From an uncultured Nitrososphaerota archaeon (GTDB lineage: Archaea; Thermoproteota; EX4484-205; JAAOZO01): a stretch of DNA of 64,000 nucleotides. Both the position numbers and the translations under genes were made by a program. Below the pieces are notes generated by a model. The model was not told the DNA's origin and made no database searches. It saw only the letters and a list, made by a program, of their open reading frames with translations. Positions 1 to 64,000 of this stretch are shown in pieces; within the stretch, counting starts at the first letter, position 1; each line of letters begins with the position of its first letter. Location of the stretch: the NCBI GenBank assembly GCA_964408285.1, contig CAYOYV010000004.1, positions 1 to 64,000 of the forward strand, in the 5' to 3' direction.

Positions 1-1209
1 TTGGTCGTTAATAGGACATTCTGGATACTGTGCATTGTTGGCTTTTTTGCGATCCTGAGTTCAACTATGTCAAAAAACCCAGTGTTGAATCCATTCGCCA
101 GGTCGCTCAACACACCAGATTCGCTATTGGGATTCATCGCAGCTGCTTCTACGATCCCCGGCATATTGATCAGTCTCCCGGCAGGGTCCCTATCAGACGT
201 ACTTGGCAGAAGAAGGGTTCTTTTCATATCGTGCTCTGTTTTTGCCACTGCGCCCTTTCTCTATCTCTTCGTGACCTCATGGTGGCAGCTGGCCCTCGTT
301 AGGTTCTATCATGGCTTCGCGACAGCCATTTTCGTTCCAGTTGCAAACGCGTTCGTTGCGGAGATTTTCCCCACCAAGAAGGGAGAGCGCATATCGCTAT
401 TCTCTTCCGCTACTTCCGTCGGGAGGGCTATTGCTCCCCTATTCGGAGGATACCTGCTATATATAACGGCTTACGATTTTCATGAGCTTTACGTGATTGT
501 CGGATCGGCGGGACTGATCACGTTGTTCATGATGTCGCTTTTCCTGAGGAAAAAGCCTGCTGATGAGGATATGAAGGTCGATTCAACAAGGAGTCAACGA
601 GGGCGATCATTTGAGGGTTGGGCAAACGTTGCAAGGAATCCGAAGATAATTGTCACGAGCCTTATAGAAGCATCTCAATACTATGCCTATGGGGCAGTGG
701 AATTCTTCCTGATTAGCTATCTAAAGGACATCGCTCATTTGGACGCTTTTTCCATAGGAATAATCTCTGGACTGCAAATCGCAGTGATTCCTTTGAGTCG
801 GCCATTCATGGGCATTCTGTCCGACAGGATGGGCAGAAAGACCCCGATCATTCTCGGTTCACTAATCGCTGCGGCATCGATCATGGCATTTCCCTTCACT
901 ACTCAGTTGCCTCTGATTGTTCTTGACTCCATTCTTTACGGGCTTGGTTTCTCAATGGTAACCTCCTCGACACCAGCCCTCATCAGCGAATTGACCAATA
1001 GGGATTCGATAGGAACAGGTATGGGCTTTCTGAGCACAATCATGGATGTAGGACAGACCGCAGGACCGATAATCACCGGGCTCCTCCTTGGAACCGGGCT
1101 CGGATATTCTGGTTCATTCGCTGGCATATCCGCCATAATCGTGTCGTGCTGTCTATTGTTCGTCGTCGTCCAATCGATGGTAAGAGAGCGCCCTCCCCTC
1201 GTAGCATAG
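1..1209 (+). CDS. MFS transporter (start may lie at or before the window edge)
   Basis: About 12 hydrophobic segments; MFS motif A twice (GSLSDVLGRRR, GILSDRMGRK). Confidence 0.9.
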   Translation: MVVNRTFWILCIVGFFAILSSTMSKNPVLNPFARSLNTPDSLLGFIAAASTIPGILISLPAGSLSDVLGRRRVLFISCSVFATAPFLYLFVTSWWQLALVRFYHGFATAIFVPVANAFVAEIFPTKKGERISLFSSATSVGRAIAPLFGGYLLYITAYDFHELYVIVGSAGLITLFMMSLFLRKKPADEDMKVDSTRSQRGRSFEGWANVARNPKIIVTSLIEASQYYAYGAVEFFLISYLKDIAHLDAFSIGIISGLQIAVIPLSRPFMGILSDRMGRKTPIILGSLIAAASIMAFPFTTQLPLIVLDSILYGLGFSMVTSSTPALISELTNRDSIGTGMGFLSTIMDVGQTAGPIITGLLLGTGLGYSGSFAGISAIIVSCCLLFVVVQSMVRERPPLVA

Positions 1210-1401
1210 GTAACCTTACCACAGGCAAATAGGATGGTGTTGCTTCTTCTCAGAATAAGACACTTCGGTGGCTTCGAATAGCCGCAAGGACTCTGGAATA
1301 GAATCTCTTCAGAGCTGAGTCGTGGTGGAGGCGTTTGAAACGATTGACATGACCTGTATTTACTGCCTTATGGAGTCCGGGGGGAACTTGCGGAGCAGAT
1401 T

Positions 1402-2808
1402 CTACGCCACTTGGTGTGAGAGCAGCTTCATCTGGTAATCCCATTTATCAAAGTAGAGGTTAGCCTCCTTCCACTCCATCTCGCCCCGCTGATTGTCAAC
1501 GGTGTCTGATCTGTAGTGAATCTTCTCTGGGCTGAACTTCGATGAAATATCGATGTTGGTAATCAATCTGAAGTGGTCGATATTCCCGAAGTAGAATCGG
1601 TGGTATTCCGGCTTGTCCTTCATGTGCCCGCCGAAGGAGGGATCAACATAAAGCCATCCATACGGTTCAATGAGACATTGGGCCCAGTCATGAGGACTTG
1701 ACCTACTGGGGTTTAGGTACCATCCAGATTGCCATCTGGCTGGAATCCCGGAAATCCTGCATAGGGTTATGAAGAGCAGGGCCTGTATTCCACAATCGCC
1801 CCTTAGATTTCTTGCTGCATAATCACTGATGCATTCGAAGGTTGAATACTCTGGGACGAGGGCATATCTTACATTTTTAGTTATCCAATCATATATGCGC
1901 CAAGCCTTGAGATATGGGTTCGATTCGTCAGCGACAATTTCCTCCGCGAGTTTCTCTAAGTAAGGTGTGAAGGCGACATGAGGTAACTGCTCTGAGGTAT
2001 ATTGCTCGTATATCTGATCGCGAATATAAGGTTCGACATGCTGTGAATCCGCAGACCTATACGACGCAGACACTGTATATTCATAATGGACCTCAAATCT
2101 GGACTCCTGTCCGCTCTTGGCGGCCTGTTCAAAATAAATTGTCCTTTGCGGTGTGTCTTCCGGCGCCAGAACATAGCTATCAGGTCTGGCGGAGACCAGC
2201 TCGATTTCAGTTTGTATCGGCTCTCTCAACGGAAACGGAATCCAGGCTCTGACAATCTCTCCGTCCGGAACCACATCAGGTTTCAACCTCAGAACCATCG
2301 AGACGGTATTTCTGCATTCGTTTTGATCGCCCGACCCCTTCTCCAAGACATTTTCTATGTGCTCACGAAGGACGCGATCGGCGTTGGCGGATGCCTCATC
2401 ACTCTGAACTGCTCTTCTCTTGGCTTCTGCGCTATCTCTCAACAGATTCGGCAAAAACGAGTTGAAGATTCGAACCTGTCCCTCTATTTCCCTGCTTTCT
2501 ATGGTCCCCTCCTGCAACCATTTGTCAAAATCGTTTCTCCCCAGATCTGGAATTACGGCGCTAAGGATTTGGTGGGCCTCTTCTCGACTGAGTCTATAAT
2601 CATTCTTCGTCCTCTCGATCCTCTCAAACTCCCATTGCAGCCTAGAGGTGAGAAGTGCCGGAAGTGCATGTCTGTCACGCAGGATATTCCTTAATAACAG
2701 GATGGCTTCTTTGAAGAGGCCCCTTTCTTCTAACTCCCTAACTTTCTCAGGTAGGCCTGCCACAAGAAATCCAATGTCGGAAGAATCCACGCGTTTATTC
2801 TCGTCCAA
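1402..2808 (-). CDS. Transglutaminase-like (papain-fold) protein
   Basis: Triad motifs GDCGIQALLF (Cys), SPHDWA (His), YVDPSFG (Asp); also IYDWITKNVRY and GIPARW. Confidence 0.85.
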   Translation of the reverse strand: MDENKRVDSSDIGFLVAGLPEKVRELEERGLFKEAILLLRNILRDRHALPALLTSRLQWEFERIERTKNDYRLSREEAHQILSAVIPDLGRNDFDKWLQEGTIESREIEGQVRIFNSFLPNLLRDSAEAKRRAVQSDEASANADRVLREHIENVLEKGSGDQNECRNTVSMVLRLKPDVVPDGEIVRAWIPFPLREPIQTEIELVSARPDSYVLAPEDTPQRTIYFEQAAKSGQESRFEVHYEYTVSASYRSADSQHVEPYIRDQIYEQYTSEQLPHVAFTPYLEKLAEEIVADESNPYLKAWRIYDWITKNVRYALVPEYSTFECISDYAARNLRGDCGIQALLFITLCRISGIPARWQSGWYLNPSRSSPHDWAQCLIEPYGWLYVDPSFGGHMKDKPEYHRFYFGNIDHFRLITNIDISSKFSPEKIHYRSDTVDNQRGEMEWKEANLYFDKWDYQMKLLSHQVA

Positions 2809-2922
2809 TCCGACTTATTCTATTCATAGGGTTATAAACCTCTATATGAACATCCTCATTTCAACTATCATGGCATCGTGCTCCATCAGACTGATGTATG
2901 CACTAAGCGAATGAATTCTCAC

Positions 2923-3807
2923 TCAAGAAGTTAGAAGGCTCTTCACAGCATCAACAATTATGGGAGCAACCGAGATAGTACTGTATTTGCTCTGAACGCA
3001 ATCCGTTCCGCATATCGCCTTGGCCCCTGCCCCGAAAAGCTCTTCTTCTGCATTGCCCACCAGAAGAGGAAAGGCACACGCAAGGTATACGTCTCTGGCG
3101 CCCTGTTGCTTAACCGCTAGGATGGCATTTAGCATGGTCTTTCCTGTGCTTATGACGTCGTCCACTATCACCACATCCCTGTCCCTAACACGAAGTCGCC
3201 TTGCGTGGGTTGTTATCTCCCCTGTTACAGGGTCACGGTCCTTGCCGAAATAAGACCAATCGGTGGAAAGGATTTCAGCAATCGTTTTTGCCCGCAATGG
3301 ATCTTCATCGTCAGGAGTCACAACAAATGGATCTCTGAGATCTAGACCGAGAAAATACTTGCCGATTGCCGGCATTGCAGATAGATTCCGAGTTCCGACT
3401 TTGAAGCGAGTTAGTGTTTCCTTGTTGTGGATGTCGAAAGTCATGAAATAGTCTATCCCGGCTGCTTCCAGCAACTTGATCATGATCTCTGATGCTATCG
3501 CTTCACCTTGTAATAGCCTCCTGTCTTGGCGGCTGTATCCGAAATATGGAACGACGGCCACAACTTTCCGAGCCCCCAAATCCTTTGCCGTTGATACCAT
3601 GAACAATAGTTCCATCCAACGCTTGTCTTGCGGCACATCACACGAATGCACTATGACGAGATCCTTGTCCCTGAGGTCTCCCATGAAGCGTATATATGAC
3701 TCGCCATCGGGAAACAGCTTATTCTCGACAGGTACGATATCGGCATCCAGAAGCGCGGCAACTCGCTGACCAAGCAACAGCGAAGATGGACCAGGCGTTA
3801 TTATCAT
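2923..3807 (-). CDS. prs: Ribose-phosphate pyrophosphokinase
   Basis: FPDGE, PYFGYSRQDR and VIVDDVISTGKT motifs; start taken at ATG 3807 (MIITPG). Confidence 0.92.
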   Translation of the reverse strand: MIITPGPSSLLLGQRVAALLDADIVPVENKLFPDGESYIRFMGDLRDKDLVIVHSCDVPQDKRWMELLFMVSTAKDLGARKVVAVVPYFGYSRQDRRLLQGEAIASEIMIKLLEAAGIDYFMTFDIHNKETLTRFKVGTRNLSAMPAIGKYFLGLDLRDPFVVTPDDEDPLRAKTIAEILSTDWSYFGKDRDPVTGEITTHARRLRVRDRDVVIVDDVISTGKTMLNAILAVKQQGARDVYLACAFPLLVGNAEEELFGAGAKAICGTDCVQSKYSTISVAPIIVDAVKSLLTS

Positions 3808-4063
3808 AGTTCTGAGCAGCTTCTTGCTCGGGGTTGGATGGGCAATATAAACGTTATTCACGGTAATTCTAGCAGAGGCAGACGTGCCGATTTATGGGGG
3901 CGCGTGGTGAACATCTTTCTGGAGGTCGAATAGCATTCATTCTCTTCGGAAACATGCATAGCTCATGAAACAGGTCAATAATCTGCCTATCGACATCATT
4001 CCTAGGATTGGGCGACTCCCAGCTTAGGAAAAGGGAGATCTCACACGTCTGATTTTGAGTAGG

Positions 4064-4070
4064 CTTAAAT
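4064..4070 (+). promoter_or_regulatory. Probable TATA box (leaderless transcript) for the GH29 gene
   Basis: CTTAAAT about 25 nt upstream of ATG 4095. Confidence 0.5.
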
Positions 4071-4094
4071 CCCTTCGGTGAATTGGCCCTCTAA

Positions 4095-5057
4095 ATGGGC
4101 GTCTCAGCCAGTTCGGTCAGATGGTTCAAAGAGGCCAGACTTGGAATATTCATTCATTGGGGGATTTACTCGATCTTGGGACGTGGAGAGTGGGTAATGA
4201 ATAACGATAATATGCCGTTGGCAGAGTATGAAAAACTCAAAGATGAATTCAACCCAGATGCATTCGATGCCGCCGAATGGACTGAACTGTTCAAACAGTC
4301 AGAGGCGAGGTATATCACCTTCACGACAAAGCACCATGATGGTTTTTGTATGTTTGATTCGAAGCTTACGGAATACAAGGTAACGAACTCTCCGTTAGGG
4401 CGTGATGTGTTAAGTGAACTCGTGGAGGCATCAAGATCAAGAGGGCTTAGAATCTTCTTCTATTACTCGCTGCTCGATTGGCACCATACTGATTATTTTC
4501 CACTCGGCATGACTGGTCGCAATACTGGAAGAAAGGGGAACGGACGTTGGGGGGGCTACCTCGATTATTACATTGGTCAGGTAAGGGAATTGTGTCGGAA
4601 TTACGGGGAAGTAGGGGGATTCTGGTTCGACGGTTTGTGGGACAAGCAAAACGCGGACTGGCGGCTTGGCGAACTATACGAGACTATTCATTCACTACAG
4701 CCTTCGGCGTTGATAGGAAACAATCACCACGCTGTTCCGTTCCCAGGCGAGAATTTTCAGATATTTGAACAGGATCTTCCAGGAAGCAATACAGCAGGGT
4801 TCAATGTAGCTGGAGTATCGTCTCTGCCCCTTGAGACTTGCCTGACAATGAACAACAGCTGGGGGTACAACGCAACGGACAATTCATACAAATCCACCGA
4901 AGAAATAGTTCAATACATACTAGGTGCCAATAAGTTAGGCGCAAATCTATTGCTCAATGTTGGCCCTCTCCCAAACGGCAAGATACACCAGGAGCAGCAA
5001 CTCAGATTATCTGGAATTGCCTCACGGCTCAGAAGTCGTCGATTGGATTCAGCGTAG
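4095..5057 (+). CDS. Alpha-L-fucosidase, GH29 (catalytic domain only)
   Basis: WFKEARLGIFIHWG, TTKHHDGF, GFWFDG (nucleophile), SWGY and NLLLNVGP motifs; no signal peptide. Confidence 0.92.
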   Translation: MGVSASSVRWFKEARLGIFIHWGIYSILGRGEWVMNNDNMPLAEYEKLKDEFNPDAFDAAEWTELFKQSEARYITFTTKHHDGFCMFDSKLTEYKVTNSPLGRDVLSELVEASRSRGLRIFFYYSLLDWHHTDYFPLGMTGRNTGRKGNGRWGGYLDYYIGQVRELCRNYGEVGGFWFDGLWDKQNADWRLGELYETIHSLQPSALIGNNHHAVPFPGENFQIFEQDLPGSNTAGFNVAGVSSLPLETCLTMNNSWGYNATDNSYKSTEEIVQYILGANKLGANLLLNVGPLPNGKIHQEQQLRLSGIASRLRSRRLDSA

Positions 5058-5143
5058 GCGCGCGCAATGGAGCCAGAGCGGAGCGTCTGGGATGCTGTTC
5101 TTAAATAACTAATCTAGGCATCAGATACAGGGGACGAATTCGT

Positions 5144-7330
5144 TTGGAATGGTGGGAGAAACCAGTAAGGATGATGAGGCTTGACTATCTCGATGCACTG
5201 CAGAGAATGACCAAAGCCGACTTAGAAGAACTGGCACGATGGAAAAAGGAAGAGTGGAACGTGAATTGCGAGTGGGTAATGGGGACTTCCGGCATGGCAC
5301 CCGGATTAGGTTATCTGACGACTTTCAATGCGACCGAATTCGAGAAATATCCCGGACTCGGGGAGTTTGATCTAATAAGGGAATATCTGCCATATGCAAG
5401 GAAATATGGGATTAGGGTCCTAGCATATTTGAACATGCACTGGTACTCCTATGATTTTGCGGCCAAGCATTCCGATTGGGAACAAGTCACCGGAGACGGA
5501 AGGAGCTATGGCAGGATCCACCCCCTCTATGGCTCCGGGACAACCATGTGCATAAATTCCAGTTGGAGAAACTGGTCCTTTGAACTCATAGAGGAATCAA
5601 TGAAGACTGGCATAGATGGGGTCTTCCTTGATGGGCCAGTTGTCTTCCCAGAGTGTTGCTACTGCGACTCGTGTAGAGAGAAATTCAACTCAGCATATCA
5701 ATCAGGAATGCCGAAATGGGAAGACTGGGCAAATCCGAAGTGGAAAGACTTCTTGGACTTCAGGGAGGTCTCCATGGCAGATTATCTGAGAGATGCCAAA
5801 GAAGTTGTCAAGAGGATGAATCCGAAGGGCGTGATTTTCCTTAACGCAAGAGGTTGGCGACCGGGTAATTGGAGAGTTGCCGGTAACATAGAAAAACTCA
5901 GTGAGTATCAAAACTTCAACGGGGCAGAGGCGTTCTTTCACCCTGGCACGAATCCCCCGCCTCTGTTCTTCTCAGCGATTGAGGCCAAACACCTGCTTAC
6001 TGAAGGAAAGCCGGCAGTGGTCTTCACTCACCACGCCCTCGGGACTTGGCACTATTTGCCCCTGCCACAGTTCGAAGCAGAGCTTGCAATGGCTCAGACC
6101 ATCGCCTGTGGAGCGAATCCATGGTTCGCCATATTCGACTATTCGCTGGATCATAGCTCGGAAGAATCACTCAGGCCTATCAAGAATATCTTAGGATTCA
6201 TGGCGAAGAACGAGCAATACTACACAGCGACCGCTTCTGAATCGGATATTGCTCTGCTGATTTCCTCTCAGACCTCAACTTTCTATCTCTCGGAACTGAA
6301 CGAACTATATCTGGATCCTGGGACAGGGGTTGAAAAGGATCTTGCAATAGAGGGAGTAACGGGTGAGAAGAAGATTGACCTTGCCGCCAGAAAACGGATA
6401 TGTGATGAGCTATACTCGGACTGCGTTCTCGGTTTCGCGAACATGCTCTGGAGGAACCACTTTCCCTTCGATGTCATATCAGACAAGCATCTTAAGAGGG
6501 AACCGCTAGGTAGGTATTCGACCCTGATTCTACCAAACGCAGCTTGTCTTGACGATGCCCAGATAGAATCTATATCCAGTTTCGTGAAGGAAGGAGGAAG
6601 AATAATCAGTTCCTTTGAAACAGCTTCCTACGACGGGCGTGGACGTCAGAGAGGCAAGAATCCAATGTGGGATTTGTTTGGCGTGGACAGAATCGAAGGG
6701 ATGATGACTCCCAGAGTAGGAGAGGAATACATGAGAATCGTGGGGGTACCTGAAAGAACGACATCAATCCCCGAAGGAAAGTGGATTCCCAGGCCGAGCT
6801 ACACCCTCAAGGCAATCCCAAAGAAGAACGCCTTCGCCCCTTGCATCTACCTGGCCCAAATAGGAGCTTACTACTCTCCGCCCAGAGGAGATTCTATCTA
6901 CTCCGCGATGGTATTCAATAGATATGGGCTTGGAACTTCGATCTTCTTCTCAAATCTGATCGGTGAATTCTACGTTAGGTACAAAATGCCGTCAATCTCC
7001 GGTTTAGTCAGCGACGTGATGCGAACCACGGGCAAGAAGATCCCCGTAGTGGCCGTCGAGGCCCCGGGGACAGTCCAATTCGAGCTGAGAAGCCAACATA
7101 ACCCAAGGAGGCTCCTCATTCATCTAGTGAACAACACTGGAGAAATGGAAAGGCCATTTTCCAACCTGATTCCGGTTCGCAATATCAAAATAAAGGTCAA
7201 CGGTCGCATGCCGCAAAGAGCATTCAAGTTGAGCGATGGAAAAAGACTTGATCCGAAGGAAATCGCCAATGGTATCTTGTACGAGATAGAGCAATTGGAT
7301 GTTTACGAAGTGATTGTCATAGAGCCATAG
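5144..7330 (+). CDS. Putative glycoside hydrolase: GHL6/GH42-like TIM barrel plus beta-galactosidase trimerisation (GATase-like) domain
   Basis: DGVFLDG..CCYCDSCREKF motif; C-terminal FPFDVISD..YSTLILPNAACLDD..FVKEGG matches the trimerisation-domain pattern. Confidence 0.7.
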   Translation: MEWWEKPVRMMRLDYLDALQRMTKADLEELARWKKEEWNVNCEWVMGTSGMAPGLGYLTTFNATEFEKYPGLGEFDLIREYLPYARKYGIRVLAYLNMHWYSYDFAAKHSDWEQVTGDGRSYGRIHPLYGSGTTMCINSSWRNWSFELIEESMKTGIDGVFLDGPVVFPECCYCDSCREKFNSAYQSGMPKWEDWANPKWKDFLDFREVSMADYLRDAKEVVKRMNPKGVIFLNARGWRPGNWRVAGNIEKLSEYQNFNGAEAFFHPGTNPPPLFFSAIEAKHLLTEGKPAVVFTHHALGTWHYLPLPQFEAELAMAQTIACGANPWFAIFDYSLDHSSEESLRPIKNILGFMAKNEQYYTATASESDIALLISSQTSTFYLSELNELYLDPGTGVEKDLAIEGVTGEKKIDLAARKRICDELYSDCVLGFANMLWRNHFPFDVISDKHLKREPLGRYSTLILPNAACLDDAQIESISSFVKEGGRIISSFETASYDGRGRQRGKNPMWDLFGVDRIEGMMTPRVGEEYMRIVGVPERTTSIPEGKWIPRPSYTLKAIPKKNAFAPCIYLAQIGAYYSPPRGDSIYSAMVFNRYGLGTSIFFSNLIGEFYVRYKMPSISGLVSDVMRTTGKKIPVVAVEAPGTVQFELRSQHNPRRLLIHLVNNTGEMERPFSNLIPVRNIKIKVNGRMPQRAFKLSDGKRLDPKEIANGILYEIEQLDVYEVIVIEP

Positions 7331-7451
7331 TACAGATCAGGTTCTCAGTGCGAAAGCATTTCGTAGGATCGATTTGATTCTGACGAGGTGTGGCACACGT
7401 CTGCTCCGTGGAAACGTTAATCAAGCTCTTTTGCTTTCCACCGCGATTTCC

Positions 7452-8561
7452 ATGAGGCACAGGGAAAGACTCGAACGTTTTTTCGAGTTTAAGGAAGTTG
7501 ATAGGGTTCCAGACTACGAATTCGGATATTGGACTGAGACGATAGATCGATGGCACTCAGAAGGCCTACCGCTGCAATTACATAACCAACAGGACATCGA
7601 GGACTATTTTGGGCTAGAAGGATGGGACACGCTCCGTTTTCTTCCGGTTACAACTGGGCTCTGGCCTTCGCCCCCTTCACGCGCTACAGATGACTATGGT
7701 GACAAAGAGGTCATACGAGATGGGCTAGGCGGAGTTTACCTCAGGACTAAGTGGGCATCGAACATCCCGCAGCAGATCAGGTACCCGATTGAAAAGAAGG
7801 ACGATTGGGAAAAGATACGTCCGTTTTTCAACCCGGAGACCCCTGGCAGGATGTCTGTTGACTGGGATGAGATCGTGAAAAGCTACGAGGGAAGAACATA
7901 TCCGCTCGGCATTTCCGTAGGCAGCCTCTATGGTTGGCTAAGGAACCTGATTGGGGTTCATAATATCTCCATTGCATTCTACAGGGACCCGGACTGGATA
8001 GGAGAGATGATGGATACGCTTGTCGATCTCTGGATCAAATTGATCAGGAAAAGCCTGAGAGATGTGAAGGTTGATTTCACCTCATGGTGGGAGGACATGT
8101 GCTATAGCAGTGGACCGCTCATTTCCGTGAAGCTGTTCGAGGAATTCATGGTGCCCCGATATAGAAAGGTCACGGACATCCTCTTGGAGTATGGCGTCAG
8201 TGTTAACATATTGGATTGCGATGGAAAGATAGACGCCCTTGTACCTGGTTGGCTGAGAGGAGGAATAAATTGCATGTTCCCAATAGAAGCTAGACATACG
8301 AGCCCTCTGAAGCTGAAGGAGACATATGGAAACAAGCTCCTCCTGATGGGAGGAGTCAACAAGCTAGCCCTAATAGCGGGTCAGAAGGCAATAGAGAAGG
8401 AAATAGATTCGCTTGTACCGTTGATAAAGAGCGGAGGCTACCTACCAATGGTTGACCATAGGGTTCCCCCAGAAGTTTCCCTGAGTAACTATGTCTACTA
8501 CCTGAGGCTGAAGAGAAAGGCAATAGGCAGAGTCGATGCACCTAGCCTGCCCATGCCCTAG
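7452..8561 (+). CDS. Uroporphyrinogen decarboxylase-like (URO-D/MtaA-CmuA superfamily) protein
   Basis: WWEDMCY..GPLIS..FEEFMVPRY, LDCDG, LMGGVNK and GGYLPMVDHRVPPEVS; start ATG 7452. Confidence 0.8.
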   Translation: MRHRERLERFFEFKEVDRVPDYEFGYWTETIDRWHSEGLPLQLHNQQDIEDYFGLEGWDTLRFLPVTTGLWPSPPSRATDDYGDKEVIRDGLGGVYLRTKWASNIPQQIRYPIEKKDDWEKIRPFFNPETPGRMSVDWDEIVKSYEGRTYPLGISVGSLYGWLRNLIGVHNISIAFYRDPDWIGEMMDTLVDLWIKLIRKSLRDVKVDFTSWWEDMCYSSGPLISVKLFEEFMVPRYRKVTDILLEYGVSVNILDCDGKIDALVPGWLRGGINCMFPIEARHTSPLKLKETYGNKLLLMGGVNKLALIAGQKAIEKEIDSLVPLIKSGGYLPMVDHRVPPEVSLSNYVYYLRLKRKAIGRVDAPSLPMP

Positions 8562-8651
8562 AGAAACCACGTAGGAAAAGAAGCGCTGTGGAGGCACTTT
8601 CGGTCAAAATACGTAGTAATTCTTATCTGCCATCTGTGTGCTCTCTTGGCA

Positions 8652-9680
8652 ATGAAGAGGGTAAAGATCATTTCGGCCAAGAACGTTGTTCTGGAGGATT
8701 TCGTTGCAGAGGACCCGAAGGCGGATCAGGTAAGATTGAGGGTAATGCACTGCGGAATCTGCGGCAGCGACATTCATGCCTACTTCGATGAACACCCATT
8801 CATAAAATTGCCAGCCATTCCGGGGCACGAGTGCTCGGCAATCGTGGAGGGATTAGGTGAGAGTGTGACGAATCTAAAGATAGGCCAACAAGTAACGTTC
8901 ATTCCTCAGCTGACCTGCGGAAGATGCTACAATTGTAGGAATGGAAGATACAACATCTGTGATGATCTGAAGGTAATAGGGGCACAAGCTGACGGGGCAA
9001 TGAGCGAGCTATTCAATGTGGATGCCAGACTCGTCCTTCCAATGCCAGAGAGCGTTGATCTGAAGGAGGCGGCCCTCGTTGAACCCCTTGCCGTGGCAGT
9101 CCATGCAACAAAGCTTGCAGGCAACATTCTTGGCGAGAACGTTCTGATTTTGGGAGCTGGGACCATAGGTCTATTCCTGACTCAAGTCGCGAAAATGGCT
9201 GGCGCCAGTAACGTCGTAGTCACAGATCTGTTCGACTTCAGATTGGACCTTGCAGCAAGGTTAGGTGCGGACCACTTGATTAACCAGAAACAAACAGCCC
9301 TAACCAAAAATGAGTTGAGAAAGATGCTCGGAGGGGGAGACATTGGAGTGGTATTTGAGGCAGTAGGAGCAGAACAAACAATCAGACAGGCAATAGAGCT
9401 ACCACGGAAAGGCGGCAAGGTGCTCGTCGTTGGCGTATTCGGTCAGGAATCAAAGGTAAATATGGGATTAGTTCAGGATAGGGAGATAACAATACAAGGC
9501 TCCCTGATGTATCTCAGAGAGGACTTTGTTGATGCAATCTCCTTCTTGAGCAGACGCTCAGTGAATACCTCACCCATAATAACGAACACATACAATGCTG
9601 AAGACGCTCCAGAGGCCTTCAGTACGGCCGCTACCTCTAAGGGGAATTGCGTCAAAGTGCTCATTTCCTTCTCGAAATGA
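8652..9680 (+). CDS. Zn-dependent polyol/sugar dehydrogenase (MDR family)
   Basis: CGICGSD, GHE, CGRCYNC..C, EPLAVAVH and GAGTIG. Confidence 0.9.
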   Translation: MKRVKIISAKNVVLEDFVAEDPKADQVRLRVMHCGICGSDIHAYFDEHPFIKLPAIPGHECSAIVEGLGESVTNLKIGQQVTFIPQLTCGRCYNCRNGRYNICDDLKVIGAQADGAMSELFNVDARLVLPMPESVDLKEAALVEPLAVAVHATKLAGNILGENVLILGAGTIGLFLTQVAKMAGASNVVVTDLFDFRLDLAARLGADHLINQKQTALTKNELRKMLGGGDIGVVFEAVGAEQTIRQAIELPRKGGKVLVVGVFGQESKVNMGLVQDREITIQGSLMYLREDFVDAISFLSRRSVNTSPIITNTYNAEDAPEAFSTAATSKGNCVKVLISFSK

Positions 9681-9761
9681 AGATTCGGCTTCGCACCCAC
9701 CGCTGCATGTATGCAGATTGAGATAGGAGAAAGTGTCCCAGATTAAAGCAGGATTTCTATC

Positions 9762-10724
9762 CTATAAGGGCTGGGTTTTAGATTTTCTTGTGCCGGTTCT
9801 GATTAGATCGTTGACTTCTGAAATGTTTTTCGGGACTTCCATCGGACCGAAGTTTCTGACCTTTATGGCGCCAACGGCGTTTGCAAAAACCAACATGTCT
9901 CTCATCGGCAACTGTCTCAGATAAGCGTGAAGTGCTGCTGCGTCAAATGCGTCCCCAGCACCGGTGGGGTCTCCTTCCGGAACGTCAAAAGCACGTTCGT
10001 ATACTTTCCCCTCCTTCGTTAACGCTATTGATCCCCTTTCCCCTAACTTCAGTATCAGATTCCTGACTCCGTACTTGAATACGCGCTCCGCAGCTTCTTC
10101 CATCGTTCTCTCTCCAGTAAGATCGAACAGCTCATTTGCCGAGGGCATCACTATCTCGGAAGCTCTCATTAGGGGCTCAGATATCTTTCTTATCATTCGA
10201 GGTTCTATGAGTTCGGCCCTTAGATTCGGGTCGTAGGTCACTATCATTCCAGATCTGGACGCTATCCTGACTGCTTTATAGCAGGCCTCCCTCATGGTTT
10301 TTCCGAGAGAGAGGGCTGAACCCATTACGTGCAAGACCTTGAACGACTTCACGTAGTCCTCCTTCACATCACCAGATTTGACTTGGCCCGCTGCGGCTTG
10401 TTTCAGGTGGAATATGAAGTCTCTCTTTCCGTCGGCATAGTACATCACGAAAGCCGTCCCGGTCGTATATCCTTCTCTAGTGAGCAGGTATCTGATGTCC
10501 ACGCGGTCCTCCCGCAATCTTCCGCTAATGAGCCTACCAAAATCGTCATTCCCAATAGCCCCTATTATTCCGGATTCCAATCCCAACCTTGCAGCCGTAT
10601 CAATGAAGATCGCTGGGGCCCCGCTCGGAAATGGCCCAGCATAATCTCCTAATCGGTTATGAGGAGAATCCCTCGTCTTCTTGACGAACTCCACCAGAAC
10701 CTCTCCTATTGTGAGAATGTCCAT
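9762..10724 (-). CDS. PfkB-family sugar kinase
   Basis: GPFPSGAPAIF, IGNDDFG, YDPNLR and DPTGAGDAF (PfkB signature 2). Confidence 0.92.
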   Translation of the reverse strand: MDILTIGEVLVEFVKKTRDSPHNRLGDYAGPFPSGAPAIFIDTAARLGLESGIIGAIGNDDFGRLISGRLREDRVDIRYLLTREGYTTGTAFVMYYADGKRDFIFHLKQAAAGQVKSGDVKEDYVKSFKVLHVMGSALSLGKTMREACYKAVRIASRSGMIVTYDPNLRAELIEPRMIRKISEPLMRASEIVMPSANELFDLTGERTMEEAAERVFKYGVRNLILKLGERGSIALTKEGKVYERAFDVPEGDPTGAGDAFDAAALHAYLRQLPMRDMLVFANAVGAIKVRNFGPMEVPKNISEVNDLIRTGTRKSKTQPL

Positions 10725-10822
10725 CCTACATCACCCTGACTTGAGCGCATACTATACGTTGAATCTCCCTTTTATTATTTCCAGTGGGTGTTTTTCCTGT
10801 TCCACGAGGTCAAAAGACAAAA

Positions 10823-10830
10823 TTTATACA
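10823..10830 (+). promoter_or_regulatory. Probable TATA box (leaderless transcript) for the LLM gene
   Basis: TTTATACA preceded by a purine-rich BRE-like tract, about 23 nt before ATG 10853. Confidence 0.55.
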
Positions 10831-10852
10831 CTTTGAGGCCCAATCGAGCCGG

Positions 10853-11869
10853 ATGGAACGCAGGCCCAAATTCGGAATATATCTTCCTTCCTTCAGCAAG
10901 AAGTATGGCTCTAGGGACTTATACGAATACAACGTGAAAGCAGCAAAACTAGTTGAGGCCTCTGGGATGGACTCCATATGGGCCGTGGATCATCTACATG
11001 CATTCGACACCGTAGAGAAGGTGGAGAAATCGCTCAATATCCTAGAGTCGATGACCTTGCTTTCCGCTCTTGCTGCTTCCACGGATAAAGTGTTGATAGG
11101 CACATCAGTTCTGAGTTCGCCCTTTCGCAATCCTGCCCTTCTAGCCAAGATGGGGGCGACAGTTGACGTGATATCAAATGGAAGACTCGTTCTGGGAATG
11201 GGCGCAGGGTGGAGAAGGGACGAGTTCGAGGGATATGGGTTCCAATGGGAAAGAACTGCCCAAAGACTCGGCAGAACCGCCGAGGCCATAGATATAGTGA
11301 AGAAATTCTGGACTCAGTCTGTCGTAGATCACGAAGGAGAATTCTATAAGATAAGAGGTGGACAACTTTGGCCGAAACCAATCCAAAGGCCGCGACCGAA
11401 GATAGTTTTCGGAGGAGTGGGCTTCAAGGCAATGGAACTGGCGAAACACACGGATGGTTGGGTTGCTCCCCCTCTCAACGCAGATGATCTCAAGCAGAGG
11501 ATCAGCATGTTCAACGAATGGGGAATCAATCCGAACGAGTTTGAAGTCATATACGAGTTCTTCACTTCAGTTGACACAAGTAGGGAGTCCGCGTATGAAA
11601 GGTCAAAGGACTCTTTGGAAAGGTGGTTCGGGGATCCGTTACCAGAAATCTTGGCATATGACACTAGGGTTCAGTTGCCCCATGGAATATCAGTCAGGTA
11701 TGGCGCAATTGTGGGCAGCGTCGAGGATTGCGTCGATGGAGTAGTCAAATTCGCTAAAGCAGGCGTCAATCACTTTGAGCTTCACTTCATGCCGCTTGAG
11801 GACTCCATGGACGGGACAAATCTGTACAGCCAGAAGGTCATCCCGCTTGTGAATGAACAGCTCGAGTGA
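10853..11869 (+). CDS. LLM-class (luciferase-like) flavin/F420-dependent oxidoreductase
   Basis: DSIWAVDH, FRNPALLAKMGATVDVISNGRLVLGMGAGW and PKPIQRPRP. Confidence 0.9.
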   Translation: MERRPKFGIYLPSFSKKYGSRDLYEYNVKAAKLVEASGMDSIWAVDHLHAFDTVEKVEKSLNILESMTLLSALAASTDKVLIGTSVLSSPFRNPALLAKMGATVDVISNGRLVLGMGAGWRRDEFEGYGFQWERTAQRLGRTAEAIDIVKKFWTQSVVDHEGEFYKIRGGQLWPKPIQRPRPKIVFGGVGFKAMELAKHTDGWVAPPLNADDLKQRISMFNEWGINPNEFEVIYEFFTSVDTSRESAYERSKDSLERWFGDPLPEILAYDTRVQLPHGISVRYGAIVGSVEDCVDGVVKFAKAGVNHFELHFMPLEDSMDGTNLYSQKVIPLVNEQLE

Positions 11870-11872
11870 GCC

Positions 11873-12949
11873 TCAGGGTTTGAGCACTATTTTGATTGCT
11901 CTATGCTCTTCTTTCTTGAGGAGCATGTCAAATGCCTCTCTATACTCTTCAAGCTTCATTACATGAGTTATGAATGGCTTCACTCTCACATCGCCTTTCG
12001 CCAACAACGCGACCCCGACAGCGTACTCCCTGTATAGATTGTTTGCAGAGCTGGTCAAACTCCTTTCTCCTGCTATATCGGTGAGTTGAAGGTCAACCTT
12101 AGTAGGGGTCACAGCCAACAGGACAAACCTACCTCCCCTGGAAAGGGCCCTTAAGCCAGCCTTGACGGTCTTCTCACTTCCGACAGTGTCGAACACGACG
12201 TTCGCTCCCAAGCCTCCCGTAATGCTCAATATGCTCTCTGCGATGTCTCCAGCATTCCTTGCGTTTACGACATGATCTGCTCCCAAATCCCTGGCTATCT
12301 CCAGCGGGACTTCCCAGGTATCTACGGCTACGGTCTGTACAGCTCCCCTCGCCTTGGCAACCTGAAGAGACATCAAACCAATTGCCCCGCTCCCGATTAC
12401 TGCCACGACGTCAGCCGGAGACACAGCTGCTCTACCGTTTGCATGAACTGCTACCGCAAGACCGTCCAGCTGAGTCGCCTCTTCGTAAGACACGTTGTCT
12501 GGTATCGGATGAGCCTTGTCGGCCCATATCTGCATATACTCAGCATATCCTCCCGGTGGATACTCAATATCTCTCCATCTCCCATCATGTCCGATGTGCA
12601 ATGTATCTTCACAGAGATTCGGAAGATCATTTCTGCAGTAATAGCATTCCCCGCACCCTCTGAAGGCTATGGCCCCAACTCTCTCTGAAATCCTATGTCT
12701 TCCAACACGAGTACCTTCCTCAATGATATCCCCTGAGACCTCGTGACCCAATATGAAACTCTTAGTCTCCTTCAAATCCTTTCCGAGCGTATGGAGGGAC
12801 CAAGGATTTTCCCCCAAGTAGTATCTTACATCGCTTCCACAGATGCCAACTGCTCTAACCTGAATGATGACTTCGTCCTCTCTTGGTTTTGGCCTAGGTA
12901 CGTCAACCATCTCGAGTTCCATCGGTCTCCTGAGAACCACTGCTCTCAT
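11873..12949 (-). CDS. Zn-dependent dehydrogenase (MDR family)
   Basis: GICGSD, LGHE, CGECYYC..C and GSGAIG. Confidence 0.9.
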   Translation of the reverse strand: MRAVVLRRPMELEMVDVPRPKPREDEVIIQVRAVGICGSDVRYYLGENPWSLHTLGKDLKETKSFILGHEVSGDIIEEGTRVGRHRISERVGAIAFRGCGECYYCRNDLPNLCEDTLHIGHDGRWRDIEYPPGGYAEYMQIWADKAHPIPDNVSYEEATQLDGLAVAVHANGRAAVSPADVVAVIGSGAIGLMSLQVAKARGAVQTVAVDTWEVPLEIARDLGADHVVNARNAGDIAESILSITGGLGANVVFDTVGSEKTVKAGLRALSRGGRFVLLAVTPTKVDLQLTDIAGERSLTSSANNLYREYAVGVALLAKGDVRVKPFITHVMKLEEYREAFDMLLKKEEHRAIKIVLKP

Positions 12950-13009
12950 GATGAATCACATATATCGAACCAAATCGATATAAATTTGCATTTGTCGCAT
13001 TGCTTTGCC

Positions 13010-14152
13010 ATGAAGAAGGAAAGAACCGCGCTAATCCTTGACGAAATGAAGCGCTTGAATCTAGACGCAGTTATATTGAGGAATCCTGAGAACGTTCTCT
13101 TTTCGACAGGATATTGGCCTGTCCTTGGCTGGTCTTGCTTCGTATTGAGGAGAGATGGAGGTTCGAGCATTCTTATCCCTGAGAGCGAATTAGGCTTCCT
13201 AGGTCGCAACTCTGTTGACGAGGTTGAAATTCTGAAAGGTGAAACATTATTCGAGGTGTATGATCCCGCAAGATGTCTGGCGCAGTTCATACGGGAGCTG
13301 GGCATAAAGGGCGGTTCAAGAGTTGGGTGCGAGCTATCGATGGAGAGTTTGGCGGTAACCCACGTGCCGGAACTGTCTTTCACCGGGTATAGGACCTGCC
13401 GGATGCTGAGTGAAGAAACAAAATCAGAATTGGTGGATTTCTCGAATTCCCTACATGAGATGAGAAGAATAAAGAACCAAGGTGAGATAGAAAAGATATG
13501 CACGGCATGCGAAATAGCTGCTCTGGGTCTTGAGAAAGGGTTAGAGGAACTGAGGGAAGGAATGACGGAGGCTGAACTCGCCTCGACAATAGAAAAGGCA
13601 GTGTATTCGAAGGGGCTCGGCTACAAGGGAGTTAGGAGAATCAGGGGGTTTGCCTATGTCATGTCAGGAGTGAATGGTTCTTCTGCCAACCTTCCTTTCG
13701 ATATCTCCTCCCAGAGGAGAATATCCAGAGGAGAATCTATACTCATAGAACTGAATGTTCAGGCTGATGGATTTTGGGCCGACCTAACTAGAACTTGGTT
13801 CATTGGAGCCCCAAGCAATGAACTGAAGAATCGTTACGAAGCCGTCCTAGAAGCAAACGAGCAGGCCACAAGATTCGCTGCTGACGGTGTGGCTGTAAGA
13901 GAAGTGGACAAAGTCGCCAGAGATGTGATATCTTCGAAGGGTCTAGCCGATGAGTTCAACCATAGGCTTGGACATGGGATCGGATTCAGATTACACGAGC
14001 CTCCTGATCTCCATCCCGTTTCAAACGAAGTCCTAAGGGAAAAAATGACATTCACAATTGAGCCAGGAGTCTACGGAAAGTATTATGGCATAAGAGTCGA
14101 AGACGTTGTTCTCGCCACAAGAACGGGTGGATCGAAGCTATCCAGACCGTGA
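13010..14152 (+). CDS. Xaa-Pro peptidase, M24B family
   Basis: ADLTRT, HRLGHGIG..HEPP, FTIEPGVY and GIRVEDVV; start ATG 13010 follows a TATA-like TATAAA. Confidence 0.9.
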   Translation: MKKERTALILDEMKRLNLDAVILRNPENVLFSTGYWPVLGWSCFVLRRDGGSSILIPESELGFLGRNSVDEVEILKGETLFEVYDPARCLAQFIRELGIKGGSRVGCELSMESLAVTHVPELSFTGYRTCRMLSEETKSELVDFSNSLHEMRRIKNQGEIEKICTACEIAALGLEKGLEELREGMTEAELASTIEKAVYSKGLGYKGVRRIRGFAYVMSGVNGSSANLPFDISSQRRISRGESILIELNVQADGFWADLTRTWFIGAPSNELKNRYEAVLEANEQATRFAADGVAVREVDKVARDVISSKGLADEFNHRLGHGIGFRLHEPPDLHPVSNEVLREKMTFTIEPGVYGKYYGIRVEDVVLATRTGGSKLSRP

Positions 14153-14194
14153 TGATATATCCTCGAACTTAATCCTGTCTAGCCCGAGTGTTCA

Positions 14195-15241
14195 TCACCG
14201 GGTCTGTGCAATGCCAAGATGAAGCTTGGTCAGGAATGCCTGATCAACCGTGAGTCCAAGTTCCTTTGCAGCCAATATCACAGCTCCTTCAACTGGCCTG
14301 AGCCTTGGCCTGATGAACTTAACCTTCGACATGGACCCAAGAACCTTTTCCTGAAACGGCGCTATGATGAAAGAGGCGAAATTCTCGAATATTCCTCCCA
14401 TCATTGCCACTTCAATCTCCTGATTCAAGACCCCAAGTTGCCTCGCGACTGCGATGACTGCTATGCCCAATTCCTGGCCTGCACGAAGGATGAGCTGTAA
14501 TGCAGCTTTGTCCCCTTCCTTGGCTGCGTCTAGGACCAGTGGGGCTAGAGCCGCGATTTGATGTCTTTCCATGCCCTTGACATAGACCTTCGTTACAAGA
14601 TCTTCGATCGAGGAAAGACCAAGATGAGCCACAAACCTCCTGGCAAGTGCCGTGGGTTCATCTCTTCCATCGTATGATCTTAGTGCAAGTATCATGCCCT
14701 TGCGCGCTATGTCGTAGGCGCTCCCCTCATCTCCGAGTATTGGACCCCAACCTGTGGACCTGGCGTATCTGCCGGAAGAATTCATACCGTAACAGATGGA
14801 CCCAGTCCCGGCAATGACTACGATCCCCGGCTTCCCCGCAGTAGCTCCGATGAGAGAGATGACTCCATCGTGTACGATTACATTCCTGTGGGATATCTGG
14901 ATCCTCTCAAGCACTTCCTGCATCATCCTTTTTCCCTCGGGATTCCCGGACCCCGCAGCGCCTACGCAAACGATCAGGGCCTTTTCTTGGGAAGTGCGCA
15001 TTCGAATGGCTTCAGCTATGGCCTTCTGAATCGATTCGCTTGCCCTATCTACACCAACGTACAATATGTTGGAGGGGCCCCCTTTACCTTCTCCAAGAAC
15101 GGTCCCATCCAATGCCACTAGGAGGCAATGCGTCTCAGTTCCTCCGCCCTCGATCCCAATCAGGACTCCGCCGCGTTCAGACTCAGACAAGATCCAACGG
15201 AAACTACTGTTGGAGTTTATTTTATTTTCTCTCAATGGCAC
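14195..15241 (-). CDS. BadF/BadG/BcrA/BcrD-family N-acetylhexosamine (GlcNAc/MurNAc) kinase; true start may be TTG ~15190
   Basis: IGIEGGGTET, VIAGTGS, GWGPILGDEGSAY and IAALAP motifs. Confidence 0.85.
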   Translation of the reverse strand: MPLRENKINSNSSFRWILSESERGGVLIGIEGGGTETHCLLVALDGTVLGEGKGGPSNILYVGVDRASESIQKAIAEAIRMRTSQEKALIVCVGAAGSGNPEGKRMMQEVLERIQISHRNVIVHDGVISLIGATAGKPGIVVIAGTGSICYGMNSSGRYARSTGWGPILGDEGSAYDIARKGMILALRSYDGRDEPTALARRFVAHLGLSSIEDLVTKVYVKGMERHQIAALAPLVLDAAKEGDKAALQLILRAGQELGIAVIAVARQLGVLNQEIEVAMMGGIFENFASFIIAPFQEKVLGSMSKVKFIRPRLRPVEGAVILAAKELGLTVDQAFLTKLHLGIAQTR

Positions 15242-15275
15242 GCACCATCCGAGAAAGCTTGGGATAGTTTCGTGA

Positions 15276-16442
15276 CTAAGGATAGAGCAAGTATCGTTTC
15301 CGGTTCGACAGAAATTCCTTCAAATCCCCTTCCCAATCCTTCGCAATTTCCTCAGGGTCACGGTTCTCTACTAATCCTTTCCTTATCTCATCAGTCCCAG
15401 CCAAGAGGTCGAAGCTGTAATCCTTGTCCGTCTTACCTCTTCTGAATTCCATCTTGTCACGAAAAAGATCCATTATGGCCTTGATGAGCGTCAGACCGGT
15501 CAGAACGGTTCTGTAACTGTTTCTATCATATACGTGAAGTTGAACACCTCCGCATACTTCCTTGGCGTATTTCCCGAACATCGGTGTGAAACGAATCGTG
15601 CGGAATGCAACTCCTGGAAGGCCCCATTTGACCATCCTATCGCAAAGCCTGAAGCCGTCTATCCAGGGTGCTCCTATCATTTCAAAGGGCCTAGTCGTTC
15701 CCCTTCCTTCTGAGACGTTTATCCCCTCGATTAGGCAGGTACCCGGGTATACAGTCGCGGTTTGTAAGGTCGGCATATTAGGCGAAGGCGCTACCCAAGG
15801 AAGCCCGGTATCATCGTACCACATGTCCCGCCTCCATCCTTCGGCCCTAATCACACTCAGCTCACAATTGATTCCGAACCACTCATTGAACATCGTCGCT
15901 AGTTCACCCATCGTCATTCCATATCTTATCGGGATCGGTCTTTCGCCAACGAAAGATTGGTAATTCTCTCTCAGGAGATTGCCCTCAACCGTAAGCCCGT
16001 TTATGGGATTTGGCCTGTCTAGCACTATGAATCCAAGATCGAGTTCCGCAGCGGCCTTCATGCACCTGTTCATTGTTGCGATGTAGGTATAGAATCTGGC
16101 GCCTACGTCCTGTATGTCGAATACTAACGCATCAATATCCCTTAGCATGTCCGGGGTGGGCCTATAGTGTTCTCCATACAGACTATAGACTGGCACGCCG
16201 GTCCTGCTGTCGGTGAATGAACCTATTGATGATCCATCTTGAACATCGCCTCTAATCCCGTGCTCTGGTCCGAAAAGGGAGGTAAGTCTTATCTTAGGAT
16301 GGCAGTGAAGCACATCAACAGTCGAACACAAGGAAGAGGTGATTCCAGTGTGGTTTGTGACCAGGCCTATCCTCTTTCCTTCGATGATATCAATCTTGTC
16401 TCTGAGTAATTGATCAATGCCGAACTCAACGGGTCGATTCAT
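15276..16442 (-). CDS. namZ: DUF1343 / NamZ-like exo-beta-N-acetylmuramidase (YbbC family)
   Basis: GLVTNHTG, LFGPEHGIRG, SLYG, FDIQDVGARFYTY, VLDRPNP, RYGMTMGELA, WVAPSPNMPT and SEGRGTTRPFE; start ATG 16442, no signal peptide. Confidence 0.9.
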   Translation of the reverse strand: MNRPVEFGIDQLLRDKIDIIEGKRIGLVTNHTGITSSLCSTVDVLHCHPKIRLTSLFGPEHGIRGDVQDGSSIGSFTDSRTGVPVYSLYGEHYRPTPDMLRDIDALVFDIQDVGARFYTYIATMNRCMKAAAELDLGFIVLDRPNPINGLTVEGNLLRENYQSFVGERPIPIRYGMTMGELATMFNEWFGINCELSVIRAEGWRRDMWYDDTGLPWVAPSPNMPTLQTATVYPGTCLIEGINVSEGRGTTRPFEMIGAPWIDGFRLCDRMVKWGLPGVAFRTIRFTPMFGKYAKEVCGGVQLHVYDRNSYRTVLTGLTLIKAIMDLFRDKMEFRRGKTDKDYSFDLLAGTDEIRKGLVENRDPEEIAKDWEGDLKEFLSNRKRYLLYP

Positions 16443-16573
16443 TAGCTGGTCATCTTTACCAGAGCGTGATGAGGAATTAAGAGTTCGCGCGCACCCCAAA
16501 TCGAGTCATAGTTCATGCTATCTATTCTGTGAATTCGAGAAGGTTGATAAACACAGACACTGGTTTTCGGGCC

Positions 16574-17125
16574 ATGGGAGTGGTCAAGAGAGTAGACTAC
16601 TATTTTGGTGAACCCGGTCCGCAAAACACAGAGACAGTATTTGAAGCTGTGAAGGAGAGACTAGAACATACCGGGGTAAAGACCGTTGTTATTGCAAGCG
16701 ATAGCGGCGAGACTGCAGTCAAGCTATGTGACTCGATCAGGGAGCCAGGTATCAATATCATTGCTATCTCTTGGAAGAAGATGAATCCGGAGAACGTGCA
16801 TAAGCTGAAGGAGAAAGGGGTTGAGGTCGTACAGGAATCCCACACGCCTCTAAGCGGCAAGGACGCGAAAGTTATGGCGTACACATACTACACTTTAGGC
16901 CAAGGGTTCAAGGTTGCGGTGGAACTTGCCATGATAGTTGTAGACATGGAATTGATCAAAGCAGGGCAAGACGTCTTGAGCATAGCAGGAACAGGTAACG
17001 GAGCCGATACGGCAGTCTTGCTAAAGGCATCTTCCACAAAGGACATTATTGGACCTGACACTGCGAATCGGCTTGAGGTAAAGGAAATTGTGGCAATGCC
17101 AAGAGTGAAGAAATGGTGGGACTGA
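16574..17125 (+). CDS. Stand-alone pyruvate kinase C-terminal (PK_C-like) domain protein
   Basis: YFGEPGPQNT, VVIASDSGETA, GQGFKVAVE and IAGTGNGADTA (conserved archaeal family). Confidence 0.8.
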   Translation: MGVVKRVDYYFGEPGPQNTETVFEAVKERLEHTGVKTVVIASDSGETAVKLCDSIREPGINIIAISWKKMNPENVHKLKEKGVEVVQESHTPLSGKDAKVMAYTYYTLGQGFKVAVELAMIVVDMELIKAGQDVLSIAGTGNGADTAVLLKASSTKDIIGPDTANRLEVKEIVAMPRVKKWWD

Positions 17126-17269
17126 ATTCCCAATCCTGACATGCTTGTATGCGAATGCGCTCGCGCGCTATAGTCGATACTGGGCAAAGCGTGGTTAGCA
17201 AGTAATGCGAACTCCTGGACAGGCTTATCGGATTTATATCTCGAAGATGTGACGTTTCGCGCGCGACCA

Positions 17270-18793
17270 ATGTTTGCGAAGGACTTCCTATGGGGGACTT
17301 CGACGGCCGGGTTTCAGTTCGAAATGGGAGACCCAACAAGAAAGAGCTTGGATCCAAACACGGACTGGTTCAAATGGGTACACGATGCCGAGAATATACG
17401 GAAAAGGGTTGTCAGCGGTGATTTTCCAGAAGATGGAATCAACTACTGGGAACTCTACAATTCGGATCACGACCTTGCGAAGGGCCTTGGGATGAATGCC
17501 TTCAGGCTTGGCATTGAGTGGAGCAGGATTTTCCCAGCTTCAACTACAGGCTTCGATGTGGATGTTGAAATAGCCTCTGATGGCGGAGTGGCTCGCGTGG
17601 ATCTTGACCTAAGCGACCTTCAGAAATTGGAATCGCTGGCCAATGTCGAAGCCCTGAAACACTATGAGCTGATAATAGATGACCTCAGGGAAAAAGGACT
17701 GAAGGTCATAGTCTGCCTTAATCATTTCACCTTGCCCCTTTGGATCCACGACCCCATAGCAGCGAGAGACTCAAGACTCAGAAAAGGACCGAGAGGTTGG
17801 TACGACAGGGCTACCGTGGTCGAATTCGCAAAGTATGCTGCATTCTTAGCTTGGAAGCTCGGAGATAGGGTGGACATGTGGGCTACAATCAACGAGCCCA
17901 TGGTGGTCGCAGAGATCGGATACCTTCTCGGAGTCGAAGGCTTTCCGCCTGGGATAAGATATGATCTGAGCGCGTTCAAAAGAGTCGCCAAGAATTTGGC
18001 AACAGCACACTCGAGGGCGTTTGACATGATAAAGAAATTCGATACGCATAGGTCCGATGCTGATAGCCCTCATCCAGCATGGGTCGGCATTATTCACAAC
18101 GTATTCCCTGTCGCCCCAAAAGAAACGTCGAATGAAAAGGATGTTAAGGCAGCCCAATTGCTGGATAGAATGCACAATACCTTTATTGTGGAAGCCGTAA
18201 CATCGGGTTGGCTTGAAGCAGACTTCAATGGAATCAGAGATGACGTCAGGAAATATTTGGGAGATAGGTTGGATTGGCTCGGCGTCAATTATTACACGCG
18301 AATCGTAGTAAGGGGACAATCATCGTTGTTGGCCAGAATCTTCGCGGGCCTGCCGGTGATGCCAGAACTTGTCCCGGGATATGGCTATGCCTGTAAGCGT
18401 AACGACAAATCGCTTGACGGGAGACCCACTTCTGATTTCGGTCAGGAGTTCTATCCGGAGGGTATCGGCGAAATCCTAGTTAATATGTCGAAGTATGGAA
18501 GACCGATGTATGTGACCGAGAATGGAACGGCCGATGATAGGGACGAACTAAGGCCTCGTTATTTGCTGGAGCTTTTGAAAATAATGGAGACTGTCATTGA
18601 AGAGAAGCGGTTGGACGTCAGAGCGTATCTGCATTGGGCACTAACAGACAACTACGAGTGGGCTGAGGGGTTCAGAATGCATTTCGGTCTTTTCAAAGTC
18701 GATCTAGAGACCAAGAGGAGAATTCCAAGAGGGAGTGCCGACATATTTCGAAGAATTGTGGAATCTGGAGGCACCGATGGAATTCAAGTCTGA
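17270..18793 (+). CDS. GH1 beta-glycosidase (archaeal BgaS/LacS-like)
   Basis: GFQFEMG, RLGIEWSRIFP, TINEP (acid/base), VTENG (nucleophile) and DNYEWAEG. Confidence 0.93.
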   Translation: MFAKDFLWGTSTAGFQFEMGDPTRKSLDPNTDWFKWVHDAENIRKRVVSGDFPEDGINYWELYNSDHDLAKGLGMNAFRLGIEWSRIFPASTTGFDVDVEIASDGGVARVDLDLSDLQKLESLANVEALKHYELIIDDLREKGLKVIVCLNHFTLPLWIHDPIAARDSRLRKGPRGWYDRATVVEFAKYAAFLAWKLGDRVDMWATINEPMVVAEIGYLLGVEGFPPGIRYDLSAFKRVAKNLATAHSRAFDMIKKFDTHRSDADSPHPAWVGIIHNVFPVAPKETSNEKDVKAAQLLDRMHNTFIVEAVTSGWLEADFNGIRDDVRKYLGDRLDWLGVNYYTRIVVRGQSSLLARIFAGLPVMPELVPGYGYACKRNDKSLDGRPTSDFGQEFYPEGIGEILVNMSKYGRPMYVTENGTADDRDELRPRYLLELLKIMETVIEEKRLDVRAYLHWALTDNYEWAEGFRMHFGLFKVDLETKRRIPRGSADIFRRIVESGGTDGIQV

Positions 18794-18980
18794 AGGAATG
18801 ATTCGCTGTAATCTGATTTGCTAGCCGATCGGAGGATGAGGGCCAAAAGGAGGAGTAAGTGAGGCATGTTCTGCTATTTTTCACACAATATCGACCTTAA
18901 TGCGAACAAGAGATAGGGACAGAATCATTAGTCGGGGGTCCATTCGTTGAGACGATTAGAACCCGGCGATAGGAGGGATA

Positions 18981-19895
18981 TTACCGGCTCTCGCTTTCCG
19001 TATGGAACAACCTCGGTTCGAGCATACCCTCCTTCATCACTGCGAACTCGAAGTCTTGTGAAGTCGTAGCTGCCCCGAAATTCCCATGTCGATCCAGGGC
19101 CAAGACAGCAATGTTCTCGTATCTCTTTTCGGTTGCGACTATGTCTTTTATCGCCCCCATTGCGGCTTCTTGGGCGTTATTGCCGTCTTGGATTCCCCTT
19201 ACTACCATGCGAGAGACATTATGAATCATGATGTTCTCCCCGGACCCCGTTGCCACTGCGGCTCCGAACTCATTGGCGACTAGACCGGAACCAATTATCG
19301 GAGAATCTCCAATTCTTCCTGGCATCTTGAATGCTATCCCGCTCGTGGAGGTTCCTGCAACCAGACTTCCGTCTTCGCCCAGCGCCACCACGCCAACAGT
19401 GTCATGACTAAAGATGCCCAAGGCCCTGTTCTTCAACCAGAGGTCCAAGGTTCCCTCTTTAGGTTCTAGATTGAGAGCCACATTCAAGCGTTTCTTCAAC
19501 TCCTTCTCCACATCGGGCTGTAACCTAGCCTGCGGCAGACAAAGGCCATAGTACTCTGCCAATCTATTAGCGCCGTCTCCTACGATCATCACATGCGGAG
19601 TTTCCTTCATGACCTTCCTCGCAAGAGAAATGGGATTCTTGACATTGCACACAGCCCCAACAGAGCCAGCCTGCAGAGTTCTTCCATCCATTATCGCTGC
19701 ATCCAGTTCTATGATCCCATCCATGTTTGGGTAGCCTCCCAGTCCGACTGATTTATGCGTCCCGAGAACATCGTTCTCGACTTCTCTCACTGCCTCCTCA
19801 ACCGCGTCTAAAGGATCGCCTCCTGATTTCAGGATAGGCCAACCTGCGGCAATCGCCTTCATCCCAAAAGACCACGTCGCGGCCATTACCTTCAT
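18981..19895 (-). CDS. Ntn-hydrolase, glycosylasparaginase-like (N4-(beta-N-acetylglucosaminyl)-L-asparaginase / isoaspartyl peptidase family)
   Basis: N-terminal ATW, SVGLGGYP, LDAAIMDG, HD|TVG autoprocessing site and GRIGDSPIIGSG; start approximate. Confidence 0.85.
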   Translation of the reverse strand: MKVMAATWSFGMKAIAAGWPILKSGGDPLDAVEEAVREVENDVLGTHKSVGLGGYPNMDGIIELDAAIMDGRTLQAGSVGAVCNVKNPISLARKVMKETPHVMIVGDGANRLAEYYGLCLPQARLQPDVEKELKKRLNVALNLEPKEGTLDLWLKNRALGIFSHDTVGVVALGEDGSLVAGTSTSGIAFKMPGRIGDSPIIGSGLVANEFGAAVATGSGENIMIHNVSRMVVRGIQDGNNAQEAAMGAIKDIVATEKRYENIAVLALDRHGNFGAATTSQDFEFAVMKEGMLEPRLFHTESESR

Positions 19896-20033
19896 TTTAT
19901 GCCTTACAGGCATTTGCTTGCGGATAAAAGAATTCGGAATCGGAATCAATGCGGTTGACCTCAAGTATAAGGTGAAAAGCTCTTTCTGGCAAGCTTCAGA
20001 AAAACCTAAATCGAAACATGATGTCGAATCGAC

Positions 20034-20768
20034 GTGCGTGCGAGTGAGCTATTCCGAAGGTCAAAGACAAGGGACAAGATGAAGACTGTTTTCGACGAAG
20101 GTTACTTTGCGATGAGGACGATCTGGACAAGGAAGGAGGGCGAATTCGTTATCAAGAGGAATCCCAACAAGGAGAAGGCTATTACCGTTTTCAATGGAAC
20201 GACGCGACTTCATTTGATGCCATCAGAAGCTGAATTTGTACTTGATGAGAAAGATGTCTGTTATGTCCCTGTAGGGGAGAAGGTAGAAATCCACGAGGTC
20301 GAAAGAGATTCCTTAGTCATAGTGATCGAAGCCCGTTCTAACTTGGAGACCGCTCCCTATTGCGTGGAATTCGGTGAAGTGAAAGGCGAACTTAGAGGAG
20401 AACTAGGATACAGAAGAATGGTCTACACTGTTCTAGGTGAGGACAAGCCGGCCGGCAGGCTAATCGTGGGTTTCACAGAGGGTTACAATGGAGAATGGAC
20501 TAGCTATCCTCCTCACAAACATGATGACATGTTGGAGGTATATCTCTTCTATGGTCTAGGAGATTATTATGGACTCCAAGTAGTAGAAAGTGGGAATCAT
20601 GTCAAAGCTCTTACAGTGAGAGACTGGGATTCGGTTCTGATCAGGAGAGGCTACCATCCGAATGTGTCTGTTCCGAAGTGCAGTGTAAAATACATGTGGG
20701 CCCTCTACCCGTTCAAGGAGAGAAAATTGAGACCAGAGACTGACCCTAGGTATTCGCAGAGCCAATAG
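20034..20768 (+). CDS. iolB: IolB/KduI-family 5-deoxy-glucuronate isomerase (cupin)
   Basis: GEWTSYPPHKHD, EVYLF and RGYHP motifs. Confidence 0.8.
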   Translation: MRASELFRRSKTRDKMKTVFDEGYFAMRTIWTRKEGEFVIKRNPNKEKAITVFNGTTRLHLMPSEAEFVLDEKDVCYVPVGEKVEIHEVERDSLVIVIEARSNLETAPYCVEFGEVKGELRGELGYRRMVYTVLGEDKPAGRLIVGFTEGYNGEWTSYPPHKHDDMLEVYLFYGLGDYYGLQVVESGNHVKALTVRDWDSVLIRRGYHPNVSVPKCSVKYMWALYPFKERKLRPETDPRYSQSQ

Positions 20769-20834
20769 AGCCGTGCGAGGCCTCCTAGTTTCCCCAGAGC
20801 TCAGCAGATGCCAATTGGCTTCAGCGGTTTACCG

Positions 20835-21695
20835 CTAACCACTGAGCTTTGAGATTATCCTAAGTAGGTTTTGGATGCATATGCTCGAAGCATACTCTCC
20901 CATTTCAGAAAAACTGTCTCCGGATGGGAGGACCAACTCCTCTTCCGCCAACCTTTTCGGTCTCCAATGGGTCTCAAGCGAAACATAGCCCTTGTAGTCA
21001 TCGAGCAACAATGCTTTCAACTGGCCTTCTATGTTGACTTCGCCCTCCCCTATCGGCAGCAACTCACTCCTTTCGTCCTTCCTCACTCCATCCTTGAGGT
21101 GTACATGAACGACCTTGTCCCTGAGAAGCTCGTAGCCAAATGGAAAGGGCTGTTCCGTATCTGGATCCATTATGTCATTTCCCGGATCCCATACCGCCCG
21201 AACGGATTCCGAATCCAAGGCGTCAAGGAAAGTGGCTAATTTCCTCGCATTCGTCACGAACGTGGAGGGTTCGTTTTCGATTCCGAGGACCATTCCATAA
21301 TCCTCAATCAGGCGGACAGGGTACTTGAATTTCTCGAGTATCACAGGTAAGTGCTCTTCAAATCCTCCTTTCCTCCAGAAGGTGAATCCCCTTATGATCC
21401 GGCAATCGAGAGCTTTTGCCATCTCAATGCTTTTCTCCAGTATCTTCAGGTTCAGCGCGTACTCTTGTTCGCCAAACAATTCTGCCTTGAAGAACGGCGA
21501 GGCAACGGCCGAAACCTTTAGGTCATTCTCCTCGATTATGCTCCTGATTTGCTTGGTTTTCTCGACGAGCTCTAGGAACTGCAGACCCCAAGCACTCCTT
21601 ATTTCCAGCCCCTGCAACCCATATCTCCTCGCGAATCTCGCAGCCGTCACGAGATCCTGAGAAACTTCATCCGAGATAACCGACAGTCTGAACAT
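20835..21695 (-). CDS. Sugar phosphate isomerase/epimerase (xylose-isomerase-like TIM barrel)
   Basis: ISDEVSQD, GIENE, WDPGN, HVHLKD and SLETH metal ligands. Confidence 0.85.
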   Translation of the reverse strand: MFRLSVISDEVSQDLVTAARFARRYGLQGLEIRSAWGLQFLELVEKTKQIRSIIEENDLKVSAVASPFFKAELFGEQEYALNLKILEKSIEMAKALDCRIIRGFTFWRKGGFEEHLPVILEKFKYPVRLIEDYGMVLGIENEPSTFVTNARKLATFLDALDSESVRAVWDPGNDIMDPDTEQPFPFGYELLRDKVVHVHLKDGVRKDERSELLPIGEGEVNIEGQLKALLLDDYKGYVSLETHWRPKRLAEEELVLPSGDSFSEMGEYASSICIQNLLRIISKLSG

Positions 21696-21863
21696 ACGCT
21701 AACTTTCAAGGAACATCCCTTCTGCCTAATATTGCTTTTCGGTACGGGGCACTTTCCTCTACTGGGGTGATTCAAGGCTCATCGGTTGCCCAGGGGAACC
21801 GCGAACACATGAATCACGAAAGAAATCGCTAAATGAAAGAGAAATATCCCATAGATGTAGTGT

Positions 21864-23042
21864 TTGGCGCGATTGAGAAGGATAATAGTCCTGAGAAACG
21901 CACTGATCATCAACCCTCATTCTGAGACTTATGGAGATATTGAGATAGAGGATGGAATCATCAGAAGAATCGGTCACCTGAGCGATATCAACCATGACGC
22001 AACGGTCGTAGATGTTGGAGGAAGAGCAACGATGCCTGGCTTCATAGATGTCCATGTCCAGGGAGCCGGCGGGTCCGATGTTCTGGATGCCGATCCGGCA
22101 GCGCTGAATACCATATCGCGGGCGTGTGCCAAGTTCGGAGTGACAGGCCTCCTTGCAACAACAATCTACCGGCCGGAGAAGGAGAACAGACATATCTCAA
22201 ACGTCGTAGAATTTTCCAGGAACATGGCGGGAGCCAGAATTCTGGGGATCCACCTCGAGGGGCCGTTCATATCAATCGAACAAAGGCGAATGATTCACGA
22301 ATCGGCGGTGACGACTCCATCAATCGAACTCGTCAGGCATATCATTCAGGAGTGCGGAGGAATGCTGAGAATGATGACAATCGCTCCTGAACTACCAGGA
22401 GCGGACAAGATAATTAACTACCTTTCAGCCAGCTCAATCGTCCCTTCCTTCGGGCATTCATCAGCAACTTATGAGAAATCGATTGAGGCATTTGAGATGG
22501 GCGTCGGTCACGTTACTCATCTTTTCAATGCGATGGAACCAATGCACCATCGTTCTCCAGGTCCCATACCGGCGGTATTCGAATCGAAGACAGTGACGGC
22601 GCAGATAATCTCGGATGGAATACACGTTCATCCAGCCATGGTTCGACTTGCTGCAGACAATCTTGGCGAGGACAGATGCGTCCTGATAACGGACGCCGTA
22701 AGGTCATTAGGGCTTCCAGATGGAGAATACGAGTACGATGGAAGGAAATTCATAGCTTCCGGAGGAGTCGCGAGGTACATAGATGGCACACTGATAGGCA
22801 CAACATTGGGGATGAACGAACTTGGCAGGCGGTTCTTGACGTTCACTGGATGGGGGTTGAAAGCTCTGGCCAAGGCAACTTCCTGGAATCCAGCTAGACT
22901 CCTTGGAATGCACAAGTTGAAGGGAAGCATCGAGGTCGGAAAGCATGGCGACTTGGTAGTGCTTAATCCGGATTTCGAAGTATGGCTGACCATTGTCATG
23001 GGAGACATTGTTTACAGTGGAACCGGAGCAAATGGGCTCTGA
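21864..23042 (+). CDS. nagA: N-acetylglucosamine-6-phosphate deacetylase
   Basis: PGFIDVHVQG, GIHLEGPFI, TIAPE, GHSSAT, THLFNAM, DGIHVHP and LITDA. Confidence 0.93.
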   Translation: MARLRRIIVLRNALIINPHSETYGDIEIEDGIIRRIGHLSDINHDATVVDVGGRATMPGFIDVHVQGAGGSDVLDADPAALNTISRACAKFGVTGLLATTIYRPEKENRHISNVVEFSRNMAGARILGIHLEGPFISIEQRRMIHESAVTTPSIELVRHIIQECGGMLRMMTIAPELPGADKIINYLSASSIVPSFGHSSATYEKSIEAFEMGVGHVTHLFNAMEPMHHRSPGPIPAVFESKTVTAQIISDGIHVHPAMVRLAADNLGEDRCVLITDAVRSLGLPDGEYEYDGRKFIASGGVARYIDGTLIGTTLGMNELGRRFLTFTGWGLKALAKATSWNPARLLGMHKLKGSIEVGKHGDLVVLNPDFEVWLTIVMGDIVYSGTGANGL

Positions 23043-23163
23043 GAAGGTTTTCCCCTACCTCAGGGTCCTTGGACAGCAAGAACTCAGATCAACGAGGTCT
23101 TAGCCTTGTCTATTTCCGTCTGGGAATAACCTAATTTACCCTCGATTACAGGAAATAACAGAG

Positions 23164-23706
23164 ATGGGACAGGAGTTCAGCTCCTACGAGGAGATAGTTC
23201 AGAAAGTGCTTTCAGAATACAACAGAAGCCCAAAGGGCTGGCACGTTCTGCTGACCAAAAGTGAGGGACTGGGCCACAACTTGTACATCTTCGGGCCCGA
23301 GGGAATGACGGCCATGTTGAAGCTAGAGAGCATCTACAGGCCAAATCCAATAGCGATAGGAGTTGAGGTGACAGACGAAATGCATGGCCTGAGGCAGATC
23401 GTCCGAAGGCAAACCCACCCATTTGGGATAAGGCCGATTCCAGACGGCCTAATGGGAAAGGTATTGGACAGCATCAGAAGCGGAGTTCCTCCTCGGGCCG
23501 ATTTAATCGCCAGAATAATGGAGAGTGATCCAGTTTCGCAAGAGGCCATCAAGACGCAAGTGGCAATTCAAGGGCCGATCCTCCATGTCCCAAGCCCCCT
23601 TCCCTTTGAATACGCATCAGCCAAACAAAGGGAATTGGATTCCAAACTACAGAGGGAGTTGCAAAGACTTCTCAACGAAAGATACGGGGACATGTACATT
23701 GGGTAG
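23164..23706 (+). CDS. Hypothetical protein, probably a conserved archaeal family
   Basis: Clean 180-aa ORF with ATG start and helical C-terminus; no motif assigned. Confidence 0.6.
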   Translation: MGQEFSSYEEIVQKVLSEYNRSPKGWHVLLTKSEGLGHNLYIFGPEGMTAMLKLESIYRPNPIAIGVEVTDEMHGLRQIVRRQTHPFGIRPIPDGLMGKVLDSIRSGVPPRADLIARIMESDPVSQEAIKTQVAIQGPILHVPSPLPFEYASAKQRELDSKLQRELQRLLNERYGDMYIG

Positions 23707-23808
23707 TTGACTTCCTAGACCTTATGGCGATCGATTGAACGCACTCCCTACCACACGCGCTTTAGGGATTCCAGACGTCTAGCTATCTATGCAGACAAGG
23801 GTTATGAG

Positions 23809-24822
23809 TCACTCGTGCCAGATCAGTATTACTCCCATAGCTTCGGATCTGTCTTCTAGCAATTGCCGATAAATCGCAGGGGCTTCATCATAGGGCAGGC
23901 GATGAGTTACAAGGGGGCTGATGTCCAGTTCCTTATCTGCGACTAGGTCGAAGAATAACTCGGCATGTCGCCTATTAGTCCAAGGATTGTCTGGAGTCGC
24001 TACTGGCGGATGGGACCTGTTGTGCGCTCCGATTATGGTGTAACTTGGGTAATTACAGAGATCATGAAAATCAAACATGGTTGGTCCTTTAGGACTGCTT
24101 AGAAGTACAAATCTACCTTGGTCTCTCATGCACCTGAATTCCTCGGGAATTATCTTCTGATTACCTGTCACTTCGAAGGCAACGTCAACCATTCTCCCCA
24201 TTGTTTCCCTTTGGACGACAGACCGAACATCCTCTCTCGTGGGATTCAATCCGATTACGGATGGATCCTTAGGCAGCATGCCCAGTCTAGCATCAGCAAT
24301 GTCTATTACGAATACGGGCCTAGCGCCGCATAGTCGACATACCCTTGCAGTGAATTGACCAAGTAATCCGGCTCCGTAGACAGCTACCGACTCCCCCAAC
24401 CGAACATCCGCCCGCCTTACCCCATTCGTGACTATCTCGGCGATCGTGAAGAAGGCCGCCTCATCATCTGAAATCTGATCACTTATTGGAATAAGGGATT
24501 CCATCGGTACGGTCACGAATAGTGCATGGGAGCTGCGAGTCGCCACCCTCTTTCCAATCCAATCTCTATTGACTTCCTCTCCGACGGCAACGACCTCACC
24601 AACGTTGTCATACCCGGGTACGAAGGGGAACCTTGCATATCTGGACCAATAGGACTCCTTTGGGAACTCGCCGCTGAGTATGGTCAACTCTGTCCCGGTG
24701 CTTATGAGTGTTCTTCGAGTTTTGATGAGGACATATCCCTTTTCAGGAAGTGGAATAGTTCGTCTTTCAATCACTACCTTGCCCGGTTCGAGAAAAACAA
24801 CGGTAGGATTATCCTCTTTCAT
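23809..24822 (-). CDS. MDR-family oxidoreductase (ISxGTE subgroup, no structural-Zn cysteines)
   Basis: LISTGTE, PFVPGYDNVG, GAGLLG and EVTG. Confidence 0.82.
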   Translation of the reverse strand: MKEDNPTVVFLEPGKVVIERRTIPLPEKGYVLIKTRRTLISTGTELTILSGEFPKESYWSRYARFPFVPGYDNVGEVVAVGEEVNRDWIGKRVATRSSHALFVTVPMESLIPISDQISDDEAAFFTIAEIVTNGVRRADVRLGESVAVYGAGLLGQFTARVCRLCGARPVFVIDIADARLGMLPKDPSVIGLNPTREDVRSVVQRETMGRMVDVAFEVTGNQKIIPEEFRCMRDQGRFVLLSSPKGPTMFDFHDLCNYPSYTIIGAHNRSHPPVATPDNPWTNRRHAELFFDLVADKELDISPLVTHRLPYDEAPAIYRQLLEDRSEAMGVILIWHE

Positions 24823-25040
24823 CGGCCATTTCGAGTAACGACAATAATATATGCGTTAAGGACACAATAACTGATCTTCCGATTACCGCGAAACGTTACC
24901 TTCGAGTGAATTGTTGATGGCCTCCCTTCAATCTCTCAATGTGTGTTATCGCTAGAAGGGATTTCGCTCAATAGTGTCGCGAACAAATATGTTACAAAGC
25001 TTAAATGCAATACAAAGTCCTATTGCGGGCATCCCTGAGA

Positions 25041-26054
25041 ATGCCCACGAGCATCGTATCAGTCACAAAGGATAATCCCCTAGCTGAAATGGTGGCCAGA
25101 TCCCTGGAGGCAGTGAAGTTCAGCAAGATACTGGAAAAGAGAGGAGGAGAATCGGTGATTGTCAAGCCGAACTTCGCAGACGTCGGTAGAATCGCCCCAT
25201 TGGACTACAAACCCGATATCGCCGGAGGAAAAGGCCAGAGGGCAGTTGGGCTTCCTAGGAGGGGTGACCAGACCAGCACTGAAATCCTAGAGGCTATTGT
25301 GAAAACTCTTAGGGACTATTCGGGAGTGAGAGAAATCGTCATAGCGGAAGCATCCGCAACTCCAACATGGAAGGCATATTTCATGTACGGAATCTATGAC
25401 CTAGCCCAGAGACATCACGTAAGGCTCGTGGATCTGAATAATGATGAAGCAGAGGCTGTCTCTCCTCCCGGCGCGCAAGTGCTGAAAACAGTGTTCACAC
25501 CCAGGACGATAGCAAAGGCAAACATCGTAATATCGGTGCCCGTTCTGAAAATCTGGCGTGCATGCGGAGTCTCGATCAGTCTGAAGAACATGGCCGGCGG
25601 AACAGTGCCGAGATACTATGCTCCCCAAATCTGCAGGTTCATTCAATGGTCTGACAGACCGATCTTCAACCCTGACACAGAATATGGGCAATCGAAGACC
25701 CTGGCTGCGGGCATAGTAGACATAGCGTCGATGAATCGCGCTCACATTTCTATCGTTGATGCTCTGACGGTGATGCACAATGCCCATCCCGGGAAGGAAT
25801 TTTCATTCAGGTACGAGGATGTAAAGGTCGAGGATTTCGGTGGCATTATTTCAGGGAGTGACATGGTTGCCACAGACGCGGTTGGAGCGGAACTCATGGG
25901 TTTCGATGCTAAGAGGATACTCCACCTAAATGTTGCCAAGGAAAGAGGGCTCGGTACAAACGATATGAGCGAAATAGAAGTAACTGGCATTAACCTGGAT
26001 TCAGTGAAGATGAAATGCACCCCCATGGCTGGCATGGAAGAAATAGTCAAGTAG
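25041..26054 (+). CDS. DUF362 domain protein
   Basis: VIVKPN, IAEAS, LVDLN, ISVPVLK, SLKNM, IVDA, DMVATDAVG and GLG motifs; start approximate. Confidence 0.82.
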   Translation: MPTSIVSVTKDNPLAEMVARSLEAVKFSKILEKRGGESVIVKPNFADVGRIAPLDYKPDIAGGKGQRAVGLPRRGDQTSTEILEAIVKTLRDYSGVREIVIAEASATPTWKAYFMYGIYDLAQRHHVRLVDLNNDEAEAVSPPGAQVLKTVFTPRTIAKANIVISVPVLKIWRACGVSISLKNMAGGTVPRYYAPQICRFIQWSDRPIFNPDTEYGQSKTLAAGIVDIASMNRAHISIVDALTVMHNAHPGKEFSFRYEDVKVEDFGGIISGSDMVATDAVGAELMGFDAKRILHLNVAKERGLGTNDMSEIEVTGINLDSVKMKCTPMAGMEEIVK

Positions 26055-26117
26055 AAGGGGTGTTCTCATCTAGCGAGCGACCATGAACGCTTAATATCGT
26101 CAGTTACATATGTATGG

Positions 26118-27440
26118 TTGATGAAGCAGGTCGTTGGTGTCTACACCGGCTCTGCCGATATTCTTCAACAACAATGGAAAGCGGTTGAATACCTCAAAGA
26201 CGAGATCGGTCTGAATCTGATAATACTAGGAATGGGGCCGGCGGGTGACAGGTGGAGTCCAAGTCCGGAGGTGGCGGCCAAGGCTCCTTTCAAATTATCA
26301 GTTTCCCAAGAAAAGGATGGGTTGAATGACTTTCTGGCTCAGGCCCACAGAAGAGATCTGGATGTGTGGATCTGCATTTCTCTCTATGCCGAAATGGACT
26401 CTGGGCCGAATTACGCAGACCTCATGTTCAGGGATCTAGAGGGGAACGTTTTCAGTCCGGTTTCTCAGTACGGATCGGGCTGGGCGTGGTCGTGGTGTCC
26501 AAGCAAGGAAAGCATAAGGGCATACAATGAAGCTTTGCTTTACGATCTCGCTAAGAGGTACGACGTTGATGGATTCACCCTAACTCATCAAAGATATTCG
26601 CCGATTGGGCACAACATCAGCAATCTCTTCGGATGTGGGTGCAATGAGTGCGAAAGGGAGGCTTCCAAGCTCGGATATGATTTCGGGAGCATGAGGAACA
26701 GCATGCTAGGGTTATTACGGAAGCTCAAGAAAATTGACAGAAATAAGCTCTCGGTGATGACCGAATTGAGTCCAGGCTTTCTAGACTTCTTCTACTATCT
26801 AGGTGCAGATCAGGGTCTATTGGACTGGCTCAACTTCAGATGCGACTTGATCCAAAGCGGAATGAAAAGATACTACGAGGCGGCCAGAAGGGCACGGGAC
26901 AACCTCGCAGTGGGCTCGGACAACTTCCCCGCCTCCTTCTCGATGATAAGCGGACATAGGTACAGGGATTTCGAGGATAATGCCGACTTCCTTAGCCCTT
27001 TGCTTTCCCACATCGTGATATTCTGTTTGTTCAATTTCATGGAACTCGCGACCAAGATAAAGGAATGGAACCAGGGGATTTCTGAGGAACAAGTGCTCCA
27101 ATGCACCTATAGGGCATTTGGCTACGATAAGTTCAACCTGCCATCCACTTTATCTGCGCTCTTGGAGCATCCAAGGCTTCCCAGTAGCGATTACAGTGAG
27201 ACCAAACTCCCACTTGGGGAAATAGTGGGGGATGAGATATTGAAGGCAAAGTCATTCGTTTCTGGAAAGAAGCCGATGTACGGCATATTCGCTGCTCACT
27301 CCAAACTGAATCCAGTAGACGTGGAGAAGAGAGCACTCGGAATGAAACGCGCGAACGTTGATGGCATAATCCTCCAAGTTGGCCCGTTGCCAGGACCTAT
27401 TGACAACATCGCGGCAATAAAGCGTGTATTCCACAGATAG
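26118..27440 (+). CDS. Uncharacterised TIM-barrel, glycoside-hydrolase-like protein (GHL10/GH42-like)
   Basis: WCPS..IRAY..DLAKRYDVDGFTLTHQRY..GCGCNEC; DWLNFRCD. Confidence 0.55.
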   Translation: MMKQVVGVYTGSADILQQQWKAVEYLKDEIGLNLIILGMGPAGDRWSPSPEVAAKAPFKLSVSQEKDGLNDFLAQAHRRDLDVWICISLYAEMDSGPNYADLMFRDLEGNVFSPVSQYGSGWAWSWCPSKESIRAYNEALLYDLAKRYDVDGFTLTHQRYSPIGHNISNLFGCGCNECEREASKLGYDFGSMRNSMLGLLRKLKKIDRNKLSVMTELSPGFLDFFYYLGADQGLLDWLNFRCDLIQSGMKRYYEAARRARDNLAVGSDNFPASFSMISGHRYRDFEDNADFLSPLLSHIVIFCLFNFMELATKIKEWNQGISEEQVLQCTYRAFGYDKFNLPSTLSALLEHPRLPSSDYSETKLPLGEIVGDEILKAKSFVSGKKPMYGIFAAHSKLNPVDVEKRALGMKRANVDGIILQVGPLPGPIDNIAAIKRVFHR

Positions 27441-27511
27441 TCCCAACACCAGCATAGTTACTGCTCGGTCGTCGAGCACCGATCAATGAACTCCTTGGTC
27501 TTTCCTTAGGA

Positions 27512-28507
27512 TCACTTCTTGAGAACTTCCCCGAACGCCTTTCCCAATATATCCCAAACTTTGTCAGGCTCAGGTGCGGAAAGCACGGTCCATTTCCCCG
27601 CCCTATATGTCCATGAGAAGATAGAATCCACTCCCTTCTCAGCGTATAGGTGAACCAAAGTTCTTATGAATTCCAAGTCATCTGGAGAACTGTGGTAACT
27701 CATTATCCATCTCTGCGACCCCTTGCCATGTTTCTTGGCTATCTCAACGGTCTTCTCAGCCACACGTTCATAGTCCTTCAAAGGTCTCCCGTAACCCATT
27801 ATCGAGGTCGAGAAGATGTCAAACTCCCTAGTTCGAGCTACTTTTTCCCAGTTGCCGTAGCCATGCCATGGATCGACTGTCGGTAGTACACATGCCGTTA
27901 TCCTCAGCTTGGGATTGACTTCCTTGGCAACAACTGAGGCTTCCTTTAGGACTTCCAGTGCTCTATCCTCCCTGAACGTCCTAACTTCTTCCGTCAGGAG
28001 CTTCGGCATATCATGGCCATATTCCTTCTTGAACAGATCCTGACAGAACTGGCACCTGCACGACCAATCCGGGGGTCCGGACGCATAATGAGGCTCATCC
28101 CAGAAGAAGCCGTCTGCCTCCGTCTCCTCAGCCAACCTTCGGACCCATCCATGGAAGTATTTCCTGAACGATGGACTGTTGAAACAGGCGGCGACCAGAG
28201 GCTCTCCGGTTAGGGCACCAACTTGCCTGTTCGCGGTGTTGTTCTGAAGAAATACGCTGGTTTGTTCTCCTCCGAAGAACTTTCCAATGCCCCAGAGGTC
28301 AAGGTCGACGGTTAACCCAAGCTTCTTTGCCCTTTTTATGATCTGCAACAAGCTTGGATACCAGAATTCTAGGTCGAATTCCATGATCGCGAGAAGAACT
28401 GCGTTGCAGTTGTGAGACACCATCTCACGAAGGTGATCCTCAGCATGTTCAGGATATGTCAATCCATAGAGACTTACCCCTGTCTCCTTTACGGTCATTT
28501 GACTCAT
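27512..28507 (-). CDS. Uncharacterised TIM-barrel, glycoside-hydrolase-like protein
   Basis: ACFNSPSFR, DGFFWDEPHY..SCRCQFCQDLFKKEYG and IFSWTY. Confidence 0.6.
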   Translation of the reverse strand: MSQMTVKETGVSLYGLTYPEHAEDHLREMVSHNCNAVLLAIMEFDLEFWYPSLLQIIKRAKKLGLTVDLDLWGIGKFFGGEQTSVFLQNNTANRQVGALTGEPLVAACFNSPSFRKYFHGWVRRLAEETEADGFFWDEPHYASGPPDWSCRCQFCQDLFKKEYGHDMPKLLTEEVRTFREDRALEVLKEASVVAKEVNPKLRITACVLPTVDPWHGYGNWEKVARTREFDIFSTSIMGYGRPLKDYERVAEKTVEIAKKHGKGSQRWIMSYHSSPDDLEFIRTLVHLYAEKGVDSIFSWTYRAGKWTVLSAPEPDKVWDILGKAFGEVLKK

Positions 28508-28617
28508 ATCGTAGTCAGAGGAGGACTTATAGCTCTTGCAGTTCCAGATCTGCCTCGGAGCCCTTTTGGATGAAGCGATATAAAGACAGGCGAGGCATTT
28601 CCCGTCGTGGTGTTCGG

Positions 28618-29370
28618 ATGAGTGAAGGTAAGGAATACCTCAAAACTGTGTGTTCGTTGCTGCAGAGGATAGAAGAGGAGCAAACTGGAAACATCAGGAA
28701 AGCCGCGGAGGCAATTTCCAAATCCATCTCCGAGGGAAACCTCATACATGTCTATGCTGGAGGCGGACACACTTGGTTACCCGTCGCAGAGATGTTCTAT
28801 AGGGCTGGAGGACTAGCTTGCATCGACCCCTTTATGGACTACGGTCTGTCTCCCTTCAATCAAGCACTCCATTACATGCAATTCGAACGTCTTCCCGGAT
28901 ATGGAAGAGCTGTCATAGACTACTACAATCCAGGGAAAGGCGAGGTCGTGATATTCATACACAACATTGGGGTGAATCCTGCTACAATAGACGCCGCTCT
29001 GGCCTGCAAGGAGAGAGGCCTCACACTAATAGCCATATCGTCCAGCGAATGGCAGAAGAAGGTTCCAAAGGATCATTACATACGACATCCAAGCGGCAAG
29101 AATCTTTTCGAAATCGCTGATATCTGCATAGACGACAACAACCCATTCGGCGACGCCATCATTACCGTACCCGGCATGGATACGCCAATAGCACCCGTGT
29201 CGAATGTCATTGACTTCTACATCGTACATAGACTTGAGATCGAAGTGGCCAAGAAACTCGTGGAGATGGGAATCGAGCCTCCATTCTGGAAGAGCGCAAA
29301 CATACCCGGAGGAGACGAATATAACAGGAAGTACATAGAGAAGTACATGGGCAAGGTAAAATATCTGTAA
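28618..29370 (+). CDS. SIS-domain sugar isomerase family protein
   Basis: GGGHT..EMFYRAGGLA, HPSGKNL, IDDNNPFGDA and WKSANIPGGD; start ATG 28618. Confidence 0.85.
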   Translation: MSEGKEYLKTVCSLLQRIEEEQTGNIRKAAEAISKSISEGNLIHVYAGGGHTWLPVAEMFYRAGGLACIDPFMDYGLSPFNQALHYMQFERLPGYGRAVIDYYNPGKGEVVIFIHNIGVNPATIDAALACKERGLTLIAISSSEWQKKVPKDHYIRHPSGKNLFEIADICIDDNNPFGDAIITVPGMDTPIAPVSNVIDFYIVHRLEIEVAKKLVEMGIEPPFWKSANIPGGDEYNRKYIEKYMGKVKYL

Positions 29371-29477
29371 CAGAAACCTGAGAGACAGAAAATCGCTAAA
29401 GCCTCGTCTACGTGAATAGGTTGGGGGAACTAGAAATTAACGCAGATCGCTGGAAAAGCATGGATGTGTATTGCCTA

Positions 29478-29924
29478 TCAGAGGGGTTCGGCCCTCACGA
29501 TTGAAAGAGATCTATCAGGCGATGAGGAGCATGGGAACGACTTGATTACTTCCATCACTTTCATCCTCTGTTGACTCCCCAAGTCAAGCGGTTCGCATAA
29601 CTCGATAAAAGGGCAATCTCCTTTGAGGCAATTCCTAGAGCTGTACTCTGTTATTGCTCCCTCTTTAGCCAATCTTGAATCAATGGCAATGGTCACTATT
29701 GGTCTGCTTATCTCCACGCTCTCGATCTCGAGATCTCTAAGTTTACAGTAGTTCCTTGCATTTCTTCTCTCAAGCACTTCGAAGAGCATACCCGGGTAAA
29801 GAGAACCGTGGCATATCTCTCGAACGGAGCATTTTGTGCATTCTTCGAACTCTCCTACATATCGCCAGACCTTGCTGGACTTTGCAGAAGCCGGATCCAG
29901 TAAGGTAAACATTCTACCAGGCAT
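29478..29924 (-). CDS. UPF0179-family protein
   Basis: CTKC..C, C and CxxxxC..C cysteine pattern; located just downstream of egsA as is usual. Confidence 0.7.
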   Translation of the reverse strand: MPGRMFTLLDPASAKSSKVWRYVGEFEECTKCSVREICHGSLYPGMLFEVLERRNARNYCKLRDLEIESVEISRPIVTIAIDSRLAKEGAITEYSSRNCLKGDCPFIELCEPLDLGSQQRMKVMEVIKSFPCSSSPDRSLSIVRAEPL

Positions 29925-29942
29925 CTTGCAGTGCCTCCAGCA

Positions 29943-31028
29943 TCAAATCACCCCAGTGTTCTTCGCCAGATTGTAGGCGGCCTTCTCGGTCAGGCCCCTT
30001 TCGCCAAGTATAGTATATCTCTCCTGCCTGATCGAAGCAGTCATGGTCAAGGATTTCAACAGGTTCTGCTCGCTGACTCCCAGTTGCTTCGCCGTTACGG
30101 GAGCTCCGGCATTTATGAGACACTCCCTTATTCTCTGCCAATCGCCATCATGCAGATAGGCCATCATTATCGTTCCCACTCCTACTTCTGCGCCATGAAG
30201 TGCAGGGAAGTTTGCCACTAGATCGAGCGCATGCGAGAACAGGTGCTCAGAGCCACTACAGGGCCTACTCGTGCCGGCGATTCCGATAAGCAACCCGCAA
30301 TTGACCAAGGCCTCAGTCAAAGTCCTAACCCCTTCCTTCGTACCTTGGCCTATTTCCTCGGATTTTCTCATTACCATCTCCACACAGGTCTTTGATTGGT
30401 TTGCAGTGTATTCACCATAGTACTCTCCTGAAAGAAGATGCGCGAGCCTCCAATCTCTAACGGCGGTATACTTGGCTACTACATCGCCAAATCCGCTGGC
30501 GATAAACTTGTGAGGCACACTGGCCAACACACTGACATCTACCAGAATGGCCTGGGGCGTTACGGAGAACCTTGAAACCCTTCCCTCCTTTGAAGGAATC
30601 GAAACAAGAGGACTTGCTATTCCGTCGTGGGAAGGGACTGTAGGAACGGAGATAAAGGACACATTGGCCCTCTCTGCGACAAGCTTGGAAACATCGATGA
30701 TCCTTCCTCCCCCTATGCCAACTACCGCATCGATCTTCCCGGAGAACTTACTAAGGAATCTTTCGCTCAACACCTGATGAGGGGAACCATCATCAACCTC
30801 GTAATCATGAGCTATATTGGAATCGGCCAACGAATGGGATATCCTTTCCTTGAGCATTACATAAGGGGTTTTACTGGTGAGGATTCCAACCTTCCTTAGG
30901 CCCAAACCCCTCAACTCGTTTCCAATGCTGTCTACTACCTGTTCTCCGGTTAGAATCACCCTGGGGAATTCCACCTTATGATAGGCAGTTCTGTCCAAAT
31001 CGACTCCTACCTGCTGAATCCCCAGCAA
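29943..31028 (-). CDS. egsA: sn-glycerol-1-phosphate dehydrogenase (start approximate)
   Basis: GIGGGRIIDVSK, SVPTVPSHDGIASP, SRPCSGSEHLFSHALD and LHGAEVG. Confidence 0.95.
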   Translation of the reverse strand: MLGIQQVGVDLDRTAYHKVEFPRVILTGEQVVDSIGNELRGLGLRKVGILTSKTPYVMLKERISHSLADSNIAHDYEVDDGSPHQVLSERFLSKFSGKIDAVVGIGGGRIIDVSKLVAERANVSFISVPTVPSHDGIASPLVSIPSKEGRVSRFSVTPQAILVDVSVLASVPHKFIASGFGDVVAKYTAVRDWRLAHLLSGEYYGEYTANQSKTCVEMVMRKSEEIGQGTKEGVRTLTEALVNCGLLIGIAGTSRPCSGSEHLFSHALDLVANFPALHGAEVGVGTIMMAYLHDGDWQRIRECLINAGAPVTAKQLGVSEQNLLKSLTMTASIRQERYTILGERGLTEKAAYNLAKNTGVI

Positions 31029-31088
31029 GAGAAAAATTTATCTGTCTTGAATGTCATACCAGCAGCCGTTAAAGGGTGCGTCGTTTTC

Positions 31089-31778
31089 TTGGCAACTCTC
31101 AATCGTAGAAACCATGAGCCATATTCGGGTAGCTATCCGAAGGAACTAGGCGTGAAATGGGGAACCACAACCATTGGGATGACTTGCCTGGAGGGTGTAC
31201 TGTTCGCGACGGATACGCGGGTCGTTCAGGGGATGCGATTCATAGCGCACAAGAAGGGCAAGAAGATACATAAGGTCGATGACCACATCGCCATGACAAT
31301 AGCTGGAACGGTCGCAGACGCTCAAGTTCTGGTAGATGTCCTTAGATACCAAGCTCGAATGTTCAGACTAGAAAGAGGATTCAGAATACCCGTAAGGTCA
31401 CTCGTCAGCTTGGCTTCGATATTTCTTTTCAGAAGCCGTCTTTTTCCTATGTCAGTGCAAGCGCTCATCGGAGGCGTGGATGGTCATGGAGCGGAACTCC
31501 ACCAGATAGATCCATTGGGAGGAACCACCAAAGAGGATGTCATCGCAACCGGTTCAGGTTCTCCCCTTGCCCTAGGCTTTCTTGAATCGTCGCTCAGGAA
31601 AAAGGTCAGACTCTACGACGCGATTCCATATGCAGTTCAAGCTATCTTGGTAGCAATGAGCCGAGACACTGCAACCGGCAACGATTTCGAAGTAGCAATG
31701 GTCGACGCCAACGGCTATAGAGAGCTATCGGACGAGGAAAGGAACAAGGTAGCCTCCCTGCTCAAAGAAAGGAAATAG
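31089..31778 (+). CDS. psmB: Proteasome beta subunit (start uncertain: TTG 31089 or GTG 31152)
   Basis: G|TTTIG catalytic Thr, ATDTR, AGTVADAQ, ATGSGS and RDTATG. Confidence 0.93.
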   Translation: MATLNRRNHEPYSGSYPKELGVKWGTTTIGMTCLEGVLFATDTRVVQGMRFIAHKKGKKIHKVDDHIAMTIAGTVADAQVLVDVLRYQARMFRLERGFRIPVRSLVSLASIFLFRSRLFPMSVQALIGGVDGHGAELHQIDPLGGTTKEDVIATGSGSPLALGFLESSLRKKVRLYDAIPYAVQAILVAMSRDTATGNDFEVAMVDANGYRELSDEERNKVASLLKERK

Positions 31779-31786
31779 ATAATCCA

Positions 31787-33685
31787 ATGATCGCAGAAGT
31801 CAGGACGGAGGTGCTTAATCGATGTCCCCCGGAGGCATCTCTGACTGGAATAGAGATAGAAGGACCGCAGATAGTACTGTTGTCTAGGAATCCAACATTC
31901 TCCATAACCGGGCAGCCATATGCTTCTGAATTGGCAAAGATCCTGAAGAAGAGGGTCACCATAAGAACAGCTCCTCAGCAAAGGAAGGAAGAAAACGAAG
32001 CTGAGGAGGAGATAATGTCAATCTTGCCCAAAGAGGCCGGCGTCAAGAGACTGATCTTCAACCACAACACGGGTGAGGTCATAGCAATCGCCACGCACCT
32101 TCACATACTCGAAGCGAGTATCGAGGTGCTATCCATGGAGGTCGCAAAACGGACAGGCTGGAAGCTAATTGCCGAGATGAAGTTCCTCTCAGATTCGAAG
32201 ACTTTCCTTCAGGTCCTGCATGTCCTCACTAGTCCTTCCGAATCCAGAACGAGGTTCTTGAGGGAAACCGGAGACAGGATATTCAGGATTCCTCTTTCAG
32301 AGGCTCCGAGCCTTATGGTCTCATTCTTGGGCGGGGTAGAGCAGGTTGGAAGATCAAGCGTTCTCGTATCTTCGGACGAAAGCAAGGTCCTGCTCGACTC
32401 AGGCGTAAATCCAGGGGCCTCCAACAGAAGTTTCTTCTTCCCAAGATTTGACTACGAATTATCCGATTTCGACTCATTGGATGCTATAGTGATCTCACAC
32501 GCTCACCTTGACCATATAGGAGCACTGCCCTTCGCTATCAAATATGGATACGAGGGTCCAATCTACATGACAGAGCCTACTCTTCACCTTGTTACATTAT
32601 TGCTGGAGGATCTGCATACTGTCGAAACAAGATCTGGTTCAATGCCTTTCTTTGATCTGAAGGACATCAGATCGGTGATCGAGCGCACAATAATTCTCAA
32701 GTATGGACAGGTGACGGATATCTCTCCGGATCTAAGGATTACCCTGCACAACGCAGGACACATACTCGGTTCCGCAATGATCCAGCTGACTCTGGAGGAC
32801 TCTGCTCATAATCTGCTATACACAAGCGACTTCAAATTGGGCAGGTCGCTCTTGCTGAATCAAGCCATATCTCATTTCGCAAGGATAGACTCCCTATTGA
32901 TGGAGTCAACGTACGGTGGGGAGGGAGACATCATGCCGAATAGGGCTGAGGTCGAAGGCAGGTTGATTTCTCTCGCTAACGAAGCATTCTCGAAGGGAGG
33001 AAAAGCGCTGATTCCGACCTTGGCAGTTGGCAGAGCTCAGGAGGTGGCGCTCATACTGACTAAGGCAATGGAGAACAAGCAGATAGAAGTTGCCCCGATT
33101 TTCTTGGACGGCATGATAATGGAGGTGACTAAGGTCCATTCGGCATTTCCGGAATATCTTTCCTCTGAGCTATTCTCCCTGATAACTGAAGAGGACATTG
33201 ATCCACTCAAATCGGAATACGTCGTTCCTGTGAAGAACCAATCCGGAAGGACTGAAGCCATGTCCGAGGGAAAGGCGATCATACTTTCGACCTCAGGCAT
33301 GCTCGAGGGCGGGCCGGTTTTGGAGTATTTCCGCTTCTTAGCCCCCGATGGAAGGAACGCGATTATCTTCGTGAACTATCAGATAGAGGGAACGCTCGGT
33401 CAGAGGATCCTGTCAGGGATCAGAGATGTCCAACTCTATGATCAGGACGGCAGACTGGCAAAGGTCAACATACAGAGTCCGGTTCACAGAATGGACGGCT
33501 TATCAGGACATTCTGATAGGGCTCAATTGCTGACCTTTGCGAGAAGCGTTCTGACCGGAAGGGGGCCCCTTTTCCTGATGCATGGTGAAAGGACAAAACT
33601 CAGGACTCTGCAAAGGACCATGAACAGAATGTTCCTAGGGCGAGTACACGTCCCCAGAATATCAGAAAGGTCCCGGATCGTGTAA
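31787..33685 (+). CDS. fttA: aCPSF1/FttA KH-MBL-beta-CASP ribonuclease (transcription termination factor)
   Basis: N-terminal KH-like region (IEIEGP), SHAHLDH, NAGHILGS, MESTYG, AVGRAQE, SGHSD and HGE; psmB synteny. Confidence 0.9.
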   Translation: MIAEVRTEVLNRCPPEASLTGIEIEGPQIVLLSRNPTFSITGQPYASELAKILKKRVTIRTAPQQRKEENEAEEEIMSILPKEAGVKRLIFNHNTGEVIAIATHLHILEASIEVLSMEVAKRTGWKLIAEMKFLSDSKTFLQVLHVLTSPSESRTRFLRETGDRIFRIPLSEAPSLMVSFLGGVEQVGRSSVLVSSDESKVLLDSGVNPGASNRSFFFPRFDYELSDFDSLDAIVISHAHLDHIGALPFAIKYGYEGPIYMTEPTLHLVTLLLEDLHTVETRSGSMPFFDLKDIRSVIERTIILKYGQVTDISPDLRITLHNAGHILGSAMIQLTLEDSAHNLLYTSDFKLGRSLLLNQAISHFARIDSLLMESTYGGEGDIMPNRAEVEGRLISLANEAFSKGGKALIPTLAVGRAQEVALILTKAMENKQIEVAPIFLDGMIMEVTKVHSAFPEYLSSELFSLITEEDIDPLKSEYVVPVKNQSGRTEAMSEGKAIILSTSGMLEGGPVLEYFRFLAPDGRNAIIFVNYQIEGTLGQRILSGIRDVQLYDQDGRLAKVNIQSPVHRMDGLSGHSDRAQLLTFARSVLTGRGPLFLMHGERTKLRTLQRTMNRMFLGRVHVPRISERSRIV

Positions 33686-33698
33686 ATATGTGCTTAAC

Positions 33699-33731
33699 TT
33701 TATATTCGGTCAAGAACCCCTGCCGGGGTGA
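33699..33731 (+). promoter_or_regulatory. TATA box plus SD for the SmAP-rpl37e operon
   Basis: TTTATATT at 33699-33706 and GGGGTGA at 33725-33731, before GTG 33738. Confidence 0.55.
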
Positions 33732-33737
33732 ATTACC

Positions 33738-33962
33738 GTGTTCTCGGAGCCTGCGCTTCAGTCGCTCGAAAGATCTCTGGGAAAGAACATAATGCTCAGA
33801 TTGAAGGGCGGAGGAGGAATCAGAGGAACATTGCTTGGCTTCGACGCTCATATGAACCTAGTGCTTAGCGATGCTGAGGAGATCTTCAAGGACAATGCAA
33901 AGAAGCTAGGCCTGATAATCGTGCGCGGGGACAACATAATACTCGTCTCACCTGCGGAGTAG
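33738..33962 (+). CDS. Sm-like archaeal protein (SmAP1/Lsm)
   Basis: GTLLGFDAHMNLVL and IIVRGDNI; upstream of rpl37e. Confidence 0.95.
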   Translation: MFSEPALQSLERSLGKNIMLRLKGGGGIRGTLLGFDAHMNLVLSDAEEIFKDNAKKLGLIIVRGDNIILVSPAE

Positions 33963-33972
33963 GAGATCCCAA

Positions 33973-34173
33973 ATGGGAAAGTCCACTGCTGGCACAACTG
34001 CTTTCGGAAGAATGCACAAGAAGAAGATACACAAACGATGTCCACGATGCGGTAGAAGGGCCTTCAACATAAGGAAGAAGTTCTGCGCTGCCTGTGGCTT
34101 CGGAAGAGACGCTAGGATCAGGAATTATTCATGGGCGAGGAAGACACTAACAAGGTCAATGAGAGTTGTCTAG
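33973..34173 (+). CDS. rpl37e: 50S ribosomal protein L37e
   Basis: GTTAFGR..H.RCPRCGRRAF..CAACGFGR..R.YSW. Confidence 0.95.
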   Translation: MGKSTAGTTAFGRMHKKKIHKRCPRCGRRAFNIRKKFCAACGFGRDARIRNYSWARKTLTRSMRVV

Positions 34174-34840
34174 ATCCTCCAAATCCATCAAGCAGTTGCT
34201 TGCCAGGGCAATCAAGATGATCGACAGATCGCGGTCTTCCCTGAAAAAAAGGGAGCTTAGGAAGAGGGAGGTCGAGGAACTGGGAGGGACCCTTCTGAGC
34301 AATTGCAGGGAGATCGTAGCCAAAGTCAATTCCGATGACCTGCCTTCAGCGAGACGAGTACTGGCCAGATCAAAGACTTCCGTCCGCAAATTTCTGAGAA
34401 TAACTAAAGCTGATAACAAGTTCTGTGACTGGGGCTACGTTATCCAAGTCCTTCAGGAATATCTTGAGGCAAGCATGCTTTATGTGATGGCTGGAGGGAA
34501 AGACCAAGGGACCATCAATCTCATTAAGGGATTTCCAGAGCAGTCGATTTTGTATGGTTTATCTGACTTGATCGGCGAACTGAGGAGACGATTGCTGAAG
34601 GAGCTGACAAAGGGTAACATCGAAAACGCCAGATCACTCGCTTACATCATGACAGAGGTTTATGCGAAACTCGAAAGAATCAGCCTAGCCGATTCCGTCC
34701 TACCCGGTTTCAGGAGAAAACTTGACGTGAACAGAACATCCATCGACATTACCATGTCTGAGCTTTCGGAGGAAGTAAGCAGGAAAAGATTGAGAGATTC
34801 GTTGGATTCATTGCGGCAGTTGGTGGAACGAAGCGAATAA
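34166..34840 (+). CDS. Translin/Trax-family protein
   Basis: KREL..RE, QEYLEA, YGLSDLIGELRR and FRRKLD motifs. Confidence 0.75.
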   Translation: MSRSSKSIKQLLARAIKMIDRSRSSLKKRELRKREVEELGGTLLSNCREIVAKVNSDDLPSARRVLARSKTSVRKFLRITKADNKFCDWGYVIQVLQEYLEASMLYVMAGGKDQGTINLIKGFPEQSILYGLSDLIGELRRRLLKELTKGNIENARSLAYIMTEVYAKLERISLADSVLPGFRRKLDVNRTSIDITMSELSEEVSRKRLRDSLDSLRQLVERSE

Positions 34841-34864
34841 AAACCGAGAGAGCTTCTGAGATCT

Positions 34865-35461
34865 GTGCTCAACGAGGACCGTGCGGCCAAGGCTCAATTA
34901 TCGCTGAGTAAGCTTGCAATCTTGAAGCCGCTGGACGTGTCACAAGTAAGGAGAATAGGGGCCGTCGATGTCGCATACACGCAAAATATCGGTTTGGTGG
35001 TCTATGCGGAGACGGACTTCCCTTCAATTGCCAATCTGAGGTTGGTGAAGGGCCGTTACCCGGTGAAGATACGCTATGTCTCCACCTTCTTGGGCTTTCG
35101 AGAAGGCCCTCTGATAATTAACCTGATGATCAACAAGGTCAGGGAATTGCCCGATCTTCTGTTGGTGAATGGACATGGAATGGCGCATCCAAGGCGATGC
35201 GGCCTTGCCACGCATGTGGGCATAGTCCTGCATCTGCCCACCATAGGCATATCCAAGAGGCTTATCGGAGACCCGGAGGAAAGTCTCAATAGAGCTTTCT
35301 CAAGGAGGGTGGACAGGCTCTACATAAGTCCCGGCAACATGACGACGCTTCACCAGTCAGTAGGTATTATAAGGCAGCTTCCGTTGGTGCATGGATATCC
35401 AGAACCTCTCGGGAAAGCTCACTATGAATCCAAGAAAGAAATCAAGGAATGCATACGGTAG
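34865..35461 (+). CDS. nfi: Endonuclease V
   Basis: GAVDVAY, YVSTFLGFRE, LLVNGHGMAHPRRCGLATH, PTIGISK, LYISPG and PEPL..AH. Confidence 0.88.
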   Translation: MLNEDRAAKAQLSLSKLAILKPLDVSQVRRIGAVDVAYTQNIGLVVYAETDFPSIANLRLVKGRYPVKIRYVSTFLGFREGPLIINLMINKVRELPDLLLVNGHGMAHPRRCGLATHVGIVLHLPTIGISKRLIGDPEESLNRAFSRRVDRLYISPGNMTTLHQSVGIIRQLPLVHGYPEPLGKAHYESKKEIKECIR

Positions 35462-36137
35462 AATAGCCAAGGAGTTTCTATTGCTCCTACGATTACTTAA
35501 GATGTCAAGTAATAGAGGGGAGCTAGTCACGACGGCGAGTAGGCTGGCCGAACTCGCGAACATGCCCAAGCGATCTGTATCTGCAATATTGGAGGGTTTG
35601 GCCTCTGACGGTTGGATAGTTAGGAAACTGAATAAGGAAGGAGAACGTGTTCTCCTTACATCAAAGGCCTATCATAGAATAGCACAAGAGCTGTCCGGCG
35701 TTTCCATTCCTGACATTCTGCTCAGGTCAGAGCGAACGGAGCAGACGGTCACCGGCACAGTCTTTACCGGAAAGGGAGAAGGTGCCTATTATGTCTCACA
35801 GAGGCAATACTTCATTCAGATGCAGGAAAAGCTCGGCTTCATGCCATATCCAGGTACGCTGAACCTGAGGTTGAGCGATTTTGATGATCTTAACAAGATA
35901 CTTCTTCTCCATTCGCTTCCCCCGATCAGGATAGCGGGTTTCAGCACACATGAGAGGACATTTGGAGATGTCCTCTGCCACGAGGTCCGGATAACTGGAG
36001 AGCTGAAGGTCTATTTAGCGAGATCCGAACGAACTTCCTATGACCTGACGGTTGCTGAATTGATATCAGATGTCTACCTCAGGAAGGCATTACATGTGAA
36101 GGATGGAGATCCGGTTAGGTTCTCCTTTTTCCCTTGA
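35424..36137 (+). CDS. ribK: CTP-dependent riboflavin kinase with N-terminal wHTH (RbkR-type); start uncertain
   Basis: GTVFTGKGEGAYYV, LGFMPYPGTLN, RTFG, ELIS..LR..L and DGD. Confidence 0.9.
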   Translation: MNPRKKSRNAYGRIAKEFLLLLRLLKMSSNRGELVTTASRLAELANMPKRSVSAILEGLASDGWIVRKLNKEGERVLLTSKAYHRIAQELSGVSIPDILLRSERTEQTVTGTVFTGKGEGAYYVSQRQYFIQMQEKLGFMPYPGTLNLRLSDFDDLNKILLLHSLPPIRIAGFSTHERTFGDVLCHEVRITGELKVYLARSERTSYDLTVAELISDVYLRKALHVKDGDPVRFSFFP

Positions 36138-36591
36138 CGTTTGAGGCGATCAGATTCTTTATCGTGCTTGAATGGGACAGATATCCGTAATCGAATCTCC
36201 TGATCCTAACGAGCTTCGTCTTATGCCATTTCATTTCCTCCATGACCTCTTTTGCTTGCGAGTATATCCACTTCTGGTCGTATCCTATAGCTATGATATC
36301 GGGCTTCAGTTTCAAGATTATTCTCCTTATGCCACTTTTCAGGTCGTACGTGGAAGGTCCCAGAACCGCTCGGTCAACCGGTTTCAGGGTTCTTATCATG
36401 TATAGTCTGCTCTTTTCATCGAAAGTCGGATCGGCCCCGGTCTCACGCTTGACGAGCCTGTCCCGGGCTACAACAACGACAAGCTTTGCTCCAGGCCCTC
36501 CGGCTGCTTTAGCCCTTTCCAAGTATCTTATGTGAGCCTTGTGTATGAGGTCAAAACGACCTGAAGCAACCACGACCTTGGGCTTAGCCAT
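36115..36591 (-). CDS. ribL: Archaeal FAD synthase (cytidylyltransferase family)
   Basis: ASGRFDLIHKAH, VVVARD, KPDIIAIGYDQ and SSTIK; adjacent to ribK. Confidence 0.82.
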   Translation of the reverse strand: MAKPKVVVASGRFDLIHKAHIRYLERAKAAGGPGAKLVVVVARDRLVKRETGADPTFDEKSRLYMIRTLKPVDRAVLGPSTYDLKSGIRRIILKLKPDIIAIGYDQKWIYSQAKEVMEEMKWHKTKLVRIRRFDYGYLSHSSTIKNLIASNVKGKRRT

Positions 36592-36646
36592 CCGTAGACG
36601 GGACAAGGCATAAAATAAATAAAACTATCCGCCTGAACCTCGCCGA

Positions 36647-36782
36647 GGGCCCATAGCTCAGCATGGTAGAGCTGCAGCCTCTTAAGCTGAAGGTCGAGGG
36701 TTAGCCTGGGCATGCGGTGCTCAGACCCCGAACAAACCGATGCCTGACTGTAGGCGCTGGGAAAGTCCCTCTGGGCCCGCCA
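36647..36782 (+). tRNA. tRNA-Lys(CTT), CCA encoded, T-loop interrupted by 59 nt (probably two introns: 36703-36732 and 36737-36765)
   Basis: Acceptor GGGCCCA/TGGGCCC + G + CCA; D-stem GCTC/GAGC; anticodon arm CAGC-CTCTTAA-GCTG (G27.A43 mismatch); T-stem GAGGG/CCCTC with 66 nt between the arms instead of 7. Confidence 0.88.
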
Positions 36783-36854
36783 CTTATCAGCAGGTTAACT
36801 ATGAGGATGTTTCTGTGAAATCAAATCGTTATCAAATAATTTCGCTCCAATGAA

Positions 36855-38048
36855 TTGATGCCAACCACTCCTAAGAGGAGCATTTTGTCTTTTCTTGAAA
36901 CCTTATCCGTCGCTCCCATCATATCCCTATTTTACCACGATAGCTGGGTTCAGCGCTTCAAGAAGGTGAGCTATATTGTCGTTCCGTTCTACGAAATCTG
37001 GGATCATAACAACCTACGCGAAGTCGTAGGACACAAGGACATTCACGATTTTCTGCATTTCGATGGTCCTGTAGGACTCTCGAGCATAGGGCCAGATGAC
37101 TACGTCGTGAGCGAGGCCTATTTCTCGGATTTCGTCAGACTATCAACCGAGAACAATTTTGACTTCGTCATCGCTTGGGACGTGCCTACATACGCCGACT
37201 GGCCTGCGGAACTGTCCTGGGAGAACGCGGTTTACGGACTTGAGCAGATAAGGAGACTAGTTAGACAGGGAATTGAAGTCATCGGTCTGCTCAACGGAAA
37301 CAGCAGAACGCAGTTTGAGAAGTGCGCCGATTCGTTGATATCGATGGGCGTTGATAGCGTAGCTGTTCACGCCTCGGATTACCTGAGGCACAGAAAGGAT
37401 TACCTTCTAGCGGGCCTTCTTCATGATTCAGTAAAGACTGCCATTTCGAGATTCAGTAGGACCTTGATTGTTGGAGCAACCGACCCATACCTCATAAAGC
37501 ATGAGGGCAAGGATCTCTTTCCGAACGTTTCAGTATGTGGGTTCAGCTGGTTCATAGACGCGCAGAATGGCTTAGCCTACAGCATCAGGGGAAGGGTCAA
37601 TACGTACGAAAACGATGCCCTTTGCAGTTGCCCTCATTGCAGTACAAGGGAACCAGCTGTGATCTCTAGGTCCGTTCCAGACAGAGTTCTTCACAATTTC
37701 TTGGTCGTTGAGAACTCAATCGAGGGAGAAACCTTTCCTAGCTTGGAGACATCAGACATAGTCCACCGGGGACAGAAGCTCGTAATGGCAAGTGATATCC
37801 ATCTTGGGACAAAGGAGAGCCTGTTGCTTCGTTTCATCGAGATGATGCGGAGGGAGAGGCCGGAAACTCTAGTCTTAGTCGGTGACACTTCCGATTTCAC
37901 CGATTATGACCCCCAACTTCTCCACGATCATGCGAAGTCTTTCTTCAGACTGTTATTTGACATCGGGTGTGAGGTGTATCCTGTTTTCGGGGCGAGGGAT
38001 AGATCAAACCACCGGAACGGCATTGATCAAGGCCGGATTGACACCTGA
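36855..38048 (+). CDS. TGT-superfamily-like TIM barrel with Zn site, fused to a truncated calcineurin-like metallophosphoesterase domain
   Basis: AWDVPTYADWP, IGLLNG and CSCPHC..LHN; then MASDIHLG, LVLVGD and FGARD, after which the ORF ends. Confidence 0.55.
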   Translation: MMPTTPKRSILSFLETLSVAPIISLFYHDSWVQRFKKVSYIVVPFYEIWDHNNLREVVGHKDIHDFLHFDGPVGLSSIGPDDYVVSEAYFSDFVRLSTENNFDFVIAWDVPTYADWPAELSWENAVYGLEQIRRLVRQGIEVIGLLNGNSRTQFEKCADSLISMGVDSVAVHASDYLRHRKDYLLAGLLHDSVKTAISRFSRTLIVGATDPYLIKHEGKDLFPNVSVCGFSWFIDAQNGLAYSIRGRVNTYENDALCSCPHCSTREPAVISRSVPDRVLHNFLVVENSIEGETFPSLETSDIVHRGQKLVMASDIHLGTKESLLLRFIEMMRRERPETLVLVGDTSDFTDYDPQLLHDHAKSFFRLLFDIGCEVYPVFGARDRSNHRNGIDQGRIDT

Positions 38049-38622
38049 TAAGAAGACACTGAACCAATATTACCATCCCTTGCCTGATGGAATTCTAAGA
38101 GATTCCGGCCTCTCGCATTACCATTTGTCCGCGACGTTCACTGAGGAAGGGTGGACAAGCCTTTCCATGAAAATTGGCGAGAAACCAAGGATTCTTGTTA
38201 GCTATGTAAGGAACATAGACGTAACTAATATCATTCCTAAAGATTTCGCCAATTCAATGGAAGTTACAAAGAAGATCACGATGGGTGAGATCCCTAGTGA
38301 GATTCGGGCTCGAATAAACATGGAGCCCTTTCCTTTGTTAGAAAGCGAAATAGGCTTGGCTAAACAAGCTTTGGATGTCCAGCCTCACGTCAATATCCTA
38401 TCGCTCTATAAGAGCAAGAACGAAAGAATCACCGTCGAATGGCGTGTGAGCCTTTATGGCCCTGAGAGGGTCCGAAGATTTACCGAAAGGATTGGCTTCC
38501 TACCGGGATCCGAAGCAGAAAGGAAGTTTGAAAAGACATGGGAAACATACGAGGAGAATAAGGACAAGAAGCTAAGTCGAAAAGACATCAAAAATATAAG
38601 AAAGAAACTCAAGGAAATCTGA
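38000..38622 (+). pseudogene. N-terminally truncated LAGLIDADG-like endonuclease fragment
   Basis: Open frame with no credible start; HLSATFTEEG resembles a LAGLIDADG helix; WRVSLYG..VRRFTERIGF..ERK resembles the C-terminus of DOD/LAGLIDADG domains. Confidence 0.4.
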
Positions 38623-38934
38623 CTACTTGGGCTTGACACTATGTTTCTCAAGGAATTCCTCGAGGTCTTCATAAGACTTAGCGCATACCGTTGGAGTCCA
38701 CCCAAGGCCAACACCGGCCTGAATCCATTTTAGGTTTCTTTCAGCTTTGTATATTAATAGCAAGAGTTCCTTTCTGTCCTTTATCTTTATTCCAAGTTTC
38801 TCAAAGAATTCCAACATCTCCCGTTCTGAAATCACATCAATCCTATAGTGTAAGAAGAGCTTCTCAAATAGCCTCCCAGCCTCCTCCTCTGAAAGCGAAC
38901 TTGAACCCTTTGTCGCGACCAATGACCGTGACAT
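38623..38934 (-). CDS. Hypothetical protein (103 aa)
   Basis: ATG start, helical amphipathic composition; its stop abuts the stop of the convergent ORF. Confidence 0.5.
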   Translation of the reverse strand: MSRSLVATKGSSSLSEEEAGRLFEKLFLHYRIDVISEREMLEFFEKLGIKIKDRKELLLLIYKAERNLKWIQAGVGLGWTPTVCAKSYEDLEEFLEKHSVKPK

Positions 38935-39045
38935 CTAGCATTCTTCCATATGAATTGATTTTTATGGGCATCATCCACGATCAACGCGTCATGTTTAAGG
39001 GCATTGTTTTTATCATTACGTTTTGATAAGTAGGTCGTTATCTAG

Positions 39046-40119
39046 ATGTCCCAAGAGTCCCGACTGACATGGGCCCTCAAAATCCCCAAAACGGGCTACG
39101 AGAAGGTCCGGCCCACGCTAAGAATTCTTGGTATACTGGATCCAGAGTATGAGCCACGGGTGGAGGGAGATTACATATTCGTGCCGGCAATTCGAAATGC
39201 ATACAGTTCAAACCTAGACAAAATACCCATCATGACGGAGATAGTGCAGAGGCAGCTCAAACTTAGGAAAAGAAGACCAAAGGATCTAAGGGATGCTCTG
39301 TCCGCTATTCTCCCCAAGGAGGTTCTAAGGGACTTCAGGAGATCCTTTGACATAGTAGGAGACACCGTCATCATAGAACCCACGGACATTATGAAAATCC
39401 ATAGAAGCCAGATGGTGGAGGCCCTAAGGTCAATCCATCCAAACATCCGGATGATATTAGCCAAGACATCACCGATTTCCGGAGAGGAAAGGATAGCTTC
39501 GTATGAAACTTGGTTCGGAGAAGGCCCAACGGAGACAATCCACAAGGAGCACGGCTGTACCTATCTTCTAGATATGACCAAGGTATTCTTCACTCCCAGG
39601 CTATCCACTGAAAGGAAAAGGGTAGCCTCTTTAGTCGGGCAAGGTGAGGCTATCTGCGATCTATTCGCAGGAATCGGTCCTTTCTCAATACTCATAGCGA
39701 AAACCCAGATTAGCTGCAAGGTATTTGCATGTGACATCAATCCAGCAGCCTATGAATACCTATCGAGGAATGTCTCTCTGAACAAGGTGGCATCAAGGGT
39801 AAAGCCATTCCTTGGAAACGCGAGGGCGCTGGCCTCAAGCAGACTCAAACGAACTGCAGATAGGGTGATAATGAATCTTCCCAAGGGGGCCGAGCTATAT
39901 CTGGACGTCGCATTAGATGCTCTAAGCGAAAAAGGTGGGGTGATTCACCTGTACCTCTTCAGGTCAGAACAAGAGGATGGGAAACGCAGAGTTGACCAGA
40001 TAACATCAGAAATGTGTGGATTGGGGGCATCAGATGTTCAGGTGCTTCTACACAAGAAGGTAAGAGAGGTGGCTCCATTTCTTTACAACGAGGTCGTAGA
40101 TCTCAGAGTCACCACATAA
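39046..40119 (+). CDS. trm5: Trm5-family tRNA (m1G37) methyltransferase
   Basis: FDIVGD, HKEHGC, KVFFTPRLSTER, DLFAGIGPF, DINP and DRVIMNLP. Confidence 0.85.
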   Translation: MSQESRLTWALKIPKTGYEKVRPTLRILGILDPEYEPRVEGDYIFVPAIRNAYSSNLDKIPIMTEIVQRQLKLRKRRPKDLRDALSAILPKEVLRDFRRSFDIVGDTVIIEPTDIMKIHRSQMVEALRSIHPNIRMILAKTSPISGEERIASYETWFGEGPTETIHKEHGCTYLLDMTKVFFTPRLSTERKRVASLVGQGEAICDLFAGIGPFSILIAKTQISCKVFACDINPAAYEYLSRNVSLNKVASRVKPFLGNARALASSRLKRTADRVIMNLPKGAELYLDVALDALSEKGGVIHLYLFRSEQEDGKRRVDQITSEMCGLGASDVQVLLHKKVREVAPFLYNEVVDLRVTT

Positions 40120-40163
40120 TTTTATCTTCCCTGTGGCTTGAGCGCAAAGAGCACTCTGCGAGT

Positions 40164-40592
40164 TCATTGGAAGGTCTCCAGCTCCATGGACATCTTCGTT
40201 TCCGGGGATCTGAGAGCCGAGATTATTCTCCTATCGATGTCCGACGCCGACCTATCGCAATTCAAGCAAACTGTCCTATCGTCGATGAAATCACTCTTCC
40301 TAAAAACCAAGGAGGTCGTGCTCTCAATGTTCAGCGCCGTTGATCCAATTCCCCAGATCACATCGCACAGGTTGCCTACTCTTATTGTAGTCCTCAATCT
40401 GGCGCCCCGTTTCAAGGACCGTTTCAATTCCTGGTCCAGATGAGAGGCGGCCTTACTGGCCGCAACTGCAATTATACACGTCCCCCTTCTTCCAAGCTCT
40501 TCTTCCCTTGTCACTTCAAAGGTCGTTCTGTGAATGCCCCTGACATTCCGGTGGCCGGAGGCTTCGATCTTATCGAAGGCCAAGCGCTGCAT
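40164..40592 (-). CDS. DUF371 family protein
   Basis: GHRNVRGIHRTTFEVT, GTCII, VFRKSDFIDDRT and ASDIDR. Confidence 0.85.
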   Translation of the reverse strand: MQRLAFDKIEASGHRNVRGIHRTTFEVTREEELGRRGTCIIAVAASKAASHLDQELKRSLKRGARLRTTIRVGNLCDVIWGIGSTALNIESTTSLVFRKSDFIDDRTVCLNCDRSASDIDRRIISALRSPETKMSMELETFQ

Positions 40593-40633
40593 TACTAACC
40601 CATATATCCGGGCAGATTTGAGCTTAATAGAGT

Positions 40634-41308
40634 TTGGAGGCCTTCAGCACCAGAAGGAGGAGGCTCGTACAAGATCTGAAATCAGTGGGAATAATCAGAT
40701 CAAGTCGCGTGGAGAGGGCCTTTCTTACAGTGCCAAGGGAGGAGTTCGTGCCAATTGAGCTGAGGCAAGACGCATATCTTGACTGCCCTCTGCCCCTAAT
40801 GGGAACGGGTCAAACGATTTCAGCCCCTCATATGGTCGCTTACATGGCTGAGGCCCTAGATCTCGTTGGTTGCCAAAAGGTGCTAGAGGTGGGTGCAGGA
40901 AGCGGCTATGCCGCAGCGATACTGGCCGAGATATTGAACCCGACTTCAGAAGAGGTAGAATGTCCCAAGGTCTACTCCGTGGAGATAGACCGTGCATTGA
41001 TCAGCTTCGCTAGGGCAAACCTAGACAGGACGGGTTACGCCAACAGAGTTGAAGTGGTGGAAGGAGATGGCACATTGGGTCTACCTCGTCTAGCTCCCTT
41101 TGATAGGATATTGGTATCGGCAGCCGCCCCATATGTCCCTCCCAATCTGACGGAGCAATTGGCAGAAGGTGGAAAGATGCTCGTGCCAATAGGCACGGGG
41201 CTTTGGGGCCAACAACTCTATCTTATCATCAAGGAAAAGGGGAAGACGAGCAAACACTACATCATGGACGTTGCATTCGTGAGCCTAAGGGGCACCCATG
41301 GGTTCTGA
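40634..41308 (+). CDS. pcm: Protein-L-isoaspartate O-methyltransferase
   Basis: VPREEFVP, GQTISAPHM, VLEVGAGSGY, GDGTLG and APFDRI. Confidence 0.95.
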   Translation: MEAFSTRRRRLVQDLKSVGIIRSSRVERAFLTVPREEFVPIELRQDAYLDCPLPLMGTGQTISAPHMVAYMAEALDLVGCQKVLEVGAGSGYAAAILAEILNPTSEEVECPKVYSVEIDRALISFARANLDRTGYANRVEVVEGDGTLGLPRLAPFDRILVSAAAPYVPPNLTEQLAEGGKMLVPIGTGLWGQQLYLIIKEKGKTSKHYIMDVAFVSLRGTHGF

Positions 41309-41526
41309 CAACCCACGCGTAGGCGAATCTATGCCGCAGTTGAGATCCCTGAGCGTTTTCACCATCGCGCTCAGGATTTACCGGGTACAAACATGTGCTC
41401 GTCATTACAATGGCGCTAGCGAACAGATCAGATAAACAAGGCCCAGCCATTGGTTTGCGAGTATCCTGCACTCTCATGCAGGCCTCCCCCAAGGTTCACT
41501 TCCCCAAGAAATTCTCCTGCCCATTG

Positions 41527-42483
41527 TCACAGAATTACTTCCTCTCCTGGGACTCTCCTGAATGGTTGAATGTCACCTATGTGCTTGGCTCCTACCAGAA
41601 ATCGTACGAGCCGCTCCACCCCAATTCCTGCACCAGCGCTCGGAGAAAGCAATCCCGTCCCTGCAACCTGCAGATATGCTTCGAAATCCTTCGGATCTAG
41701 CCCGTCCTTTTGTATTCTTGCCAAGATTCTCTTGTACTCCCATTCCCTTTCGCCTCCAGAAACCCCCTCCCCATAGCCTTCAGGGTAGACGAGATCGTAG
41801 TTCCTGAAATGCCCGGGTTTTTCCGGATCCTCTCTGTCGTAAAATTCCCTCCTGAAGCAGGTAACCCAGAACGGGAACTTATGTTCGGAAGAAGCCAGAT
41901 TCTCCCATTGCTCGCCGTATTTCGCCTGAAGTTGATGGGAGGTATACACCGTGAATGGCTTTGAAGGCATATTCAATTTCCTCCTAAGACGTTCCAACTC
42001 CTCCTTTCTTTCAGAAACGACGGTCGAGACGACTTCGATCACCAAATCCTCAAGCAGTGACATGACATCCTGCATAATACCGCCTCTTATCTCAAAGTCC
42101 ATCTGGGTGAACTCAAACAAGTGTTTGCCAGTTTCTTTTCTTTTCTTATCCTCCAATCTTATGTTCGGGGACATTATGAAAATTCTGTCGGCCCCTGTCA
42201 GCAACGAAAGCTGTTTATGTAATAACATGCTTTGAGTTAGAACAAGTTCTTCCTCGTAGTACTTTATTCGCGGGATCATTATAACAGAGCTGCCAGGATC
42301 TGGCCCTAGGGGATCCGTAACCCTTGATGTTATTACTGGCATTAGCTGAACAAAATCCCTTGAGACCATGAAGTCTTCAATTGTTCTTAGAGCGGTCGTT
42401 TGGATCTTCAGGGCAGGGAGTAACCGTTCACTCTGAAAGGACGCAAGGGAGCTCCTAAGCGCTCCTTGGCCAACCTCCTTCAT
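41527..42483 (-). CDS. asnA: Archaeal asparagine synthetase A (AsnRS-like, no anticodon domain)
   Basis: TDPLGPDP, LTQSM..HKQ, SPNIRLE, HLFEFTQMDFE, SGGERE and AGAGIGVER. Confidence 0.85.
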   Translation of the reverse strand: MKEVGQGALRSSLASFQSERLLPALKIQTTALRTIEDFMVSRDFVQLMPVITSRVTDPLGPDPGSSVIMIPRIKYYEEELVLTQSMLLHKQLSLLTGADRIFIMSPNIRLEDKKRKETGKHLFEFTQMDFEIRGGIMQDVMSLLEDLVIEVVSTVVSERKEELERLRRKLNMPSKPFTVYTSHQLQAKYGEQWENLASSEHKFPFWVTCFRREFYDREDPEKPGHFRNYDLVYPEGYGEGVSGGEREWEYKRILARIQKDGLDPKDFEAYLQVAGTGLLSPSAGAGIGVERLVRFLVGAKHIGDIQPFRRVPGEEVIL

Positions 42484-42755
42484 GGATGATCACCGAACCT
42501 TCGGTTTCGGTCCGTACATAAGATCTTGATGCAAGATTGCCCAAAATTGCCAGGAACTCAGGACACGACAAGGAAGAATCCGTAAATCTGACATACGCCT
42601 TCATATCGAACACTCCATTTCGGAGCGTCAGGCTCGGCTCTTTGGTTCAGGCTAGGTATGGGCTGGAGAGGAATACTCTCTGCTATTGCAGCACCACGCC
42701 TAGGATATTTTTGCACGATTGCTTGTGGGGAAACGCATTAACGAATGAGCGGCCT

Positions 42756-43778
42756 CTAGCTCATGAATTTTCCGAGGCCTGTTGCTCTTCTATCATACGT
42801 CAGGATAACGGGCTCAATGGCCTTTCTGACCCTCTCCTCCGAGAAATCATATTCGTCCACTAGAAACGAGAGTAGCTTATCTTGATCCGGCCTCTCGAGA
42901 TTCAGCTCCTTTATGTCGGTTACAGGTGGATTCATGAAGAATTGCTTTATCTGTTCCGTTTCCTCAGGCTTTTGAAGACCATTTTGTGCATATATCTCAT
43001 CGATGCTTAGTCCTTGCCTTATCAGTGCCAACGCCTTCTTAGGGCCTATCCCCTTTATGCCCTCGGTATAATCTGTGCCTACAATCATTGCGATCAGCAC
43101 AAGGGCTTCCCGTGAAATCCCAATCTCTTTGAGGGAGGCGTCGATGTCAATCAGTTCAGGGTTCACCTCAATATAGGACTTCTTTCCGGGAAGCTTCCTT
43201 CTTCCAGTTATCGCTAGATTTCTCACAATGAACTTAGCTCCAAAGAGCGCGGAATCATAGTCCTGGCTTGCAGTTGCAAACACCAATCCCTTCTTCGAGA
43301 GATAGGCAGCTTCTGCTTCGCCCTCCGACGGCGCATCCACAGTCGGGATTCCCAGCAGTCGCAGCAATTGCTTTCCGCTAGACAATATGTGTTGATCTAT
43401 CCTTGAGGCTGCTTGGGCGAACTTCTTGGCCTGCTCCAGCTGACCCTCTCTCAGCGCCTCATCGTATTTCTGCCTAGCCTCCTCCCGCCTCTGGCTTCTC
43501 TCTCGAACCTCCTTGATCTTGAAATCCGGAGGCTTTCCATCGAATACATAGACGGGTCGGATGTTGTTTGTCAAGAGGTTGCAGGTTCTATAAAATATCC
43601 CCGATAGATGGCTAGTCACCTTGCCTTGTCTATTTGAAAGAGGGCGTCCATCAGGTCCTCGGATTATGGCCAGGAATTGATAGAGCGCATTGTGACCATC
43701 TATGGCCACTGCCTTTGAGCCGAGACGATGAAGATCAATTTCCTCCTTTACTAGTATCTCTCCTATGTCGGCACCCAT
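42756..43778 (-). CDS. fen: Flap endonuclease 1
   Basis: AIDGHNALYQFL, TSHLSG, VFDGKPP, APSEGEAEAA, SQDYD, GTDY and GIGPKKA; start ATG 43778. Confidence 0.95.
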   Translation of the reverse strand: MGADIGEILVKEEIDLHRLGSKAVAIDGHNALYQFLAIIRGPDGRPLSNRQGKVTSHLSGIFYRTCNLLTNNIRPVYVFDGKPPDFKIKEVRERSQRREEARQKYDEALREGQLEQAKKFAQAASRIDQHILSSGKQLLRLLGIPTVDAPSEGEAEAAYLSKKGLVFATASQDYDSALFGAKFIVRNLAITGRRKLPGKKSYIEVNPELIDIDASLKEIGISREALVLIAMIVGTDYTEGIKGIGPKKALALIRQGLSIDEIYAQNGLQKPEETEQIKQFFMNPPVTDIKELNLERPDQDKLLSFLVDEYDFSEERVRKAIEPVILTYDRRATGLGKFMS

Positions 43779-43809
43779 CCAACCATAAAATAAATCGCTT
43801 TGGAGAATA

Positions 43810-44046
43810 TTAAGTTGTAGTTTGGTCCTTTCGCACGTATTCAATCAACAAGTTCTTCTTAGCCAATCTAACTGCAGAGATCGTTCCAGACAGCTCAAGC
43901 CTCATGAGTATCCTGACTATATCCTTTTCCTGAACTTCTGGATCGCTCTTTTTGACCTCCTTCAATAGATCCTCAAGCTTAATCGAGTTCTTCGATTTTA
44001 TTATGTTCAAGACTTCACTTGGAAGCAGAACCGAGGGTGTGCTCAT
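43810..44046 (-). CDS. Small winged-helix-like protein
   Basis: 78 aa with DIVRILMRLELSGTI; overlaps the EF-1beta stop, so probably co-transcribed. Confidence 0.55.
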   Translation of the reverse strand: MSTPSVLLPSEVLNIIKSKNSIKLEDLLKEVKKSDPEVQEKDIVRILMRLELSGTISAVRLAKKNLLIEYVRKDQTTT

Positions 44047-44333
44047 TTTGGCTTGCTCACATCTATGAATCTCCTTTCGCTCTCTATGGTGATTTCGCCC
44101 ACACCCTTAATGCCCTTTATTTTGTCCTCGTAGACCTGACTTATGCCTTCTGTCTCAGGCGCAGTTATGTCCACAATGAGGGCTTCTATGCCGTAGGCTA
44201 TTGGATCGTTCCTCACATTCAATATCCTCTCCTCTGGGAAGGCGCGCCTCATCGCAAGGAGAATCTCGTCGAGGGAAACCTGATCCCCCTCGGGGAAAAT
44301 ACGGATGGTCATCACGATTCTTTTCTCAGTCAT
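44043..44333 (-). CDS. ef1b: Translation elongation factor aEF-1beta
   Basis: IFPE, DPIAYGIEAL and IKGIKGV motifs; follows the DUF1610 gene as is typical. Confidence 0.88.
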   Translation of the reverse strand: MTEKRIVMTIRIFPEGDQVSLDEILLAMRRAFPEERILNVRNDPIAYGIEALIVDITAPETEGISQVYEDKIKGIKGVGEITIESERRFIDVSKPK

Positions 44334-44342
44334 AGCAACTCC

Positions 44343-44504
44343 CTATGGTCCGGTGAAGCCACATTTCGGACAGATCCAATCCCTAACGAATTTTCTGTCC
44401 TTCTCTCCTCTCCAAATAGTCACTTCTCCGCAGTTGAAACAAAGAAACTTCACGTATCTCTCATGTGGATCTAAGGGCTTATTCGATGAAGTGCTCTTTG
44501 GCAT
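44343..44504 (-). CDS. DUF1610 (HVO_2753-like) small zinc-finger protein, 53 aa, absent from the ORF track
   Basis: Manual translation: MPKSTSSNKPLDPHERYVKFLCFNCGEVTIWRGEKDRKFVRDWICPKCGFTGP*; conserved position upstream of ef1b. Confidence 0.85.
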   Translation of the reverse strand: MPKSTSSNKPLDPHERYVKFLCFNCGEVTIWRGEKDRKFVRDWICPKCGFTGP

Positions 44505-44537
44505 TGGTTATGTCGGTCTGTCACCGGCTTCCTATGG

Positions 44538-45701
44538 CTATTTAAATGATGCATTGAACAGCCGCAAGCCAGCTCTGAGACAGAAAGAAAGCCAAAAAGG
44601 ATTCAGCCTAATCATCTTAATAATTCCAGACGGAGATCCATGAAAATCAAAATCCGCGCGCTCAAGGAATCCGGAGGCCTTCTTCGTATTGATTCCGTGA
44701 GCTATTGTTTCGTAAAACAAGTCCTGTCCTATGCCGTTGATAACCCTGCGCATCAGAAACATATACTGCATCTGGGTTAGAAGTCTTCTTTCAAAGGGAT
44801 TCTCATCCTTCCGTGTCCCTTTTCCCGCCTCACTCAATAAGTCGCTTGCGGCGAGCCTTGCAGAGAGCCCGCCAAAGACTATGCCCCCACCGGAAGTTGC
44901 CTTCACCCTACCCACGGCATCTCCAACCCCGAGCACCCTTCCTGCCCTTGTTCTGCCCACTGGATCCCCAATCGGGATTCCCCATAGGTGGGGCTTGCCA
45001 ATCAACGAGGCGCCGAGCTTCCTTGACACTGATTCCAGAGATCGCAAGACATCATGTTTTCTGGATGCAACTCCTATTCTGGCCAATTCCTCGTCTAGGG
45101 GCACAACATATGCGAAGAAATCGGGAGCCACCTCATTTGAGAGGAAAACCGTCGCCAAAGAGGGATCAGTCTTCACTCTCGCAATTGACTGGGCAGAGGG
45201 AAACACGCCACTTACTTTCCTTTCTCGCCACACGCTCCGATTGATTCTCCCTGCGATCCCATCGGCAACTATCGCGTAATCGGCTCGAAACTGCTTTCCC
45301 CTTTCATTGGTGACTGTGACGGTTGAGGAGTTCTGCTCAAGAGCCACCGCCCTTTCCGTTGTAAATATCCTTGAGCCGTTCCCTTGCGCAATCTCTGATA
45401 GGTACAAATCCAATCTCTTCCTTGAGATCACTTTGGCGATTGGGTTACGAATTCTGAATTCCAGTTCCTCAGATCCGTTCGTGAATCTGACCCCGTAAAG
45501 GGAGTTCAAATCGAGAACAGATCTGAGGGGGATTCCCAACTTCTCATGATAGTCAGATGAGACCATTCCAGCGCAGTGAGACGGAATGCCAACCTGCTCA
45601 TGTTCTTCCAGTAGCACGACATTTACACCTGACCTAGAAAGCTCTATAGCGGAAACTAGGCCACTTACGCCGGCACCAATCACGATGACATCCAAGGACA
45701 A
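44538..45701 (-). CDS. Geranylgeranyl reductase-family FAD oxidoreductase
   Basis: VIGAGVSG, HCAG, ADG and VGDAVGRVKATSGGGI. Confidence 0.82.
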   Translation of the reverse strand: MSLDVIVIGAGVSGLVSAIELSRSGVNVVLLEEHEQVGIPSHCAGMVSSDYHEKLGIPLRSVLDLNSLYGVRFTNGSEELEFRIRNPIAKVISRKRLDLYLSEIAQGNGSRIFTTERAVALEQNSSTVTVTNERGKQFRADYAIVADGIAGRINRSVWRERKVSGVFPSAQSIARVKTDPSLATVFLSNEVAPDFFAYVVPLDEELARIGVASRKHDVLRSLESVSRKLGASLIGKPHLWGIPIGDPVGRTRAGRVLGVGDAVGRVKATSGGGIVFGGLSARLAASDLLSEAGKGTRKDENPFERRLLTQMQYMFLMRRVINGIGQDLFYETIAHGINTKKASGFLERADFDFHGSPSGIIKMIRLNPFWLSFCLRAGLRLFNASFK

Positions 45702-45926
45702 TCCCTCCCAAAGGGGCTCAGCTAGTTCTGCATCAATTCTTCATCACGCGTTTTAAACCTAACACTGACCCAAATTGAATTCTTCAGATGACCGCTTTGT
45801 AGCGCCTTAGGGCCCCGCAGGATCTCGGATGACCTTGCCTACTCTTGGGCAGGACAGGAGGAGTTCCTCCAAATGCCAAGAAACGTTAAGAAAGGCTGTT
45901 ATGAGGTATTCAGCCGGGTACTTGGT

Positions 45927-46289
45927 ATGAGGTTCGAGTTCAAACAATGCCTTATTGCCAGAGCCGACCTGCAAATCTCAACAGGCAAGCTTGCAGCTCA
46001 AATAGCACATGCAGCAGTAGATTCTGCTGAAGCAGCTAGAAAGACCAAGCGAGGCTGGTACGGGAAGTGGGTAAGCGAGGGGCAAAAGAAAGTCGTGCTG
46101 TTGGCGAATTCGCTGGATCATCTCTTGAACTTGGAGAAAAAGGCCAAAGCCCTGAAATTGCCAACGGCTCTTATAAAGGACATGGGCTTGACCGAATTAC
46201 CAGCCGGCACGGTGACTGCACTGGGAATAGGTCCAGCGCCAGAGGAAATAATCGATAAGGTCACGTCAAGTCTGCCTCTTTTGAAATGA
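45927..46289 (+). CDS. pth2: Peptidyl-tRNA hydrolase Pth2
   Basis: KQCLIARADL..GKLAAQIAHA, GQKKVVL, DMGLTEL and LGIGP. Confidence 0.93.
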   Translation: MRFEFKQCLIARADLQISTGKLAAQIAHAAVDSAEAARKTKRGWYGKWVSEGQKKVVLLANSLDHLLNLEKKAKALKLPTALIKDMGLTELPAGTVTALGIGPAPEEIIDKVTSSLPLLK

Positions 46290-47653
46290 AGACGTTCATC
46301 CTTCCTCTAACCGTAGAGGAATTGCAGGCGGTGCTCAGAGGAAATCTCTGGGATCGGATAATCGGAATTCAGGGTTATCGCTTTCCTGAGTCATCGATCG
46401 TTTCCAATTTCAGGATCCGGGAGACTCCTGAGGATTTCCGTGTATCTGAGAAAATAAGAGAAGGTGAGATCAAAAGGATAATCGCCGCCAAGAAAGTCGA
46501 ACCAAGCTCATATCGGTACGCAATCTACTTGGCCAACAAAAAGAAAATGGAAACGTCAGAGTTGGTCAGAACCCTCGCTTCTTCGATGGGGCTCCAAGTG
46601 TGGGAAATAAAACACCTAGGTCTAAAGGACAAAAGGGCAGTAACCTCGCAGTTCCTCTGCGCTAAACTCCGGAGAGAGATGAGGCCCCCGATCAGAATGC
46701 AAGGGACTCATTGGGATGCGGAACTATGTGGATTTTCTGACAGGCCCTTGAACCCTGAGGACGTGATTGGCAATGCATTCGAGATAACGTTGAAGGTTGA
46801 GGAATCAATAGACAGAGATCAACTCGATTCGTTCTTCAGGCGATTTGTTCATTGGTCTACAACGAATGGAATTCCTGACTTCTACGGCTATCAGAGATTC
46901 GGGACAACTAGGCCAATCAATCATGTCTTGGGATACCTAATGATGAAGCGGGACTTCGTGGGGGCCTGCGATATTGTCCTAGGACTAGGGTCCTCATTTG
47001 AACCAGATAGATTGAGAACTGAAAGGGATGAGTACCGAAGGAGCCACAATCCGACAAAGCTATTGCGGGAGCTGCCCAGATCATTCAGGATTGAGAGAAA
47101 TCTTTGTTTTAGTCTATCCAGAGGAAAGACGGAAAAAGAGGCATTCATGAGATTGCCCATCACGGAGATCAGATTTCTACTGGAGTCCTTTTCGAACTTC
47201 ATATTCAATCTTACATTGAGCAAGTGGATAGGCGAAGGGGCTCGACCAACAAGGGGAGATTTCTTCGTCCCATTGGACGACTTTGGTTCTCCAATTGACG
47301 CCGTTGCGAAACTCACTGAGGAAACTGAACATGTTCTGCTCAACGATTTCGAGAGACAAAAGGCCGCCCCGGCGATTCCTCTGCCGGGCTACTTGACAGA
47401 AGAGACCATATATGATGAGACGAGGCAAATATTGGAGGAACTCGAAATCGATTGCAATTCGTTCCTATTCGAAGGTAAAACGCAGGCAAGCTATCCCGGC
47501 GGCTTCAGGCAAGCATTGACTTGGCCCAGGAATCTCGAGATATCTACGTCTAATTGGCCTCGCTGTAGGTTGTCTTTCTTACTCAAGAGAGGCTCATATG
47601 CAACCATTCTGCTAAGGGAGCTACTGAAGCCCAAGAGCCCGATCTCTGTCTGA
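46286..47653 (+). CDS. truD: tRNA pseudouridine(13) synthase
   Basis: PEDFRVSE, GLKDKRAVTSQ, GNAF, FYGYQRFG and GSYATILLRE. Confidence 0.92.
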   Translation: MKTFILPLTVEELQAVLRGNLWDRIIGIQGYRFPESSIVSNFRIRETPEDFRVSEKIREGEIKRIIAAKKVEPSSYRYAIYLANKKKMETSELVRTLASSMGLQVWEIKHLGLKDKRAVTSQFLCAKLRREMRPPIRMQGTHWDAELCGFSDRPLNPEDVIGNAFEITLKVEESIDRDQLDSFFRRFVHWSTTNGIPDFYGYQRFGTTRPINHVLGYLMMKRDFVGACDIVLGLGSSFEPDRLRTERDEYRRSHNPTKLLRELPRSFRIERNLCFSLSRGKTEKEAFMRLPITEIRFLLESFSNFIFNLTLSKWIGEGARPTRGDFFVPLDDFGSPIDAVAKLTEETEHVLLNDFERQKAAPAIPLPGYLTEETIYDETRQILEELEIDCNSFLFEGKTQASYPGGFRQALTWPRNLEISTSNWPRCRLSFLLKRGSYATILLRELLKPKSPISV

Positions 47654-47790
47654 TTCTAGGAGCTCCAGACGATGAGGAGGAAACATGACGGGGCGTTCGT
47701 ATGAATTCAGACCTAGAAAATGATATCAGATTTTCATATCCGCCTTAATCTTATTAATGAGTTAGGCTCATATGTATCTGGTGCTCTTGC

Positions 47791-48450
47791 TTGCTGCCAT
47801 CTGAGGCTTCGGCTAGGCTAAGGCGTGAGTCCCTGAACTTATGCCAAGAGTTAACCAGAGTGACCCTTGACTGCATAAGGACTCTTCACAACATGATTAC
47901 GGCCTTGTCAGAGGGGAATGCAAGCGAGGCGGTGAGTCTCTTCCCAAGAGTTTCCTCGCTTAAGGACGAGGCCACAAACCTGAAACGATCGTTGGCTGAA
48001 GCCCTGATCTCTGCTGGGGCGATCCTCTTCAGCAGAGAGGACTTCCTTAGGCTCGCCGTTCCATTGACAGAAATGTGTGACGGAGCCGAAGGCGTCGCCT
48101 TTCGCCTCAAGGAAGCATCAAGCCGTAAGGAATTTCCCGAGAAACAGGTGTTGGATGCCGTAAGGGCTCTTTCAGAAGGCGTGTTGGACTGCGCCCTCAA
48201 ATTGCGGGATGTTACCTATTCATTGAATTTCGATATAAGTAAGGTAGAGTCCCTGGTGACTTCTGTAGAGACCTCAGAAAGACAAGTGGATGACCTCTAT
48301 AGAAAGGCAGTCATCAAGCTCGTATACTCGAAAATGGAAGTCCCGAACCTTCTTCTGATGAGGGACGTTCTTGAGATGCTTGAGGAAGTAGCCGACAAGG
48401 CTGAGGACGCGGCTGACGCGTCTAGGATGCTTGCGCTGAGTGTTCTCTAG
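47791..48450 (+). CDS. DUF47/PhoU-like phosphate transport regulator
   Basis: SREDFLRL, ERQVDDLY and LEEVADKAEDAAD. Confidence 0.82.
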   Translation: MLPSEASARLRRESLNLCQELTRVTLDCIRTLHNMITALSEGNASEAVSLFPRVSSLKDEATNLKRSLAEALISAGAILFSREDFLRLAVPLTEMCDGAEGVAFRLKEASSRKEFPEKQVLDAVRALSEGVLDCALKLRDVTYSLNFDISKVESLVTSVETSERQVDDLYRKAVIKLVYSKMEVPNLLLMRDVLEMLEEVADKAEDAADASRMLALSVL

Positions 48451-48451
48451 G

Positions 48452-49024
48452 ATGAGCGAGAAGGAAAACCAAGCAAAAGAGAAAATGATTGCGGAATTGG
48501 TAAACGACAGGCTGATAGTCTGGAACGTAGAGCACTCCAGAGCCATCTATAGGAGCGGATACTATGGAAAGCCAATCGGAGTTCCAAAGCCGAAGAATTT
48601 CGAGTTCAATGCTCCACTTACCCTAGATCTGATCGAGGGGCTCCATCTGCTCAGGAGTGGAACGATAGGAATCGTTAAGGGAAACAAGAAGGTAGGTCCC
48701 GCAGCCCTCGAGCGGATGGCCAAGAAGTATCACGAAGGATTCGACATAAAGTACAAAGTGTATGAGGATCTAAGAAAAAAAGGCTATGTAGTGACACCTG
48801 GGATAAAATTCGGCTGCACCTACGCGGTATATGAGCATGGGCCGGGAGTTGACCACGCGCCATTTCTTGTAGAGGTGAAGGAGCAGAATGAATCCGTCAC
48901 AGCTCCGGATCTAGTGAGGGCTGGTAGACTTGCGACAACCGTGAAGAAGCGCTTCGTTTTCGCAATCATAGACAAAAGGACCGGGTCTATTGACTATCTC
49001 GTTTCTAAATGGTGGAAGGCATAG
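48452..49024 (+). CDS. endA: tRNA-intron lyase (splicing endonuclease), catalytic subunit
   Basis: GIKFG..AVY, DHAP and RLATTVKK (Tyr/His/Lys triad); GYYGKPIGVPKPK loop. Confidence 0.92.
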   Translation: MSEKENQAKEKMIAELVNDRLIVWNVEHSRAIYRSGYYGKPIGVPKPKNFEFNAPLTLDLIEGLHLLRSGTIGIVKGNKKVGPAALERMAKKYHEGFDIKYKVYEDLRKKGYVVTPGIKFGCTYAVYEHGPGVDHAPFLVEVKEQNESVTAPDLVRAGRLATTVKKRFVFAIIDKRTGSIDYLVSKWWKA

Positions 49025-49095
49025 CAAAAACCAATAACAGATCAGAGGTGATCCCCTTAGATTTTCCACTGTGCTCTTCCGGTTTTTTGGCTTCG

Positions 49096-49752
49096 CTATT
49101 TGAGACGGTATTCTTGGCCTTCTTGCAGTAGTACCACCTTGGTTCTTGAGTTCGCTTCCACTTTCCTTTTGAACACATTGCGGTCTTCATCCCATGTGTG
49201 CATTGGCATCGCAATCTTTGGCTTCATTTTAAGAACGGCTTTTGCGGCTTCAATGTTGTCCATAGTGTATTTATCCCCTGTCGGGACTATGGCCAAGTCT
49301 ATGTTCTGCAGGTGCAGCATCTCTGGGATAAGATCTGTGTCCCCGGCGTGGTAAATCGTTTTGCCTTCGGATTTTATCAAGTATCCTACGCCATATCCTT
49401 TGGGATGCCACGGCTTCCCAGATGGCTTGAAGCGCTTGATGTTGTATGCCTCAACTGCCTGAATAGTCACACCATCAACGGCAATTATTTCGCCGGGTTC
49501 TATTGACTTGCCCCCCATGCCAATCCTTGAGATACAGTTCTTGGGAGCAATCACGACAGTATCTTTTGTACAAAGATTCCGAATTTTCCCTGGGCTACAG
49601 TGATCGCCATGATTGTGGGTAACCAATACGATGTCCGCCTTCTTCGAAACTTCAGCTGTTTTTCCATATTTCTTCAGATCGATATAGATGACCTTGCAAT
49701 TTGTACTGATCTGGAAACTTGCGTGCCCAAGCCACTTCAGGTAGACTGTCAT
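49096..49752 (-). CDS. MBL-fold metallo-hydrolase
   Basis: WLGHASF, THNHGDH, YHAGDTD and PMH. Confidence 0.87.
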   Translation of the reverse strand: MTVYLKWLGHASFQISTNCKVIYIDLKKYGKTAEVSKKADIVLVTHNHGDHCSPGKIRNLCTKDTVVIAPKNCISRIGMGGKSIEPGEIIAVDGVTIQAVEAYNIKRFKPSGKPWHPKGYGVGYLIKSEGKTIYHAGDTDLIPEMLHLQNIDLAIVPTGDKYTMDNIEAAKAVLKMKPKIAMPMHTWDEDRNVFKRKVEANSRTKVVLLQEGQEYRLK

Positions 49753-49848
49753 TCGGAGACCGAACACCACCAATCGTGACGTACGAATATAAGGCTTAGA
49801 AAGCATGTTTCTTCTTGTTTGTTTTATGGGGGCGCGCTTCTCGACTTG

Positions 49849-51396
49849 TCACTGGGAAGTGGATTCTATGTCCTGCCCCTTTATCAGGTTCCGAATTACG
49901 GAGGGAAGTTTGGTAACGGCGACTCTAAGCTGCTTTGTTGTATTCCGGTCACGGACGGTAACGGTGTCATCTTTTAGCGATTGGTAATCGACCGTTATGG
50001 CCCATGGAGTGCCTATTTCATCGCTTCGTGCATATCTCTTTCCGATGCTACCGGTTTCATCATAGAACACATCGAACTCCTTCTTCAGAGAGTTGTATAT
50101 CTCGCCAGCTCTTCGTGCGAGATCGTCCTTTCCCATCAATGGAAATATGCCTGCGACGTAGGGGGAAATCTTGGGTGGAAGTGCAAACCATTCCCAATCC
50201 CTTTCATCCGCTGATTTGTAGCTATACAAGAGTACTGCATATACAGTTCTGTCAATGCCAAATGAAGGTTCGACAACATGAGGCACCACTTTTTGATCTC
50301 CGTCCATCATCGAGAGGTCGTCCCCAGAGTGCTTCGTATGTGTAGATAGATCGTAATCGGTCCGATATGCATTGCCGACGACCTCCTTCCATCCATAATC
50401 GAACTTGATCTCCATATCGAAATTCCCCTTGGAGTAGTGAGGTGTCTCCTGGGGAAGCATATGGCGGAATCTTATTGCTGGCTCGGGAATGCCAAGTTCC
50501 GTGTACCACAGGAGTTCCATTGCGAGGATATACGCCATGAACCGATTCGGCACTATCTGCTTCTCCGCCGCGTCCCGTGCGGTTGTTTCGAGTGGCTCGA
50601 GCCCTGATTTCTGCTGCTCCCTTGTAAAGATCCTTATTCTCACGTTTTCTATCTCGTCGAAACCAGGCACCTCATTTGCCTTCTCTGGATTGAAGAACAC
50701 TTCTATCTCCATTTGGTTGAACTCCCTTAGTCGCGTAATCCAATGCCTCGCTGATATCTCGTTTCTATAAGATCTCCCTATCTGAGCCACTCCGAAGGGC
50801 AATTTCGCCCTTGTGGCTGCAACGATATTCTTGAAATTGACGAATATGCCTTGGGCGGTTTCGGGTCTCAAGTATGCAACGCTTCCAGTAGCCGGGCCAA
50901 CGTTCGTGTTAAGCATCAGATTGAATATTCTCGTCTCGGTCAGTTGCCCCTTGCATCTCGGGCATTTCAAACCTGAGTCGCGAATAATGGCAGTCAATCC
51001 CTCTGCATCAATGCCTTCTACGAATCGTCCTGTTTGTTCCAGAATGAGCTCGTCAGACCTGTAGAATGTTTTGCAATTGGTGCATTGGGTCAATGGATCT
51101 ATGAAATCCTTGAGATGGCCTGAAGCTTCCCAGACCTTCTCGTGCATAACAATCGATGACTCTATCTCGAAGACATTCGCCCTTCCCTTTAGGAAGAAGT
51201 GCCTCCACGACTCCTCTATCTTCAGTTTCAGCAATTTCCCAATCGGCCCATAGTCATAGAAACCAGAAAGGCCCCCGTATATCTCAGAAGAAGGGAACAC
51301 GAAGCCCCTTCTTTTCGCAATCGGGACTATTTTCTCGATGTCTAGAGTATTGGATTCGTCTCGCAAGTCTTTGCTCCCTCGTCTATTCCCTAGCAC
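49849..51396 (-). CDS. glyS: Glycyl-tRNA synthetase (alpha2 type); start approximate
   Basis: RRGF..SEIYGG, ASGH, YLRPETAQG, RNEIS, REFNQME and EPSFGIDR. Confidence 0.95.
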   Translation of the reverse strand: MLGNRRGSKDLRDESNTLDIEKIVPIAKRRGFVFPSSEIYGGLSGFYDYGPIGKLLKLKIEESWRHFFLKGRANVFEIESSIVMHEKVWEASGHLKDFIDPLTQCTNCKTFYRSDELILEQTGRFVEGIDAEGLTAIIRDSGLKCPRCKGQLTETRIFNLMLNTNVGPATGSVAYLRPETAQGIFVNFKNIVAATRAKLPFGVAQIGRSYRNEISARHWITRLREFNQMEIEVFFNPEKANEVPGFDEIENVRIRIFTREQQKSGLEPLETTARDAAEKQIVPNRFMAYILAMELLWYTELGIPEPAIRFRHMLPQETPHYSKGNFDMEIKFDYGWKEVVGNAYRTDYDLSTHTKHSGDDLSMMDGDQKVVPHVVEPSFGIDRTVYAVLLYSYKSADERDWEWFALPPKISPYVAGIFPLMGKDDLARRAGEIYNSLKKEFDVFYDETGSIGKRYARSDEIGTPWAITVDYQSLKDDTVTVRDRNTTKQLRVAVTKLPSVIRNLIKGQDIESTSQ

Positions 51397-51552
51397 TCAG
51401 ATTAATCTTTGTCTGACGGATGGGGCCATGAGGATTTTCTGGCGGTTAGGAACTTTTCGCAGGGCCGAGCGCTTACCCCAAGCAATCAAGGGAAGAAAAG
51501 CATCCTTCAAACGCTTTTATGTGGATCGCTGTTAGTCCAAAGTGTAGAGATA

Positions 51553-52524
51553 ATGTCGGACATAAGAAAGATAGCTGTCGTGACCTCCGGCGGCGATGCC
51601 TCCGGAATGAATGCTTCGGTGAGATCCGTCGTCAGAATGGCCACCCGTGACGGGCTCGAGATAGTCGGAATCAATAGGGGATATACTGGCTTGGTCTACA
51701 ACGATGTTGTGCCATTGGACAGAACATCGGTAAGCGGTATCATCAACCTTGGAGGAACCATACTGAGATCTAGCAGGTGTCAAGAGATCAGGACAGAAGA
51801 AGGAGTGGAGCGGGCTAAGGATACTCTGGAGTACAATTCAATAGACGGACTAATAGTGATAGGGGGAGACGGTTCTTTCAGAGGAGCGCACGAGATAAGA
51901 CGCAAATCCGGGGTCCCGATGATAGGAATTCCTGCAAGCATAGACAACGACATCTACGGGGTTGATGAGACAATAGGCTTCGACTCGGCTGTCAATGTCG
52001 CCACAAGGGCCATAGACAGCCTGAGAGACACGGCATATTCTCACGAGAGAATGTTCATCGTTGAGGTGATGGGAAGGGAAAGGGGCTTCATAGCTCTTTC
52101 AGTGGGCATAAGCTGTGGAGCGGAATACGTCCTCGTACCAGAGATAAAGGAAGATCTGCAAAAGATATCCAATGAACTCAAGGACTCCGAGAAACGAGGG
52201 AAAAGATCCAACATAATAGTTATCGCAGAGGGATATGGAAACACTGCCGAGATAGCTCGGTATCTTCAGAGCAACACTGGGCTCGAAACTAGGGTCTCGA
52301 CAATAGGATATCTGCAGAGGGGCGGCTCTCCCTCAGCAAGAAGCAGAATGCTTGCGACCTCGTATGGGTCGAGGGCAATTCAAGAGCTTTTGAACGGTGA
52401 AACGGAAACTGTCGTGGGCCTTCAGGCAGGGGAGATAAAGACTGAACCGCTCTCCTTCGTGGCCCTCAGAAGAAAGGAATTGGATATGAAGTTGTATGAG
52501 CTTGCAAAGGAGCTTTCGTACTAG
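51553..52524 (+). CDS. pfkA: ATP-dependent 6-phosphofructokinase, bacterial PfkA type
   Basis: TSGGDASGMN, GGTILRSSR, IGGDGS, SIDND, IGFDSA, VEVMGR and GYLQRGG. Confidence 0.93.
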   Translation: MSDIRKIAVVTSGGDASGMNASVRSVVRMATRDGLEIVGINRGYTGLVYNDVVPLDRTSVSGIINLGGTILRSSRCQEIRTEEGVERAKDTLEYNSIDGLIVIGGDGSFRGAHEIRRKSGVPMIGIPASIDNDIYGVDETIGFDSAVNVATRAIDSLRDTAYSHERMFIVEVMGRERGFIALSVGISCGAEYVLVPEIKEDLQKISNELKDSEKRGKRSNIIVIAEGYGNTAEIARYLQSNTGLETRVSTIGYLQRGGSPSARSRMLATSYGSRAIQELLNGETETVVGLQAGEIKTEPLSFVALRRKELDMKLYELAKELSY

Positions 52525-52668
52525 GATTCCTCCCTACTCACGATTGAATCCGCAGACGCGAAGTTTGGCTCTCCGTCTCGCGTCTTGGTCAGGCAAAGAT
52601 AGAAGCGCTGACCAACAGGCCATGATCCATTGAATGAGCCTGCAATCAAGCCGGAGGTAGACTATGCC

Positions 52669-53031
52669 CTAGAGCATTTTCCTCGGACGCGAAAGCAGGG
52701 TCAAAGCCATTAGGACAATCGAAAGAACCGTTCCCAGCACAACGGATATCATGTCCGCCCAGCCGGAACTCGAAGCCCGCAGTATTATCAGATGGTAGTT
52801 AACGGAGGAGAAATAGACGAACAGAGTTGACCCAATTAACATGTTCAGACCTCTGGAAACACCATATCCCTTTACATAGCCCAGCGCTACCAGTGGGAGA
52901 GTTATGGCGATTATGAATATCAAAACATCAGCTATTCCTCTCCATATCGTTATGCCCGCTAGGATCACGGCCAAAATCAAGTCAACGACAGTTACCGCCC
53001 AGACGTACAGGTCGCTGATCCTACGACTCAT
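52669..53031 (-). CDS. Small four-TM membrane protein
   Basis: 120 aa with four hydrophobic helices; TATA-like CTTAAATA about 30 nt upstream on the minus strand. Confidence 0.65.
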   Translation of the reverse strand: MSRRISDLYVWAVTVVDLILAVILAGITIWRGIADVLIFIIAITLPLVALGYVKGYGVSRGLNMLIGSTLFVYFSSVNYHLIILRASSSGWADMISVVLGTVLSIVLMALTLLSRPRKML

Positions 53032-53296
53032 GGACTTCGTTTCGATATGATTTACGTATTGTATTTAAGTCTCTCTATGACGAGTTCAATATGATGAAAT
53101 TTGCTTGCGAGAGTTTATGCTAATGAATCAATGGCGCGAACTCGGTCGGGCCAACTCGTTCAGCAATCGGACTATCCAATCCATAAATAGACTGAATTCT
53201 GAGTGATGCATTCCTGCATGGGCTCCGATGGGATTAACTCAATGGATTTAAGCCAGTCCGTCAGGATAGAAAGTACATGGAGGAGCTGACGAAGGG

Positions 53297-54172
53297 ATGA
53301 ACAAGCAAGGGTACCCGAATTTCCTAAATCTATATCCCTCAATGGCATTCGGCGGAGCACAGTCTGATCTAGAGGCTTCGGAATTCGTCTTGATAGGTGC
53401 TCCTCTCGATTCGACCGGGACCTTCAGGACCGGATACAGGGAAGGGCCAAACGCAATAAGGACCGTTTCCGCTCAAATCGAGCAGTACAGCTACCGCTTC
53501 TCAGTTGATGCTTCGAAGGCAAACGTACATGACCTTGGAGATCTCTCACTGGGTCCTGAGCCTGCAGAAAACGTGAATGTGGTGGAACAGGCAGTTAGCC
53601 GGATAAGGTCGATGTCCAAGATACCCATAATTCTGGGGGGAGAACACACAATCGCATTCGGAGGGTTTCTTGGGAGCGAAGCGGATCGTCTGATTGTGTT
53701 TGACGCTCACATGGATCTCAGGGATGAGTACCTCGGCTCCAAGTTCTCGCATGCTACCTGGCTAAGAAGACTCTTGGATAGAGTGGATCTAGGCAGAGTC
53801 CTCCAGGTCGGAACGAGGTCGACATCCGAAGATGAGCTCGCCTCAAATCCACCTCGCATCGAGATGGTGGCGTCGGACGCACTTATGGCAAGGAGATTCG
53901 AAAGTGTCAAGAAATGGATCAGGCCGGGGTTGAAGTATTATCTTTCAATCGATCTAGATGTGTTTGATCCGCCATACGCACCCGGTGTGGGAAATCCTGA
54001 GCCCGAAGGTATTTCGCCTACTGTTTTCTTCGATCTGCTGAAAGAACTATCCCCTCTTGACATGGTCGGGTTCGACGTCTGTGAGCTTATACCGAGATAT
54101 GATCCAAGTGGGATAACGACGATACTTGCCTCAAAGATAGCCTTGGAGCTTCTTTGCGCCAAAATCGCCTAG
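53297..54172 (+). CDS. speB: Agmatinase (ureohydrolase family)
   Basis: GGEHT, FDAHMDLRD, SHAT, SIDLDVFDP and APGVGNPEP. Confidence 0.9.
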   Translation: MNKQGYPNFLNLYPSMAFGGAQSDLEASEFVLIGAPLDSTGTFRTGYREGPNAIRTVSAQIEQYSYRFSVDASKANVHDLGDLSLGPEPAENVNVVEQAVSRIRSMSKIPIILGGEHTIAFGGFLGSEADRLIVFDAHMDLRDEYLGSKFSHATWLRRLLDRVDLGRVLQVGTRSTSEDELASNPPRIEMVASDALMARRFESVKKWIRPGLKYYLSIDLDVFDPPYAPGVGNPEPEGISPTVFFDLLKELSPLDMVGFDVCELIPRYDPSGITTILASKIALELLCAKIA

Positions 54173-55117
54173 AAATTGCTTGAATTCAAGGGATCTATTC
54201 ATGGTATTAGACATCAAGGCCGCTTCAGCAATGGCAAGATTTGCGACCGCATCCTTCTCGTCCGGACTTGGTTTCCTTCCTGCTAATATGCAATCGACGA
54301 AGTGTTTCAACTCGAAGAGCAATGGCTCCTTCCACTCCGCAAATCTTGTGAAGGAACCCTCTCCGTTCTTCAGGGTCACTTCCTGAGTGACCAAGTCTGC
54401 CTCGATATATCCTAGGAATCCTGTGAGAGTCAGTTTCCTGCTCTTGCTGGGGGTGATCCAATTCGCTTCAAGTATTGCCCAGCAATCTTGTCCGAAGTTC
54501 ATTATTACCGTGGCATGATCCTCGTTCGTGCTTCTGGTTAATGACCCGGCTCTCGCATAAACGGAAATCGGTTGTCCCTTCAGAATGAACCTAGCTATGT
54601 CAATATCATGAATGGCCGCATCCTTGACTACTCCTAGGTCTACTGGTCTATCCGGCCATCTTCTGATCCTAAGTGCTGTCATTATTATTGGTCTTCCAAT
54701 TTTGTTCTGTTCAAGATATTCCTTCGCTGTCAGAACTCCTTGGTTGAACCGTTCTATGAACCCGGCCATGAATTTAACGTCATGTTGTTTTCCGAAATCG
54801 GAAAGCTCGACAGCTTCGCTTACCTTAGCCACGAACGGTTTCTCGAGGAACAGGTAATGGACGCCCTTGTTAATCAGAGACTTCGCGATTTCTTGGTGTG
54901 TCGTGGTTGGCGTTGCTATGACTGCGCCATCTATGGATCTGAAGTCGAATGAGTCGACATTCGAACTCCAAGGAATGTTATACAACTGGCCATATTTTCT
55001 TGCCGTTTCCTCATTCCTGTCTATGGCCCCGCCAAGTGCACCCAATTCGTTGAGGACTCTCACATGGTTCTTGCCAAATGACCCAGTTCCAACGACAGCT
55101 ATCTTTGTCAAGTGCAC
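54131..55117 (-). CDS. Gfo/Idh/MocA oxidoreductase (nucleotide-sugar dehydrogenase-like)
   Basis: VVGTGSFGKNH, LEKP, GFIERFN and DAAIHDID. Confidence 0.88.
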   Translation of the reverse strand: MHLTKIAVVGTGSFGKNHVRVLNELGALGGAIDRNEETARKYGQLYNIPWSSNVDSFDFRSIDGAVIATPTTTHQEIAKSLINKGVHYLFLEKPFVAKVSEAVELSDFGKQHDVKFMAGFIERFNQGVLTAKEYLEQNKIGRPIIMTALRIRRWPDRPVDLGVVKDAAIHDIDIARFILKGQPISVYARAGSLTRSTNEDHATVIMNFGQDCWAILEANWITPSKSRKLTLTGFLGYIEADLVTQEVTLKNGEGSFTRFAEWKEPLLFELKHFVDCILAGRKPSPDEKDAVANLAIAEAALMSNTMNRSLEFKQFLGDFGAKKLQGYL

Positions 55118-55121
55118 TTCA

Positions 55122-57617
55122 TCACATGAAATCTAGGAGTTTTGAACTTTTGCCCTTGCCAGAAATATCCACTCCAAGCGGCTCTAGGATCTGCTCAAAT
55201 GTCGTTGTCATTATTTCCATGTATTTGTCGACATCTATCTCATCTGGTTTCGCCATATTTGTTGGCTTCACTCCCAATCTTCCCTTGACCTTTACGTAGG
55301 ACACCATGTCTCCAGCCTTTGGGATTTCCCCATTCTTTTGCTGCATCATAGCCGCCTTAATGTGTTGGGGGGTGGTCTTCCTGTAGTCCTCTATGTCCTT
55401 GCTCATCATTATGTTGAACGACAAATCCTCAACTGGGATCTGCTTCTTCTTTAGCCTCTCAACTGTGTCCTTCAAGATGGCCTCCACATTTCTTCTTGCC
55501 TGTTCGAATTCATTGTCATTCTTAACCTTGCTCAAGATCGATAATACCTCAAAGAAGGTCTTCTTCACGAATTCCGGAGTGGAACTCTTCTTTCCTATTA
55601 GGCCCTTGACGTCTGGAATCATGTCCTCAGTAACGCCAAAGTAATTCTTCTTTCTTGAACTGAACACAGCATACCTGTATTTCTTGTCGAAATTGAGCTG
55701 GATTCCGTATTTATTATAGGCAAAGTCAGAGAGGATCCTGATATCGTCCTGCGTGGGCTCCTTCAGAAAGATGGAATCTGTATCCCCATAGATGATGTTT
55801 ATTCCCCTCTCCTTCGCGAGTTGTATGACGCTCGTCAGCAACATCCTACCAACAGCGGTGACACTTTCGGCAACCGGAGGAGTATAGAATTGAAAGCTCT
55901 CGGCGCCCATGACTCCATAACTAGCATTCAGGAAGACCTTCAGAGCTCTTTGTACTGCCTCGTATCTTTTTCTGGTTATTGGGCTGAGTTCCTTGTCCTT
56001 TGACATGGGGACGTATATATTCACTCTGAGGTCTCTCAACGTTCCTATCGTGGAGCTTGTCAAGCCCACAACCTTCTTGCATACCCAATGCGGCAGATCC
56101 GCGACCTTGTTGTCCCTGCACTCAGGGTGCGGACACATGACCGTTTCATAGGAAAGATTGTACCTCGCTATCACACTAGGATACAACGAAGCGAAGTCCA
56201 TGACGACTACGTTGAAATGGGCTCCTGCCTCAGGCTTGAGGACTATGGCACCCAAGTACTTTTTCCCCTTGATGACAGCCCTTGTTACCGTTTCGCCCTT
56301 TATCTTAATTATGTCCTCGTTATTTGGAACGAGGATCCCCCTCTCTCTGTGCAGCGCTATGAACAAGCTCCTTATCCAAGATGAAACCGCATGTCTGACG
56401 ATTTCCTCCATTGGTGACCTGCTGATTCTCATTAGCATCACGATCAGCTTCACGACAATGGAATCATCATAGGTAGTCAGGCCAATTGTTATGTCGGCGT
56501 CGTTACTGCAATATTTCCACAAGTCGATATATGTTATCTTACTGAAGTCCTGTTCGACCTTTATCTTTCCCCTGCCGAGAAGCGACTTAGATATAGCGTC
56601 AAGGGTCGCCTCCTTGTAAACGTTGTTGAACGCATATATCTGGATTGAGCGGTTCAAGAAGAACCTGTAGAGATCAATGTGAACTCCCCCCTTTATATCG
56701 GCGAAATCTCTTCCAAGTTTTATTGGGATCTTCTCTTCCGGAATGCCCAAGGTCTTAGCCCTATTCCTCAAATAAGGGAGGTCGAAGTTGTCGCCGTTAT
56801 AGGTCACTATGACTGGGTATTTCGCTAATATGGAGAAAGCTTCAAGTAGCATATCGTTTTCGTTCTCAAAAATCCTAAGGTTAGTCGCTTTCTTCAGCTC
56901 GTCGGATGGCTCACCGAGGTCTCGCCTGACCAGAAGTAGCGTGATGATCTCTCCGGAATTATCTGCAAACGATATTGCTCCTATTCTCTCCTTTGCACTC
57001 TCAACATCGGGAAGCCTGTTGACTCCCTCTGCTATGACCTCAATATCAATGGCCGCTCTACGTCCATTTGGAATTGGCTGTTCGAGAAACGTCATCCATT
57101 CCCTCAATTCCCCAACATTGGGCACTTGCGCCTTAGCGAGATATTCCTCTACTTTCTGAGTCGTGGATTCGTCTAGTTGCATGAACAGAGGAGACAGTTC
57201 TCCATCCTCAGAGACATAGAATTGGCCTGGCCTCAGCCTCGAATCATAGATGTAGTTTAGGACATAAGGAATGTCAGCCTCCCACACCTTCCTAAGTACA
57301 CTTCTAACTGTGCCACTTGGTTTTCCACTGATGCTTAGCGGGTCAGACACGATGATCTTAGTCATAGGCTTTTCCTTCTGGAGTAAGGCGTCGAATTTCG
57401 TCTCGGCGTCGAATTTCTCAAAGCCGGGAAGAGCGACGAGGTCCTGGTTCTTTTCAAGTTCGTCAGGGAGTTCATCAGAGTAGCAGTACGGCTTGTGGTT
57501 GTAAGGGTCTTCCATCAGAGTGACTGATTTTCCTTCTTCGTTCAGGAACTTGAGAATGGCCTTCTTTGATTGTCCGTCGTATCCTAACGAGATGAGGAAT
57601 CCCTTTTGAATTGACAT
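55122..57617 (-). CDS. polB1: Family B DNA polymerase, crenarchaeal PolB1 type
   Basis: DIEV (ExoI), YNGDNFD, DFASLYPS, KVFLNASYG, YGDTDS and KKNY; HKPYCY and WEADI are typical of B1. Confidence 0.93.
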   Translation of the reverse strand: MSIQKGFLISLGYDGQSKKAILKFLNEEGKSVTLMEDPYNHKPYCYSDELPDELEKNQDLVALPGFEKFDAETKFDALLQKEKPMTKIIVSDPLSISGKPSGTVRSVLRKVWEADIPYVLNYIYDSRLRPGQFYVSEDGELSPLFMQLDESTTQKVEEYLAKAQVPNVGELREWMTFLEQPIPNGRRAAIDIEVIAEGVNRLPDVESAKERIGAISFADNSGEIITLLLVRRDLGEPSDELKKATNLRIFENENDMLLEAFSILAKYPVIVTYNGDNFDLPYLRNRAKTLGIPEEKIPIKLGRDFADIKGGVHIDLYRFFLNRSIQIYAFNNVYKEATLDAISKSLLGRGKIKVEQDFSKITYIDLWKYCSNDADITIGLTTYDDSIVVKLIVMLMRISRSPMEEIVRHAVSSWIRSLFIALHRERGILVPNNEDIIKIKGETVTRAVIKGKKYLGAIVLKPEAGAHFNVVVMDFASLYPSVIARYNLSYETVMCPHPECRDNKVADLPHWVCKKVVGLTSSTIGTLRDLRVNIYVPMSKDKELSPITRKRYEAVQRALKVFLNASYGVMGAESFQFYTPPVAESVTAVGRMLLTSVIQLAKERGINIIYGDTDSIFLKEPTQDDIRILSDFAYNKYGIQLNFDKKYRYAVFSSRKKNYFGVTEDMIPDVKGLIGKKSSTPEFVKKTFFEVLSILSKVKNDNEFEQARRNVEAILKDTVERLKKKQIPVEDLSFNIMMSKDIEDYRKTTPQHIKAAMMQQKNGEIPKAGDMVSYVKVKGRLGVKPTNMAKPDEIDVDKYMEIMTTTFEQILEPLGVDISGKGKSSKLLDFM

Positions 57618-57697
57618 ATAATAGGTTGATGTGTGTCTGCCACCAGAAAGTTTTAAGCTTATTTGCCATCAACAGTTGCTTACCTGGATTGCAGAAG

Positions 57698-58012
57698 GTG
57701 CGAGAGAGATACCTCTTGTTGGCGATTCGCCATAGCGGCACATTGTCAAGAGATTATTTGAGGGCCAAATTGAAGAGTGTGTACCTCGGTTTATTGAAAA
57801 AACCAAGCAAGTTCAATAATCTCTTCTTGGAACTACAGAATGACCACGTGATTTATTCAGTTCCGCACCTCCTGGTTCAGGATTTTAAGAAAGCCGCCAA
57901 AGAGGAACTCCGGAAGGATAAGATAGAATGTGAAGTTGTTCTCGTTTCTGGGACTATTAGAGCACTCAGAGATAAGGCAGGACAGAAAGGATTTTTGACT
58001 CCCAGGAGTTGA
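57698..58012 (+). CDS. Probable divergent RNase P protein Pop5/Rpp14 (Rnp2)
   Basis: N-terminal RERYLL and C-terminal VSGTIRALR motifs; about 104 aa from GTG 57698. Confidence 0.55.
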   Translation: MRERYLLLAIRHSGTLSRDYLRAKLKSVYLGLLKKPSKFNNLFLELQNDHVIYSVPHLLVQDFKKAAKEELRKDKIECEVVLVSGTIRALRDKAGQKGFLTPRS

Positions 58013-59088
58013 TCGAGGGAGGAATGGACAAGGTTAGGGTGGGCTTCGTGGGAGTAGGACAGATGGGGCAGTGTGCCCATTTGAGGAACTACGTCAACAT
58101 GTTGGACTGCGAGGTCGTCGCTATTGCAGAATTGCGTCCTAAATTGGCAAAACTCGTTGCTACGAGATTCGGCATCCCCAATGTCTACAGGAATCACAGG
58201 GAAATGATAGGGGCGGAGACTCTCGATGGGATAGTTGCCGCGCAGCAATTCACCCGCCATGGGCAGATTGTGCCGGAATTGCTCAAGGCCGGCACTCCAA
58301 TCTTCATAGAGAAACCACTAGCCTCTTCAGTTGAAACAGGAGAGAGGATCGTTCGGGCGGTCGAGAAGAGCGGGACATGGGTGATGGTGGGATATCATAA
58401 GAGAAGCGATCCAGCAACCATCTACGCCAAGGCGGAGATTGACCGGTTGAAACAGACAGGGGAGCTAGGTGAGATGCGCTATGTCAGAATCACAATGCCA
58501 CCAGGCGATTGGATAGAAGAGGGTTTCATTGGACAAGTCACAACAGATGACCCAATACCTAAGCTTGAGGAGGATCCTCCTGATTCCGAGATGGACGAGG
58601 CCACCTATGAGGAATACGTCAGCTTCGTCAACTATTACATCCATCAGGTGAATCTCCTTCGACACTTCCTCGGAGAATCCTATGGCGTTAAGTACGCCGA
58701 TGTATCAGAACGTCTTCTCCTTGGCCAGAGTATGAGCGGAATTCCCGTGGTCTTGGAGATGGCGCCCTATTTCACCACGGTTGATTGGCAGGAATCAGCA
58801 CTTGTATGCTTCAGGAACGGTTGGATCAAACTGGACCTGCCAGCTCCGCTGGCCTCAAATAGGCCGGGAACTGTTACAATATTCAGAGATCCGGCCAAAG
58901 GGGCAGTACCCCAGACCGTGATTCCACAACTTCCTTGGATTGGTGCAATGCGACAACAGGCAATCAACTTCGTAAAAGCCATAAAGGGAGAGATGAAGCC
59001 CCCATGTGAAGCAGGAGAAGCCCTAGACGATCTGAGAATCGCACGAGACTACATCAGACACATCAAATCATCGAACCCTAGTCCATGA
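58009..59088 (+). CDS. Gfo/Idh/MocA oxidoreductase
   Basis: VGFVGVGQMGQCAH, IEKPLA, VGYHKR and IHQVN. Confidence 0.88.
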   Translation: MIEGGMDKVRVGFVGVGQMGQCAHLRNYVNMLDCEVVAIAELRPKLAKLVATRFGIPNVYRNHREMIGAETLDGIVAAQQFTRHGQIVPELLKAGTPIFIEKPLASSVETGERIVRAVEKSGTWVMVGYHKRSDPATIYAKAEIDRLKQTGELGEMRYVRITMPPGDWIEEGFIGQVTTDDPIPKLEEDPPDSEMDEATYEEYVSFVNYYIHQVNLLRHFLGESYGVKYADVSERLLLGQSMSGIPVVLEMAPYFTTVDWQESALVCFRNGWIKLDLPAPLASNRPGTVTIFRDPAKGAVPQTVIPQLPWIGAMRQQAINFVKAIKGEMKPPCEAGEALDDLRIARDYIRHIKSSNPSP

Positions 59089-59171
59089 AATTTCGCCTAT
59101 CAAGCGACCACTACAATTTCCAGTTTCACAAAGTGCCGAAACCGCTGGCTTGCCATATACGCTGGAATACC

Positions 59172-61052
59172 TCATACAGTGGGCGGCGGAGGTGGAATCT
59201 CAAGTGGCGGACCAGTCCGTCCTCTTGCCAATATCATCAGAGCTATCGACACAAATGTAGCAGTCACTCCCCACATCAGATAGAAAGTCAACGGAATCAC
59301 TTTGAACAGGGTGCAGCAATATAGCGTGAATGAACTGAAGAAGATTCCAAACCAGATGACCTTACTGTGCCTGAATATTTCCTCTCCCTCCAAAGGTTTT
59401 GTAGGGAACGAAGTAAAGCAAGCACTCATGGTTGTAGCCAACAGGCCGACATCTCCTATTATCGTATAGCCTAAATCATACACGAAGTAGAATGGCACCA
59501 TGAGTATCAATGAGCTCACTATTTTCAGCACTGCTATCGTCGCAGATCTCTTCTTGTCAAGTTCTCCTTCATATTCAGTCCTGCTCGGCGAAGCGAAAGG
59601 TGCCAGAAATACGATGCCCGTTATGAGGAACGATATCAATCCATAGAGCCAGATCTTGGTCTCGGCCCATACGTTGGTGACGAGCGACACGAAGACGGAA
59701 AACGCGACATTGAAGAGGAATACAAACACGACAGTGAGCAGAACATATGGAATGACCGAGATCATCGTGTCAATGTCAAGGATATTTGGATATCCGTTGG
59801 CCTCGACATACGAATAGATCAAGAAGAGCATAACCGCTGAAAGCAGAACGGCCATTAGCTGTCCGGCTCTAAGGATGCCCCTCTTCCTCTTGTGTGCGTC
59901 GATCTGCTCTGGGGTTAGGCTCTTGAACGTCTCCTCTCCGTAGAATAGTAGGAAGTCCTTAAGCCAGTCTGGAATCGACAATCCGGAGATTGCGGAATTT
60001 ATCGTGGCGCCTAGGCCCGTGAAGCTCATGATGGCCGCGACCCCAGCCGACGCGCCAACTCCGACCGCAGTGGCCGTAGCCGCAGTTTCAATCGCCGGAA
60101 TTTCCCTAGGGCTCTCTTGCTGGCCTTCTTGTCGTCCTTGGCCGGCAAGGTACCTTATCGTATTCTGCAACAGCCTTTGGTTGTTTCTTTCATCAATGTT
60201 CTTTATCCCGTCCTTGTCAGAATCGTCGTCATCCCACAGATTATGATCGCCTATTATGACAACTTGCCCAAAGCCGCTCCGAATTAAGATCATGACTGGG
60301 GTATACGGTATGCCCTTACCTCGGTAGTACCAAGTCGCGTCGTTGTCTGTGGTTACTAGGGTCGTTGCTCCTGTCGATGTTATGTTTGTTGCTGCGTAAA
60401 CCTCTATCTCGCTGACGCCCTCGGTTATCTGATGTTCCTCAATCCTGTCTAATATGATCCAATATTTTTGTCCGCCAACGTAATCTGTCGGGTCACTGAT
60501 GCAGTCCCCGTAGCCGGACGAGCCGAACGATGCCCCGAATGTCCTTGCCAGCCTTTGCATATCGTCCATTGATACCCAGTCCGATATGAGTAGAAGGCTT
60601 CCTCCACCATGAACCCAATCAGATATGGCTGCGATCTCGCTGTCACTGTGTGCTTTGACGCTCAGGACGATTACCAAACAAGCGACGCCCTGCAATTTGG
60701 AGTAAGTTATGACCTCACCTGGATTCAGCGTCGAAACAGTGTATCCGATGTCACGAATGGCTCTCGCGAACCCCGAATACTTCCCCCGCGTGCTTTCGGT
60801 CGAGGATGGATTGGTCCCTATAGTTGAGAGTGGAGTATGAGCCTCATCTATCAGTACAAGGTCCCCGAAAGGAATCCCATTATTTATGTTCGAGCTCTTG
60901 TCTGACTGGCCGTTCGCTCTTCCCCCTGCTTGAGCATTCAGAGTGACCTGACGTGCAACGAAGCACAAAACAAATAGAATGAGAAACCAGACTATCGCAA
61001 GCCCCTTGCGCAACAGAATCACCGCTGTGCGTATGGGTTTGAGCATTTGCAC
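59172..61052 (-). CDS. Membrane protein: extracellular GIFT/DUF4350-like domain, multi-TM degenerate M50-like domain and polyproline tail
   Basis: N-terminal TM; VLIDEAH..DWVHGGGSLLLISD..GQVVIIGD..NQRLLQN; DSDKDG; about 8 C-terminal TMs; ends PPPPPTV. Confidence 0.65.
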   Translation of the reverse strand: MQMLKPIRTAVILLRKGLAIVWFLILFVLCFVARQVTLNAQAGGRANGQSDKSSNINNGIPFGDLVLIDEAHTPLSTIGTNPSSTESTRGKYSGFARAIRDIGYTVSTLNPGEVITYSKLQGVACLVIVLSVKAHSDSEIAAISDWVHGGGSLLLISDWVSMDDMQRLARTFGASFGSSGYGDCISDPTDYVGGQKYWIILDRIEEHQITEGVSEIEVYAATNITSTGATTLVTTDNDATWYYRGKGIPYTPVMILIRSGFGQVVIIGDHNLWDDDDSDKDGIKNIDERNNQRLLQNTIRYLAGQGRQEGQQESPREIPAIETAATATAVGVGASAGVAAIMSFTGLGATINSAISGLSIPDWLKDFLLFYGEETFKSLTPEQIDAHKRKRGILRAGQLMAVLLSAVMLFLIYSYVEANGYPNILDIDTMISVIPYVLLTVVFVFLFNVAFSVFVSLVTNVWAETKIWLYGLISFLITGIVFLAPFASPSRTEYEGELDKKRSATIAVLKIVSSLILMVPFYFVYDLGYTIIGDVGLLATTMSACFTSFPTKPLEGEEIFRHSKVIWFGIFFSSFTLYCCTLFKVIPLTFYLMWGVTATFVSIALMILARGRTGPPLEIPPPPPTV

Positions 61053-61350
61053 TTAAGCATTGGGGTGGCTAGAAAGTTCTGCTCATTCCATCTCCTTGCT
61101 CCCGCTCCCATGTTGGGACACAACACCCTCATTCCCATGCAGAGGCGACAAAATGGGGACAGTCCTGTTGCTTGTGACACTGCAAGATATTGCTGCTTGG
61201 TCATGAACGCAATCGGGAAAACGATGAGGCCAGATTCATCGACTAGTTATGATAGCGTATTCACAAACCTGTGTTGTCTGTTATCTCTATAGTAGAGCGA
61301 GGGGAATTCATCGAATGTTTATAATGGCATTGACTCTGAGAAGGCGCCAA

Positions 61351-62754
61351 ATGAAGAAAGTGAGCAGGCTTCATATGGTCCTATTCGCATTGGTACTGAT
61401 CTCGATTGTCAATGTTACAGGCAGATTGCCTATGACTACCAGGGCCTCAGACGGGGACGCCATCAAAGGGATCAAGGAGCTGTTGGCCTATGTGCCGTCG
61501 ATGAAATGCACAATGACGACTTCAAGTAGCGGGGCCTTTGATTTCGAGTATTCAGTCGTTGCCGAAGAAACAATGGGAGGTACTGCCTGTTGGAAGGTTA
61601 AGGCCACTTTCGGCGACTCTCTTTCAACAAACGATTATGTCATATGGATCTCAAAATCAACTGGCACGGCAGTTCAGGTTTCGATTGGTGAAGATACCTA
61701 CACCGGCGACTTGGCGACGACCATGGGTGGGGCATTCCTAGGAGCATTCAATCTCTTCTACTCATTCTGGGCTGTCTGGGACTACGAGGCCTTCTATCCA
61801 TATTGGCAAGAACATCAGGCCTACGGAACCTTCACCTTTCTAGGCACTGAGCAAAGGTCCTATGGTCCGACTACTCTGACGGTCTACAAGTGGAAATACT
61901 CAGGAACTACCGCAGCTCCTACAAGCTACCAGTGGGCAGTCGAAGGTTGGACATCTCCATCACAGACAGGCGGAATGCTCACGTATCTGTATGTGGAATC
62001 GCTTGACAAGAAGACTTGGTGGAAATGGGAGCTAATCTCAATCAAGTTCTCCGAGGCACCCAATCCTCCCAGTGTCTCAACTGGTTCAACCCGATCGAGT
62101 AGCACCGATGTGAATCCCGGGGAATCATTTACAGTGAGCATTGATTATTCAAACCCGGGGACCTCATTCGCAATTCACAATGCAGAGCTGAAAGTTGACG
62201 GAAAGGTTGTGGAAAGCAGATTGGTAACGGTCTTCCCAGGAAAAAGTGAGATTGTCACATTCGCCTTGACTATCCTAACTGAAGGTACGCACATAGTGGA
62301 GATAGATGGAAAGATGCTCTCCATAACGGTCTCGGCAACTCCACCTGCGAAATTCACGCTAAGTAACCTAAGGATTGAGCCAAGCTCCGTTGAAGTGAAG
62401 AAGACAGTCACTATTTCTGCGAAGCTGGAAAACACAGGAGGAAAGATCGGAGCTTACACGGTCGTGTTGTCGATAAACGGCAGAAAGGTGGACGAGAGGA
62501 CAGTGACGCTTATTGGAGGCGAGTCCACGACCGTCACATTCACGACTTCCAATGACCAGGCTGGAACCTACTCAGTAACTCTGGGAGATCTAAGCGGAAC
62601 ATACACTGTAAGCGAGGTATCTCCGATTCTTCTCATTGGAGCCGGTGCATTAGTTATTGTCGCTATAGCGGTGGTTCTGTTCCTAGTCACGAGAAGACCA
62701 AAACAACAAGAAGCCACACAACCACCACTTCCACCCCCGCCACCCTCTTGCTAG
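61351..62754 (+). CDS. Secreted, membrane-anchored protein with two CARDB/Ig-like domains and a polyproline tail
   Basis: Signal-like N-terminus; two repeats of V.PGE/V..T..V...N.G......L..DG/NG; C-terminal TM followed by RR and PPLPPPPPSC. Confidence 0.75.
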   Translation: MKKVSRLHMVLFALVLISIVNVTGRLPMTTRASDGDAIKGIKELLAYVPSMKCTMTTSSSGAFDFEYSVVAEETMGGTACWKVKATFGDSLSTNDYVIWISKSTGTAVQVSIGEDTYTGDLATTMGGAFLGAFNLFYSFWAVWDYEAFYPYWQEHQAYGTFTFLGTEQRSYGPTTLTVYKWKYSGTTAAPTSYQWAVEGWTSPSQTGGMLTYLYVESLDKKTWWKWELISIKFSEAPNPPSVSTGSTRSSSTDVNPGESFTVSIDYSNPGTSFAIHNAELKVDGKVVESRLVTVFPGKSEIVTFALTILTEGTHIVEIDGKMLSITVSATPPAKFTLSNLRIEPSSVEVKKTVTISAKLENTGGKIGAYTVVLSINGRKVDERTVTLIGGESTTVTFTTSNDQAGTYSVTLGDLSGTYTVSEVSPILLIGAGALVIVAIAVVLFLVTRRPKQQEATQPPLPPPPPSC

Positions 62755-62824
62755 ACCGCACAAGATCCAATAATCACATCCTTATTTGCATCCGGAACTA
62801 GGTCGAATACAAGTGGAGGCATCA

Positions 62825-63607
62825 ATGCTAGAACCGAGGAGGATCACCGAACGCCTTGATGGGCTACTCAGGGAAATAGGAGCCACGCAAGTAGGTGGTT
62901 TCCGTTTCGGAGCAAAGGTCCTAGCGGTTTCGGAGATTGCCTCTCAATACTACTGCGAGAAGGCAGTCGAACTGGGCCGGATACATGGCAAACGTGAGAC
63001 GCCCGAGATGAAAATAGGTGGTGATGCTCACGAGATCCTTCTGAAGGACGCGATCAGAGCCAAGAGGGAGAAAATCTTACGAGAGATATACTCAGGAAAA
63101 CCGGTGGGTGTCAGGGAGATGCCTCTAATCGGCAAACATGGTGATGCGGTCATCGTGGGGATAACCGACGCGATATTATTCTCAAAGAGACTGCCGGTTC
63201 TTCTGGTTGAACATAAATTCTCGATGAAGCATGTACCCTTCGCCAGTCATCATGTTCAGGCAAGATTGTACTGCTATTTACTGTACTTGATGGGTTGGAA
63301 TATTGACCAGTTGAAGTATGCAATAGTCATGGCATCGCCGAGCCTCGAGGACGACCCTGAGCTGAGAAGGATCCCACTCCATGTCATGTGGAGCTCAAAA
63401 GAAGAACGGATGCTGGTAAAACTCGCCGGGGGAAATGCACACGTCTATATCAACAGCTTTGACATTGACAAAGCCGTCGCTGACCTTGATTGGGCGCTAG
63501 GCTTCTGGAGAAAACTAAGGCGGCCGGTCCCAACAAAGAAATCGGCAAAATGCAAGGTATGTGAATTCGGGGACGAATGTGATTCTTCCCAACGGAATAA
63601 TCTGTGA
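62825..63607 (+). CDS. Solo Cas4/Exo5-like PD-(D/E)XK nuclease with Fe-S cysteines
   Basis: VSEIASQYYCE, H, GITD..VEHK, QARLY and KCKVCEFGDEC. Confidence 0.75.
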   Translation: MLEPRRITERLDGLLREIGATQVGGFRFGAKVLAVSEIASQYYCEKAVELGRIHGKRETPEMKIGGDAHEILLKDAIRAKREKILREIYSGKPVGVREMPLIGKHGDAVIVGITDAILFSKRLPVLLVEHKFSMKHVPFASHHVQARLYCYLLYLMGWNIDQLKYAIVMASPSLEDDPELRRIPLHVMWSSKEERMLVKLAGGNAHVYINSFDIDKAVADLDWALGFWRKLRRPVPTKKSAKCKVCEFGDECDSSQRNNL

Positions 63608-63692
63608 TTCTGTAGATAAGTAGGAGATGACAAACAGATGGCTGAATCTCGGCGTATCGTTACGTAAATCGGGCTGACTCGATTGAATGCTG

Positions 63693-64000
63693 CTAGCGCT
63701 CAATCGGGGGATAATATATGAACAGATGACTAATCCTATCGCTTTCCCCCATGTATATCTCTCCGTATTTTCCGGTAATCATGCTGTCGAATTCATATCC
63801 ATGCCAATACTGATCTGAGTAAGCAAGCGGAATGCCGAGATCAGTGAGGCCACCAGACTGGACGTCATATCTGAAGAGATGGGCCGAGCCGCCGACTTTT
63901 CCTGAAATGCCATAGACTCTCCTGTCTTTGCCAACCACAATCGCCCTTGTCCTTGGTTGGGCTGTCGGCTTTCCCAACGAGGTAACAGCCTTAAGTGATG
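63693..64000 (-). CDS. Partial protein, beta-propeller-like (5' end outside the window)
   Basis: Frame stays open to the window edge; repeats such as GKDRRVYG, LFRYD..DLG and GKYGEIYMG. Confidence 0.55.
   Translation of the reverse strand, partial: SLKAVTSLGKPTAQPRTRAIVVGKDRRVYGISGKVGGSAHLFRYDVQSGGLTDLGIPLAYSDQYWHGYEFDSMITGKYGEIYMGESDRISHLFIYYPPIER

What the first reader, a model, noticed from the sequence alone, without database searches (positions are those of the whole stretch)
14195..16442. Bacterial-type peptidoglycan salvage pair (NamZ + MurK-like kinase) in an archaeon
Seen: a full-length DUF1343/NamZ without a signal peptide is co-oriented immediately upstream of a BadF-family kinase, and NagA lies about 5 kb away. 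Known: NamZ releases MurNAc from peptidoglycan, BadF-family MurK enzymes phosphorylate MurNAc/GlcNAc, and archaea have no murein. Inference: this archaeon may feed on bacterial cell-wall debris through a cytoplasmic MurNAc/GlcNAc pathway.
Basis: partly seen in the sequence, partly recalled or inferred. Interest (0 to 1): 0.7.

Follow-up and report, generated by a model that had tools for sequence, protein, structure and literature searches.

The report
Archaeal pathway for eating bacterial wall sugars
An uncultured sediment archaeon that makes no bacterial-type cell wall carries, inside its cell, the enzymes that bacteria use to take apart and burn the wall sugars MurNAc and GlcNAc, so it probably feeds on fragments of dead bacterial walls.

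Summary
Window 15276-16442 (-) encodes a full-length, leaderless NamZ (GH171 exo-muramidase family). Window 14195-15241 (-), 34 nt downstream, encodes an intact BadF-family sugar kinase. NagA lies 5.4 kb away. The contig is archaeal by its marker genes, and independent sediment metagenomes assemble it colinearly.

The same 1.8-Mb genome also encodes:
- MurQ, AnmK, NagB and a GH3 NagZ, each above a curated NCBIfam cut-off (NagZ only just);
- an AmiE/PBP4B-like protein next to NagZ;
- an Amidase_2 protein.

It has no MurB and no Mur ligase.

In the 26-genome class, all 14 genomes with NamZ also have MurQ. In four archaeal families NamZ, a BadF kinase and MurQ lie next to each other, in one case as kinase-MurQ-NamZ with NagZ beside them.

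The most likely function is cytoplasmic breakdown of imported murein sugars to fructose-6-phosphate. Three things remain open: the kinase's sugar specificity, the importer, and any secreted wall-cutting enzyme.

The enzyme kinds are known from bacteria. The archaeal host and the all-cytoplasmic layout are the variation. My ten literature searches found no paper describing this in archaea. This scan has noted similar clusters before on other archaeal genomes.

The parts
15276..16442 (-). NamZ homologue (GH171/DUF1343 exo-beta-N-acetylmuramidase family), 388 aa, no signal peptide
   Evidence: Pfam NamZ_N 300.4 bits and NamZ_C 186.4 bits. PDB 4k05 337 bits and 4jja 216 bits, with the PEHG and GRGTT motifs aligned. 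E60 and R247 match B. subtilis Glu92 and Arg279 by a constant +32 offset. No hydrophobic N-terminus.
14195..15241 (-). BadF/ASKHA sugar kinase ('kin1'), MurK-like, 348 aa by the longest ORF (start uncertain by up to about 25 codons)
   Evidence: Pfam BcrAD_BadFG 137.8 bits. [quoted passage not shown] Next is the 2e2n hexokinase at 136 bits. The glycine-rich ATP motifs are intact: EGGGT for the usual DGGG, then GTGS and MGG. NCBIfam NagK_SO3507 gives only 118.8 bits against a cut-off of 370.
15242..15275 (-). Short spacer between NamZ stop and kinase start; probable co-transcription
   Evidence: Read directly from the sequence. No terminator-like site on the minus strand. Three of the four laid metagenome runs have a listed contig bridging it: X2 11731-15379, X5 15095-16644, X6 15068-15488.
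21864..23042 (+). NagA, N-acetylglucosamine-6-phosphate deacetylase, 392 aa
   Evidence: TIGR00221 299 bits against a cut-off of 225.65. Amidohydro_1.
51409..52524 (+). ATP-type phosphofructokinase (PF00365), possible downstream user of the fructose-6-phosphate end product. Loosely associated only.
   Evidence: Pfam PFK 342 bits. Its link to the pathway is inference.

Best explanation
The NamZ-kinase pair is one module of a dispersed, wholly cytoplasmic pathway. With it, this archaeon breaks down the amino sugars of bacterial peptidoglycan, which it does not make itself.

Proposed order of steps:
1. Wall fragments, released by bacterial autolysins or other organisms' lysozymes, are imported by a carrier that is not identified (inferred).
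2. A GH3 NagZ removes terminal GlcNAc. An AmiE/PBP4B-like serine hydrolase and/or an Amidase_2 enzyme strips the stem peptide.
3. NamZ removes the MurNAc now exposed at the non-reducing end.
4. The adjacent BadF kinase phosphorylates MurNAc, and probably GlcNAc, at C6. AnmK does the same for 1,6-anhydro-MurNAc.
5. MurQ removes D-lactate to give GlcNAc-6-P.
6. NagA and NagB convert this to fructose-6-phosphate, acetate and ammonium.

Shown here: the genes exist and reach the curated or Pfam thresholds given under evidence. They lack export signals. They cluster and co-occur with each other across archaeal relatives. MurB and Mur-ligase genes, needed to make murein, are not found.

Inferred: every enzymatic activity, the order of steps, the substrate imported, and the kinase's specificity.
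For: Pathway parts in the window's own genome (93.7% complete):
- MurQ: TIGR00274 373.9 bits against 302.
- AnmK: NF007148 460.8 bits against 387.
- NagB: TIGR00502 315.8 bits against 236.9.
- NagA: 299 bits against 225.65.
- GH3 NagZ: NF003740 210.4 bits against 207. PDB 6k5j 257 bits and B. subtilis YbbD 222 bits.
- A Beta-lactamase-family gene lies 4 nt upstream of NagZ on the same strand: PF00144 160 bits, with PBP4B as the best NCBIfam match. This matches the amiE-nagZ order of the B. subtilis operon (passages of PMC8054146).
- Amidase_2: 104.7 bits.
- None of these products has an N-terminal hydrophobic signal.

Co-occurrence: in the 26 genomes of the class, NamZ is in 14 and MurQ in 16. 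All 14 with NamZ have MurQ. The 2 with MurQ only are 57% and 77% complete. Ten have neither.

Clustering in relatives:
- G012: the operon GNAT-PIG-L-NamZ-kinase is divergent from MurQ at 364 bits.
- Genus g6: NamZ and MurQ lie within about 2-3 kb in 5 of the 8 genomes that have both.
- G033: NamZ is divergent from kinase-MurQ, whose reading frames overlap, and the locus is flanked by thermosome and beta-CASP genes.
- G095: kinase-MurQ-NamZ lie on one strand with NagZ convergent and AnmK about 5 kb away.
- A BadF-MurQ pair occurs in G001, G003, G005 and G007, and partly in G009.

No endogenous source of MurNAc: MurB in 0 of 5 genomes. Mur_ligase_M gives 0 matches in G000.

Not an assembly artefact:
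- Archaeal markers lie in the same window.
- Four sediment metagenomes cover all 30 bins of window 10000-24000, with no joints or loose ends.
- GC3 and codon usage of both genes are within the window's range.
Against: - No activity was measured.
- The kinase does not reach any curated family cut-off.
- The kinase that sits next to MurQ in relative G033 matches the broad-specificity Sulfolobus hexokinase 2e2n as well as clostridial MurK: 135.6 against 123.6 bits. Similarity to MurK is therefore not diagnostic.
- The residue before the catalytic Asp is His, as in that hexokinase. Passages of PMC10465942 argue that such a polar residue disfavours MurNAc in the Tannerella enzyme. However, the dual MurNAc/GlcNAc kinase 8zo3 has Asn there.
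- A second intact BadF paralogue on C3 could be the true MurNAc or GlcNAc kinase.
- No importer was found. The MFS gene two genes downstream of AnmK is not AmpG-like by NCBIfam and is not conserved beside AnmK in 4 relatives.
- I made no dedicated search for a secreted murein hydrolase.
- Two nearly complete genomes of another family (G077, G132) have NamZ but no MurQ at E <= 1e-30. Archaeal NamZ is thus not always tied to MurQ.
- In the window, the pair's neighbours are general glycan enzymes (GH1, GH29, GHL6, Asparaginase_2), not wall enzymes.
- NagZ passes its cut-off by only 3 bits. The AmiE-like protein is far below the PBP4B cut-off, 122.7 against 385.
Confidence: 0.7

Rival explanations
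1. The pair acts on hexosamine glycans other than murein, for example imported N-glycan, chitin-like or the archaeon's own glycan fragments. In this reading NamZ is a hexosaminidase of different specificity, and the kinase is a general hexose/GlcNAc kinase of the Sulfolobus type.
For: - Neighbours in the window are leaderless general glycosidases: a GH1 BgaS-like enzyme at 515.7 bits against 475, a GH29 fucosidase, a GHL6 protein, and an Asparaginase_2 of the family that includes glycosylasparaginases (family content recalled).
- BadF kinases of this phylum resemble the broad hexokinase 2e2n at 136 bits.
- G077 and G132 carry NamZ without MurQ, there beside a SIS_2 gene.
- The abstract of the Tannerella NamZ1/NamZ2 preprint says family members differ in substrate specificity (search listing).
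Against: - All 14 genomes with NamZ in the class also have MurQ.
- NamZ, kinase and MurQ are physically adjacent in four archaeal families.
- MurQ and AnmK reach equivalog cut-offs. Their known substrates are MurNAc-6-P and anhydro-MurNAc, which are sugars of bacterial murein (established knowledge).
- The putative catalytic Glu and Arg of NamZ are conserved.
Confidence: 0.18
2. The genes are bacterial DNA wrongly binned or mis-joined into an archaeal genome.
For: - The family is described as predominantly bacterial (PMC8054146).
- The genome is a 46-contig assembly with 2.6% estimated contamination.
- Labelled bacterial NamZ sequences reach 40-56% identity.
Against: - Archaeal informational genes lie on the same 64-kb window and the 134-kb contig.
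- Contigs from other sediment metagenomes cover window 10000-24000 without joints or loose ends, and bridge both flanks of the pair.
- GC3 is 0.537 and 0.542 against a window mean of 0.541 (SD 0.025).
- Relatives, including a closed 2.08-Mb genome and a 1.08-Mb contig, carry NamZ.
- In G033 the locus is flanked by thermosome and beta-CASP genes.
Confidence: 0.02
3. The archaeon makes a MurNAc-containing polymer of its own, and these enzymes recycle it.
For: In bacteria the same enzymes serve turnover of the cell's own wall (PMC8054146).
Against: - MurB was not found in 5 of 5 genomes searched.
- Mur_ligase_M has no match in G000, G002 or G095, and a single weak match in each of G012 and G033.
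- MurA, MurG and MraY were not searched, so the exclusion is incomplete. G000 is 93.7% complete.
Confidence: 0.03

Closest known systems
Bacillus subtilis murQ-murR-murP-amiE-nagZ-namZ (ybbC) MurNAc/peptidoglycan recycling operon (PMC8054146, passages read)
   Same: The same enzyme families are present: NamZ, GH3 NagZ, a beta-lactamase-fold AmiE-like protein next to NagZ, and MurQ. The logic is the same: exo-enzymes work from the non-reducing end and feed MurNAc to MurQ.
   Different: In B. subtilis AmiE, NagZ and NamZ are secreted, and MurNAc enters through the PTS transporter MurP already phosphorylated. Here all three lack signal peptides, an ATP-dependent kinase takes the place of the PTS, and the genes are scattered over at least four contigs. 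The host is an archaeon with no wall to recycle. No MurR or MurP search was made.
MurK MurNAc kinases: Clostridium acetobutylicum MurK (PDB 8zo3; Reith et al. 2011, seen only as a reference) and Tannerella forsythia MurK with murT-murK-murQ (PMC10465942 passages; PMC5790795 abstract listing)
   Same: BadF/ASKHA fold, a catalytic Asp, a kinase route to MurNAc-6-P, and a kinase gene next to MurQ in relatives. 8zo3 is the best PDB match at 185 bits.
   Different: About 40% identity by eye from the printed alignment (not computed). The Tannerella enzyme does not appear among kin1's PDB hits at E <= 1e-5. The small Ser-Pro-Leu residues that widen the Tannerella pocket for the lactyl group are replaced by the GWG-type motif, as in human NAGK and 8zo3. 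Specificity is unknown.
Gram-negative cytoplasmic muropeptide recycling (AmpG, NagZ, AmpD, AnmK, MurQ of E. coli; recalled)
   Same: Whole fragments are imported and processed in the cytoplasm by NagZ, an Amidase_2-type amidase, AnmK and MurQ.
   Different: E. coli has no NamZ and no MurK. No AmpG-like permease was recognised here. LdcA was found in 0 of 5 genomes. The Amidase_2 protein is far below the AmpD cut-off, 45 against 143 bits.
Sulfolobus tokodaii broad-specificity hexokinase (PDB 2e2n)
   Same: It is a BadF-family kinase of the same archaeal phylum and the second-best structural match to kin1 at 136 bits. It has the same His-Asp pair at the catalytic base.
   Different: It is not known to be linked to NamZ or MurQ. 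Passages of PMC10465942 argue that it would clash with the lactyl group.

Membership tests
NamZ / GH171 exo-beta-N-acetylmuramidase (PF07075 + PF20732) | Two-domain architecture, full-length N-terminal catalytic and C-terminal auxiliary domains | tested here: met
   NamZ_N covers profile 1-203 of 203 at 300.4 bits. NamZ_C covers 2-152 of 152 at 186.4 bits.
NamZ / GH171 exo-beta-N-acetylmuramidase (PF07075 + PF20732) | Putative catalytic Glu at the tip of strand 2 and the exposed Arg of the C-domain (B. subtilis Glu92 and Arg279, PMC8054146) | tested here: met
   E60 in PEHG and R247 in GRGTT. Both are offset by +32 from the B. subtilis numbers. Both motifs align with the two B. fragilis structures. 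There is no direct alignment to the B. subtilis protein, which I did not hold.
NamZ / GH171 exo-beta-N-acetylmuramidase (PF07075 + PF20732) | Hydrolysis of terminal beta-1,4-MurNAc (pNP-MurNAc, MurNAc-GlcNAc) | not testable with these tools
   Needs an enzyme assay.
NamZ / GH171 exo-beta-N-acetylmuramidase (PF07075 + PF20732) | Co-occurrence with MurQ, as noted for bacteria in PMC8054146 | tested here: met
   14 of 14 genomes with NamZ in the class have MurQ. Exceptions lie outside the class: G077 and G132.
MurK (BadF-family MurNAc or MurNAc/GlcNAc 6-kinase) | ASKHA/BadF fold with intact phosphate-binding motifs and a catalytic Asp | tested here: met
   BcrAD_BadFG 137.8 bits. The EGGGT, GTGS and GG motifs and the H-D pair are seen in the alignments.
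MurK (BadF-family MurNAc or MurNAc/GlcNAc 6-kinase) | Sugar pocket with room for the lactyl ether: no bulky Glu or His at the position of Tannerella S133-L135 (PMC10465942) | tested here: inconclusive
   kin1 has T-G-W-G there, like 8zo3 and human NAGK, so nothing blocks the pocket. The residue before the catalytic Asp is His, as in the Sulfolobus hexokinase. I made the mapping by eye from printed alignments.
MurK (BadF-family MurNAc or MurNAc/GlcNAc 6-kinase) | Phosphorylation of MurNAc at C6 | not testable with these tools
   Needs an enzyme assay. No curated HMM for MurK was hit, and NagK_SO3507 scores below its cut-off.
MurK (BadF-family MurNAc or MurNAc/GlcNAc 6-kinase) | Gene linked to murQ | tested here: met
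   In G000 kin1 is linked to NamZ, not MurQ. Orthologous or paralogous BadF genes sit directly beside MurQ in G033, G095, G001, G003, G005 and G007.
MurQ-type MurNAc catabolic pathway | MurNAc-6-P etherase MurQ | tested here: met
   TIGR00274 373.9 bits against 302.
MurQ-type MurNAc catabolic pathway | NagA and NagB to reach fructose-6-P | tested here: met
   NagA 299 bits against 225.65. NagB 315.8 bits against 236.9.
MurQ-type MurNAc catabolic pathway | Uptake system for MurNAc or muropeptides (MurP, MurT or AmpG) | tested here: inconclusive
   The only candidate seen is an MFS gene near AnmK. It is not AmpG-like and not conserved there. MurP and MurT were not searched for.
MurQ-type MurNAc catabolic pathway | MurNAc-L-Ala amidase (AmiE or AmpD) | tested here: inconclusive
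   A beta-lactamase-fold protein lies next to NagZ (PBP4B model 122.7 bits, below 385). An Amidase_2 protein scores 45 on the AmpD model, below 143. Family level only.

The most novel reading that the evidence does not exclude
Cytoplasmic breakdown of bacterial murein sugars is an established trait, largely inherited within lineages, of whole groups of uncultured sediment archaea. These include this small Thermoproteota class, several other families of the phylum and, by this scan's earlier notes, Thermoplasmatota. If so, archaea are regular consumers of bacterial cell-wall necromass in anoxic sediments. A leaderless NamZ would imply import of peptide-free MurNAc-GlcNAc-type oligosaccharides through an archaeal carrier of a kind not yet recognised. 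The MurNAc kinase would have been recruited from the phylum's own BadF hexokinases, not taken from bacteria.
Probability: 0.4. Interest if true: 0.7.

Novelty: new variant of a known kind. Interest (0 to 1): 0.55.

Why it matters
Peptidoglycan is a large, nitrogen-rich pool of dead bacterial matter in sediments. Who consumes it under anoxic conditions is poorly known. A complete intracellular route from muropeptide to fructose-6-phosphate in archaea that make no murein would mark them as consumers of bacterial necromass. It would also give a concrete, testable handle (MurNAc or 13C-peptidoglycan as substrate) for enriching lineages that have never been grown. For enzymology it offers leaderless NamZ variants and a family of archaeal BadF kinases tied to MurQ. 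These could show how MurNAc specificity arises.

Tried and rejected
- The 728-aa GHL6/GH42M protein (window 5144-7330, also beside MurQ in G012) as a Thermococcus-type exo-glucosaminidase: the PDB sequence search gave only one weak fucosidase hit (26 bits). Idea dropped.
- The search for related loci with NamZ in genome contigs returned only 11 bacterial loci and no archaeal ones. They served as a bacterial comparison: none has a BadF kinase within its held flanks.
- The maximum-likelihood tree with treekit's default search did not finish in 288 s. The FastTree tree puts archaeal NamZ rows in at least four places. The query clade has support 100 and an order-wide clade has support 95. The backbone is weak (81-91), there is no outgroup, and most rows are unlabelled. 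I draw no conclusion on the direction or number of transfers.
- No SSU rRNA in the genome, and no tRNA or Rfam match in the window. The lineage name rests on aCPSF1 hits labelled Thermoproteota (a 79%-coverage partial at 69% identity; full-length hits at 46-48%), Brockarchaeota (48%) and Bathyarchaeota (43-48%).
- Expression: no RNA holder was listed for window 14100-16600.
- Importer: the MFS and the ceramidase-like gene downstream of AnmK are not conserved next to AnmK in 4 relatives. A Mem_trans carrier lies near NamZ in G001 and G003. I did not follow it up.
- The LdcA and ROK families were not found in G000.
- Earlier scan notes by place for this genome gave nothing.
  - Seven combined archaeal names with NamZ, DUF1343, MurQ, anmK, etherase or peptidoglycan. 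An eighth paired Bathyarchae with 'peptidoglycan degradation'. None found a paper describing this pathway in archaea.
  - The nearest were PMC13198582, on NamZ/murQ/anmK transfers into ciliates, and PMC13288992, with one sentence on Bathyarchaeia carbohydrate esterases 'related to peptidoglycan degradation'.
  - The remaining two searches were for the NamZ and MurK papers themselves.
  - The library holds open-access papers only, and I opened no supplements.
Full report
**Observation**

The finding's coordinates are exact.
- On the minus strand, window 15276-16442 encodes a 388-aa protein. It covers both Pfam domains of the NamZ family end to end: NamZ_N at 300.4 bits and NamZ_C at 186.4 bits.
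- Window 14195-15241 encodes a BadF/BcrAD-family ATPase-fold kinase at 137.8 bits.
- The two genes are co-oriented and 34 nt apart by the longest kinase ORF. The kinase start may lie up to about 25 codons further in, judging from orthologues.
- No terminator-like site lies between them on that strand.
- Neither protein has a hydrophobic N-terminus. Bacillaceae homologues in the hit list begin with typical signal peptides, and the B. subtilis enzyme is secreted (PMC8054146, passages).
- NagA (21864-23042, +) passes its equivalog cut-off, 299 bits against 225.65.

**Is it archaeal and real?**

- The same window carries a proteasome subunit, aCPSF1/FttA, tRNA-intron endonuclease, PTH2, PolB, FEN-1, UPF0179 and CTP-dependent riboflavin kinase.
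- The window is the first 64 kb of a 134.6-kb contig in a 1.82-Mb, 46-contig genome. The genome is 93.7% complete with 2.6% contamination.
- aCPSF1 is nearest to sequences labelled Thermoproteota, Brockarchaeota and Bathyarchaeota.
- The genome's class holds only 26 species genomes in the collection.
- Nine sediment metagenome runs hold at least half of the sampled words of window 14100-16600.
- Four runs were laid on window 10000-24000, one of which may be the source. Contigs cover all 30 bins at 95-100% likeness with no joints or loose ends. Single contigs bridge the peptidase-kinase-NamZ and NamZ-GH1 junctions.
- GC3 and codon usage of both genes lie inside the window's distribution.
- I see no sign of a chimera or of recent acquisition.

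**The rest of the pathway in the same genome**

| Gene | Place | Score against cut-off |
|---|---|---|
| MurQ | C1 | TIGR00274, 373.9 vs 302 |
| AnmK | C13 | NF007148, 460.8 vs 387 |
| NagB | C4, about 102.7 kb, outside the window | TIGR00502, 315.8 vs 236.9 |
| NagZ-type GH3 | C1 | NF003740, 210.4 vs 207; PDB 6k5j 257 bits, B. subtilis YbbD 222 bits |
| Beta-lactamase-fold protein | C1, 4 nt upstream of NagZ, same strand | PF00144 160 bits; PBP4B model 122.7 vs 385 |
| Amidase_2 protein | C5 | Pfam 104.7 bits; AmpD model 45 vs 143 |

- The order beta-lactamase-fold gene then NagZ matches amiE-nagZ in the B. subtilis murQ-murR-murP-amiE-nagZ-namZ operon.
- None of these products has a signal peptide.
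- MurB was found in 0 of 5 genomes. Mur_ligase_M has no match in G000. The organism therefore has no evident way to make MurNAc or a murein-like wall.
- LdcA was found in 0 of 5 genomes, and ROK kinases are missing from G000.

**Comparative evidence that NamZ, the kinase and MurQ work together**

Co-occurrence:
- In the 26 genomes of the class, NamZ is present in 14 and MurQ in 16.
- Reading the two tables together: 14 have both, 2 have MurQ only (57% and 77% complete), 0 have NamZ only, and 10 have neither.
- Related genomes are not independent. Even so, within one genus (g6) the same 8 of 17 genomes have both genes and the other 9 have neither.

Gene order:
- In g6, five of the eight genomes with both genes have them within about 2-3 kb.
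- In G012 the operon GNAT-PIG-L-NamZ-kinase is divergent from MurQ at 364 bits.
- In G002, of the query's family, the order is NamZ-kinase-NamZ. A third NamZ sits next to a GH3 gene.
- In G033, of another family, NamZ is divergent from a kinase-MurQ pair with overlapping frames. The locus lies between thermosome and beta-CASP genes.
- In G095, of a further family and on a 1.08-Mb contig, kinase-MurQ-NamZ lie on one strand. NagZ is convergent. AnmK is about 5 kb away. A Pab87-type beta-lactamase-fold gene is about 4 kb away.
- In G001, G003, G005 and G007, and partly in G009, a BadF gene directly precedes MurQ.
- By contrast, none of 11 bacterial loci with close NamZ homologues has a BadF kinase in its held flanks.

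Wider sampling:
- In a sample of 151 genomes of the phylum, NamZ is in 21. Thirteen are in this class and eight in three other families.
- Of five of those eight, three have MurQ beside or near NamZ. Two (G077, which is closed, and G132) have none.

**The kinases**

G000 has three BadF paralogues.
- kin1, next to NamZ, has intact ATP motifs. It matches the clostridial MurNAc/GlcNAc kinase structure 8zo3 best (185 bits), ahead of the Sulfolobus hexokinase 2e2n (136 bits) and human NAGK (89 bits).
- kin2, 19 nt upstream of MurQ, has lost all three glycine-rich motifs: HGDE for DGGG, DMRS for GTGS, GES for GG. Its orthologues next to MurQ in four sister genomes keep them. It is probably no longer a kinase.
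- kin3, on C3, is intact. It matches 8zo3 and 2e2n about equally (153 and 145 bits) and sits in an unrelated context.
- The MurQ-coupled kinase of G033 is slightly closer to the hexokinase than to MurK. PDB similarity therefore cannot assign specificity.
- Passages of the Tannerella MurK paper (PMC10465942) name two specificity positions. kin1 has the open GWG-type motif at one. At the other it has His before the catalytic Asp, whereas the dual-specificity 8zo3 enzyme has Asn.
- I conclude that kin1 is the best candidate for the MurNAc kinase, and probably also the GlcNAc kinase, on context. This remains an inference.

**NamZ itself**

- Glu60 (PEHG) and Arg247 (GRGTT) correspond to the putative catalytic Glu92 and the exposed Arg279 of the B. 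subtilis enzyme, by a constant offset of 32.
- Both motifs are aligned in the two B. fragilis structures.
- Leaderless forms are not peculiar to archaea. Labelled Clostridia, Blastocatellia and Nitrospina homologues also lack signal peptides.
- The FastTree phylogeny of 141 sequences puts archaeal rows in at least four places. The query clade (with G002 NamZ1 and NamZ3 and 21 unlabelled sequences, support 100) is separate from a clade that unites three families of its own order (support 95).
- The backbone is weak and unrooted, so I make no claim about donors.

**Mechanism proposed**

1. Wall fragments are imported by an unidentified carrier.
2. NagZ and the amidase candidates trim GlcNAc and the stem peptides.
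3. NamZ releases terminal MurNAc.
4. kin1 makes MurNAc-6-P and GlcNAc-6-P. AnmK converts anhydro-MurNAc.
5. MurQ, NagA and NagB yield fructose-6-P, D-lactate, acetate and ammonium.

Gene presence, thresholds, lack of signals, clustering and co-occurrence are shown here. All activities, the import step and the order of steps are inferred.

**What weakens it**

- No importer and no secreted murein hydrolase were identified.
- The window's neighbours are general glycan enzymes.
- NagZ passes its cut-off only just, and the amidase candidates reach family level only.
- NamZ occurs without MurQ in one other archaeal family.

**Comparison and novelty**

- The enzyme kinds and the MurQ route are textbook bacterial biochemistry. 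NCBI already names Bathyarchaeia homologues 'NamZ domain-containing'.
- What differs is the archaeal, murein-free host, the all-cytoplasmic placement of NamZ, NagZ and the AmiE-like protein, and a kinase in place of a PTS. The kinase seems to belong to the phylum's own BadF group.
- Eight of my ten literature searches targeted archaea and found no paper describing this. The NamZ founding paper does not contain the word 'archaea'. The library is open-access only, and I opened no supplements.
- I recall, without having seen it here, that the Pyrococcus Pab87 peptidase paper speculated about D-amino-acid peptides from bacterial walls.
- This scan has noted similar archaeal clusters on other genomes (notes e1-3163551, e1-5627152, e1-3145629, e1-4963021). 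Those are unchecked AI notes, but my independent results agree with them.

**Verdict**

It is a new variant of a known kind. Interest is moderate to good at 0.55, because the pathway is ordinary chemistry in an unexpected host with ecological consequences.

Noticed in passing
G000 contig C1, L004:9003-9974 (+), 19 nt upstream of MurQ (L004:9993-10913): This BadF paralogue has lost all three glycine-rich ATP-binding motifs. Its orthologues beside MurQ in G001, G003, G005 and G007 keep them. It may be a lineage-specific pseudokinase, perhaps made redundant by the intact kinase next to NamZ.
   Followed up: partly
G000 contig C3, L058:6591-7628 (+): A third, intact BadF-family kinase (Pfam 138 bits; PDB 8zo3 153 bits, 2e2n 145 bits). 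It lies between CutA1/NTPase/MFS genes and an FAD oxidoreductase. It could be the general hexose or GlcNAc kinase.
   Followed up: partly
G002: L027:7877-11407 (-) and L031:9393-12555 (+): Three NamZ paralogues in one 1.3-Mb genome. Two flank the BadF kinase and one sits next to a GH3 gene. This recalls the two Tannerella NamZ enzymes with different specificities.
   Followed up: no
G012 L028:8273-12030 (-); G000 C5, L059:4248-5958 (-): In G012 a GNAT acetyltransferase and a PIG-L/LmbE-type deacetylase form one tight operon with NamZ and the kinase. G000 keeps the GNAT-PIG-L pair (56% and 45% identity) elsewhere, beside an M42 aminopeptidase. Their role is unknown; de-N-acetylated wall sugars are one possibility.
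   Followed up: no
G077 L056:6832-8750 (+); window 28456-29370 (+): In the closed genome G077, NamZ directly follows a SIS_2 (PF13580) gene, and no MurQ is found at E <= 1e-30. The window has a SIS_2 protein of the same NCBIfam subfamily (NF002805, 230 bits). It may be an alternative sugar-phosphate isomerase or etherase partner.
   Followed up: no
G095 L057:13048-14433 (-); G012 L063:7166-8161 (-): Beta-lactamase-fold proteins recur near these genes. G095 has one with a Pab87 octamerisation domain about 4 kb from the kinase-MurQ-NamZ operon. G012 has an AmiE-like one convergent with AnmK.
   Followed up: no
window 4095-7330, 17249-19964; paralogues on C2 and C3: A run of leaderless glycan enzymes: GH29 fucosidase, a 728-aa GHL6/GH42M protein with two paralogues at 27-28% identity, a GH1 BgaS-like glycosidase above its equivalog cut-off, and an Asparaginase_2 protein. 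This suggests broad intracellular processing of imported oligosaccharides.
   Followed up: partly
G000 C1, L004:4161-5948 (-): A GH84 beta-N-acetylglucosaminidase (Pfam 356.9 bits) lies about 4 kb from MurQ and has no clear signal peptide.
   Followed up: no
window 51409-52524 (+): A bacterial-type ATP/PPi phosphofructokinase (PF00365, 342 bits) in an archaeal genome.
   Followed up: no
G001 L029:3555-4721 (+): A Cas12f1-like/TnpB (TNB domain) gene lies about 5 kb from NamZ, and a type III RuBisCO large subunit lies directly upstream of NamZ.
   Followed up: no

Follow-up and report, generated by a model that had tools for sequence, protein, structure and literature searches.

The window, i.e. 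the whole stretch of 64,000 nucleotides that was analysed, represents contig C4 of an assembly (G000) of 1.82 Mb in 46 contigs with 49.4% G+C and 93.7% completeness, to which the contigs C8, C15 and C26 mentioned below also belong. Direct reading of its forward strand revealed a tRNA-Lys(CTT) gene at 36647–36779. The acceptor stem (36647–36653/36772–36778) is fully paired (7/7), the D arm has G18 G19, the anticodon CTT (36681–36683) lies inside a 7-nt loop, and the variable loop is AGGTC. The T-stem arms GAGGG (36696–36700) and CCCTC (36767–36771) form five pairs out of five and are separated by 66 nt (36701–36766), where 7 is usual; an earlier sequence-only reading had described a tRNA-Lys with an interval of this length between the T-stem arms, and this observation is confirmed. 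The discriminator G is followed by a genomically encoded CCA. Excision of the two segments listed as introns in Table 1 joins TT, CAAA and T into the T-loop TTCAAAT. An A/T-rich box upstream of the gene is a candidate promoter element, and could equally serve the divergent gene at 36115–36606 on the reverse strand.

Table 1. Features of the interrupted tRNA-Lys(CTT) gene and the endonuclease gene of the window
Feature	Position	Strand	Basis or remark
Candidate TATA-like A/T-rich box	36610–36626	+	21–37 nt 5' of the tRNA; promoter role suggested by position only
Exon 1, tRNA positions 1–55 including T54 T55	36647–36702	+	Match to orthologues; Rfam model aligns from 1 to ~53
Intron 1, 30 nt, position 55/56	36703–36732	+	Relaxed HBh'-like bulge-helix-bulge (BHB) motif; spliced alignment
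Micro-exon CAAA, T-loop positions 56–59	36733–36736	+	Restores TTCAAAT; separate block in motif-free alignment
Intron 2, 29 nt, position 59/60	36737–36765	+	hBHBh' after loss of intron 1
Exon 3: T60, CCCTC, acceptor 3' arm TGGGCCC, discriminator G	36766–36779	+	Pairing with exon 1: 5/5 (T stem) and 7/7 (acceptor)
Encoded CCA	36780–36782	+	Direct sequence reading
EndA catalytic subunit, 194 aa	48440–49024	+	Pfam PF02778 and PF01974; ATG at 48452

The identity of the gene was examined by a DNA search of 41 genomes, comprising its own assembly and 40 relatives. Homology (query 3–63) ends at T55, exactly at the start of the insert. Compact tRNA-Lys(CTT) genes of six relatives show 6–8 mismatches over the first 56 nt (~86–89% identity), and all six run on as CAAATCCC... 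after the matched 56 nt. Four further tRNA-Lys(CTT) genes, three of them from the same family, carry introns at 37/38, ~31/32 and 48/49 and have an unbroken T-loop. The T-loop is TTCAAAT in all ten of these relatives' genes, and the G27·A43 mismatch of the window gene is common to the orthologues. Contigs from three further DNA runs (X2, X4 and X8) carry the interrupted gene with an identical sequence over 36647–36782, which adds little support because these contigs represent the same population. No intron-less allele of the host was seen in the X2, X4 and X8 contigs, and the contigs of a further run, X9, do not cover the locus. In one short X8 contig, derived from a different organism, the sequence runs on as a compact tRNA.

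Standard finders lose this essential tRNA gene. ARAGORN found no tRNA in the whole window, and Rfam at gathering thresholds gave no match at the tRNA-Lys(CTT) locus; with permissive thresholds the Rfam tRNA model scored 26.9 bits against a cut-off of 29, in an alignment that closes the acceptor falsely on CTGGGCATG within the insert. It had been anticipated that such tools could miss the gene, and both did. Among four constructs built from the coordinates, ARAGORN called tRNA-Lys(ctt) in one, namely that with both introns removed. Over the whole assembly, 17 Rfam tRNA matches lie above the cut-off and 28 have an E value of 10 or less. Thus, the metagenome-assembled genome (MAG) would be annotated without tRNA-Lys(CUU) and, with only 17 matches passing, without about half its tRNAs.

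The splice sites were examined by enumeration. A single intron does not provide a solution, as a loop starting with TTC... results from not one of the eight cuts that the sequence allows. All 14,326 one- and two-piece deletions totalling 59 nt within 36691–36775 were therefore considered, and those with a fully paired acceptor (7/7), a T stem of 4/5 pairs or better and a loop of the form TTCRA gave 12 distinct products. The pair 36703–36732 and 36737–36765 has the top composite BHB score of all 14,326 deletions (20.0), whereas the runner-up (15.8) needs a 1-nt exon. When the 63-nt insert was subjected to mononucleotide shuffling, a score of 20.0 was reached in 1 of 2000 shuffles (mean 9.5, sd 3.3). 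A second criterion, which combines central helices of 3/4 pairs or better in both introns with well-paired flanking helices, was reached in 13 of 2000; this criterion and the composite score were both defined post hoc, after the locus had been seen. Central helices of 3/4 pairs each occurred in 803 of 2000 shuffles and hence carry no weight alone, so that the signal lies in two hairpins in register with the splice sites.

The same three exons were obtained by a spliced alignment blind to BHB motifs, which used as references 68 compact tRNAs taken by ARAGORN from the relatives' loci (62 in a repeat run in which they were filtered by length) and returned the exon blocks ...GGGTT, CAAA and TCCCTC... 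The proposal of two introns, at 55/56 and 59/60, around a 4-nt micro-exon is thus the best of the enumerated solutions and agrees with a motif-free alignment. Excision of both introns gives a canonical mature tRNA, as judged by the ARAGORN call and by a loop identical to that of all ten orthologues.

A BHB intron is defined by a 4-bp central helix between two 3-nt bulges, each cut after its second base, together with one or more flanking helices (hBHBh', hBH or HBh'). In intron 1, the central helix AGGG/CCCG (36697–36700/36727–36730) consists of three G-C pairs and an A·G mismatch (3/4) and is flanked by the bulges TT^A and AA^C, with predicted cleavage after the second letter. The inner helix starts with a G-C pair and a mismatch followed by a 7-bp hairpin (36706–36712/36718–36724), and the outer helix is absent. 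A relaxed HBh'-like motif of this kind is described for (α-β)2-type endonucleases in PMC3239211. In an unbiased scan of the unspliced gene, the intron 1 site ranks 16 of 5577, i.e. 15 decoy sites score above it.

In intron 2, the bulges are AA^C and AG^T, and the inner helix starts at the pair C36738–G36759 and leads to the hairpin 36742–36746/36751–36755. Only one of four central pairs can form in the unspliced RNA, the third. When intron 1 is absent, T54 T55 C56 A57 become opposed to 36760–36763 (TTCA/GGAA) with three successive pairs and an A·G in the fourth place, and the 5-bp T stem abuts as the outer helix. Accordingly, the intron 2 site moves in the scan from rank 1549 of 5577 before the removal of intron 1 to a tie for the top (listed second) of 3597 thereafter. 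It ties with the one-base-shifted site 36736–36766, since C36737 can pair with G36760; that site gives a 5-nt loop. After the loss of intron 1, intron 2 thus has the geometry of a BHB, which is nevertheless 'relaxed' on account of the A·G fourth pair by the published classes as quoted in the methods of an Asgard preprint. All helices and bulges that had been claimed for the two introns were found in the sequence at their predicted places, and in silico the intron 2 helix does form only once intron 1 is excised, as had also been claimed. The two introns have therefore, in silico, the property of nested introns, in which one BHB is unable to form until another intron is removed.

As intron 1 splits positions 54–57, which make up the central helix of intron 2, it is probably excised first, and the removal order, intron 1 and then intron 2, is probably fixed. 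The T stem, which is the outer helix of intron 2, and the helix of intron 1 moreover compete for G51–G53.

Folding with ViennaRNA does not favour the productive register of intron 1. The GGG/CCC helix is placed one register off, with a pair probability of 0.99 versus 0.002 for the productive register, and comparable structures have energies of −46.8 kcal/mol (off-register) and −41.8 kcal/mol (productive). The off-register fold is aided by the four-C run 36726–36729 and by extra pairs to the variable loop; in it, the cut sites lack the 4-bp spacing that is needed, and it hence offers no usable cut. The central pairs of intron 2 in the intermediate have a probability of ~0.015. As a control, eight other T-loop introns of the genome with splice sites dictated by the product were folded, and the central helix exceeded a probability of 0.5 in 2/8 as whole genes and in 3/8 as T domains. 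Since most of these control introns also fail, thermodynamic folding is a weak judge here; the folding objection to the intron 1 register stands nonetheless. Covariation was found for neither intron, and no relative examined has the same arrangement. One pattern search for this two-intron layout across metagenome contigs gave L087 as its single match, a tRNA of another kind whose one T-loop intron, 41 nt long, contains CAAA by coincidence.

The enzymes expected to act on such introns are encoded by the host. The ORF listed for EndA in Table 1 contains both Pfam domains and has an ATG at the position from which EndA had been said to be encoded; its best solved relatives are 2cv8_A, 3p1z_B, 3ajv_B and 2zyz_B, which we take to be crenarchaeal EndA catalytic subunits. 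A second EndA-family paralogue at G000:C8:13446–13700, for which an ORF of 217 aa is given on that contig, presumably lacks the catalytic His, as judged by eye from the triad positions. Two EndA paralogues probably constitute an endonuclease of the α-β type, and a gene for RtcB is located on contig C15, at 34836–36143. The host thus has the endonuclease paralogues and the RNA ligase needed for BHB introns, and a specificity for relaxed motifs is putative.

Demand for the tRNA is indicated by codon usage, as AAG makes up 66% of the Lys codons in 417 long ORFs. The genome was checked for another tRNA-Lys(CTT), as had been advised, and none was detected in the 93.7%-complete assembly. The tRNA-Lys(TTT) gene (G000:C8:~53946–54118) contains about four insertions.

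The interruption of tRNA genes is general in this genome. Of 37 candidate tRNA loci, 23 align well to a compact reference, and these contain 33 insertions of at least 8 nt (1.43 per gene); 20 of the 23 are interrupted, 11 of them by two or more insertions. In or at the T-loop, the genome has 13 introns in 12 genes. Introns at 59/60 occur in nine genes, Gly-TCC, Glu-TTC, Ala-TGC, Lys-TTT, Arg-CCT, Leu-CAA, Leu-GAG, a Ser gene on C26 and the window gene, those at 58/59 in Pro-GGG and Met-CAT, and that at 53/54 in Thr-CGT, whereas the 55/56 intron is found in the window gene only. In all nine 59/60 introns, the T stem (5/5) serves as the outer helix and loop positions 54–57 provide the central helix. 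The composite score of intron 2 (11.25) lies inside the range of the 59/60 class (9.8–12.5). Unlike the other 59/60 genes of the genome, the window gene has this central helix broken by a further intron. In tRNA-Glu(TTC), the 59/60 helix is TCCA/TGGA in the present genome as compared with TTCA/TGAA (18-nt intron) in the family member G002, which is a compensatory change, and in three tRNAs of the genome C55 is kept in step with their introns.

Three further relationships were considered for the introns and set aside. Sequence similarity between intron 2 and the 59/60 intron of Lys-TTT, which has the same length (29 nt), is not significant (z 1.76; 46/500 shuffles). A likeness of intron 1 to the 53/54 intron of Thr-CGT (z 3.46; 5/500) came from a set of 17 comparisons, and pairing to a GGG T stem forces part of it; homology is not claimed. 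A motif of the 58/59 type (GTTC/GAAC, as in Pro-GGG and Met-CAT) fails in the fourth pair, and its cut would fall inside intron 1 and give no usable product.

From the observed identity of the gene, its exon/intron anatomy, the geometry of the motifs and the presence of the enzymes, we infer the following course of transcription, cleavage and ligation, including the sites and their order, for the tRNA-Lys(CUU) precursor. The precursor would be transcribed as one RNA, in which the 5' arm of the T stem (positions 50–53) pairs with CCCG of intron 1 and not with the 3' arm of the T stem. This pairing and the hairpin of intron 1 would together form a relaxed HBh'-type motif. EndA would cut on the 3' side of U55 and on the 5' side of C56, whereupon the ends would be joined by RtcB. 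Only after the loss of intron 1 would U54 U55 C56 A57 be contiguous and the T stem close. The closed T stem and the hairpin of intron 2 would then give an hBHBh' motif, the type of the eight other 59/60 introns in the genome. EndA cuts just behind A59 and just ahead of U60, followed by ligation, would yield a 74-nt tRNA (before CCA) with the T-loop UUCAAAU. The fixed order would hold the four-base exon covalently attached throughout and so prevent its loss as a free tetranucleotide.

The main reading, for which we estimate a probability of about 0.7, is that of a tRNA-Lys(CUU) gene that is functional and present in one copy, and in which the T-loop is interrupted by two introns of the EndA type that are spliced in the order 1, 2. 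It is improbable that the gene is decaying or non-functional, with the 63-nt insert not removed, or not correctly, and AAG read by tRNA-Lys(UUU) or by an unassembled tRNA-Lys(CUU). Such decay would accord with the relaxed state of both BHB motifs (3/4 central pairs), with the unproductive register favoured thermodynamically for intron 1, with the incompleteness of the assembly and with the existence of the tRNA-Lys(TTT) gene. The exons, however, are intact (acceptor 7/7, T stem 5/5, and G27·A43 shared with the orthologues), and two hairpins stand in exact register with sites that restore the orthologous loop, as was the case in 1 and 13 of 2000 shuffles by the two criteria. Furthermore, AAG is the main Lys codon, and the alternative reader tRNA-Lys(TTT) is itself even more interrupted. 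As 20 of 23 well-aligned genes and tRNA-Lys(TTT) are interrupted, an interruption is the norm in this genome and not a sign of decay.

There is likewise little likelihood that the transcript is spliced at other sites, either with intron 2 located 1–3 nt upstream to give TTCAAGT or with the micro-exon CGAA (36729–36732) to give TTCGAAT. Arithmetically, all 12 canonical-looking products are possible; TTCAAGT can be reached at the runner-up score of 15.8, the one-base-shifted site equals intron 2 in BHB score, and the loop of the paralogous tRNA-Lys(TTT) ends in ..AAGT. The options leading to TTCAAGT nevertheless need a 1–3-nt exon or have poor central and inner helices (10.2–15.8 versus 20.0), and the CGAA option scores 6.2, with not one pair in the central helix of its first intron. 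TTCAAAT is the loop of every orthologue, and only the sites of the main reading make the T stem directly the outer helix, an arrangement shared with the eight other 59/60 introns. If these sites are right, an obligate order might still be lacking, the four cuts being made in one encounter with EndA, or intron 2 being removed first, while pairing holds the micro-exon. This too appears unlikely. Broad-specificity (α-β)2 endonucleases accept motifs without one bulge or helix, according to PMC3239211, and helices of this kind are poorly predicted by thermodynamic models. Against this stand the single central pair of intron 2 in the unspliced RNA, the competition of the T stem for the GGG of the intron 1 helix, and the low rank of the intron 2 BHB as long as intron 1 is present; once released, moreover, an exon of 4 nt would be held by two Watson-Crick pairs only. 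The order intron 1 before intron 2 is thus preferred.

Interrupted tRNA genes of this kind are already known, and the present gene is an extreme example of them. Fujishima et al. (2011, PMC3239211) describe the closest system in the literature consulted, the pre-tRNA-Pro(GGG) of ARMAN-2 (Ca. Micrarchaeum), in which the T-loop has one intron at 53/54 and another at 59/60, and they also show that a 59/60 intron is cleaved in vitro. Common to both genes are two BHB introns in or next to one T-loop, one of them at 59/60, and a very short exon between them; the ARMAN-2 endonuclease has a broad specificity. The ARMAN-2 exon is described there as 6 nt long (54–59) with both motifs strict hBHBh', whereas the window gene has its first intron at 55/56 and an exon of 4 nt; its 55/56 intron interrupts the central helix that belongs to the second motif, and each of its two motifs is relaxed (3/4). 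The ARMAN-2 enzyme is given as ε2, in contrast to the two EndA paralogues, probably of the α-β type, of the present host.

In archaea, introns that can form a BHB only once another intron has been excised have been published (PMC8450103; PMC3728597), and in Thermoproteales (Pyrobaculum and Thermofilum) nested or closely spaced tRNA introns that need ordered removal are described in PMC8450103, PMC3728597 and PMC4033280. Like those genes, which have up to three BHB introns each according to these texts, the window gene has introns whose positions are non-canonical, as well as a last BHB that requires an earlier removal. The intron loads quoted in PMC8450103 and in the Asgard preprint are 0.84 per gene as the Thermoproteales average and 1.54 in P. 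calidifontis, so that heavy interruption is common to Thermoproteales (~0.84–1.54) and the present genome (~1.4). In nuclear pre-tRNAs of Cyanidioschyzon merolae, ordered BHB processing was demonstrated by RT-PCR (Soma et al. 2013, PMC3728597). These resemble the window gene in having several BHB introns per pre-tRNA, one of them in the T-loop, and a preferred removal order, which is predicted here. C. merolae is a eukaryote, and by that account its order follows motif stability and most introns fold independently, whereas here geometry would impose the order.

The suggestion that the gene is unusual was consequently overstated, since double T-loop introns and order-dependent removal are both published, although the 55/56 site and the 4-nt exon are particular to it. 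Its comparison with Thermoproteales holds in that multi-intron tRNAs with non-canonical positions are known there, but the host does not belong to that order. EndA of the host shares 67–70% identity with proteins from MAGs that carry the labels Brockarchaeota, Thaumarchaeota and Nitrososphaera, and its aCPSF1/FttA homologue shows 47–48% identity to those of Brockarchaeota/Thermoproteota MAGs and 40–43% to Methanomethylicia. DNA of the locus occurs in freshwater-sediment and sediment metagenomes, and no RNA run is among the 11 that are listed for it. By these sequence relationships, the host is a Brockarchaeota-like sediment archaeon outside Thermoproteales, and, unlike the Thermoproteales systems, the gene comes from a Brockarchaeota-like MAG of freshwater sediment.

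The novelty is hence modest, and what is particular is the 55/56 site, the 4-nt exon, the split central helix and the lineage. A larger claim can be put forward only tentatively and is rather doubtful, namely that CAAA may be the shortest exon of the EndA/RtcB pathway in archaea and 55/56 a new site, with an order hard-wired by geometry that protects the exon, and that the host may represent a third tRNA-intron hot spot after Thermoproteales and some Asgard archaea. The data suggest heavy interruption of tRNA genes in a sediment-dwelling TACK lineage as well; a literature search found no earlier description for Brockarchaeota. If processed as proposed, the tRNA-Lys(CUU) precursor would be a natural substrate for the tolerance of weakened BHB motifs by archaeal endonucleases, a test of the minimal exon size in the cut-and-ligate pathway, and a case of one intron gating the removal of another.

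The tRNA genes of G000, the Brockarchaeota-like sediment assembly to which the window belongs, are heavily interrupted. The whole assembly gave 17 Rfam tRNA matches above the cut-off. Insertions were counted only in the 23 loci that aligned well, at a size threshold of ≥8 nt, and 20 of these loci are interrupted, with 33 insertions in all (1.43 per gene). Interrupted genes were found, for example, on contigs C1, C8, C11, C14, C15, C17 and C18. The intron load is comparable with that of the most intron-rich Thermoproteales, but the host is different.

Coordinates of the tRNA genes and other features considered
Feature	Location	Strand	T-loop intron	T-loop or sequence
tRNA-Glu(TTC)	G000:C14:25383-25480	+	59/60	TCCAAAT
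tRNA-Lys(TTT)	G000:C8:53946-54118	+	59/60	TCCAAGT
tRNA-Gly(TCC)	G000:C1:~123300-123410	-	59/60	TCCGAAT
tRNA-Pro(GGG)	G000:C11:22732-22850	+	58/59	
tRNA-Met(CAT)	G000:C18:~5600-5790	-	58/59	
Intron-1 hairpin 5' arm	window 36706-36714			CTGGGCA
tRNA-Lys(CTT), L020	G002:C1:about 1501-1620		none	uninterrupted
tRNA, anticodon TCT	L087:151-310	-	41 nt	
ORF, 397 aa	window 36855-38048	+		
ORF, 626 aa	window 59172-61052	-		

Position 55, a near-universal T, is replaced by C in the Glu(TTC), Lys(TTT) and Gly(TCC) tRNAs of G000. Each of these genes has a 59/60 intron that uses T-loop positions 54-57 for its central helix. The partner of C55 is an intron G in Glu(TTC) and Lys(TTT); in Gly(TCC) an A lies opposite C55. 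In Glu(TTC) of G002, the genome of a relative in the same family, T55 is paired to A, and hence the change between T55 and C55 in this tRNA is compensatory.

The Lys(TTT) gene, a paralogue of the window gene, was detected by neither ARAGORN nor Rfam. It appears to contain four insertions, after about positions 24, 30/31, 48/49 and 59/60, and the hBHBh' motif (BHB, bulge-helix-bulge) of the 48/49 insertion was judged by hand to be perfect.

The T-loop introns of Pro(GGG) and Met(CAT) end in GAACAA, which duplicates the exon CAA; therefore, positions 55/56 to 58/59 could all yield the same mature product. Intron 1 of the window gene ends in GAA|CAAA, matching these ends, and, speculatively, its 55/56 site may be explained by sliding of the intron through such a repeat. 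In the hairpin of intron 1, the 5' arm is similar to CTGGGCC, the 3' strand of the acceptor stem in the same gene, and the Rfam tRNA model takes this arm for the acceptor. The acceptor-like arm may be left over from the event that gave rise to the intron.

Pfam searches gave no match for the 397-aa ORF directly 3' of the window tRNA gene (E ≤ 0.001) or for the 626-aa ORF (E ≤ 1e-5).

Two introns are also present in an unrelated tRNA on metagenome contig L087; one, of roughly 30 nt, follows the anticodon and the other interrupts the T-loop. The tRNA-Lys(CTT) of the family member G002 likewise has two introns, located at about 31/32 and 48/49. Thus, the intron positions of tRNA-Lys(CTT) vary among genera of the family.
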